A DNA stretch of 59,554 bases, counting the filler, from Dugesia japonica (lineage: Eukaryota), in the NCBI GenBank assembly GCA_001938525.1. It is 6 parts of 6 records of this genome, joined end to end, with 100 filler letters (N's around TTAATTAATTAA, not from the genome) between each part and the next. Parts side by side here need not be neighbours in the genome. Positions count along the whole stretch, not along the records: positions 42,155 to 50,368 come from MQRL01567496.1; 5 more parts are not named here. The stretch is one strand, 5' to 3'. The notes beneath the pieces are model-generated. The model made no database searches and had not been told where the DNA came from. It saw nothing but the letters and a program-made list of their open reading frames with translations. The translations under genes were made by a program, and so were the position numbers. Positions 1 to 59,554 of this stretch are shown here, piece after piece (positions within the stretch are counted from its first letter, which is position 1; every line of letters begins with the position of its first letter).

Positions 1-13200: not shown

Positions 13201-13997
13201 AGTAAAAATGGATTGCTAGTGAGCATTTGGAAGAAATGAACAAAAATATATGCAAAAACAGATGGCTTTAGAGATTAAAGTTTAGTCAATCAAAATGGCG
13301 CAATAGTCCTTCACAACAATGCACGTTAACATGTTTCACGAAGGGTCGTACAAAAACTATATAAGATAGTATATGAAACTCTTGCTCACCAACTATACTC
13401 ATCGGACCTCGGTCTTACAGATTTGTATTTCTTTAAACAACCGATTCTAAGTTTTAGAGTAAATTAATTTTGAAATTTGGTGATTTTGATATAAAAATCT
13501 CATCGGTATTTCTTACCAGGCCAAGGAATTGATAATTTATTATATTAATTAGAATTATTTTTTCTAGTTTTATTATACTATTCTAAAATTTTATTATTAT
13601 ACANNNNNNNNNNNNNNNNNNNNNNNNNNNNNNNNNNNNNNNNNNNNNNNNNNNNNNNNNNNNNNNNNNNNNNNNNNNNNNNNNNNNNNNNNTAATAATA
13701 ATAATAATAATAATAATAATAGCAATGATAATAATATAATAATAGTAACAATAATAACGCTAGTAGTAATGATAAAGATTTACAATATAATTAATGGTAA
13801 TATAGTAATGATACTACTTTTAAAAATAATATTTTTGCTGACATACTATAAAAATACATTGTGATTTTAAAATCATCAATCTATCATTGAAAATTAAATA
13901 TGGCATTCACAATAACAATATTGCATCAATTGTAATCGATATATTAATTGACTGTGTTCTGCAATATTTTGCATAATTTTTCAATCCGCGATTATAA

Positions 13998-14440
13998 ATG
14001 GCTAAGGACTGTGAACCAAAACACGAAACAGCAAAGATCTATCAGTTCAGCAAAGAAAAAATTATTGAACTAGCTCATTAATTAAGAAACACATGAGAAG
14101 ATGTGCGACACCATGATATAAATGAAACTTTGACGGTGGAATGTCGAAGAGCCAGTTATCAAAGCAATGAATCCAATTTGAAGAGCTTTGCGCGATAGTA
14201 ACTCTANNNNNNNNNNNNNNNNNNNNNNNNNNNNNNNNNNNNNNNNNNNNNNNNNNNNNNNNNNNNNNNNNNTCATTGCCAAAAAGATAAAGATTGGAGA
14301 ATTTGTCGCGAGCTCTTAGTGGGCTGATAATTTCATGAAACTCAAAAATATTGGTGTTCAACGGCCTACCACAAAGCAACAACTACCCAAACATTGGGAA
14401 TTTCAGGTGACAAAGTTAAAAGGCACCATGACTTATTTGT
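13998..14440 (+). pseudogene. pogo/Tigger-type transposase N-terminal (CENP-B HTH) remnant
   Basis: GEFVASS*WADNFMKLKNIGVQRPTTKQQLPKHWE resembles the FxASxGWxxxFxxRxxLxxRxxT motif. Confidence 0.55.
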
Positions 14441-17400
14441 AAAAAAAACTCAGAAATTATCGTTTGATATTTTGAAAATAATTAACTTGAAGATTTTGAA
14501 TAAACTAATTTAAGTATTTTGAATATAAATAACTAGGTTATTTAGAATATAAATTTCACGGATAATTTGAATGGAAATAAATTGGAATATTAATTACTTA
14601 ATATTAATATAATTACCTTGAATATCTTTAATAAATAATATAATATAATATAATATAATATAATATAATAATATAATATATAATAATAATGATAATTGTA
14701 ATATAATCGAAATTTTAATTTTAATATACTTAAAATATGGAGTCACACTTTAACACANNNNNNNNNNNNNNNNNNNNNNNNNNNNNNNNNNNNNNNNNNN
14801 NNNNNNNNNNNNNNNNNNNNNNNNNNNNNNNNNNNNNNNNNNNNNNNNNNNNNNNNNNNNNNNNNNNNNNNNNNNNNNNNNNNNCAAAACAAGCAGCGAC
14901 TGATTAATGAATTAACAATTGAAGACAATAACACGGGTACCAGCTTGCACAGAAAAATGCTATGAAAGCAAGCAGCATAATTAGATTAGCAGAGTTAGTT
15001 TGAAATTGACGTTTAGAATTAGTAGTGAAAATAAAATATTACAAAAATCAAAAATATATTTTTATATTACAAATTGTTGATTATCACCTATTTTTAAGTT
15101 TTCAATTATTTTCAAAAAGGTAAGAGGACTCATATTGAATAGAAGTAATTTTTGAATTTATTAACATGGTTTAAANNNNNNNNNNNNNNNNNNNNNNNNN
15201 NNNNNNNNNNNNNNNNNNNNNNNNNNNNNNNNNNNNNNNNNNNNNNNNNNNNNNNNNNNNNNNNNNNNNTCGAAATTTCAAATGTATATGTATAGAATAG
15301 TACGGTGAGTGAAGTTAATTTCAGAAGTAGGAATGGTCAAAAATGATTAGAATCCATAAATGAAAATTTGAAATATATTAAGTATGACGAGAGGTACAAA
15401 TCGTGCTGAGTATGAGTAATGGTGAATTGGCAATGAAAATTGAATTATCTGCGAAGAGAATTAAAATAATTAAATATTAATGACAACAAATTATGATTGG
15501 ATCGTTATTTTTCTATACTTGAGTTGGTCGTAAGGATATTTTAATACCTTATTTGTAAATTTATAACAATTATATTTTCATAATGTAACAATCTTTATTA
15601 CATATTTTAAGCTCATTATTTTGAATTTAATTAATTTCTAAAATTTCTAAATGATTTTAGTTAACAGACATGAGCAAACGTTTCCTTTTAATCATAGCAC
15701 TAAATTTATTTAATTTCTAATTTAGGTTAACTACTAACAGTTTAACTATTATATCATTTAGTAATGAATACATTTTGAGAGATAAGATTTAAGAGTTCAT
15801 AATCGTTCTTAATAATAGTTATTAATATTGGATTGAAAAATTGATTTACTGATAAATTTAGAAATTAATAATCAGCAATCGACCTTAGTATTAGCAAATT
15901 ATAATCGATATCACTACTCAGTTTAGTTGAGTATTAAATAAATTTGAATTGGAACTTAATAATATTGCATAAAGAATTTGAGTGCGACTTTTAATATTAA
16001 ATATTTACGATTTTCGCAATGATTAACAATTATTTTGATTTTGCTTTTATTATGTAGCGGAAAGCAATAGCCATATACACTTAAATATAAACACACAAAC
16101 ATAACATCAAACAACATCTGAATCAATCAACATTCGATTCAATACCCAATGATCTAACAATCCAGTCAGAAAACCAACAGTTCAACACACATATTTAATG
16201 GCAATTAATTAATTATTTGTGACAATTAAAAGACTGAATTTTAATTATTATTATTTGTACGGATTATTGTTAAATGAATATTATTATTTGTATGAATTTC
16301 TATAGACAAATTTTTATGTTGGAATTTTTATTATTAATCAATATTTACGGATCCTGAATATAAAAAATATTGAAATTTTGTATTTATTGGATCGAAAATA
16401 TGAAACTATTTTTATGAAATAATGAATGTAAACAGGTATGGATAGCTAGTATAAATAGCGATAAATAGCAACCAAAATTTTAATCGAATATTTTTTTTTA
16501 TTCGCTGTTAAAAAGTTGAAGACTACTTGGGTTGAAACTTAAAGCGAAAAATAACACGTGTAAAATATCTGTACGAAATATAAATTCGATAAAGTAAATA
16601 TTTGTGTTTATTTTAATAGCTGACTATATAGCTTATTTATAAAAATATTTTTTATAATAAATTATTAAGGCATCTATTAGGTTAATACCTATAATGAACG
16701 TATATTGAGACAAGGATTTTACTTTAAACAAAAATCTAAACTCACATATTGTTGACCATGGTTCGCTAATTTAAAAATAATAATAAAATTTTAATTTTAA
16801 ATTATAATCAAATTCAAAAGAACAATAATCAAAAATTACGCACGCACGTACACACACAAATAACCAAGGGTTGCGGTTAATTTGGTTTTTTTCAATATGA
16901 CGACTTACAAAGCCATTTTCAACAATATCCACACGGAGAAATTCCAAAACTTTGTTAGAAAGGCATGGGTAGGCCAAAATGCTGACAAAAATGAAGTACG
17001 GTTCTAGGGAATTTCATTTCCAGATTGCAACTGGAACAAGAACCAGCGGTAAAATTTACTTCAAAATTTTCATTCACTTTTTTCTCCATTATTTAACGAA
17101 AATATTAATAAAAAGTAATAAATATAATACTAAATAATTAAATAATATATGAATTTAATTATTAGCTTGAGTTTATAAGATAGTGAAAAGTAATTTGCAT
17201 TTAAAAATGAAACCATAATAATAATGTTAGATTCCTAGTAAGCTAATGGTTATTCTGACTCCCATATATTATTACTTGGTGTGTAAGTATTTATTTATTA
17301 TAAATAAAAAATATGTGGTAGTTAGGAATTAATAAAATAAAAAAATTAATTAGAATAAAAGAATAATAATATTAATAATATAAACTTGTAATGAAATGGC

Positions 17401-19106
17401 ATAACAGAAAATTTTATATGTATGAATAATCCACATNNNNNNNNNNNNNNNNNNNNNNNNNNNNNNNNNNNNNNNNNNNNNNNNNNNNNNNNNNNNNNNN
17501 NNNNNNNNNNNNNNNNNNNNNNNNNNNNNNNNNNNNNNNNNNNNNNAGAGATAATGCGTGTGGATAAAAACATGATAAGAAAACTTCGAATAACTAAATT
17601 TAAAGGAAATAATATTAGTATAAATATAAAATATATAATTATTCATTAGTTACATAGTTTGTAAAAATTCTATAAGAAGTAATTATTCTATGCAATTATT
17701 AAAGATAATAACCTAAGTAATTTAGCATTTTAATAATAATGATATTTATTTATTTTATTTTTAATAATAATTATCATTTTTCATAATTATCATAATTTCA
17801 TAAGAATAATCTATATTTTATTTCATTTTTGAAAATATGTATTTTATTTTTCATAATATTAATATTAATAATAATATTAGCATTTTATTTCATTTTTGAT
17901 GTTTTTTATTTTTAATAATTATCATACTTTTTCATAATAATAATAATTTGTAGTAGTGTTTTATTCATTATTAGTTTGAATATTCGAGTTCGGTTTAAAG
18001 CATTATTTTGAATTTTCATTAACACCAAATTAGAGTGTCATATATTAGTAATACATCAAACTTATGTATTCATGTTATTTAATTGTTGGATTACCACTAA
18101 GAGAGTTGATGATCATAGACATTATCATCTTTAAAAACGAATCACTAAGAATGCCTGATTAAAGACAGTTGTAAATTTACGACACCAATGATTAATCAAT
18201 TGCCACATCTCTGGGAATCTATCTGGGAGCAGGGATAGATACTTAACTATACTGGAGGGTCGAGGATAAGGTCCGCTTAAAAGAAATCGAGATCCGAAAG
18301 CTAACGAAGCAGGTTAACGAGCTAAAGAACCGAATCATCGAATCAAATGGCGGACCATCAAAAAGCTGTTGAAAGATTGGTAGTCAAGATAGAAGAATCC
18401 ATGTCGACTCTCGTACTTTATTTAGAAGATGAGAAAAAGACTAGCGATTTTCAAGAAACAGCTGTCTATACGTGGTTGTTGAACTGATTGTTTATCTTTG
18501 TGTTGATATTAGTAATAAGTTCACATTTGAGGTGTTCTATATTATTTGTGCTAAACGAATTGATCGTATCTTTTCAAAATATTACAATTCTCAGTATTAC
18601 ATAAAATTTTAATTAGATCCGATGAATATATAAGATGATTATAATTAACTGTAGTAGCTAATCACTTTTCCTATTTCAGTATATCAAAGAAAGAAGACAT
18701 ACTAGGTCACAAGGAACAAGGAGTCGAATTGAAATGATTCCGGCGCGAATTGAATGAAGCTAAAAAGTTATGGATTTAAAGTGAGCTAGTAAATGTGAAT
18801 AGATAGCGAGAGCTAACAATTAGCATCCATAATCGAATGATGGCCGAGATTATCAAACGTTAATCAGACCGAGAGACCTCGGTATTGAAATACTTCAGAT
18901 CCCTGTGGAATATCTACGATATGAGGAAAGTTGCCACATATCCGGATCCAAAAATAATTTACTAGTTATAAAATAAATGTCAATATTGCGCTTAAAAACA
19001 CTTATAAAAAAGATATTAAAAATTCACATCTTACGTTATTTTCGTTGAAATAATTTTCAACTGTCTTGAAATTTATACGTTTTTGTAAAATTCTTGCATC
19101 TCTTAA

Positions 19107-19206
19107 NNNNNNNNNNNNNNNNNNNNNNNNNNNNNNNNNNNNNNNNNNNNTTAATTAATTAANNNNNNNNNNNNNNNNNNNNNNNNNNNNNNNNNNNNNN
19201 NNNNNN
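19107..19206. other. Artificial contig-joining linker
   Basis: 44N-TTAATTAATTAA-44N. Confidence 0.97.
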
Positions 19207-19276
19207 GTTGTTTACACAATGAGGCGTGAACGGTGATTACGTCACTTCCGCGCGTGAAATTACCTAACCACCTACT
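19207..19276 (-). repeat. Putative Polinton terminus, family 2 (AGTAGGTGGTTAGGT...CGGAAGTGACG)
   Basis: Matches 1-54; its end faces into contig 3, so it belongs to a different, nested element. Confidence 0.55.
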
Positions 19277-19315
19277 AAAGATGGGTGTTATCATAGAAAA
19301 TCTAAACAATCAATA

Positions 19316-20162
19316 TTGGAATTTAAACCAAAGAAAGAAAAGAAGACAATAGAAGAAAAGCAAATAATAAAATCGAATGAAATAAAAAGTAAATTAATTG
19401 GTGCATTTAAAGATAAAATACAATATCCTAATCTTAATCCGAGTAACTATATAAATATATATAAAGAAGATAGAATAGAAAATATTAAAGGAGGAGCAAT
19501 GAAATATGATGTAAATGATGTAAATGATGATGATGTAAATGATGTAACAGAAATAATAAATGAGATAAATAGAGGAAATAATAATAAACCTAATTACAAA
19601 GAAGTCTTAGAAAATCTAAAAATAATATCAGCGAGAAAACAAAATGAAGTTGAAAAAATAATAGAAGAAGAAAGTGAAGATGAAACTAAAGTTCAAATTA
19701 GAGATAGTGTTTATGTTCATTCAAAAGTAGAAAAAATTTTCAATGAAAATATAGGTAAACCTCAATATAGATAAATCTTAAAAAGTTTCTTTAATAAATG
19801 GAGAAGGAAAAAGAAATAGATTTAGTTAAAAAAGATGAAATATTTCAATTGAAAGTAAAAAAAAAATAAATAAAATTGAGCAAGAAAAAACTGATGAAGA
19901 GAAAATTAAAATGTTTGGAGAAATATTTCATAGTTTATTTAATTTTAGAGAAGCATACAAGAGAGAAAGAAAAAAGAAGAAAGTAAATTATAATTTAGAA
20001 CAAGAATTTAAAATCAAGGAAGAAATTTATAAAACTAGACAAGATAATAAAATAAAAAGAAATAATAAAAAGTTGGAAAAAATGGGAGAGAATATAATAA
20101 CTAGTTTAACAAAGATTGTAAAGAAAGATGAAATATTTATAAATGGGATTACCAAATTATAA
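19316..20162 (+). CDS. Hypothetical K/E/N-rich viral protein(s), probably one frameshifted gene
   Basis: Two ORFs separated by A-run-rich coding-like sequence. Confidence 0.45.
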
Positions 20163-20171
20163 TTAAAAGAA

Positions 20172-20480
20172 ATGGATGGAGAAGAAATAACAAGTGATTT
20201 GAGTGATTTGAGTAATTCAAGTAATTCAAGTAATTCGAATATATTGTTGGGGATGAATGATAATATTGGGAAATTATTAAAAAGTGAAGAAAAAAATAAA
20301 TCCGTTTTATATAAAATAATAGTTAATCTAAAAGTTGAACTAAAATTTTACAAAACAATTATTATTATAGCAGTAGTACTAGTAATTTTTATTATTATTG
20401 CAATTATATTTTATTATTACAGAGTAGAGATAAAAACATGGTTGAAGGAAAAAATGAGTGAGCCTCAAGTGAGTGACTAG
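20172..20480 (+). CDS. Small single-pass membrane protein
   Basis: Hydrophobic TIIIIAVVLVIFIIIAIIFYYY segment. Confidence 0.65.
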   Translation: MDGEEITSDLSDLSNSSNSSNSNILLGMNDNIGKLLKSEEKNKSVLYKIIVNLKVELKFYKTIIIIAVVLVIFIIIAIIFYYYRVEIKTWLKEKMSEPQVSD

Positions 20481-20501
20481 ATCAAAACAATAAATAAATA
20501 A

Positions 20502-21779
20502 ATGGACTTGGATTTCAATATTAATTTTGTTCACAATCAAACTAAAGTGGATTTGTTGAAAATATCACCAACAGCTGGATCAATAGTAAATTTAAACAAG
20601 AATGGTNNNNNNNNNNNNNNNNNNNNNNNNNNNNNNNNNNNNNNNNNNNNNNNNNNNNNNNNNNNNNNNNNNNNNNNNNNNNNNNNNNNNNNNNNNNNNN
20701 NNNNNNNNNNNNNNNNNNNNNNNNNNNNNNNNNNNNNNNNNNNNNNNNNNNNNNNNNNNNNNNNNNNNNNNNNNGAATCTTTAACTTATCCAGATGTAGC
20801 TTCTACAATGATTAATTTAGTTTTGATAGATAAAGCTAATGAAAAATCACATCAAGCTTATGGATGGATTCCTGATTCAATAAAAGATAGTTCCAAGAAG
20901 AGACAAGAATTATATTTAAATAGTTATGAAGGTTATTATCCTCTAAGAAATTTGTTTGGATTTTTATCAAATTACAATAGATTATTATTTAATACTTTTA
21001 TTCAATTAGATTGTAATAGAGAGATAATTAATGAAAAGATATTCTTTGGAAGTACAGATGATAAAGTTGAAATTCAAATTGATGCTTTGGAATTACATAT
21101 TCCTGAATGGACTTTATCACCCAAGAATGAATTAGCTTATTTGGAAAGATTATCAACAGGAAAACCAATTCAATCTTTATTCTTGGAAAGAGAGATGGGT
21201 AATTCTTCAATGAATACAGGAACTAGTTTTTCAATCAAAATGGGAAATTTACCATATAGACCTAGATTTGTTATTGTAGGATTTAAATATTTTAATAATT
21301 CATACAAGAATAATAATAATTTATTTACATTAAAACAAACTGTAGTCAAGAAAGTAGGAACAGAAGATAAAACATTTAATTATTATTTAAAAAGTATTCA
21401 ATTACAATTAAATAATGTTTATTATCCAAACACTAGAGTGGAATTTGATGCGCTTAATAATCAAGTAATGTTTCCTTATCAAATGTATGTAGAAATGTGT
21501 AATTCATTTCCAGGTAACTGGCCCGTTAGAGCTCAATTAAGTATTAAAGATTGGACAAGTTTTTATCCAATATTCTGTTTTGATTGTTCTGCACAAGATG
21601 AAAAACTAACTGTAAATAATGTAGATTTAACATGTCACATAACTAAAGATAGTGAATTAAGTGGTAATTTGTATTGGTTAATACTATTAAAAAAGCATGT
21701 TGAATTAAAGATAAGTAATGGTAAAGTAATGTTTGTTGAGAATATTAAAGGAGAGGATGTTAAAAGAATCAAGCTGTAG
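20502..21779 (+). CDS. Major capsid protein (double jelly-roll, hexon-like)
   Basis: PLRNLFGF, RPRFVIVGF, LNNVYYP and YPIFCFDCS motifs of Polinton MCPs; size and context. Confidence 0.85.
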   Translation: MDLDFNINFVHNQTKVDLLKISPTAGSIVNLNKNGXXXXXXXXXXXXXXXXXXXXXXXXXXXXXXXXXXXXXXXXXXXXXXXXXXXXXXXXESLTYPDVASTMINLVLIDKANEKSHQAYGWIPDSIKDSSKKRQELYLNSYEGYYPLRNLFGFLSNYNRLLFNTFIQLDCNREIINEKIFFGSTDDKVEIQIDALELHIPEWTLSPKNELAYLERLSTGKPIQSLFLEREMGNSSMNTGTSFSIKMGNLPYRPRFVIVGFKYFNNSYKNNNNLFTLKQTVVKKVGTEDKTFNYYLKSIQLQLNNVYYPNTRVEFDALNNQVMFPYQMYVEMCNSFPGNWPVRAQLSIKDWTSFYPIFCFDCSAQDEKLTVNNVDLTCHITKDSELSGNLYWLILLKKHVELKISNGKVMFVENIKGEDVKRIKL

Positions 21780-21841
21780 AGCGATGTTAAAAGAATTAAG
21801 CTGTAGAGCGATGCTACAAAGCCAAATGATAATTAAATAAA

Positions 21842-23302
21842 ATGTCTAATGAAAAAGAATTGTGTTTATTATGTAATAGGTATTTATCAAAAAGTCATAG
21901 AGCAAGACATTTTAAATCATGTTCAAAAAAGTATTCGAAAGAAGAGTATCCAGAAAAGTATGGCAGTGATCTTCAAAATAGTAAAATAACAAGTACTTTA
22001 TTAAAACCTTTTACTACAGAGAAATATCCAGGAGAAAGACATTTATTTAAACATAATTATACTGGACCAGGAACAAGACTGGATATTCGATTGGAAGAGG
22101 ATCCTGATGGTAATCTTGTTCCAAAACCAGGTGAAGAACCAGTAAATAGAGTTGATCAAGCTGCATTAAAACATGATATTAGTTATAATTCAGAAGATAT
22201 TAGAGATAGACATTTAGCTGATGTTAATCTAATACATGATTTAAATAGTATAGAAAAACCAACAATGTCTGAAAAAATTCAAAGAGGATTAGTTAAATTA
22301 GCAATGAAAGGAAAGATTATCCTGGGTTCAGGACTGGGTTCGGGACTTAAAGCTAAAGCTAAAGCTAAAGCTAAACCAAAGACTCCAGCTGAAATACTGA
22401 CTGATGAACTACATAAACCTTTTAATAAAAATAAAAAACATTTTCTTAAAGTTAAATTATTCTTTAAAGATGAAACTTGGTCAGCTGATTTAATGTTTTT
22501 AGGTCCATCCAAAGGTTTTAAGGTTGGAAGCCAGTTATCTAGAACTGGGCAATTAGTTCCAGTTTTAATAGTTATTGATTTATATACTAGATTTATATTT
22601 ATTGAAGTTTTGGAAAATAAAACTGGTCAAGAAGTAACAGATGGATTAGAAAGTATAATTGAAAAAATTAATCGAATTCCTAATAATTTATGGGTTGATC
22701 ATGGAAACGAATTTTATAATAAAAAGTTTCAAGAGTTTTGTGATGAAAATAATATTAATTTATATTCTTCTTCATTAAATACAGAACTTCAAGGTAAAGC
22801 AGTTTTTGTTGAACGAGTAATTAGAACATTTAAAAGAAGATTATACAAAATTTTTACTAAACAGGGTAATCAAAAGTGGAATATTGATTTATTAAATTCA
22901 ATAGCTGATGATTATAATAATACAGTTCACAGTTCAATTGGAATTACTCCAAAACTTGCTAGTTATTCTTCAGATTTAAAGTTAGAATCAAAGCTTTCAA
23001 AGAAAACAGTTAAATGGAATCTTGCTAATAAAGATTATCCAAACCCAAAGAAATTCCAAATAGGAGATCGAGTTAGAATCTTTAGAATTAAAGACACGTT
23101 TGAAAAAGGTTATACAGCAAATTGGTCTAAAGATATTTATACAATTTATAAAATTAATAGAGAAAATAATACATCTCAATCATTTGATGGAGTATTAACT
23201 TATAATTTAATCCAATCAACTGGAGATAGAGATGAAGATCCAGATAACTGGAAGATATTAGGTAGATATTATGCTAATGAGTTACAAAAGACTAGCTTTT
23301 AA
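21842..23302 (+). CDS. Fusion protein: N-terminal Zn finger + parvovirus-type PLA2 + rve (DDE) integrase
   Basis: CLLC..H..C; YTGPG and AALKHDISY...AD; WSADL, LWVDHGNEF, VERVIRTFK, YNNTVHSSIG and FEKGYTANWS. Confidence 0.92.
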   Translation: MSNEKELCLLCNRYLSKSHRARHFKSCSKKYSKEEYPEKYGSDLQNSKITSTLLKPFTTEKYPGERHLFKHNYTGPGTRLDIRLEEDPDGNLVPKPGEEPVNRVDQAALKHDISYNSEDIRDRHLADVNLIHDLNSIEKPTMSEKIQRGLVKLAMKGKIILGSGLGSGLKAKAKAKAKPKTPAEILTDELHKPFNKNKKHFLKVKLFFKDETWSADLMFLGPSKGFKVGSQLSRTGQLVPVLIVIDLYTRFIFIEVLENKTGQEVTDGLESIIEKINRIPNNLWVDHGNEFYNKKFQEFCDENNINLYSSSLNTELQGKAVFVERVIRTFKRRLYKIFTKQGNQKWNIDLLNSIADDYNNTVHSSIGITPKLASYSSDLKLESKLSKKTVKWNLANKDYPNPKKFQIGDRVRIFRIKDTFEKGYTANWSKDIYTIYKINRENNTSQSFDGVLTYNLIQSTGDRDEDPDNWKILGRYYANELQKTSF

Positions 23303-23350
23303 CTGGCAAGCTAACTGGAAATCTATAAATTTTAAATTAAAATAATAATA

Positions 23351-23587
23351 ATGATGGGTAATCAACAAGATAAAGATAAAGATAAAGATCAAGCAGTTGA
23401 TGATGAAAAGAATAAGAAACCAGATGGATTATGGAACTATCCAACTAGTTGGTTAACTACTGATACTTCAACTTACATGACTAAAGAGGAAGAATTAAAA
23501 GAAATTCAAGATATTAATACTTTTAACCAGGTTATGTTAACAAACATGGTGTTTACAAATTTAATTACTTCATCTATTTGGAAATAA
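23351..23587 (+). CDS. Small hypothetical viral protein (possible N-myristoylation, MGN)
   Basis: ORF filling the gap between integrase and ATPase. Confidence 0.55.
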   Translation: MMGNQQDKDKDKDQAVDDEKNKKPDGLWNYPTSWLTTDTSTYMTKEEELKEIQDINTFNQVMLTNMVFTNLITSSIWK

Positions 23588-23634
23588 TTTTTATAACCCG
23601 AGCGAAGTGAGGGTTCAAATAGTTTTATAATAAA

Positions 23635-24427
23635 ATGGCAACTCCTATTGTAAATCCAATTTGGAAAAATTCATCAAGTAAATTTAAACATGAAACATTT
23701 CCACCTCAATTTAGATGTTTAATTATTGGTTCGTCTGGATGTGGTAAAAATGTTTTACTATTAAAGATTTNNNNNNNNNNNNNNNNNNNNNNNNNNNNNN
23801 NNNNNNNNNNNNNNNNNNNNNNNNNNNNNNNNNNNNNNNNNNNNNNNNNNNCATGGATTTAATCAAGGTTTAAGTAAACAGGATTTAATTAATATTTTTT
23901 CAGATGAAATACAAAATAGAATTCCCAAAGATTTAAATCCTCAAGAAATAATCTTTTGGTATTCCAGTTCAGGACTGGCCAGTAAAGTTAATCAGGAAAC
24001 TGAAGAAGGAATCCAGGAAACTGGAATCCAGATTACAATATCAACTAAAGCATCTGAAATTGTACCATGTGACAAGTTACCTGCTAATAAAAAGAATTTA
24101 ATAATTTTTGATGATGTTGTAAATGAAAAGAATCAATCAATACAGAAATCTTACTTTACTAGAGGAAGACATAATAATTGCAATGTAATTTACATATCAC
24201 AAACTTATTATGATTTGGATAAAAATTCAATAAGAAATAATAGTAATTGTTTTATTTTCTTTAAACTAGGTAAAAGAGATAAAGATAATGTTTATCATGA
24301 TTTATTTAGTAACATTTTTAATACTAAAGAAGAATATGACTTTGAAACTAATTACCATTGGAAAACTAAATATAATTATTTTTATCTAGACAAGGAAAAG
24401 GAAATTTTGTCAGATGATCTATTCTAA
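23635..24427 (+). CDS. A32/FtsK-like genome-packaging ATPase (spans an N gap)
   Basis: Walker A IIGSSGCGKN, Walker B LIIFDD, FTRGRH, YISQ and IRNN. Confidence 0.9.
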
Positions 24428-24497
24428 ATATCTTAAAGCTAAAATAAAGTAATAATAAATAGTTTATAGAAACCTCACTCACTACGCTCGCTCGGTT

Positions 24498-25100
24498 ATG
24501 ACAAACAGTAATACAACTGAAAAAGAATTGTTAGATTTAATAAATAGTGACAAAAGTAAATCAATAAGAATTAATGGTAAAAACTATTGGATTGGAAAAA
24601 GAAGTAAAGATTTATTAAAACAAAGATTAGAAAAAGAAGGAGGAATATTTCCATTATTAGCTTTAATACCTGGTATTTTAGCTGGAATTGGAGCTGCAGG
24701 AGGTGCAGCCGCTAGCATTGCAAAGGTTGTTTCCAATTCAAGAGAAGCTAGTAATAAAGTTAAAGAATCTATTGAACTTGATAAAAAGAATAAACTATTA
24801 GATGAACAGATCAACCAGTTCCAGACTGGACAAGCTAGTAAAGCTAGCCAACTAGTTGGAACTGCAGAGAATAAATTACCTCAATCTGGCCAGTCAACTG
24901 GAACAGTCCAGTCGGGGACTGGAATTTATTTAAATCCTTATCAAGGTTCAGCTATTCATAAATATTTAAAACCTTACTTAAGTAATACAAAAGTAATAAA
25001 TAAAAAGAAATTTAAAAAGGGAATAGAAATTATACCTAGTGGTAAAGGATTATATTTAAATCCGTATTCGCATGAAGAACATAACCCAAATAAAACTTGA
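24498..25100 (+). CDS. Putative virion core / membrane-active protein (pX-like)
   Basis: EGG followed by hydrophobic IFPLLALIPGILAGIGAAGGAAAS; two GxG(I/L)YLNPY repeats. Confidence 0.65.
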   Translation: MTNSNTTEKELLDLINSDKSKSIRINGKNYWIGKRSKDLLKQRLEKEGGIFPLLALIPGILAGIGAAGGAAASIAKVVSNSREASNKVKESIELDKKNKLLDEQINQFQTGQASKASQLVGTAENKLPQSGQSTGTVQSGTGIYLNPYQGSAIHKYLKPYLSNTKVINKKKFKKGIEIIPSGKGLYLNPYSHEEHNPNKT

Positions 25101-26044
25101 ATAAAATGAATGATTGGATTGAAGATAGAATAAAAAGTTTAAAGGATCAAATTAAAGCAAGGGAGAAATATGACAAGTTTATAGTTGAACAAGTTTCATT
25201 TTCTAACCAGTTTTCAAATCAGTTAACTGGAACTTGCCAGTTCAGTAGTCAGTTGACTAAAGAACCTGTTATTAAAGAACCTGCTCCAACTAGTTGGACT
25301 AAAGAACCTGTTAAAGAACCTGTTAAAGAACCTGTTAAAGAACCTGTTCCAACTAGTTGGATTAAAGAAGAAGAACCTGTTCAGGAAGAAAGAACAACAA
25401 GTGATAGATTTAGAATAAGAAAAGAACAATTTCCAATTTGTAAAAAGTATGATTTACCTCCTACTTTAATTCCTTATGTTGTTTATGATGATGATGAAGC
25501 TTTTGATTCTTTTAAAATTGGTTCAGATATTATTTATTTAAAACAAATAAAGATGAATGATTCAATAGATAAATATTTTCAAATAAATGATTTAAAACAA
25601 ATACCATTTAATAAAGAAGTATTAAATTTAATGTTTGGTTATGGATCTAATGATGATGAAGCTAAAAGAATTTATTTAAATAGTTTTAATTTTTCTATTC
25701 CTCATTCAAGTAAATATATTAGAGCATGTAAGAATAAGGGAAATTTTGATGAAGAATTTAAAAAATTAAAAAATCCTCCTCCATATAAAGAGATTGATAC
25801 TGTAAAGGATTCTGTCCAGTTAACTGGAAAGGATTCTATCAAGGCTATTGGAGATGGATTAATTAACAACCAACTAGTTGGAAATCCAATAAAGTTGTTG
25901 GAAAAGTTTGTAATAATTACTAGTGCAATAAAAGCTGGCCATGATAACATGTCAGATGACTTTAATAAAATAATTAATCAGATGATGGATGATAAATTAA
26001 TAACAAAAGCCAAATATGATAGACTAAAGAAAAAGTATTTGTAA
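25097..26044 (+). CDS. Conserved Polinton protein with KEPV repeats and C-terminal KAGH motif
   Basis: Intact ORF; homolog on contig 1. Confidence 0.7.
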   Translation: MNKMNDWIEDRIKSLKDQIKAREKYDKFIVEQVSFSNQFSNQLTGTCQFSSQLTKEPVIKEPAPTSWTKEPVKEPVKEPVKEPVPTSWIKEEEPVQEERTTSDRFRIRKEQFPICKKYDLPPTLIPYVVYDDDEAFDSFKIGSDIIYLKQIKMNDSIDKYFQINDLKQIPFNKEVLNLMFGYGSNDDEAKRIYLNSFNFSIPHSSKYIRACKNKGNFDEEFKKLKNPPPYKEIDTVKDSVQLTGKDSIKAIGDGLINNQLVGNPIKLLEKFVIITSAIKAGHDNMSDDFNKIINQMMDDKLITKAKYDRLKKKYL

Positions 26045-26124
26045 TCTCAATATCTTAAAGCTAAATTAATATATATAAAATAGAAACCTCACTCACTACG
26101 TTCGCTCGGTTAACTCACTCGCTT

Positions 26125-26838
26125 ATGTCTCATCAATTTTTAATATATGGTCAAGAACATGAATTAGAAACTAAATTATCAAATGGTTTAAATTTACAAG
26201 GTGAATGGGAAATGGCTTTAATCTGGTTCACTACATCTAACATGATTTTAAATATAAATAATAAAAATAATAAATACAAGATCAATGGTAAAGAAAAAGA
26301 ACTAACTCCAGGTGCATATGAAATTAAACAAATTGCTGAACGGTTGACTGTCGACTTCATTCAATTGACATTTGATGTATCAACAGGTAAAGCTTTTATC
26401 CAACTTTATAGTGATAGAGATAAGAAAAATCAATCGTCAGAAGTAAAGCTTGAATTTGATAATACTTCTTTTTTTCATACTATATTAGGATATAATGTTT
26501 TACCCAGTGGTTATCTATTAACTGGCCAGTTAAATGGACAATTTATTTCAGATAATAAAATTAATATTATTGACATGAGTACAATCAATATTGTTTGTAA
26601 TATTGTTCAAGGTAATTATTTAAATAATAAAGAATACAATTTATTACATAGTTTGCCAATGGGGACAGTTCCTTGTGGATATAGGATAACTGACAGGCCA
26701 GCTAATCCAATTTATTCAAAACTTAATACAGATTTTATATCTAGAATAAAATTAAATATAGTAGATGAGAATTTAAATACAATAGACTTTGATGGAGAAA
26801 AGATTAATATTTTATTACATTTGAGACAAGCCAGGTAA
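26125..26838 (+). CDS. Penton / minor capsid protein (single jelly-roll)
   Basis: GEWEMAL, PGAYEI, INIVCNIV and IDFDGEKINILLHLR. Confidence 0.85.
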   Translation: MSHQFLIYGQEHELETKLSNGLNLQGEWEMALIWFTTSNMILNINNKNNKYKINGKEKELTPGAYEIKQIAERLTVDFIQLTFDVSTGKAFIQLYSDRDKKNQSSEVKLEFDNTSFFHTILGYNVLPSGYLLTGQLNGQFISDNKINIIDMSTINIVCNIVQGNYLNNKEYNLLHSLPMGTVPCGYRITDRPANPIYSKLNTDFISRIKLNIVDENLNTIDFDGEKINILLHLRQAR

Positions 26839-26874
26839 CCAGTTAACTGGCTGGCCAGATAATTATAATAAGAA

Positions 26875-27399
26875 ATGACTACTAATCCAACTAGTTATTC
26901 AATAGTAGACTTTCTTAAAACATTTGGCATATCATCTACAACTAATTTTAATTTATTAGATATTGCTAAATTATTAAATTTAAATGTTTATGTAGTAATG
27001 AAGAATGAAATGGAAGAATATATAAATTCAAACCAACCAGCCCAGTTAACTGGAAGTTGTCCAAGTTCTTGGATAATCAACTATCAAAATTCAAATCAAA
27101 AAGGAACTCATTGGGTTGCCTATGTTAACTGTACAGCTGGCCGGTCAAATAATTCTTTAAATGGTTATTATTTTGATTCTTATGGACTAGCTCCATTAGA
27201 TTGTATAATTAATATTCCAAACTGTAAATTAAAATGGAATAAAATACAAGTTCAACCTTGGAAAACTAAAATATGTGGTATATTATGTATTTACTTTATT
27301 TATAAAATGCATAATGGAATTCCAAGTTCCAGTCAACTGGGTTCAAATTTTGATTCTATAATTAAAGAACTAAAATCTACCTTTAAAGAATGGCTTTAA
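26875..27399 (+). CDS. Adenain-like cysteine maturation protease
   Basis: GTHWV (His), YFDSYG (Asp), QVQ (Gln) and ICG (Cys). Confidence 0.92.
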   Translation: MTTNPTSYSIVDFLKTFGISSTTNFNLLDIAKLLNLNVYVVMKNEMEEYINSNQPAQLTGSCPSSWIINYQNSNQKGTHWVAYVNCTAGRSNNSLNGYYFDSYGLAPLDCIINIPNCKLKWNKIQVQPWKTKICGILCIYFIYKMHNGIPSSSQLGSNFDSIIKELKSTFKEWL

Positions 27400-27429
27400 A
27401 TAAGCTAGCTTTAAATTCTATATAAAGAA

Positions 27430-28671
27430 ATGACTCATTCTTTTTCAAATGTAATAATGAATAGATTTGGAGAAACATTGGAGAATAAAAATACTAATCA
27501 ATTACTAGAAGCATTTGATGGTAAAGTAGAAAGTAAAATTAATTTAAAATTAAAGATTCATCAACATGAAGAACAGCTTTTAAATAAAAAGTATGATGAT
27601 AGAGAATATATTGATAAACAAATTGGACAGTTGACCGGTCAGTTGACAAGACAACAAGTTACTATTGTCAAACAACAAGTTACTATAGACACTTTATTGG
27701 AAACTAACAAAATACAATTGAGTGATAGGAAAAAAGAATTTATTAATCTAAAGAGTGAAATGTTAGTTCAACTTGAAAGTTTTAAACAAATTAAAAATTT
27801 TTATAAAGATGAAATGAATAACCAACTAGATCTACAATTAGTTAAATTAAAAAGGGTAATAGTTAAACAAGTTGAAGAATTAAAAAAAGAAGTTAGAGAA
27901 TTAACAAGTAAATGTAGTCAAGATAAATGCAAGAATGTGAAAGAAAAATTTAATAAAGTAAAATATGATGTAGATTATTTGAATCAAACACAAAATGATC
28001 CTTTACCTGGATTGGAAAAAACTTTTTTATCTTTAGTATTCATTTATATTAATGATAGAGAATATCTTGTCAAGATTTTAAATGATTTAAAAAAACAAAG
28101 AGAACAAAAGAAACTTTATTCTCCTAATTTACTTAAAGAGTTAAAAGATGGAATTGAAAATTATTTTCCATATTTCTTAGATCCATCCATTAATATAAAA
28201 AGATTTTATTATCTATTATTATTTCATTTATCAATAGATAAAGTTATTGATGATCTACCAAGTGTTTTATTCTTTAAAATGAAAAAATTAAAAGCATATA
28301 GAAAAGGAATATATATTAAAAAACCAAGAGGAGAATCTTATTATCAACTAGAAGAAGATATGATATTAAATTTTGAATTATTAAAAGAAATAGAAAGATT
28401 ACATTTTCAATTTACATTTGCTTGTGATAAAGGTTTTTATGATCCTGAAGCAAGTATTTCTTTAATTAATGAAATTTTAATAATAAATGAATCTATTCCA
28501 GTAGTTTTTAAAAACTTTGCTTATAAAACAAAACTAATAGGTCAAACATCAAATATATTTCGAATAGAAAGTTTAGAAATAGATAGGGGAAAAACAAAAT
28601 GGTTAAAATTTTCAATAACCATTAGTAATCGTACTTGGTTTAAAGATTTAAAAATATTCAAGTCAAAATGA
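27430..28671 (+). CDS. Hypothetical coiled-coil viral protein
   Basis: 413-aa intact ORF in the viral gene array. Confidence 0.7.
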   Translation: MTHSFSNVIMNRFGETLENKNTNQLLEAFDGKVESKINLKLKIHQHEEQLLNKKYDDREYIDKQIGQLTGQLTRQQVTIVKQQVTIDTLLETNKIQLSDRKKEFINLKSEMLVQLESFKQIKNFYKDEMNNQLDLQLVKLKRVIVKQVEELKKEVRELTSKCSQDKCKNVKEKFNKVKYDVDYLNQTQNDPLPGLEKTFLSLVFIYINDREYLVKILNDLKKQREQKKLYSPNLLKELKDGIENYFPYFLDPSINIKRFYYLLLFHLSIDKVIDDLPSVLFFKMKKLKAYRKGIYIKKPRGESYYQLEEDMILNFELLKEIERLHFQFTFACDKGFYDPEASISLINEILIINESIPVVFKNFAYKTKLIGQTSNIFRIESLEIDRGKTKWLKFSITISNRTWFKDLKIFKSK

Positions 28672-28696
28672 TTAGACTCAAATTATTTAATAAAAA

Positions 28697-29494
28697 ATGG
28701 AAGCTAACAAGTTATCATCTAACAAGTTATCATCTATTAAAATATACCCAGATTTAAACAATGATTTAAACAATGATTTAAACAATGAAGAAGAGGACAA
28801 CCGACAATCAACTGGAAATTCAACTAGTATGACCATTCAAGATTTAAAAAATAAATTAAATCAAACAAGAATTAAAGATTTTGAAAATGATCTAGAGTGG
28901 ATAGAAGATAAACTAAAACATTATAGAAAATTAAAAAGAAGATGGTCAAAATTTGATAGTGGAGTTAGATTTACAGATGTAGGAATTTCCACGTTTGTAG
29001 GTTTAGCTTCAGGAACAATAATATTAATGTCTAGTTTATCTTTTGGAATACCTTTATTAGTAACTGGAATAGTTACTGGAATCCCAATTATTTATTCTAT
29101 TGCACATGGATCTTTAAGAGTTAGTTTAATAAAAAGTAGAATAGTTAAATATACAGTAAAAATTAAATTATTAGAAGAAACTAAAAATAAATTATTCCTC
29201 TTTCATACTAAAGCTTTGGAGGATAATAAATTAAGTAATGAAGAAATTAAAATTAGTAAAGATATAATTAATAAACTTAAAGACCAACTTGTTGGACAAC
29301 TGTCCAGTGATCAATCAACTAAACAATCAACTGTTCAGCCGACTAGTGGTCAGTCAACTGTTCAGACAACTGTCCAGTCAACTGGACAACTAGTTAGTGA
29401 ATTGGAACATTTTAGTAAATCATTTCCAATATTAATGCAGCAGATATCTAGTCAGCTAACTGGACCCAGTAATATAAAAAAAAATAAACAATAA
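28697..29494 (+). CDS. Two-TM coiled-coil membrane protein
   Basis: Hydrophobic hairpin VGISTFVGLASG...IPIIYSIA; KALEDNKLSNEE. Confidence 0.7.
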   Translation: MEANKLSSNKLSSIKIYPDLNNDLNNDLNNEEEDNRQSTGNSTSMTIQDLKNKLNQTRIKDFENDLEWIEDKLKHYRKLKRRWSKFDSGVRFTDVGISTFVGLASGTIILMSSLSFGIPLLVTGIVTGIPIIYSIAHGSLRVSLIKSRIVKYTVKIKLLEETKNKLFLFHTKALEDNKLSNEEIKISKDIINKLKDQLVGQLSSDQSTKQSTVQPTSGQSTVQTTVQSTGQLVSELEHFSKSFPILMQQISSQLTGPSNIKKNKQ

Positions 29495-29526
29495 AAAATA
29501 ACATCACTAAATTATTTACTTTTAAA

Positions 29527-32107
29527 ATGGCAACTAGTAATGATATTGGAAATGATATTGGAAATGCTATTGGAAATGCTATTGAAAGATATTGTGAAAT
29601 CTGTAATCAACATTTCAGAAGTAATTATCATTTAGAAACTCATTTAAAAGGAAAAGCTCATTTAAAAAAAGTTGAATTAAATAATCTTGGTAATTCATGG
29701 AGAAGATGTCACATATGTAATTTAAACTTTGATAATATTGTAAATTATAATAGACACTTGCAAGGAAAAAGACATCAAGATAAAGTAGTTCAAATAGCAT
29801 TAGAAGCAGAATCAAGTGGATCTGAAATTGAAACTATTTCCTCTTCTGATTCGGAACCAACTACTTCAACTAGTTTGAATCTTAAAGAATTATTTAAAGA
29901 TTTTATTTTACCAAGAGGTGAATATGAAGTAGAAACTTGTCAACAATCAATGATTAAATTGAAGAAATATTTCAGTATTTATAAAAATGAAAAACAACCT
30001 GCTGTTGAAAATATTTATCAATTTAATCACAGAATTAATTTTAATCTTTTAAAAGATTATTCTAATGAAATGAAAGACATGACTAATCTATTTATTATTA
30101 ATTTTCAAAAAGTAGTAGTATCAATAACTTGTTCAACTACTTATACAAAAGATTTTGTTGGACAAGATAGTACAAAGAATCAACAGTGGATTAAAGATTA
30201 TGATACTCATTCAGAGAAAATTACAATGTTTAGTCAAATTAATGATGTAATTGATAAAATGTTGGATCAATTATCTGAGGATATTTTCACTACAGAGACT
30301 CAAGGATCAGGTTGGTCATTTGAAAAGTTTAATTCTTTTAGAATTGAACTATCAAATTATGAATCTTTAGTAGGTCAGGGCTATTGTTTATTACCCAGTT
30401 TATTGAGAAATATTCCTGGAATTCTAAATATAAAGAATCCAGAAAATGATTACAATTGTTTTAAATATTGTATAATGGCTCATCTTGATCCTACTTTGGG
30501 AGATTCNNNNNNNNNNNNNNNNNNNNNNNNNNNNNNNNNNNNNNNNNNNNNNNNNNNNNNNNNNCTCAATTGGTTAGGAATTAAAATGCCAATGGAGATA
30601 ATAAATATATCAAAATTTGAAAGATTAAATGATTTCCAAGTTAATATCTTTGTGATAATTCCATCCAAAGACAAACCTAAAATACAAAAACTTTATTCTT
30701 CTCACCTAGAAACTAATCCTTCTCATAAAGATAGGAAATGTAATTTGTTATTATTTAATTCTCACTACATTTTAATTAGAAATCTAAACAAAATTAATAC
30801 AAAATCTAAACACACTAATGAATTGTGTATTAATTGTATGAACTGGAAAAGAAGTAAAGAATCATTAATCAAACATCAATTACTCTGCTTAAAACAGAAA
30901 GAAGCAGAGATTAAGTTTAGCTTTGATCCTATTTACAAGTTTAACAAGTTTTATATGAAAAACAAGAATCCTTTCACTATTTATTTTGATATAGAAACTT
31001 ATAAGGATTCCAATAATAACGAATTAATACCATTTGCTTTAGGTTTATATCTAGTTAGTAATCATCCTGAAGTTAAAAAATATATACAATTATTTCACTG
31101 GACCTGATTGTATTAGTAAATTCATTAAATGGTTATTAAAATTTAATGACTTGTTTGAAAGAATAATCAAAACAAGAAATGAATCTATTGAACTTGATCA
31201 AAAGAATCTAGAGCTAGCTTCCAATGAAAAGTGTTATTATTGTAATTCTTCACCTTCTGAGTCACTTGGTTACACTAACTGTGAATTTCTTTCAGTAAAT
31301 CCATGGACAGGAGAATCTAGAGGCTTTGCTCATCGTGAATGCATCAAGAAATTTGAGAATTCTAAAAAGTATTTCATACCAGTTTATGCACATAATGCAT
31401 CCAAATTTGATAATCACTTTGTTTTTAAGGAATTGTGTGAATCTAATCCTGAAAAAATTAATAATCTAATTCCATTAAATGATGATGTTTATATCTCATT
31501 TTCTATAGAAAGATTAAGATTTCTAGATTCTTTAAGAATGTGTAGTGGACATTCTGTAGAAAAGATGGGACAGGATTTATTAAAAAGTAAAAACCATCCT
31601 CATTTAACTAGTTTTAATCTAAAACCAGCAAAAGGAATCTATCCTTATGATTATGTAAGTGGAAAAGATTATCAAGAAGTTAAAGATAAATTAATAAATT
31701 TCTATACTCATATTGATGATTTTTACAATGTATTACGACAAACTAAACTATCTGAATCTGATTTTGAAATATTTAAAAAAGAATATTCAAATTTTAAAGA
31801 TCTACTTGATTATACACTACATTATATGCAACTTGATGTAATAATCCTAGCAGACTTTTTTGAAAACTTTAGGTCTTTATCACTAGAAAGGAATCAAATT
31901 GATCCAACTTATTGCTATAGTGCTCCAGGATTAACATGGGAAATAGGAATGAAAATTTCAAAAGTAGAATTAATAAATGCTAATCCTCGAAACTTTGACA
32001 TGTTTCTAACTATAGAACAAGGAATAAGAGGAGGATTTTCAGGAGTTTGTGGAAATCGACATGTTGTAGCTGATGAATTTCATACAATAAAGTGTCTTGA
32101 TGAGAAT
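29527..32107 (+). CDS. Protein-primed family B DNA polymerase with N-terminal Zn fingers; one frameshift, truncated at motif A
   Basis: GSGW, CFKYCI, YFDIET (Exo I), AHNASKFD (Exo II), RFLDS, KGIYPY, YMQLDV (Exo III), IRGG and LDEN. Confidence 0.92.
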
Positions 32108-32345
32108 AGATGAGTCATATGAGATTGGATGGATGGTTTGTCCTACAACTATGGTAGCGCACTGTCACAGTCGTATGAGTTATCGTGGGNNNNTTTTTAG
32201 GAAGGCTGTAGGTTTGTATGGGTTTGTTGGAATTTATTGGTTGATAGTTTGTTGGAGAGGTAATGTGATTCAGAAGATTTTGTATGTCGAATGTGCTTTG
32301 AATTTTTATTTTATGACCTTTAATTTGATTGGTTAATATTTGTAA

Positions 32346-32445
32346 NNNNNNNNNNNNNNNNNNNNNNNNNNNNNNNNNNNNNNNNNNNNTTAATTAATTA
32401 ANNNNNNNNNNNNNNNNNNNNNNNNNNNNNNNNNNNNNNNNNNNN
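32346..32445. other. Artificial contig-joining linker
   Basis: 44N-TTAATTAATTAA-44N. Confidence 0.97.
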
Positions 32446-32580
32446 TCCCTGTGTATTTAGTTGGGAAAATTTTTTAGGCTTTTTAAGCGGTAATGTGGTG
32501 TTACTTTTTCCCTGTGTATATAGTTGGGAAAATTTTTTATAGGCTTTTTTAGTTGGGAAAAATTTTTTATGGGAATTTTT
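32446..32580. repeat. Tandem ~55-bp subterminal-like repeats (CCTGTGTATxTAGTTGGGAAAATTTTT)
   Basis: Two near-complete and two partial copies. Confidence 0.6.
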
Positions 32581-33989
32581 TAAAGAATCCGTACAGACTG
32601 TTCATTTTGTTTAAATAAAATGAAAATTTAAAAATTTTTTAAATCAAATTTTTATGATAATCCGGGAGAACCTCCGAAACTTCGAAAATTTTTGAAAAAA
32701 AATTTTATCGAGATTTTTACTTGAATTGATGGAGAATTCGATGGAGATTATTTTTCACAAATAAAAATTTTTCGAAAACATTTATTTCTCATCTTTATAT
32801 AAAATAACTATGTCTATTAGATAGANNNNNNNNNNNNNNNNNNNNNNNNNNNNNNNNNNNNNNNNNNNNNNNNNNNNNNNNNNNNNNNAATGAAGTTTTG
32901 TGGTGAAAAAATGTCAAAACTCAGAATTTAGATCTCAGACCTCTGTGCACAGAGAACTGCTATTGACTCAAATTTGGTATCATTTTACTCAGGATGAAAA
33001 GGTGACTGTACAAAGTTAAAATATCTTCTCGGGGAAAATGCTTCCTTATGAATATGTACAGCCGCCCTTCCGGAATTCGGTGACATTTTTAGAAAATATC
33101 AAAAGTACCTCAAAATTTGTAGACATTAATACTATTCAACGGGAAATTTTACGATGAGTACGAATAACACGGTTAAAAATCAAAAAAAATTTATACATAA
33201 TAAGTTATAGAGTACTTTATGTATTATAATTCAAATTATTTTAATTTAATTTAATTTAATTTAATTTTTAAATAATTTCAATAAGAATGTTGTAGAATCG
33301 ATTGTTTATACTTATCAATGTATTTAATTAATACACACCTGTTCTAAAACCTATATAAAGTGAATCTTTAATTCATTATTCATTATTTCAAAATGAAGAT
33401 NNNNNNNNNNNNNNNNNNNNNNNNNNNNNNNNCACTAGTATTCGAGTGTGAAAAACCAAGAAATTACTTCAAACATGAGATTTTTTTCTTTAAGAGAACA
33501 ATTAATTATAGTTTTCAAGTAATATTTGATTTTCTAGTTACTTTGTTGATACATTTTTATTTAGGATCCTGTTAAAGTGAAACCTTGTGTTTACGATTTA
33601 TACATATATGAAATCAGTGACAATGATCAAAAGACTCTTAATAAACTATTCTTAAGAATCAATGAACGCATGAAAATTGAAGATGGAACATTTATTAAAT
33701 CCAAAGAATATAATGTTCAAGAAAGTAAATCAAAGATTACAGTTGAAATTATTGGATATAAGAAATTGGAAGAAATAGTAAAACCAATTTGGAAAGTTAA
33801 ATCAATTCAAAAGATTGAATTGAAAGATAATAAATATTATTTATAAAAACTTTGTCTTATTATTTTATATTTTAATTTATTGTTTTATAAATCAAACAAG
33901 TTTAAAACAGTAAAGTTTATTTAATTCAATCCCATATTATTCGATGTTACTATGATTGTTCTGTATAACATTTGGCAACTGAAATTATA

Positions 33990-34657
33990 TTATTGAAATA
34001 AATTATTAAAGTAATGAAGATTACTTAAAGTATTTGGATCTCTTTCCATTTTATATTCATGTTGTTGTCTTAATGAAATTGCCAAGGCTTTTAGCTTAAT
34101 ATTCATTTGAACTTGATTTATTGATTCGGGACTAGAATAACTTAAATCATCAGTGAATTCTTTGATTAATATTTCTTTTTCGTTCTCAAAAAACTCATTT
34201 GCAACTGTTGACAATTTAAGGTTATGAAATTTAACTAAATTATCCATAAGAAATGTCATGTTTTTCAATGAATCTGGATAAAATTTCAGTTTATCAATTA
34301 ATTCTATTCTTCTAAGTATTACAAGACTATTCAAGACTTGGATTTGAATAAGAGCTTGTAAACCACTTTGTAATGTTTCTTCTAATTTATGACCATAAAG
34401 TATAATTTCATTGTTTGATATTTCCTCCATTGCATCGATAAATGGATCAAGATGGAATAAATTTGTCAGATTATTAGCAACATCGACTTTACATTTGTTG
34501 AGATAATCTTCATAACTCAACGATAAACAGCCTTTAGTCTCTGAAATAATTTATGGAATAACAGTTCTTCCTTGCCATTTCATGAAAGATAACATGAATT
34601 CATCATCATCTTCAATAACAATATCTTCATTATATAACTGAATTTCTTTCAACATTT
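33990..34657 (-). pseudogene. Unknown helical protein, probably from a Polinton-like element
   Basis: Open frame extends upstream of 34520 past a single stop to an ATG near 34657. Confidence 0.4.
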
Positions 34658-34822
34658 CCGTCTGTTTTTCTGATAAGATTACATCATTAATTTTTGAAAA
34701 GATTAAAATGTTTACAATTACTTAATTTAAACAATAACATTTAAATTACTAATTTAATTAATTAATTAANNNNNNNNNNNNNNNNNNNNNNNNNNNNNNN
34801 NNNNNNNNNNNNNNNNNNNNNN

Positions 34823-35130
34823 GTTTTTATTCCAACTAGTACAATCTTTCCACTTGAAAATAAGTTAACACATATTGGATTATATTTTGAAATTCTTAAT
34901 CATGGAAATATTTTTGTTTCATATACGCATTTGATGACTTTGGATAATTCATATAAATTAATCATAGTCCTCAAATTATGGACAACTGTAAGTGATTGTA
35001 ATGGAATATTCTGGATATTATACTTTAAATCTTCTGGTCTTATTGGTTTCTTGCACCCCGTGATTCTACAACTTCCTGATTGAAAGAAAACAAGAGTATA
35101 CTTGTCTGTTTTCTCTACTACTTGATAGTT
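34823..35130 (-). pseudogene. TATA-binding protein (TBP)-like fragment
   Basis: TLVFFQSGSCRITG...INLYEL...CVYETKIFP*LRI...VNLFSSGKIVLVG shows the two TBP repeats. Confidence 0.75.
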
Positions 35131-35131
35131 C

Positions 35132-35811
35132 ATCGATGGTTCATTGCAACTCGATTTCATGGATCAATCGAAATACCTTATTCCTGGTGTTAATGTTCAT
35201 ATTCGATTGAAACGAGCATCTTTTAAGATTTGTTTGTAATATGCAGCTAATGAACCTAAATATGTATTACTAGACGCGAAATTAATGGTTAGACGTGTAC
35301 AAAGCAAGATGCTATTAGTTCGATTAGAACCAAAGAGGTTGTTGCATTTGCAATTAGTAAAGATAGTTCATCGTTTTATAAGAAAAAAATCTTTGGTGAT
35401 CGTCGATTGCCTAGCTTTATTTTGATTACATTTCAAAGTGGTGAACAATATAATGGTAGTTAAAAAAGCTCGAGTTCAACATTTCAAAATCTAGATGCTG
35501 TTTCTGTTTCCTTCACGAAAAACACTGATTATCGAGAAATATATACTCATGATTTTATCAACTATAATTATGCCACAACATATATAAAACCTATAGTAAG
35601 CAATATGGGTTATTTTAAGGATAATTATCCATTCTTTACATTTCTTCTTGCTCCAGATTTTGATATAAATCAGAGTCAATTAACTCTACAAGGAAATTTG
35701 AGATTAGATATCAAGTTTGCCAAAACTTTAACATCATCAGCATATGTTCTCATTTATGGATTATTTGAAAAAGAAATTCAAATTTTAGACAACAGAACAG
35801 TATTGGTGTAA
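35132..35811 (+). pseudogene. Second-type Polinton major capsid protein, C-terminal part
   Basis: GSLQLDFMDQSKYLIPGVNVHIRLKR and QGNLRLDIKFAKTL...VLIYGLFEKEIQI. Confidence 0.75.
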
Positions 35812-35813
35812 AC

Positions 35814-36000
35814 AATGCTATGTATTCTTGAAATAATTGCAATAAAGTAAAAGGTATTGTTTAATTTATTAGTTCTATTCAGATTAAACGGAGTGCATCA
35901 ATGTTACTTGGATCAGCATGTTTCAGTAAACAATACCTTAATCGTCAATACTCATACAAAAAATCTATGTGGAGAACATTAGATAGCTGTCTACAATAAA
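35814..36000 (+). pseudogene. Adenain protease remnant
   Basis: YLIVNTHTKNLCGEH*IAV equals the IVNT...GEHW motif; lies directly after the MCP. Confidence 0.55.
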
Positions 36001-38263
36001 ATTTGATATCAAGATCTATTTACTGTTTATTAAAAAGAAACAATCTTACAGATAAAATATTTATTTGCATGTATTTGTAGTATACGAAATATATATTTTA
36101 TTGACCAAATAAAATCTTGTTAATTTATTTTTCTTTACTAAGATAATAAAAAAACATTAATTTTGTATAATCCTATATTATAAAAAATTATTGTATGGAA
36201 ATAAAAGTTATTTAAAATTTTTATATTAAGCAATAAAATAAAAATAATAATTATATCAATTCCGTCTAAACAAATAAAATAACACAACAGATGTTTATAG
36301 AGTTTCAACAACAAATTTAATTCTTTTTTGACTCTTCAATTCTTCCTTAATTTTGTCGATGAATATTGATCCGACAATGAGATCAGCATAGTCATTATTA
36401 CTCAATAGATTATTGTCGATCCTGCTTAGAAATTGAATTTGGTCAACTGATAATTGCATCAGACAATTTTTTAATTTATCTTTCAACTTGATTCATTTTT
36501 GATAATAACTTTGAAGTGTAAAAGTGATTAATTTTAAAAAAACCACTGATTATATACTCGTTACGATACATAGTCGTTATTTTTTTTAATTTCTATTGGT
36601 TGTTACCGGTTTTAAAGGAAATTATTGTTTTATGTCTATTATGATTGGTCATTTTGATACAAGTGATATGATGTGCTATTTTTCGTTATAATTAGTATGA
36701 TTTGTTAACGGATTTATATAAGACTTGATTTTAAAGAAATTTCATTCTTTTTCAAAAAAATGTTTAGAAATTTTTCGATGAATGAAAAAAGAGATAAAAA
36801 GAATGATGCTGAACAAGAAGAAAAAATTATGGAAGATATCCGGAATGGAAAATTAAAAGATAATGAAAGAGATCAAATAACAAAAGAAAACAACAATCAT
36901 GAAGAACAAATGTCTAATACTGATAAAAAAATGGAAGTAAGTTGTAATTACAAATTTCATAATCCGGTTGAAGATATTTGGAAGTTTAAAGATTTGTTTT
37001 ATAGTAAGAAATTTAATTAATGTTAATTTATTTAATTTTATTTTTAGAGTTAGCAACTCAAATAGTGAATAAACTTTGTCCAGAATTCTTAGAAAAATGT
37101 GTTAATATGAATTCGAAACAATATTGGCGATTTGTTTTAAGAAAACATGCGTTGCTATTGATGAAATTCTGCATGATTTGGTTTTGGAACTACAAATGGA
37201 GCTCGNNNNNNNNNNNNNNNNNNNNNNNNNNNNNNNNNNNNNNNNNNNNNNNNNNNNNNNNNNNNNNNNNNNNNNNNNNNNNNNNNNNNNNNNNNNNNNN
37301 NNNNNNNNNNNNNNNNNNNNNNNNNNNNNNNNNNNNNNNNNNNNNNNNNNNNNNNNNNNNNNNNNNNNNNNNNNNNNNNNNNNNNNNNNNNNNNNNNNNN
37401 NNNNNNNNNNNNNNNNNNNNNNNNNNNNNNNNNNNNNNNNNNNNNNNNNNNNNNNNNNNNNNNNNNNNNNNNNNNTAAAACCATTAATTGCTTAATTTCA
37501 TATTACCATGTTCTTATTATTGTAATTATAGTACTATGAAATTAAATTCTTCATTTTTTAATTTCAAATTCATTTAGTAATAAAAATTAAACAATCAATA
37601 TATTTATCGATTGTTTAATTTTATATTTACTTAATTGTATTTGAAATTAAAAATGGAGAATTTAATTATTTTTTTTTAATTTTAAATAAAGTTTTAATTA
37701 TATTTTTAAATATTAATTTAAATTTAGGTAAATAAAAGGTTCCATAAGTATATGGTGAAAACACATTTGTGTTTGTGAGCTCAAATGCTAATTTTTTAAA
37801 TAAATTATTTAAAGTTTACCTTTAAATTATATTGTTTTGTTCCCATTCATAATTTCTGTATCAGATTTCATATCTCTGTCATCTTTGCAGTCTTTTTTAA
37901 TTTCATTTTTGTCCACTATATTCTGTTAAAATGCAATAAATATCAAGTAAAAATATAAAAATTTATTTTGATCGGCTAGTTTGAAGTCTGCAGGGTTCCG
38001 TTTAATTAGAACACGCGCTTGGAATGTTTTCGTGGTTCATTTGAATTTTTTTAAACTTTAAAAATATTAGTAAACTTTTAATTAAAATTTATGAAGTGTA
38101 ATATTATGTTTATTTATTTTTTCTATCCTAAACTTTTTCAATACATAATCACTTACTAAACTATAAAAGTATAAAATTATTACCTAATAATTTAATTTAT
38201 ACTATAGGGATATATAGTCTATATCAAAAACGTGATCGTTTTAAAATTTAAAATTATTTTAAA

Positions 38264-38903
38264 TTGAACACCATTTTTAAAATATTTATTAGTTGCCATC
38301 AATTTCGACAAAATAACCGTCATCATCAGGCAATTAAAGAATATTAAAACAAACTATTTATAAACTATTTATAATGTTCTTAAGAATATAATAAATATAA
38401 AGGTTGTATCGCAATCTCAAAAGGTTATAAATATGTTCAATAATAAATCTATAACCAGTTTAGAATTGTGCTCTGATCTGGTTTATCAATTTAAATGTAA
38501 TGGGTATAACGCCACACACATTGGAGAAACTTGCTGTCATCTCTACACCAGAGTACAAGAACATAGTCGAAATAGTGGAAATAGTAATATTGTGGAGCGT
38601 CGAAAGAAATGTATAAAATCACTAGGGTTTTCTGATTTTAAAAAATTTTACAATGAATTTAATAATTATTGGGAGAGAGTGATGTGTGAAGCTTTGTTGA
38701 TAAGGACACATTAAATCCTAAAATTAATGTTCAGTTGACAGATTCAACATTCTGCTTAAAATGATTTTATTGATTATTTATTGAGATTGTATAATTGAAA
38801 TTATATAATCATTTAAACTTTATAAATAGTTTGTTTTAATATTCTTTAACTGTCTAATGATGACGGTTATTTCGTCGAAATTGAAAAACAAATGGTGTTC
38901 AAT
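38264..38903 (+). mobile_element. Penelope-like element 3' fragment: GIY-YIG endonuclease flanked by inverted pLTR copies with hammerhead cores
   Basis: LVYQFKC...HIGET...TRVQEH...EALLI; 38264-38364 is the inverted copy of 38817-38903. Confidence 0.85.
38303..38329 (-). ncRNA. Minimal hammerhead ribozyme core
   Basis: CTGATGA-T-GAC-loop-GTC-GAAA. Confidence 0.6.
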
Positions 38904-40799
38904 TATTTATTTTAAAAAAATTACCATTACTTTTTGGGTATTTAAAATGTATTTGTTTAATTAATTCAAAAAATAAACATAATTTTAAATCTTTAGTATT
39001 AAAAAAATAATCGCTGTAAAATGTTTTTTATCCATAGCAACCATAAGCTTCAATAATTTTCTTCACTGTTTCAATAGATGCATCCAATGTTTTACCCATA
39101 CGAATATTTGTGAATTTTTGTTGCTCATTATTTAGAAATGATCTTATTTCATCAATATGTTTAAAATCTGTACGACTTCTCTCTCGTCTTTTAAAAAGAT
39201 AATTGCCACAAATATTTATATCTGTTGAATATGGATGTTTACGAAGAAGTTTTGCGTTTTGAGATTCTATATTATTTTATATTAATTAATTATAACATAT
39301 TATTTTGTGACAAAAGAAATTATTATCATTTACTAAACTTAAGAAATAATTAAGAGCTCTTACAACAAATTGAGAATTAGAAACAGTAAAATACTAGTAA
39401 AACATGATAGGATGGAAATAGGTATAGAATTTTACATACCTACTCACAATATTTTCTAAACTTGTTCAGTTATTTTCTTTGTCCCATCAGTTATTTCTTT
39501 GATTGATATTCAATTATTAAACAAGTAATCAAATAAAAAACATTTCCAATTTTCAATATTCTAGATTTATTAAATTTATTTCAACTAGAAATGATTTTTA
39601 TATTTGCTGTAAATATTCCAATTTTATGGTAAATTTATATTCTGGCAGTAAGTAGAATAGCAGGTCAAATAGTATGCAAAATTAGAATCCTACAATAATA
39701 AATGTCCGCCTTTGAATTGTTTGTCTTACGTTTTACTAAACGCGAATATTTGTAAAATTTTGAAGTAAAACAATGAAAATAAAATCATCAGGGTATATCT
39801 TTTCAGTTTGACTATTTTTATGTTTTCCTCTTCTTTGTCTCTACTTAGATTTTGTTTTTAACTGTTTTCTAGAATTCTGTTGGATAAATGATTTAATTTA
39901 TTTCAGATTCAATTCAGAATTATTGTAGGACTCTTGACCAATTCTAAATCATTTAATTAGAAACAAAGACAAGTAAAAAACATTTTCATTGAAAGACAAC
40001 TAAAGGTTTCGTTTGGTGTATATTAGTTAAATTAAAAACCTCACAACTCTCCATAAGCTTTTATTTATTATTATAAGTTTTTTATTAAAGCGAAAAACGA
40101 TGAAGAACAATTCATAGTATTCAAACAAACAATCGGAGAAATTTAATAAAATATTTTGAAAATATCGATTTTAATTTTACAAAATATTTTTACTTTACAA
40201 ATATCTTTAATTGTTTTTAAATATAATTTCATAAAATAATTTTTATACTTCTATAATATATAATATATAGAAATAATTTAAATAATTTGTATTTAAAAAA
40301 TGTTTTATATTTGAAAAATTTGTTTTTACTTATTTACAATCAAATTTGAATGTTTCAAAAAAATAAATTTTAATATAATACAATATAATATATACCAAAT
40401 TAAAAAATTTCCCAGATATTTTAAAATCTATGAATCACTCTTACAGTGTTGATTTTTCCATTATAAAGTACTACCCAGTTTTATATCCACGTTTTATGTA
40501 ACAAATAAAAAACAACGAGATCTCACTTAATATGCACATATAAATATTATTAACAGCCCAACCAACTAAAAAATGGGTGCGTATCCACTTTTTCCCCGCA
40601 ATTTTATTGGAAAAAAAATTGACATCGACCACAAATTTATTATAAAACATGTTGTTTCAGCAGATAATTATTGTACTGATCTTGTCTTTGTATCGGCTTG
40701 CTTTGTTCGAAATGTGGATCTTCTTAAAAGCGAGTTGGCCAGTCTCTAATATTTATGTCCCTTTGAACAATTATCTTCGGGTGATTGTTTCCAATTTTG

Positions 40800-41145
40800 G
40801 ATTAATATATGTGAGTGTGTTTTGAAAAGCAAGTTGAAATTTTTGTGTGATTGGTGATTTTATTTTTAAAATCTTTTGTTTAAAAGAGAAATTTAAATNN
40901 NNNNNNNNAAATTTAAATAAACAAATATATAAATTAAAATTATTGAATAAAGTTAAGCTTTTTAATAAATAACATTTTAAAAGTGAACGGAAATTTCGTC
41001 GTAAATTTTAAATGAAAATTAAGTAAATAAATAAAAATGTTTTTAAATGAATTAAATTAAATTAATTTTAATAAATAAATTTTTCGATTTTTCCTTTTAG
41101 AAAAAAGATCACCAATTAAAACACGGGATTTTAATTTGTTTGATT
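40800..41145. mobile_element. MITE-like dispersed repeat; reverse copy at ~45020-45450
   Basis: Both ends match the other copy; subterminal ATTGGTGAT...ATCACCAAT inverted motifs. Confidence 0.6.
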
Positions 41146-41892
41146 AAAAAATAGTGTTGGCTATAGTTTGTATTTTTGAAATAAATTTTATGGAGTTGAA
41201 TTCTGATGTTAATGATTCCATGAGTTTTCCAAACTCATCTAACAATATATATTCTTTTTTATCTGCATAACTATCTGTCACCATACTTACAGAGTGCNNN
41301 NNNNNNNNNNNNNNNNNNNNNNNNNNNNNNNNNNNNNNNNNNNNNNNNNNNNNNNNNNNNNNNNNNNNNNNNNNNNNNNNNNNNNNNNNNNNNNNNNNNC
41401 CATTAGTTATAAACAATGTTGCTATTTCATGTAATGACTTTGTACTTGAAAATACTTCATTGACTAGCTTTCTAAGTCTAATTTCAAAATTTTGATATTT
41501 TTCATTTGGTTTCTGCATTATTTTTGACAAGATTNAAATTTTATCAATCAATGTTTCCTGAATGAATGATTCTTGAAACAAAGTTCACAAATTTCATTAG
41601 ATAATTTCTCAACTTCTTTTGTTTTTTCCAACCACAATTTCTTAGCATTGTGGCTCGTTAGCATATCAAAAGCAAACGATAATTCCATATGATTGAACGA
41701 ACGGAACTCTTTTATTGTTTCAAGCCACTCTTTAGTCATGTATAATGATCCGTCATAGAAACTCGGCTTCGAAATCAGTAACTCTTGAGTTGAAGACGGT
41801 AATTTCAAAAAAAATTGTCTTTCATCTTTTTCTTTCTTTGCCAACTTGTTCACTGTACCTTGGTCACCAGTTAGAACAGAAGATTCTTTCAT
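41144..41892 (-). pseudogene. Retrotransposon gag-like remnant
   Basis: KPSFYDG...EWL and MQKPNEKYQNFEIRLRKL resemble Ty3 capsid motifs; frameshifted. Confidence 0.55.
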
Positions 41893-42002
41893 GACTATTT
41901 ATTTATTAAAATTTAATAATAATTGCACAACTGATAATATTTAAACAAAGTTTATAAATCAATTTACAACTGATATATAACGATTATTATTATTATTATT
42001 AA

Positions 42003-42054
<52 letters not shown>

Positions 42055-42154
42055 NNNNNNNNNNNNNNNNNNNNNNNNNNNNNNNNNNNNNNNNNNNNTT
42101 AATTAATTAANNNNNNNNNNNNNNNNNNNNNNNNNNNNNNNNNNNNNNNNNNNN
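42055..42154. other. Artificial contig-joining linker
   Basis: 44N-TTAATTAATTAA-44N. Confidence 0.97.
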
Positions 42155-42176
42155 AATAATAATAATAATAATAATG

Positions 42177-42225
<49 letters not shown>

Positions 42226-42839
42226 TAACACTAATAATAACAATAATGTTGAAGTTTGAACTTTATTTAATTTACTCGAATGTTGGGATCAGCCATAACC
42301 GCCAATAATATACCTGGTCGTCCTTAAATCAGTCTTCTCGATAGCGATTATTTTTAGCGAAAACGTATATGTGCGTGCCGATTTAGCATAAGTTTTTGTA
42401 AGAGCGACAGAAGCTCTAAAATAATCAAAATAAAATGCAACCCCATATTGTAGCTGCCATTTAATTATTAAGAGGACAAATACCGATATAAATGTTTATT
42501 ACGTTTATTATCACACAGGATACATAAAATAAGTTTCAGTTCTAGTGATGAAAATGTGATTTCATTAACTGGATTTTATCAGAGTGCTTTAAGGGTTCTG
42601 TGATTTTGGTTAGAAGCATTGGATCTTTATAAATTTATTTGAGAGCATAACACTGTTATCAACTTTTCTGAGAACATTGAATCAACTTTGCCTGAAAAAT
42701 AATTCGTGGGTTTTCACTTATCCTTTTGAAAGTAATTTATGTGTTCGTATCATTTATTATATAGTAGAGTGATATGACTTCATATACCTTATTTCATTGG
42801 AAGGAAAATGAGATTAAAAAACATGTTTAAAATTGTTTA

Positions 42840-43575
42840 AGCATAATGAACTTATTTGAGACTTTACGTGCCTTTCTGAGCATGTTGGACTATATTTGAG
42901 TCCATTGAGCACATCTTAGTCAAGCTGACGTAATAAGCATCTTCAATCATATCTGAGAATGTTGGAAAAGATATGAACATATTGAAACTATCTAAACATA
43001 TAGAAGCATATCTGAGTAGATTTGAGTATATCTGAGTCCAAGTAATTCTAGTGAGCATGTAAAATCATATTTAAGCATGTTTGAATATTTATGAAAACAT
43101 TAAGCCTAGTTAAGAATGACAGAGCATATGTAACTAGGTGTGAGTACACTTAGCTTAGCTGAGTGCAATGAGCATGTTCAATGACATCTGTGCATAATGA
43201 ATCTGTCTGGGCATATCGGATCACATCTGTGTAGATTTGAGTAGATATGGATGCAACTGGACGTAATTGGCATATTTAATCATACTAGCCATGTTAGAAT
43301 ATATCTGAGTCTATTCAACTTGTCTAAGTACATTGGAGCATAACTTAGTAAATTTTAGTCCAGCTGCGAGTAATGAGCATTTTGAATCATATCTGAGCAT
43401 TTTGAAATAAATCTGAGCATAATAAACTTCTCTGATAATATTGAAGCATATCTTAGTAGATTTGAATATATCTAAGTTCAACTAAGCTTAACGAGCACGT
43501 GCAGTCATATATGATAATGTTAGATTAGGTCCAGGCCAATTCAGTCTGTCGTTGCATGTTGGAGCATATCTGCGT
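42840..43575. repeat. Degenerate satellite-like array (GAGCATATCT sub-repeat, ~440-bp higher-order duplication)
   Basis: 42930-43080 aligns with 43370-43520. Confidence 0.65.
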
Positions 43576-45019
43576 AAGGATAATTTCATGCGCATCAATA
43601 CAAAATCAATACGAAATGAATAATGAGAGACAATTCCAAAGATAAACGACATAGCCTCAACCAAATGCGTCTACCGTGGATACTTATCGTTATACTTGGT
43701 CTGCCTTGCAATTTATTATAGGTTATTCTTGGTCGTTAGCATATATAAAACGACGCATTCCTAACATGTTTCTATCACTCGCTTTCACTTGCATGTTTAA
43801 TACCTCGAAAAATTATAAAATTAATACCACCCAATATAAATAAATCCTCACTCACCAAAACCATAAAATTTCAAATATAAAATTTTGCATTATGAATAAG
43901 ATTGTTATACCAAAAGGGAGTGCACCGTTTTATATATACTTCGGTTGGTCTCATAATAATTAATTTTTTTGTATTAGAAAAATGGAAGAGATTATTGAAT
44001 GTATAAAAGAAGATTTAGAGTTTATGAAAGATTTAAAACAAGATTATTTTAAAGTTATAAAGTTTACACCAAAATAACAAAGTTTAATTTTAAAAGATAT
44101 TTTTCCAAAGTTTAGATTATTTAAAGAAGCAATTAATTTAGCTGAAAATGTAATTAATGATTTAAAAATTGAAGTTGAAACTTTGAAAGATGAATTAGAA
44201 AAATGAAATAAATATAATAAAAAGAAAATTGAACAAGTTGTTAATAAAAATAAAATAATAACAACTACTATAAAAAAACTAAATAGAAAAATAAAAAAAT
44301 CACTTCAATAAATTATAATAGAAAATCTCTATAGAAATTAATACAAAAGAAATAAATAGTTTTGTAAAAAGTATTATTATTTTAAATAAAAAATGTGAAC
44401 ACCAAAATAATAACTGTATTTTTAGTATTTATTATTTGTATAATTCCATATGTAATTCTTTATACAAATCATTATGTAATTCCAAATGTGATTCCTTTTG
44501 TAAATTCTTATTTTATCACTAAAGAAAATGACAATGGAAAGTAAAAGAGAGTTGTGTGTTGATGTTGTCGAATATATTAATTGTGCAAATAACTATGATT
44601 CAAAACAATTTATTAAATCTCAGAAATGTTTTTAGCAGCTAAATATCAAGAATTATGTTTTAAAAATTCAAATTTAAAAGATTCTATTATTGCTAAAGAA
44701 ATGAGGATGTCTATTCAAATATTGAATAAGAGAATTAAATTTAAAACCTGAAAGAAAAAGATATCCTCGAGTAAAATATTCTATTGATGATAAATCTTGA
44801 CAATATATTAAAAATTATTATGGTGATTATTTTTTTAATGTAAAAACAAATTCTTTTGAACTAATAGAAAAGCTTATAAAAGAAAGTTTAACAGGAAAAA
44901 AGAAACAATTCATCATTATTATTGCTAGTTGTGTTTGGAACACTCATCATATCATCAATATCAAAATTCGAATTTATTACAACGCTTTATTAATATAAAA
45001 ACTATAGCCAACAATATTT

Positions 45020-45450
45020 GTTAAACAAACAAATTAAAATCTTGTGTTTTCATTGGTGATCATTTTTCAAAATCTAAAACTNNNNNNNNNNNNNNNNNNN
45101 NNNNNNNNNNNNNNNNNNNNNNNNNNNNNNNNNNNNNNNNNNNNNNNNNNNNNNNNNNNNNNNNNNNNNNNNNNNNNNNNNNNNNNNNNNNNNNNNNNNN
45201 NNNNNNNNNNNNNNTTGAAACTTAATTTATTTAACATAATTTTAATTCAAAAAATTTTATTTATTTATTTAAAATTAAAATAAATTTACGTTTACTGAAA
45301 AGTTTTAATTTATCGTTAAAATAAATTTTTGTTATTTAAGTTCTTCATCAAAACTTTAAATCTTTCTTTTAAACAAAAGATTTTAAAAATATGATCACCA
45401 ATCACACAGAAAATTTAACTTGCTTTTTTAAACACACTTACAATTATAAT
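45020..45450. mobile_element. MITE-like repeat, reverse copy of 40800-41145
   Basis: Reverse-complement similarity at both ends. Confidence 0.6.
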
Positions 45451-45658
45451 TAAAAAACACTCAAAGTAATTTAAGTATTTCAACTTTAAGAAAAAAATTT
45501 ACATCAAGAAAAATAAATAATAATGAAAGTGGTGTATCTATTTTAGAAAATATAATGAATGATTCAGAGAACGATTTTAATAAAACCTTTAATTAAAAAA
45601 TAAAAGGATAGCTAAAGGCTAGCCAAATTTTGGCAAAGATAGTGAAAAAGAATATTTA

Positions 45659-45917
45659 TTTTACAATTGCAATTATTGAGAGAATAATTGTTGGATATAA
45701 CCATTGATCGTTTTTCAGAATTCATTTAAAATAAAAGCTTNNATCNAAATTTGTTTTTTTTTTGGATTTTGAAAGTAATTCTATTTTTCGACTTAGTCTT
45801 CTTCAGGAATTGACTTTTCAAGAAAAGTCAATTCCTGAAGAAGACTAAGTCAAAATATAGAATTATTTTCAAAATCCAAAAAAAAATAAATTTTGATCTA
45901 AGCTTTTATTTTAAATG
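45659..45917. mobile_element. Hammerhead-bearing short retroelement, fold-back double copy with 12-bp TSD AAAGAATATTTA
   Basis: TSD at 45647-45658 and 45918-45929; palindrome 45721-45919; CTGAAGA-A-GAC-TAA-GTC-GAAA on the minus strand at 45786-45806. Confidence 0.75.
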
Positions 45918-46087
45918 AAAGAATATTTAATTCATATTCAAACAATGAAAAAATTTCTATAATGTAAAATTTATTGTAAATGATTTATTAAATCAACTTC
46001 AAAGATTTATAGAGCATGAGGATCAAAATAAATCTGGTTGGAATATAGATAATATTGTTGATTTTAAAATCGAACTTAGTAAATATC

Positions 46088-46239
46088 TCTTGTTCCTGAA
46101 GAAGACTATTGTCGAAAATTTGAAATTTTTTATAAATAAATTTTATTTTGATCGAAGCTTTTTCTTATTTTAATGAAATCACAAATGCGATCAATGGTTA
46201 AGTCCAACAATTATTCTCACAATAATTGTAATTATAAAA
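46088..46239 (+). mobile_element. 152-bp hammerhead-bearing short retroelement with 12-bp TSD TTAGTAAATATC
   Basis: TSD at 46076-46087 and 46240-46251; CTGAAGA-A-GAC-TATT-GTC-GAAA at 46096-46117; PolB frame resumes after removing it. Confidence 0.8.
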
Positions 46240-48109
46240 TTAGTAAATATCAATCATAGATTAGTTCTTCCTTTGTAAAATTACCATTTGGAAAACAAGG
46301 TGTAATTAATAATTATATATAATAATATATAAAAAATACATAATATATATAATAATATATAATATTATATATATAAATATATGTTTGATCAACCAACTCG
46401 TGTTTCAAATTATGTCCCTCATTTATCAGAATTAAAAACAAATGAATTGAAATTTCCTGGAAGTATTGATGATGTTAAATTATTTGAGAAAATGAATGAT
46501 TTTAAAAAGAAAATATTTGAAGTAAGTAATAAAGCTAAAATCTATCATGTTTATATTTCTCATTATAAAAGTAATCCTAAACCAGAGGAAAATAAATGTA
46601 ATTTATTATTTCACAAAGGTCATAATATTTTGTGTAGAAATAATTGGTGTATTTGCGATTACTAATAGAAATAAAAATGAATTATGTTTATGTTCTATGA
46701 ATTCATATAGAAGTACAAATTTATTAATGAATAATCAAAAAGGATTTGTTTTACACGAATCATCTAATTTTATATTTGAAAGTGATAAATATTTTTAATT
46801 TACAAATAATCATTTTACAACATGAATTTATAATTTTTAATGATTTTGAAAGCTGGACTAACATCAACACTAAAAAACAAAAATCATTATTTCTTGGTAT
46901 TTGTTTAGTAAGTAAATATCTAGATTTAATGAATATAAAGTATTTTATGGTGAAAATGTAATTAATCAATTCTTAAATTCTTTTTTAATCAATAAATTAA
47001 ATAAAATAAAAGAAAATAAATTAATTAAAATATATACTGAAACAAAACATCCTAACTTTACACAAGAAACTAAATGTAAAAATTGTAATGAAATGATAAT
47101 CTCAGATCTTGTAATAGACCATGATCATTTTAATGAGGAATTTAGAAGTTATGTTAATAATAATTGTAATCAATAAAACATTTATTTATACCATTTTATT
47201 TTCATAATGCATCTGGATATGATAACCATTTATTTTTCAGAGAATTATTAGAAAAATATCCAACATAAGTTTTTATTTATTATCACAATTTTTGATTTAA
47301 GTAAAAAAGATGAAGAATAATCCATAGTATTTAAAACAAATAATCTGAGAAATTTAATTTTCATTTTTAAATTCTTAAAATAAAATATTTTAAAAATTTT
47401 GATTTTATTTTAAAAATTTATACGTTACATAAATGATGATTTGTTGGAAGAATATGTAAAAACGTTGAAAGAATTTGAAGGTTTTCAGGCTCGTTTACGT
47501 ATGGCATTTGAGAAAAAGAAAAATGTTATCAAATACTTTCAAAATTTACATTAAATAACACTTCTTGCCATACTGTTATGGGGAAGTTTTATGGTATATT
47601 ACATATGTCTAACATGCAACATATGTTCATATTCACACATAATTTTACAAAATACATACACATTTAACAGAATTTAACAAGGAAAAATTATTTACTAAAC
47701 TAATTAATATTTATGTTCCTTCTTGGAATAAAATAAAATTAGAAACTAAAATAATAGATATAAGTGATAATGAAACAGTAATTAAGGTCGAGGTATTTGA
47801 TACTCCAGCTGTTGATCCGGTTGTTGATCCGATTGTTGATCTGAGTGTTCATTCAGTTAATGATCCGACTGTTGCTCTATTTTGTAATTCTGAGAATTTT
47901 GATGACAAAATAGGAAGTTTGTTAAAATAGGTTATTGATGAATGATACTTTCGATAAAGAAATAAATGACGAAGACCAGGTTTTGAATATGTATTTAGAA
48001 GATGAAACTCAAATTAGAAACTCCTATTCTTGATTGACCAGTTGTTGAAACTCATTTGCATAAATTCTATCGAATACTAAACAAAAATGTTTCTAATTAT
48101 AATTTGAAA

Positions 48110-49305
48110 GAAATTGTGGAGACCGTCTTTAATCGTCAAAGTATTCAAGTCAATCGCTTTCCCAAATTTCGCTTCAATATTTCAAATTTAATTTTCAATT
48201 GTTTCATCCGTTTGTCATGGATCTTTCGCATAAGCTGGTATCCAAAAATATTCTGCATATCTATTCCTCCTATCAGATCTGGTGTCACTCTTTCAGCAAC
48301 TAAGAAAATAATCTCTTTGCAAACTTCATCAATTATCACTCCAGTTCTAACTTTCCCAACAATTTCAAGTGCACTATTATTTGTAAAACGCAATCTTTCA
48401 TCATATTATCTAAATGTAGTTCTCGTCATTTATTTATAAACAGCTTGAACTCAACATTAATTCTAGCCCCTGTATCTAATATACATTCAACTTAATTTCC
48501 TTGAACTGATACCTTAACACTTGGCTGCCTTGCAATTTATGGTATGAAATATTTGTTTTCTGTTTTGCTTTAATTGCTTCAATCCATTTGGCTTTTCTAT
48601 CATCCACAAAATTTTTGTTCTTTAAAAACCTGTATACTTTTTCAATAACCCTCCCGATATTATCCCATTTTTCGACCCCTTGAGAAAAATCACCCACTTC
48701 ATTTAACAATGGTTGGCTCCAACAAACTCCTCTACTAGTAGAGCCCTGCTTTTTAAGTACTGCCTTTCGGTATCACTTTCATTTACTTCTTCATATCCAT
48801 CATTTTTGTTGACATCTGCATCTTCAATCGCATCTACTCGATTATACCGGTTTCTTTATTTTTCTTCAGTCATAAATTTCTCACTTGTTCTTTTCATTTA
48901 TAAATTTATGTAGCACTCTTCTGCCTTAATTCCACCATAACCACGTGGTTTAAACCTCACTTCTTGACATAACCTTCTAATATGACCAACCTTTCCACGA
49001 GCAAATCATTTTGTTTGTTATTATTTGGACAATCTCGACTTATATGTCCAGTTTTATGACAAGTCCAACAATCTACCACTTTTTTATCGGACAACTTGCT
49101 TTAGTATGACCGATATTTTGACATGACCAACATTCGATATTTTGTTTTTCTTTTTTTTGATTCACATGTCTATTCATTGTATAATTTGCACATTTCTGAC
49201 AATTTTGACTTGTAACTCTTGTGTAACTTCTAACTGCATAAACTTTATATCTGTTTTTTTCTACTTTATCTACTAACGTTATTGTTTCTTAAATTTTTTC
49301 TATAT
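48110..49305 (-). mobile_element. Ty3/gypsy gag-protease fragment, same family as 1934-3060
   Basis: CCHC knuckles, CILDTGARINV and VTPDLIGGIDMQ. Confidence 0.85.
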
Positions 49306-49779
49306 TTAGTTGTTTCCACAAAATTTTGGGTATTTGAAATAATAGATATATTTGAAACCAGCGAAACATTCTCTATCGAGTAGACACTTTATTGATTTAT
49401 TTTGAGAAGAAATAATTTTTTCTAAAAATTCTGTATAAATACTGGGAAGATCTAAAATGATCGCCGTAAAATTCCGAGTAGAATAATGTAAAATTGAAAA
49501 ATTATTTTTTAATTTTTTGGATATCTCGAATTCACATAAAATATTCAAATAAAAAAATTGAAAATTTTCATTTTATTTAAATAACATAAATTTTTCAATC
49601 GGATTTTCACAAAAAATTTATATTATCTTTTAAAAAATTTAAAATTCAAACAAATTCGACTTTTACCATGAATTTCCTTAAAATTTAATCCAAAATGACC
49701 AGCCGGAGGAAATTATCACATAAATTCAGCTAAAACTGATCTTTGCTTTTATATAATAAATATAATATAATAAATAATT

Positions 49780-50252
49780 AACCATAACCAGCCCAAATCC
49801 ATCCAAGAACAACCACTGTGAGTAAATAATTGACTAAGTTTAAGGAAATAACTGACCAAATTATCCAAAAATTACCCAAATTGACCAATCCCAATGAAAG
49901 ATTCGACCGATTTCACATAAAAACTATCCAATATTAACCAAGCCAAGTAAAGAATTAACAAAGAATCACAAAAATCCTCCAAGCCAACTATTCACGAGGA
50001 AATAATTAACAAAATCTCCCAAAAATCTTCCAAGTCAACTATTCACGAAAATATAATTGACCAAATCGCCCAAAAATTAACCAACTTAAAAATTCCTGAG
50101 GAAAATTTCAATCAAATCATCCAAAAATTGACTAAACCTAGCAATCTCGAATAAATAATTAACGGAATTGCCCAAAAATTAGACAGATTTTCTATTCCCG
50201 AGGAAATATTCGACCGAATCACCAAAAAGATTAACCAAACTTATCAATCCCG
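49780..50252. repeat. Degenerate tandem array (~55-60 bp; AATTGACCAAAT/CCCAAAAATT units)
   Basis: Recurring units with strong C/A strand skew. Confidence 0.55.
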
Positions 50253-50368
50253 AGTAGATAGATAGTAGCGCACGGCACCACGCACACATTCAGTAACCCC
50301 CTCGCCCCCTTTACGTAATTAGTGCGATTATCGGTAATTTGATATCTTAATCTGTGATGTAATTACAT
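50253..50368 (+). repeat. Polinton terminus, family 1 (AGTAGATAGATAGTAGCGCAC...)
   Basis: 19/21 match to the reverse complement of 4937-4957; abrupt GC-rich start. Confidence 0.65.
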
Positions 50369-50468
50369 NNNNNNNNNNNNNNNNNNNNNNNNNNNNNNNN
50401 NNNNNNNNNNNNTTAATTAATTAANNNNNNNNNNNNNNNNNNNNNNNNNNNNNNNNNNNNNNNNNNNN
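50369..50468. other. Artificial contig-joining linker
   Basis: 44N-TTAATTAATTAA-44N. Confidence 0.97.
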
Positions 50469-50518
<50 letters not shown>

Positions 50519-51277
50519 CATCATTATTAATATTATTAACGTAATAATTAATGATACTTTTTAGAAACATCTCGGAAAAATAGTCTTTGCACAGCTTTAG
50601 AAAGCATTGTAGATAAGACAATTCCGGAAATTGTAATTCCAAATATTAACCCTCTATGTTTGGAAAATCTCTGAATTAATCGAAACAATTTTAATTAATT
50701 TTTTTATTATTTTTATATTTTTGTACATAATAAAAAATTTTTTTTAATAAATAATTTAAGTATGAAATCAGGCTTTTTAATGAACTGCGAAAACACAAAA
50801 TACACGTGAATTGAAATTGTTAGGAAAGCGTAAAATATTTTTATTGGAAAAATGAAAATTGCAATATTAAATATGAGAATAAATAAATACAACTGGATAA
50901 TTACATTCATCTGGTATCATATGTATGAAAGAAAATGACAAATTATTTACAACATCACATTAATAGTTCAGTTATAATAACTAGAAAGGAAATTGGAAAA
51001 TCAAAGAGTTAAAAATCAAACAAATTTATCTCTGCTTATTTATTATAATTATTTAAATAATTATAAAATGAAATAAAGTGAATTTTGATTTATAGAAAAC
51101 TTTCATTTATTAAATAAAAAAACTACAGGCGCAAATTAATAAATTCAAAATTTTAAATAAATTAGTTAATTAAATTAAATACAAAGTAATTAAATGATTT
51201 AACTAATCAATTTGTGCAGAATTTTCATTATTTATTAATAATTTTTAGTAATTTTATTTATAACTAAATATTATTAT

Positions 51278-51550
51278 TGTGAGATACATGATTTTTTGAA
51301 TAGTTTGAGTTTTTAAAAATTAATTATTGTTTAGAATTATTTATTTGAAATTTGGTTGTTTGATTATTCATCAGCGTTATGTNNNTGATTTAAAAAATTT
51401 ATTGTTGTACATTAATTTTTAGGAATTATCTATTTAGTTAAGAATTTCCCAGTTGATTTGATTTTTGTATTTGTAACTCTTTATTTAAATATATGTTGTC
51501 GGAAAATCTAAGTGTTCTTGATAATGAGTATGTAAGCCCGCTCTCTAACA
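51278..51550 (+). repeat. 5' LTR
   Basis: Near-identical to 54215-54486. Confidence 0.95.
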
Positions 51551-51564
51551 TGGTGGCAGCGGTG
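51551..51564 (+). promoter_or_regulatory. Primer binding site TGGTGGCAGCGGTG (tRNA-Leu type)
   Basis: Complementary to the ...CACCGCUGCCA-CCA 3' end of eukaryotic tRNA-Leu(AAG/UAG). Confidence 0.8.
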
Positions 51565-54203
51565 AAACAGACTCGATAACAGACTGATTAATGCCCGAGA
51601 TTTTTGGTAAGCAAGATGATGTTAAAAGATTCATTCGTAAATGTGAGATGTACTTTGAGTTGAAAGGTATCTCGAATAAAAGAGAGCAGGAAAGGTTGGT
51701 CCACTGTCTAATCGATGAAGAACTATTAGCTAAATATGTGGAAACATTTAGAAAAATAGAAGGTTTCCAAGGACGATTAAGACGAGCGTTTAGTAAAGAA
51801 AGAGATGTAATTCGAGACATAAAGGAAATGATTGATTACTGAAGAAGAGACGAGGATATCGATATTTATATCAAGAAAGTGGAAGATTTGGTGGGAAAAT
51901 TGTGTGCTAATTAGGAATTCACAAAGGAAAAGTTGACAGCTAAGTTACAAGTACAATGCGTGGGAAATAAAAGAGTAGAGGAAGAAGTAATTTTACGTAA
52001 AATAGAAAAAGTGGAAGAAATCAAAGAAACTTGGAAACTTTTGGATAAAGTGAAAAATAATGAAGATACAGATAATATTATGAGTTTAGCAGCAGCTGTG
52101 AAAAGAGATATAGAAACAAATAGAGTTCCTGAAACGAGACGACCCGAAAGACGAGAATTTGAAACGCGACAAAGGGTAATACCAAAATTTGTAAACGAAC
52201 AACTGAATAAACATAGAAATGGAAAAACGACGTTGGTTTGTTGGAATTGGTCACATGAGATGGGAATCCCCGTTTAATTCAAGGATCATGTGTTGGAAAT
52301 GTGAACGAGTTGGTCACACTAGCCGGAGATGCCCACAGAAACAACCTATTCAGTTTTTTCAATGCGGACAGATTGGCCANNNNNNNNNNNNNNNTCAAGG
52401 AAGGAACAATGGAGGTAACAGTTATGGAAGATATGAAACAGGAAGAAATGACAATTATTATCATGAAAAAGGGATAAGAAGAGGAAATAATTATAATAAA
52501 GGAGGTTAAAATAGATATGAACAATTTAATGCAATAGTTGAGGAAATGAACTGTGGAGAGAAAGTGGAAACCGAAAGTACTGAAGGGAATATCAGACCCC
52601 CAAAAGTCAGGGCTACGATAGTAGAGGAGTTGGTCGGAGCCATATACTAAAAGATAGTTCTATCGTATATTCTCGGGGAATTGAGCACTTGGAGAATGTA
52701 GAGAAGATAGGAAAGAAAGTTTTCAGATTTTTATGTTCATTCGGGGACAAGGCTGGCGTAGGAGCACTAATGATAGTGGAAGCGGATTGCAATGTAAAAA
52801 TTGGATATAAATTGATAAAAAAAACTGGAAAGAAAAGGTAATTGTGTATGGTTCTTATGCAATTACGTCTCATGAATTAGGATACAGCACAACAAGGAAA
52901 GAATTGTTAGCAGTATACTATTTTTGCTTACATTTTAAACACTATTTGTACGGGAGATGTTTTACACTGAGAACAGATCATAANNNNNNNNNNNNNNNNN
53001 NNNNNNNNNNNNNNNNNNNNNNNNNNNNNNNNNNNNNNNNNNNNNNNNNNNNNNNNNNNNNNNNNNNNNNNNNNNNNNNNNNNNNNNNNATATTACATGG
53101 AAACGCGGATGCTTTGAGCAGACTGGTATGTGATAGATGTACACAATGTCAAACGGAACACGAGGGAGCAAAAATAGAAAAACCAAGAACGAGACTTATT
53201 CTACGGCACGATATTTTAGGAATTAAAACTGATGACGGAAATACGAATAAATAAGTTAGAGAAGGGACGAAAATCTAGTTAGCAAGAAGACAAAGAAACG
53301 AACAAATCGAGAAAATCCACAAATTTTTGTGTCACGCAAGGGTAGAAAAGACAACAGATTATATTTTCGCACGATATGAAGGACAAGACTTGAAGGACAG
53401 GATAAGAGAATTTGTGTCAAAAGTCNAAGACAAATACTGAGGGGGTGAAAGAAAAGACGATTTGGTCGGAAGACTTTGAACCATTTGAGGTGGTTTTTGT
53501 AGATGTTTGTGGACCGTTGAAGGAAACACAAGGGCACAAGAAATACATTTTAGGAATATTTGATCGAAATACCAAATTTATTAGACTGGTAACGTTGACA
53601 AAACAAGACCAAATAACAATTAGGACGAATCTATGGAAGGAATGGGTCTTAAAATTCGGATGTCCCGGAGAGTTTAGATCTGATTGTGGAAGGGTGTTCG
53701 AATCTAAGGATATGAAAGAATTGGTAAATAAGTTAAAGATTGGTTGGCAATGGGCGAGTCCATACCACCACAACACTAACGGGCAAATATAACGTCAATT
53801 CCGGATGATAAAGGAGTGGTTGAATGCGACCATGCAGGAGAGAAGGACATCAGGTTGGGCTGAGCTTTTACCAGAAATTGAATTCGCACTTAACGCGACT
53901 AAACAAAAAACAATACAAATGAGCCCAGCAAAGTTAGTTTTTGGGCGACGGATTAGTAGAGATGGTTGGCAGTCGTGAAAGAGAAAAGAGAAAACAACAA
54001 GTACAGCGGAGTTGGTTCCAAAAATGATCAGTACAAGAAGGAAGTTTCAAGTGGGTGAGGAAGTTTTGCTGAAGGGACAAAAGAACGGATAAATATGAAG
54101 GTCCATATAAAGTGATAGACAAAAGACACGATAGACAGTACGTGTTAGTAGGCCAAGATGACAGAAGAATCAAACGTAATGTTGAAAAACTTAAACTATT
54201 CTT

Positions 54204-54214
54204 AAAGATGGGGA
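54204..54214 (+). promoter_or_regulatory. Polypurine tract AAAGATGGGGA
   Basis: Abuts the 3' LTR. Confidence 0.8.
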
Positions 54215-54486
54215 TGTGAGATACATGATTTTTGAATAGTTTGAGTTTTTAAAAATTATTTATTGTTTAGAATTATTTATTTGAAATTTGGTTGTTTGAA
54301 TATTCATCAGGGTTTTGTGTTTGATTTAAAAAATTTATTGTTGTACATTAATTTTTAGGAATTATCTATTTAGTTAAGAATTTCCCAGTTGATTTGATTT
54401 TTGTATTTGTAACTCTTTATTTAAATATATGNNNNNGGAAAATCTAAGTGTTCTTGATAATGGGTATGTAAGTCCGCTCCCTAACA
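54215..54486 (+). repeat. 3' LTR
   Basis: Near-identical to the 5' LTR; followed by the TSD. Confidence 0.95.
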
Positions 54487-54790
54487 ATTATTTTGTATTA
54501 AAAAACTAAAAGTAAAGGTAAAATAAAAAATTCGAAATTAAAAATGCAAATTTTCACAAATTATACAATGCATAAAATAAATTATATATTTTAATAAAAT
54601 TAAAATTTTATATATTTTAAATTAAAAAAAAAATAAAAAAAACAACATTATTTGATTTTGCTAAATTTATTTGAATAAAAGCGATGGAAAATCAAAAAAT
54701 TAAAAATGAAAAAACTTATAAATATTGTAAATCAAGGAAAATAAGATTTGGCTGAAATAACTAATTCTAATTTTATTGATGGATATAAGT

Positions 54791-55690
54791 ACAGCCCACA
54801 ATTTACCGCGGCACGCAGAAATTCGCGCCACGTCGAGGAATTTGCTGATTTCATAGTTTGTGAAATGAGCAAATTCCTCGAATTACGCGCCGCGGCATTG
54901 TGTAATTCAACTTTTTAATTATGTAATACGTGTAATAAATTTAGTGATCACTGATCATATAAATAATTATTAAAATATTGTTTTAGTTTAATATAATCTA
55001 TATATAAATCTGAAATTTCTATTTAATCATTAAATATCAATTTCTAGTTGTGATTATTAATTATGTAAGTATTTTTGTTATGTTATCAATGTTTCATGAA
55101 AGTAATTTTTTAATAATATTCAATATGTATTTTGTAAATTTTTGAAAGTTTTTGATTTAATTAACTTCTAATTTTAGAATAAAATATATATTAAAATTTT
55201 ATAATTGTTGAAATTGTTTTCGGTAAAGTTCTTAAAATAAATTATTATTAATTGTTAAAATAAATTATTATACATTTCTAATATTAATTCTTCAGTATGG
55301 CAATGAACAATCAACGCAATAAAACTGCAGTGAATATTGGTCCGGTACAACGAGTTAAAGAATTTGGACAGGATAAATTCTACGCCGATGGTGTTTTATT
55401 GTGCTGTAAGACATGAAACGAATCAGTTGATTATATTAGCCGACAGGCTCATTCTCGAAATATGGATCAGTACTGTCGCCATTATCTGTCACAGCAAAAC
55501 CTAAGAGCCTACAATGCCATTTACTTTAATAAAAAAATAATTATTGCAATATTTTTTTCATTTAAATTGATTTTAGTTTGTTTGCATTTAATTATATTTC
55601 AGTGTGAAATTATTACTAATAATTTATTGCGTAAACTAGCACATAACGTCATCTGCAGTGTTTCGCGAGATTTAATAAAATTTTGCCGNN
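54791..55690 (+). mobile_element. hAT-type DNA transposon remnant with CGGBP1-like BED zinc finger (55297-55460)
   Basis: QRVKEFGQDKFYADGVLLCCKT*NESVDY resembles CGGBP1 RVTEFGGELHEDGGKLFCTSCN; GC-rich CAG-starting left end. Confidence 0.6.
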
Positions 55691-55974
55691 NNNNNNNNNN
55701 NNNNNNNNNNNNNNNNNNNNNNNNNNNNNNNNNNNNNNNNNNNNNNNNNNNNNNNNNNNNNNNNNNNNNNNNNNNNNNNNNNNNNNNNATTTGCTACTTC
55801 TTGAAGTATGAATGTAGACAGATCACCTTCATATTATTTTCTCAATATAATCAATGTAATTTATAATAATTAAATATAAAAAAAAAATTAACCAATTAAA
55901 ATTTAGTAAAAACAAAATTAATTCATAGAAAATTACTATTGTAAAAATAAATATTGAATAAATCAAAAAAATCC

Positions 55975-56116
55975 AATTCCTGACGAAGAAAAAGTTGAAA
56001 ATTAGAATTATTATCAAAAACAAAAAAATTGATTAAAGCTTTTATTTTAAATGAATTCTGAAAAACGATCAATGCTTAGGTCCAACAATTATTCTCACAA
56101 TAATCGTTATTGTAAA
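55975..56116 (+). mobile_element. Further, decayed copy of the hammerhead short retroelement (inverted relic at ~56135-56280)
   Basis: TTCCTGACGAAGA...AAGCTTTTATTTTAAATGAA...CGATCAATG...TCCAACAATTATTCTCACAATAAT shared with 46088-46239. Confidence 0.7.
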
Positions 56117-57145
56117 TCATTTAAACTTAACATGATTTTCACAATTACAATTTGTACTAGAATAATAGTTGGACTTAATTATTGGTCACATTTTTATGTT
56201 TAAATCACAAAGCTCAGTACAAAATGGTATTTTTATTTTTGTCAGCAATCTGAACTTTTGACGATAATTTTCAAGAAAAATTTTCTATTTAATTTTAAAG
56301 TTAATTATTGAAAAACAATATTATCGAAAATTCGGATTGCTAAAAAGAACATGAAAATATATCATTCTGATTTAAACTTTTCAATTTCATTGAAATTTTC
56401 ACATGAATTTAAGGAATTTTTAGTCAATACGAAAAAATAGTCAATTTAAAATAAATGAATAACTTTTACAAAAATAAACTCATAAACAAATAAGTGGTTT
56501 TAACAGAAATAGAATAAAAATAGATAGATGAGATACGAAAATGGAAGTCAGAATTCCAGAGTACATTCAGGGAGCGAACTAAAATAAAGATTAAACCAAT
56601 CAGCATACGCTACATAAAAAATTGACCAATCATATGTTATCACGAGTTTCCAAAATCGAATTACTAAAACGAGAGTGAAAATGTTAACTAAACCAATTCA
56701 TTTACTATCGATTAGTTGAAATTTAAAGGACGATACAAATAAATTCATAAATTGAAATAATCGATTGGAATCTATATGCTGATTCTTTGTATTCAGAAAA
56801 TAATATTTGATAAATCAAAATGAATTCATTTAAATCATTTTAATTATAAATATGCTATTCTTTATAAATTATGACTGAATTAATTGAAAAAATGGTTTCT
56901 TATAAAAACAAGTAATCGAAAGGAAAACTATTTGATAAATTAATACATCAATAGTTAACAAATAAGAGATATTTAATGTTCAGTTTGCAAACTGAAACAC
57001 GTATATCAACAGACTGCTCATTTTCATTCGACATTATCTAATCAAACATATCCTAGATCCGTCACAATTCGTACAAAATATTATGTAAATTTTATTAAAT
57101 TTATTTTTTTCTAAAAAAAACAAAGAAAATAATATTCTAAATAAC

Positions 57146-57652
57146 TTTTGCTGCAGCACTCAAAGCAACTCCGTAAGCGATTCCAACTCCAAATCCACCG
57201 AAAAGCCCAAATGATATGATAACAAGTGATAAATATGATTTTAGAGTAAAATACATCAATNNNNNNNNNNNNNNNNNNNNNNNNNNNNNNNNNNNNNNNN
57301 NNNNNNNNNNNNNNNNNNNNNNNNNNNNNNNNNNNNNNNNNNNNNNNNNNNNNNNNNNNNNNNNNNNNNNNNNNNNNNNNNNNNNNNAAAGATATCGAAG
57401 CTCCTGTTCCCAATGTTTCAGCTCCAAATATCCAAGCCGTATTTCCCTCATTTACAGAACTACTTGAATAACTGTTATTTTTCATGTAAGTGATAATGAA
57501 CTTTTGAAGATTTCCTGTAAGTCAATTAAATAATAATTGCAGATATTTTTAAAATTAAAAATAATTTTACCGGAACTATACAAATATCCAAGAGTTAATT
57601 CAATTAGAAACGCTCCAAATACAACAAAATATTTATTAAAAGAATTTAACAT
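57146..57652 (-). CDS. Host MFS transporter (OFA/monocarboxylate-like), exons 57571-57652 and 57146-57514
   Basis: VVFGAFLIELTLGYLYSS|GN...AWIF...FGLFGGFGVGIAYGVALSAAAK; GT-AG 56-nt intron. Confidence 0.75.
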
Positions 57653-58125
57653 GTTTCCAAAACGTTTATCAGAGATAATATTTCAAAATTTTATCGTTAT
57701 AAATTTCAAAAATTTTTAACTAAACTTTACTTAATTTCAATTTTACTTCATAAAAATTAAAAAATCATTACAATTTTTAAAATTTAAATATTTTTCAGTT
57801 TGAAAAACTGTTTAATGTTTTCGGATAAAAATGATTATTAAAAACAAAGAAACAATCAAAAACAAAGGTTTATAAGAATTGCATTGGAAATTTAGAATTT
57901 ATGCACGGAAATAAAGTTTTATTACGTTTGTTTTTGTTTTTTTNNNAAATTATAATTTATATTCACATTGTTTTTTTAATATATGATAGGTATTTTATGA
58001 GCAACAAGCCACCACGTGTTAATAGAAAAAGCATAGAAAAAAATCATTTGCAGAATATTTTTTGAATTAAACTTTTTGTATCATTATAATTTTACAAATA
58101 ACAATATAAAAATATACATACTTAC

Positions 58126-58490
58126 CATCGATGTGGAATTCAAATGAGTTCAACTTAAAGGGTTCCTATCAATTATATATAACCCTTTTAGGCGCCAAAT
58201 ATTTGTCTTTTTCGTTTGTTTGCTTTGGACTTGTTCAAGAGATCTTATTTTGCTGGACATCATTGCCTTAAACCTACTTTCTTTCCTCTTATTTTCCAAC
58301 AAAACTCTTGTTCACATTGATTTTTAGACATATCATTCGTCTTATTTGGCACTTCAATTTGTTCAGAAAGTTGACTTTTCATGTTCACCTGCATGTTTTT
58401 ATCTTTAAGCTTTAGTTTAGAATTTTGAGCATCACACACAAACAAAAGAACAAACGTAAACCACAAGATTTTTAATATATCCATTGACAT
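58126..58490 (-). pseudogene. Signal-peptide-bearing preproprotein-like first exon with stops
   Basis: MDILKILWFTFVLLFVCDA signal peptide; in-frame KRKR-QIF site after stops; GTAAGT donor. Confidence 0.35.
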
Positions 58491-58499
58491 TTTAAAATC

Positions 58500-58945
58500 T
58501 AAAATTAAAAATCACAGTTTTTAACAATTTTTGAAATTTATAAATATAATTGAGCATGGTGAACAAACAAACATACATAAAACATTGGGTTTTTTATGTA
58601 TTATTACATTACTGGGTTTTTCTTATATTAATGGATATATATAAACTAAAATAAAAAATCACAATTTTTCAAATTTTTTGAATAATATTGAGCAATACGC
58701 ACAAACATACAAACAAAAAAACCAACATACACCAATGGGTTCTTCATATTAAATTATAATTGAAAATTTTAAAAGATTGTAAAAACGTTAAGAACAAAAT
58801 TTAAAATTGAAAATTTTTAATAAAAAATCTCAAATTTTGTAGGATTTTGAAATTTGTTAAATAATATTGAAAACTAATCGCAAAAGTAACGATCAAATAT
58901 ACAAGCAAACATACACTACAGGGTTTTTAATATATATTATTGTAT
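58500..58945. repeat. Three degenerate ~150-170-bp tandem units
   Basis: AAAAATC(A/T)CA...ATTGA...CAAACATAC...GGGTTT repeated three times. Confidence 0.55.
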
Positions 58946-59554
58946 ATTATTGTATATAGCATGTTGATAATAATAATAAGATGAATAATAATTTTTTCAA
59001 ATAAAATATAAATAAAAAATCACATTGTCTGATTGTCACTATATTTAGTGTTAAAAAACGAAATAACAATGAAATATCTATTTAATTAAAAACATCATAA
59101 TAAACACCCAGTTTAATTAAAAAAAGCATTAGGATTTCTTTTCAATGTGTTTTATTTACCAGATGATCCCATTAGTATTTATAGACTTCTTATATCATTT
59201 TATTTCCACATAGATCATCTATTTCAATTCATCGACATAAGCGTTTTCATCATGCTTTTTGAAATTGATGAAAACTGCTTCACTGATTTCGATATGCCTG
59301 CTAAGCCTTAATATCATAATGGATGATTTTGTTGGGCTTCTAGGCTTTTGATGTTATTTTCTTATCTTCTCTACTAATCGATTTTTCATCTTTCTGATTG
59401 AAATTTACATCTGGGGGATGATACCTAGTAGCCGCAAGAATTTGTGTGATGCCTCCTCCTGCATCACTATCCCCAATTCCCGAATTCAGTGGGACTATGC
59501 AGTATCCCGTCTTATGAAACAAAATCTCTTTGAATTATTGTGGCTTCAGTCATA

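Follow-up and report, generated by a model that had tools for sequence, protein, structure and literature searches.

A zinc finger–phospholipase A2–integrase fusion protein in a decayed Polinton of Dugesia japonica, and its possible role as a virion-cargo precursor

The window, by which we mean the whole 59,554-nucleotide stretch of Dugesia japonica DNA that was analysed, contains one open frame of 486 aa at 21842–23302, free of stop codons and of N, in which a zinc finger, a parvovirus-type phospholipase A2 (PLA2) and an rve integrase follow one another, as a preliminary description of the sequence had stated. Comparison of homologous sequences indicates that this fusion architecture is real, conserved and widespread, and it is apparently undescribed in a known virus group. 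The layout is common to many relatives, which suggests, by analogy with retroviruses, that the integrase is carried inside the virus particle; we estimate the probability at roughly 0.55 that the protein is a cargo precursor which would bring the integrase into the particle and be cut there by the maturation protease.

The relevant contig occupies positions 19207–32345, and the remainder of the window consists of other contigs joined by spacers (44 N, TTAATTAATTAA, 44 N) at 8391–8490, 19107–19206, 32346–32445, 42055–42154 and 50369–50468, the flanks of which are not true neighbours. The genes of the element lie on one strand in the following order:

20502–21779, + strand: major capsid protein, double jelly-roll (PF21738, E 4.9e-18)
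21842–23302, + strand: zinc finger–PLA2–integrase fusion, 486 aa (translation, Pfam, homologues, model)
23635–24394, + strand: packaging ATPase with a run of N inside (Walker A GSSGCGK; tblastn matches to the ATPases of related loci L005 and L007)
24498–25100, + strand: stand-alone pX-like core protein without PLA2 (KEGG↓IFPLL, the arrow here and below marking a cut; two GxGxYLNPY; match to the adenovirus pX profile 9lr9_E, E 3e-4)
26125–26838, + strand: probable penton (minor capsid protein), no Pfam match, homologues in related elements
26875–27399, + strand: cysteine protease of adenain type, in which His (HW), Asp (FDSYG), Gln and Cys (QVQ..ICG) are present
29527–32113, + strand: protein-primed PolB, broken (frame change near 31100, breaking off near 32110)

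The element is a decayed Polinton/adintovirus. It carries the characters of Polinton/Maverick elements (Polintoviricetes), namely a DDE rve integrase, a protein-primed PolB whose C-terminal piece matches PF03175 (E 1e-7), a double jelly-roll capsid protein, a packaging ATPase and a cysteine protease, the last with its catalytic residues present and a PF00770 match below the cut-off (E 0.0015). The PolB gene is broken and the copy is therefore decayed, though the fusion and the protease are intact. The open frame at 26125–26838 is taken by us to be the penton from a motif and from synteny. The start of PolB (29527–29780) bears two zf-met type C2H2 fingers, of a type like the finger on the relatives of the fusion protein, and a NIKN..CF motif in PolB resembles vOTU. 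The right end of the element is lost from the contig, with no long inverted pair among the 25 longest listed; the contig start at 19207–19260 carries TTACGTCACTTCCG, which resembles promoter motifs of viral terminal repeats, and this start may be the left end of the element. A sister copy of the fusion was not found in the window, where other contigs hold degraded fragments of penton, protease and PolB from further Polinton copies (6213–7185, − strand; 46447–47247, + strand; 3321–3690, − strand). Elsewhere in the window, a reverse transcriptase fragment and a 1.1-kb repeat of 76% identity (681–1325 on the − strand, 1902–2990 and 48164–49306) are probably retroelement remains.

Within the fusion protein, the following parts were distinguished:

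21863–21922, + strand: zinc finger at the N-terminus (C8/C11/H23/C27), a variant form of the CxxC..H..H finger seen in close homologues
21962–21976, + strand: GS↓DLQ, a degenerate GG↓DxQ motif at the PLA2 start, candidate second cleavage site
22025–22324, + strand: parvovirus-type PLA2 (Ca loop YTGPG at 22058–22072, HD at 22172–22177, D127 at 22220–22222)
22313–22333, + strand: K-x-x-hydrophobic-G-x-G motif (KIILGSG), candidate protease site
22322–22375, + strand: tandem duplications of 12 nt and 6 nt peculiar to this copy (GSGL repeat at 22322–22347, KA run at 22348–22375), absent from the aligned homologues displayed
22397–23299, + strand: rve integrase (D216 at 22487–22489, D286 at 22697–22699, E324 at 22811–22813) with a beta-rich C-terminal domain

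The earlier placement of the Ca loop, the HD pair and the IILGSGLGSGL stretch (22316–22348) is correct, and the catalytic residues then claimed are present and conserved in both enzymes. PF08398 covers residues 67–148 (E 7e-8) and PF00665 covers residues 211–308 (E 1.5e-11), both above the curated cut-offs; the YxGxG Ca loop, the HD pair and the downstream Tyr and Asp of parvovirus-type PLA2 are all found, and D127 of the PLA2 together with D216 and D286 of the D-D-E triad is invariant in the 43 aligned proteins, while H111, D112 and E324 are kept in 42 of them. An AlphaFold model of the whole protein, built on these 43 sequences (mean pLDDT 79.5, pTM 0.52), places in order a small hairpin–helix finger, a helical PLA2 whose last helix (142–162) is closed by G162, a low-confidence linker (163–174) and the integrase. 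In structure searches with this model, the integrase fold resembles retroviral integrases with Z up to 19.8, and the PLA2 part matches only the plant PLA2 fold (Z 7.6) and bee PLA2 (Z 5.7); its match to an AAV capsid is weak (E 0.15) and its single-sequence fold (pLDDT 46) is useless, so that the PLA2 fold is assigned from Pfam and the middling Z scores of the whole-protein model. The integrase has no N-terminal helical domain and no chromodomain (no Chromo match in Pfam), while a chromodomain is present in other fused relatives; the protein ends in ELQKTSF, and most members of its clade end likewise.

The claimed zinc finger stands as regards C8, C11, H23 and C27 and a modelled hairpin plus helix (pLDDT 71–86), though the window copy gives no zinc-finger match in Pfam; the homologues P0007 and P0008 give weak zf-U1 matches, and a CxxC..H..H finger occupies the same place in 12 homologues. 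Our guess is that the finger binds nucleic acid. Elsewhere, a DUF5679 (PF18930) zinc ribbon precedes the PLA2 in place of the C2H2 finger (L001:8640–8762, L003 and L007; P0041, P0045 and P0121), and at L010:1167–1610 such a ribbon heads a separate small protein ending in GSGLYL, just upstream of the integrase.

The fusion could be an artefact or an accident, such as a stop codon lost in a dead copy or a mis-assembly, and the decay of the host copy and the draft, joined-contig nature of the window speak for it. However, both Pfam domains occur in 46 of 100 homologue matches at 31–50% BLASTP identity, the frame contains no N, and three ESM Atlas clusters (184, 111 and 72 members; feature scores 0.82–0.84, taken as a lead only) consist mostly of proteins with both domains; assembly artefact is refuted by these independent fused homologues, and we regard this explanation as a whole as scarcely credible. 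A profile made from the query and 42 of the 46 fused matches, four partial ones being omitted, recovered further, more distant fusions. The named matches are gene models of Lottia gigantea, several of which continue from the PLA2 by way of KLGMG as far as the first integrase residues. A tblastn search against phage records gave no match, and the 50 BFVD matches listed were to integrases only, none of them named as a PLA2 fusion. In one protein, P0180, the order is reversed, the integrase leading and a GDG motif being followed by a C-terminal PLA2.

In a FastTree phylogeny of 211 integrase domains, the query is placed in a 44-row clade (support 99), 42 of its rows fused, and the two non-fused rows start inside the integrase domain. 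Fused forms are found elsewhere in the tree too, including integrases with the N-terminal helical domain (P0113, P0121), and the PLA2-linked state requires 17 changes on the 211-row tree. A single origin of the fusion was rejected (AU p 1.2e-8) on 38 rows that were chosen after the larger tree had been seen. Some rows labelled "unfused" may owe that label to truncation of the gene call, which makes gains and losses indistinguishable. Integrase-only calls that start with MGIKKN..W or MLAEELHK (P0070, P0078, P0081 and P0049–P0058) may have been cut short, the genes behind them being fused or frameshifted. The nearest PLA2 relatives that lack the fusion, three in number (P0253–P0255), stop within 1–5 residues of the glycine, and the fusion is therefore not fixed even in near kin. 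Such a pattern would fit gene compaction without packaging, in which neighbouring PLA2 and integrase genes join and come apart time and again, their expression alone is coupled and the integrase acts in the producing cell; PLA2-linked integrases do not form one clade, near PLA2 relatives are unfused, and stand-alone integrases with their own ATG are common. Against it, the repeated Gly-motif fusion to two different virion-type proteins and a conserved −1 signal, both described below, suggest selection for a product that is made joined and in a fixed proportion, and we consider compaction of this kind unlikely.

The junction between PLA2 and integrase bears on the cargo-precursor reading. Adenain substrates follow the consensus (M/L/I)xGx↓G or (M/L/I)xGG↓x (10.1101/341131 and PMC7998265, in the portions covered), and ILGS↓G (residues 160–164) fits it, as had been pointed out, being the sole strict match in the fusion protein. 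As evidence for the family this match fails, since the strict consensus is kept in just 6 of the 43 alignment rows and in 9 of the 85 fused proteins that were surveyed after removal of 31 Lottia gene models. The conserved part of the linker, judged from the alignment, is K-x-x-hydrophobic-G followed by GG or GxG, rather than the adenain consensus: K158 and G162 are invariant in all 43 rows, 40 of which have GG or GxG, and among the 85 fusions 70 have GG or GxG at the junction, 11 a single Gly and 4 no motif, set against a background of 19 of 737 glycines in the integrase parts of fusions. At P4, K or R is found in 51 of the 81 motif-bearing fusions. An apparent either/or relation between GG and GxG (Fisher p 1e-5 on raw counts) vanishes with kinship correction (median p 1) and was rejected. 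The run given as (KA)5 is really (KA)4K, and the (KA)n run and the GSGL repeat were rejected as functional features of the linker, being short tandem duplications of this copy absent from the aligned homologues displayed; many similar in-frame duplications are scattered across the open frames of the element at 19207–32345 (41 tandem-array rows).

The same motif, KxxxGxG, also closes the PLA2 of a canonical PLA2X protein (L014), and 34 of 52 PLA2 proteins that carry no integrase also show GG or GxG; the glycine motif is thus no proof of cleavage, and G162, which closes the last PLA2 helix in the model, may be structural. An uncleaved fusion, packaged and working as one chain with the motif as helix cap and flexible hinge, would agree with the end of helix 142–162 at G162 and the low confidence of residues 163–174, with the occurrence of the motif in the absence of an integrase, with linkers of just 6 residues to ELHK in some proteins, and with the rarity of the strict adenain match. 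It is opposed by the second Gly, which a helix cap leaves unexplained (GG or GxG in 70 of the 81 with a motif), by protease–integrase fusions that keep the motif with no PLA2 helix to cap, and by the GG motif that also flanks the other end of the PLA2 (GG↓D; of the scorable proteins, 26 of the 44 with the fusion and 30 of the 35 lacking it carry this motif); we therefore think it improbable that the fusion simply remains whole. Between the motif and ELHK lie anywhere from 6 to 223 aa, with a spacing of 6–16 residues in 37 of 68 fusions, and stand-alone integrases begin 3–17 residues before ELHK in 60 of 73 cases; this resemblance is also compatible with a simple end-to-start gene fusion. Furthermore, in 36 of 68 fusions a Met falls within the 12 residues preceding the motif, as one does in the window copy (M155), so that an internal start is possible. 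On the side of the precursor, the window copy has no Met between residues 155 and 218.

Five in-frame protease–integrase fusions were seen (P0061, P0115, P0130, P0157 and L004, the last at L004:9503–10909), and in all five GG or GxG lies just upstream of the integrase; the motif is therefore kept without PLA2. These adenain-like protease–integrase fusions fall in two groups on the tree. PLA2X is a PLA2 with a C-terminal pX (Starrett et al. 2021, PMC8502044, in the portions covered), whereas in the window pX is a separate open frame (24498–25100). The two homologues found of the window pX protein also lack PLA2; of the related loci in which PLA2 lies beside integrase and the context is long, L001, L002 and L007 have pX as a gene of its own, and no pX was flagged in L012. 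The window pX has KEGG↓ at the position of LRGG↓ in adenovirus pX, with K at P4 as in the K/R-bearing linkers; acceptance of Lys at P4 by the protease of the element, which these sequences suggest may occur, would explain the loss of the strict consensus.

Among 15 related loci (L001–L015), 7 contain both PLA2 and integrase. The contigs concerned are apparently eukaryotic and are filed in bacterial and archaeal genome bins, which suggests contamination of those bins. In L012 the two domains are fused in frame. In L001, L002 and L003, where the gene follows the major capsid gene as it does in the window, the integrase lies in the −1 frame behind the PLA2, with no ATG before its first catalytic Asp, and a phased A_AAA_AAC stands two codons past FGLG, followed by 5 nt and a 12-bp stem. 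The elements of a programmed −1 frameshift (a phased X XXY YYZ heptamer, a spacer of 5–9 nt, a stable stem and a startless downstream frame) are thus all present, and the signals that would join the zinc ribbon–PLA2 frame to the integrase are as follows:

L001:9150–9215: −1 frameshift signal
L002:8805–8870: −1 frameshift signal
L003:2077–2142: −1 frameshift signal

The stems at these junctions have z scores of −3.95 and −2.86. Between L001 and L003 the DNA is 68% identical, with the heptamer invariant and all 12 pairs kept (one double change, two single changes); a shuffle control for covariation (245/500) is uninformative, there being just 2 distinct sequences. Elsewhere in L001, 17 of 2719 codons carry a phased heptamer, and the one at the junction has the strongest downstream fold of the 18 (−17.4 versus −7.9 or weaker); in L003 the corresponding fold is −21.9 versus −7.5 or weaker among 5. 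L005 (−1 frame, A-run heptamer, no significant stem), L007 (an A run, with the integrase shifted to the +1 frame there) and L013 (G_GGA_AAC heptamer, no significant stem, a frame change upstream in this copy) are ambiguous and may simply be broken copies. At the junction of the window itself no frameshift signal was found; it is a plain in-frame fusion.

The polyprotein proposed in the preliminary description is thus retained in part. The conserved fusion, the glycine motif whatever the upstream partner and the −1 form in relatives speak for it and give the broader polyprotein idea more support than the sequence alone could offer. The specific cleavage argument is weakened: the strict consensus is seldom kept (9/85), the motif is inherited from the end of the PLA2 in ordinary PLA2X and in stand-alone PLA2, and the fusion, far from being a peculiarity of this copy, is common in sequence collections. 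Three features of the sequences support a polyprotein, namely the separate pX, the Gly-joined protease–integrase fusions and the −1 frameshift loci. In the mechanism that we propose, an ancestral PLA2X gene would have split, leaving pX alone and joining PLA2 to the integrase, so that the integrase would arise as the C-terminal portion of a virion-cargo precursor of the form finger–GG↓–PLA2–GxG↓–integrase. This precursor would be made alongside the capsid genes and enter the particle by way of its PLA2 part, the maturation protease of the element would cut it at the glycine motif, and the cut would free the PLA2 for membrane escape and an integrase starting approximately where stand-alone integrases start. 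More broadly, several Polinton lineages may have converged on the strategy of retroviral Gag-Pol, placing the integrase behind a virion cargo (PLA2 or maturation protease), in frame or by programmed −1 frameshifting, packaging it and releasing it at GG or GxG; this wider proposal is tentative, and we give it somewhat less than an even chance.

If this is true, an incoming particle could integrate its DNA before any viral gene expression, and a DNA-virus parallel to retroviral Gag-Pol would exist. With the integrase tied to a presumed virion entry enzyme, a defined candidate site of cleavage between the two and, in relatives, a frameshift signal of 50 nt, two parts of the question how the integrase reaches incoming DNA become open to tests on isolated proteins and in reporters. 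For many Polinton integrases that databases list as "stand-alone", the start may have been called wrongly in a gene that is fused or frameshifted. The virion of Maverick-Polintons has never been seen (10.64898/2026.06.19.733378, in the portion covered). A PLA2–integrase fusion or a frameshift into integrase was not found in the covered portions of the literature (among them PMC3671162, PMC5803895, PMC11296320, PMC11131425, PMC11161782, 10.64898/2026.10.13.758929, 10.1101/2025.02.07.637071 and 10.1101/2023.08.22.554363), a scope beyond which Repbase, subscription papers and preprint supplements could note the fusion.

Among known systems, the adintovirus PLA2X (PMC8502044, in the portions covered) is similar in that a parvovirus-type PLA2 resides in an element that also encodes hexon, adenain, ATPase, PolB and rve integrase, and in the KxxxGxG end of its PLA2 noted for L014, but differs in having pX at the C-terminus, a place taken in the window by the integrase. 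The covered text portions of PMC8502044 make no mention of a PLA2–integrase fusion, with 0 occurrences of "fused" or "fusion". Adintoviruses are described as having an integrase with a C-terminal chromodomain and a PolB bearing an OTU-like domain at its N-terminus, together with a hexon that reciprocal BLAST links to the reference viruses (Starrett 2021; Buck 2024, in the portions covered); that chromodomain is absent from the window integrase. It has been proposed by Buck et al. 2024 (PMC11071296) that frameshifting makes fusion isoforms of the adintovirus penton and of hexon–adenain, and section 16 of that paper, in the part covered, concerns these two only, not PLA2–integrase. With adenoviruses, the window shares a protease resembling C5 and a pX whose GG↓ occupies the homologous place, among the adenain precursors pX, pVI and pVII (PMC7998265, in the portions covered), whereas P4 in the window family is mostly Lys rather than M/L/I and adenoviruses are without an integrase. 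The role of PLA2 as a virion entry protein in adintoviruses is itself a proposal drawn from parvovirus biology (PMC8502044, in the portions covered). The PLA2 of the parvovirus VP1 unique region has the Ca loop, HD, downstream Asp and PF08398 in common with that of the window, but is joined to a capsid protein, while the window PLA2 is joined to an integrase. In retroviral Gag-Pol, the integrase is the tail of a precursor made by −1 frameshifting at a slippery heptamer with a stem. The window protein and its relatives resemble it in having a retroviral-type integrase as the tail of a putative precursor, in frame or, in relatives, in the −1 frame, with presumed release by a protease; they differ in that the window element is a dsDNA element with a jelly-roll capsid and no reverse transcriptase, and in that the carrier is PLA2 or a protease, not Gag. 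The parallel with Gag-Pol is one of analogy, not of homology in the strategy.

Follow-up and report, generated by a model that had tools for sequence, protein, structure and literature searches.

A 152-bp insertion with a minimal hammerhead in Dugesia japonica, probably the pseudo-LTR stub of a Penelope-like element

The 152-bp insertion at 46088-46239 of the window (the whole stretch of DNA analysed here, 59,554 nt of Dugesia japonica from GCA_001938525.1 in six joined parts, with 25% GC and many degraded mobile elements) is flanked by a 12-bp target-site duplication (TSD), carries a minimal type I hammerhead motif, and belongs to a family whose members share their ends and in two cases lie head to head. 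We think it probable, if not strongly so, that the insertion is a stub of the terminal pseudo-LTR (pLTR), with a tail, of a coding, endonuclease-bearing Penelope-like element (PLE). An initial annotation of this DNA had described a TSD-flanked retrotransposed element with a minimal hammerhead, probably moved by the RT/GIY-YIG machinery of PLEs, a description that the analysis supports.

The insertion, its host site and its family

Both flanks of the insertion hold an exact copy of TTAGTAAATATC, a sequence with no further occurrence on either strand of the window, and a repeat of at least 12 bp arises in only 1 of 2637 random placements with the same geometry. The 152-bp insert and its 12-bp TSD lie at 46076-46251 exactly as first annotated, with the following features.

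45955-47262, plus strand: decayed Polinton pPolB-like region interrupted by the insertion, with several stops and frame changes (protein similarity)
46076-46087, plus strand: left 12-bp TSD copy, TTAGTAAATATC
46088-46239, plus strand: the 152-bp insertion, a solo end-piece of PLE pLTR type in direct orientation (end-to-end homology with three sister arms)
46173-46238, plus strand: ATG-started 22-codon frame reaching the 3' end, a weak candidate for the ORF start of a pLTR plus tail (frame and length shared by all three well-kept copies)
46207-46229, plus strand: 9-bp hairpin with a C-rich loop near the 3' end, a candidate RT initiation element (predicted folds)
46240-46251, plus strand: right 12-bp TSD copy, TTAGTAAATATC

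A second frame besides the 22-codon one is likewise open; the 22-codon frame has no match in a protein search, and a word-index protein search with the 50-residue frame of the sister copy at 55968 found nothing. In predicted folds the hairpin has an 8-bp counterpart in the long arm at 45659 and is unformed in the other two 3' ends. No empty-site paralogue of the insertion is present inside the window.

The left flank of the insertion resembles a stretch (residues 248-291) of the pPolB N-terminal ORF found elsewhere in the window (29488-31107; E 2e-6), which bears out its earlier placement in a Polinton polymerase. The similarity picks up again at residues 365-432 (46447-46641) and then at 47176-47262, with frames changing, and the short right flank, searched alone, has no significant match and is followed by a stop. 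Given the further frame changes and this stop, the interrupted gene is a pPolB relic broken at several points, and the insertion is incidental to it. Within the relic, 46916-47176 gives a weak Endonuclease_7 match (E 8.7e-5), and around it 40052-41247 and 44920-47358 have three short segments in common (two inverted, one direct) that are 79-85% alike.

We note that the window also holds a largely complete Polinton gene block (19268-32113, plus strand) with a double jelly-roll capsid, an integrase with a PLA2-like domain, an A32 ATPase, a penton-like ORF, an adenoviral-type protease, and a pPolB that occupies two frames and bears C2H2 zinc fingers at its N-terminus. The ORF that follows 29488-31107 matches DNA_pol_B_2 (E 3.7e-11), and the polymerase of that Polinton is frameshifted. 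Pieces of another Polinton at 6213-7242 (minus strand) give protease and penton-like matches to this block. In addition, two copies of a 1.1-kb repeat (1902-2990 and 48164-49306; 76% identical), with gag/protease-like frames including a zinc knuckle, are probably the relic of an LTR retrotransposon.

A search with an nhmmer profile built from four arms, to which all model positions below refer, finds six arms in four insertions within the window. Besides the insert at 46088-46239, these are arranged as follows.

45647-45658, no strand: left TSD copy of the head-to-head insertion, AAAGAATATTTA, the second 12-bp TSD of the family
45659-45821, minus strand: long arm of the head-to-head pair; of all hammerheads in the family its own is the best preserved, with the core at 45806, an extended helix I of 5 bp and the triplet AUA
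45820-45917, plus strand: short inverted arm, ending about 60 nt short of the family 3' end, G12 not kept (alignment, profile search)
45918-45929, no strand: right TSD copy of the head-to-head insertion (12-bp repeat)
55968-56116, plus strand: solo copy with core CTGACGA, damaged helix II and 5-bp helix I; no clear TSD
56138-56271, minus strand: long arm of a second, older head-to-head pair (nhmmer E 1.2e-8)
56299-56395, plus strand: short arm of the older pair (nhmmer E 0.013), with core TTGAAAA (U3-A8)

The related copies named initially, at 45659-45917 and 55975-56116, are both genuine and 75% identical to the insert (BLAST E 4e-25 for 45659-45917 and 7e-22 for 55968-56116), but the first consists of two arms with a TSD of their own, the second starts at 55968, and the older pair at 56138-56395 had been missed. 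The arms of 45659-45917 are 91% alike over 200 nt, and an assembly artefact was rejected as the source of the palindrome because of this divergence, the TSD and the second pair of the same geometry. The short arm at 56299-56395 aligns with its partner arm better than 1000 of 1000 shuffles; no clear TSD surrounds this older pair. Long arms and solo copies end at model position 162, the two short arms at 101 and 102, and the three well-kept insertions have their 5' starts 8-17 nt before the core. The likeness between copies is 75-80%, and their motifs are damaged. None of the six arms in the window forms a head-to-tail tandem, and no RT plus GIY-YIG ORF, 3' UTR or coding continuation adjoins any of the four insertions there. 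Exact-pattern scans of viral and metagenome contigs found nothing.

Bases upstream of the 55968 copy weakly resemble the family 3' end: 10 of 1828 windows score as high, four of these are true 3' ends, and nhmmer misses the likeness. On this resemblance, a tandem junction could lie there. A 9-bp repeat around the same copy was rejected as a TSD, being at chance level in AT-rich DNA. Both 12-bp TSDs (46076-46087 and 45647-45658) hold TAAATAT on the element's strand, a possible target preference or a matter of chance in AT-rich DNA.

The minimal hammerhead

The string CTGAAGA-A-GAC-TATT-GTC-GAAA sits at 46096-46117, where the hammerhead core had been located initially, and the motif as a whole is laid out as follows.

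46093-46124, plus strand: minimal type I hammerhead, putative cut after 46121 (descriptor scan, folds, and the traits of minimal hammerheads in PMC4209133)
46093-46095 paired with 46122-46124, plus strand: helix I, 3 bp
46096-46102, plus strand: core CTGAAGA, with an extra A at 46103
46104-46113, plus strand: helix II, 3 bp, followed by GAAA at 46114-46117, with the palindrome AATT as helix III

The CUGANGA...GAAA...UH core is present together with helix II, H being U in the insert, A in two sisters and C in the older pair. The insert has both the unpaired base between positions 9 and 10.1 and the G10.1-C11.1 pair, and segment 15.1-16.1 reads AATT, a palindrome, in three of the five arms examined, the insert included. 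The short stem III that had been read from ATT-TGA-AAT does not stand: in a sister copy, AATTC before the core pairs with GAATT after GAAA-AA-TA, in a helix that is longer still in the predicted fold, so that no separate stem III remains and the GAA after GAAA-AT-TT in the insert is the 3' strand of helix I. This helix has 3 bp in the insert versus 5 bp in three sister arms. Compared by eye, 46088-46095 resembles the upstream sequence of the long arm minus 9 nt of the helix I 5' strand, a loss that would explain the shorter helix.

A descriptor written for minimal type I motifs finds two sites in the window, at 46096 (plus) and 45806 (minus), both within the insert's family, versus a mean of 0.11 and a maximum of 1 in 100 windows simulated with a third-order Markov model. 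Rfam reports no hammerhead on the window (8 matches, chance or hairpin) and none on the insert, where its 6 matches fall far short of the gathering threshold; the mir-4798-type hits reflect only the palindrome. The predicted fold of the insert is no better than shuffles (z 0.10) and does not favour the hammerhead, and the helix covariation score, from five sequences only, is reached by 189 of 500 shuffles.

Hammerheads with U at position 17 cleave poorly, and the cleavage triplet of the insert is UUU. With this U17 and a helix I of 3 bp, the hammerhead of the insert, a real motif but a decayed one, is probably inactive. In the older pair, TTGAAAA replaces CTGAAGA in both arms (56271-56330), followed in the plus arm by GAAA-AT-TC; this U3-A8 form is possibly a compensated core variant, with C at position 17, or may be decay, given that the pair represents a single insertion event.

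The minimal hammerheads of PLEs described in PMC4209133 have an extra base after A9, a G10.1-C11.1 pair, a short helix I (4-5 bp) and a palindromic 15.1-16.1 segment. As that source reports, those of metazoans are mostly single, probably from truncated PLEs, with opposite-strand pairs 100-700 bp apart; a U3-A8 core variant occurs among them, and their activity is absent in the monomer and weak in the dimer (Cervera and De la Pena 2014, PMC4209133). The small family is like them in its type I core, the unpaired base after A9, G10.1-C11.1, the short helix I, the palindromic helix III remnant, the mostly single copies, the close opposite-strand pairs and the U3-A8 variant. It is unlike the families described there in its helix II, which has 3 bp and a 3-4-nt loop where the Schistosoma families have 7-8 bp and D. 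virilis has 6 bp, and in being known from arms alone, joined to no coding element in the window.

Coding Penelope-like elements for comparison

The window also contains a PLE relic of another family, at 38.4 kb.

38299-38884, plus strand: 5'-truncated PLE relic with a GIY-YIG ORF (38364-38714) between inverted 66-bp repeats
38329, minus strand: minimal hammerhead in one repeat, core intact (descriptor scan)
38846, plus strand: minimal hammerhead in the other repeat, core mutated (descriptor scan)

Its 66-bp repeats are 94% alike, a 32-bp palindrome marks the inversion point, and its inverted hammerhead folds well (z -3.1); the relic is frameshifted and lacks RT. When the family was compared with this repeat, 0 of 10 comparisons beat all shuffles (best 8/300), without significant DNA similarity beyond the core, and the relic was accordingly rejected as the parent of the small family. 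Having an unrelated repeat and no RT, it is neither parent nor mobiliser, and the element at 38433, named initially as an example of what had probably moved the family, drops out as such. What the relic does show is only that endonuclease-bearing PLEs act in this genome. An 11-bp repeat around it was rejected as a TSD, again at chance level in AT-rich DNA.

A word-index protein search with the GIY-YIG fragment found nothing; the 116-residue ORF at 38364 has 325 homologues. Among 11 homologues scanned, nine have RT, four have GIY-YIG (E 0.01 or better) and one has neither. No PLE relatives were found in viral contigs. In a PLE clade comprising the window's 38329 (minus strand), locus L001:2312 and protein P0177, the ORF seems to begin inside the hammerhead core, and the frame that follows the L001 3' motif is similar to the N-terminus of P0177; an ORF start inside the core is reported for PAc (PMC11167929).

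An alignment of 16 homologues of the RT plus GIY-YIG type led to 80 metagenome PLE loci, the best 80 of 130. Among these best 80, 31 carry the minimal hammerhead motif. In 25 of these it lies 81-437 nt past the endonuclease match, on the same strand; two have it upstream on the same strand, two upstream on the opposite strand and two elsewhere. The best hit includes the extra base in 28 of the 31. In one coding family of 11 loci, the shared sequence stops about 70 nt past the core in six, about 100 nt in four and earlier in one. Locus L041 carries an inverted 5' copy, and the 5' pLTR hammerhead of L006 and L057 resembles that of the insert (TTC/GAA in helix I, GAC/GTC in helix II). The first long ATG frame of the coding relatives checked begins inside the hammerhead (+3 or +26), whereas that of the small family begins at +71 to +81. 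Between the small family and the best 80 of 130 loci there is no match beyond chance.

Origin of the insertion

The pLTRs of Adineta Pen elements, as described in PMC3846280, are about 200 bp long, include the first 12-22 codons of the ORF, and are accompanied by an inverted, shorter 5' pLTR; palindromes at head-to-head junctions, an optional 31-bp tail, 8-10-bp TSDs and solo pLTRs occur among PLEs, and the same inverted-pLTR layout is given in PMC8557442. The PLE enzyme PAc cuts AT-rich DNA and begins at either of two sites inside the RNA, both in an AC-rich stem-loop, the distance between them being the tail, and insertion uses uncleaved RNA, so that ribozyme cleavage is unnecessary (PMC11167929). 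The small family is like the endonuclease-bearing PLEs of these sources (PMC3846280; PAc, PMC11167929) in several ways: its arms meet head to head around a palindromic centre, the inverted arm is the shorter one, there are two 3' ends, the target is AT-rich, the TSD is of around 10 bp, and a hairpin lies near the 3' end.

The stub reading rests on these features taken together: two independent head-to-head pairs, of which one has a 12-bp TSD, in which the short arms stop at 101 and 102 and not at 162; the inverted-pLTR-plus-tail signature of PLE integration (PMC3846280, PMC8557442); the traits of minimal hammerheads, which occur mostly singly and probably in truncated PLEs (PMC4209133); the coding loci with a downstream motif, the inverted 5' copy of L041 and the likeness of L006 and L057; and the inverted layout of the window's own relic at 38.4 kb. 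By target-primed reverse transcription (TPRT), a PLE RT/GIY-YIG protein would nick AT-rich DNA with a 12-nt stagger, and copying of the uncleaved transcript would begin inside it, about 140 nt past the hammerhead, and halt at the base of the hammerhead's helix I, so that a TSD-flanked stub remains. On other occasions the enzyme may add an inverted copy from a second start site about 60 nt further in, which would give the head-to-head pairs. The hammerhead would be a passenger, working only as a dimer or with the help of protein.

Several findings run against this reading. The 5' ends, within 8-17 nt upstream of the core, are tighter than random truncation predicts, and the four insertions never run into a 3' UTR or ORF. 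The short-to-long arm difference of about 60 nt exceeds the published tail of 30-40 nt (PMC3846280, PMC11167929), and the arms, unlike those of the elements described there, have no ORF body between them. Unlike endonuclease-bearing PLEs, the family has its first ATG frame 70-80 nt past the core and not inside it, a 22-codon frame without a protein match, and the weak 3'-end likeness upstream of the 55968 copy also counts here. That all copies are simply 5'-truncated ends of a coding PLE, a case the initial annotation had set against its own view, is the more likely reading, but it is not proven, as the coding parent was not found.

The missing parent, the tight 5' ends, the absence of any run into UTR or ORF, the arm difference and the position of the ATG frame keep alive a non-autonomous mini-PLE, in which pLTR-only masters with their own pLTR promoter are moved in trans via linear, uncleaved RNA, like SINEs and without circles. 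We regard this as unlikely. All four insertions are of pLTR size, start close to the core and have no coding continuation in the window; pLTR sequences alone suffice for PLE integration in trans (PMC3846280), and non-autonomous PLE derivatives are known (PMC8557442). However, coding PLEs, too, usually yield solo and inverted pLTR stubs (PMC4209133, PMC3846280), four insertions in one window cannot show that longer copies are absent, and copies 75-80% alike with damaged motifs give no sign of a young, homogeneous family. In its fullest form, which we put forward tentatively, this would be a pLTR-only mini-Penelope family of about 160 bp that spreads densely in trans (four insertions in 60 kb), has an older, compensated U3-A8 branch and keeps in its head-to-head pairs a record of both RT start sites, at the extreme as a 175-nt circularly permuted monomer; its hammerhead, with a 3-bp helix II and no helix III, would then be among the smallest natural ones, a point as tentative as the whole.

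Metazoan non-LTR retrozymes are described as tandem repeats with mostly canonical hammerheads and circular RNAs (PMC7229834; bioRxiv 10.64898/2026.07.22.740005), the type I form having a 6-bp helix I, a 4-bp helix II and a loop contact; the preprint (bioRxiv 10.64898/2026.07.22.740005) counts solo monomers as retrozymes too. The family is like them in being small, noncoding, low in GC, PLE-related and of monomer-like size, with a type I hammerhead and a long TSD (PMC7229834; bioRxiv 10.64898/2026.07.22.740005), and the hint of a 3'-to-5' junction upstream of 55968 points weakly the same way. Yet a long TSD, low GC and noncoding sequence are features of PLE stubs as well and thus not diagnostic. 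A strict retrozyme, in which self-cleaved tandem monomers would close into circles for a PLE RT to reinsert, is improbable: unlike those elements, the family has no tandem copy among six arms, a minimal motif of PLE type with a 3-bp helix II, and no Rfam hit; the insert's fold is at z 0.10; and head-to-head pairs with a TSD are a PLE signature. A cleaved monomer should start past the cut and end with the core, whereas the arms show the reverse, starting upstream of an uncleaved core, and do not fit such a monomer. The retrozyme-like reading given initially is dropped on the grounds of the missing tandem copy, the PLE-type motif, the upstream starts and the inverted-pLTR layout. Least probable is an unrelated SINE or foldback element with a chance hammerhead likeness, for although Rfam gives no hammerhead match and covariation is not above shuffles (189/500), the chance motif frequency is 0.11 per window, the extra base, the palindrome and the extended helix I of the long arm, all outside the descriptor, fit PLE minimal hammerheads, and the solo copies lack terminal inverted repeats.

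In sum, as a PLE stub the insert is ordinary, since the arrangement is known in many animals, whose genomes hold thousands of such motifs. It is of use as a compact record of PLE integration, with a 12-nt stagger, two fixed 3' ends 60 nt apart and a point of inversion that falls on the base of helix I. Should a census reveal no coding continuation of the copies, the family would be a clean intermediate linking retrozymes with pLTRs; such a link was proposed on phylogenetic grounds in a 2026 preprint.
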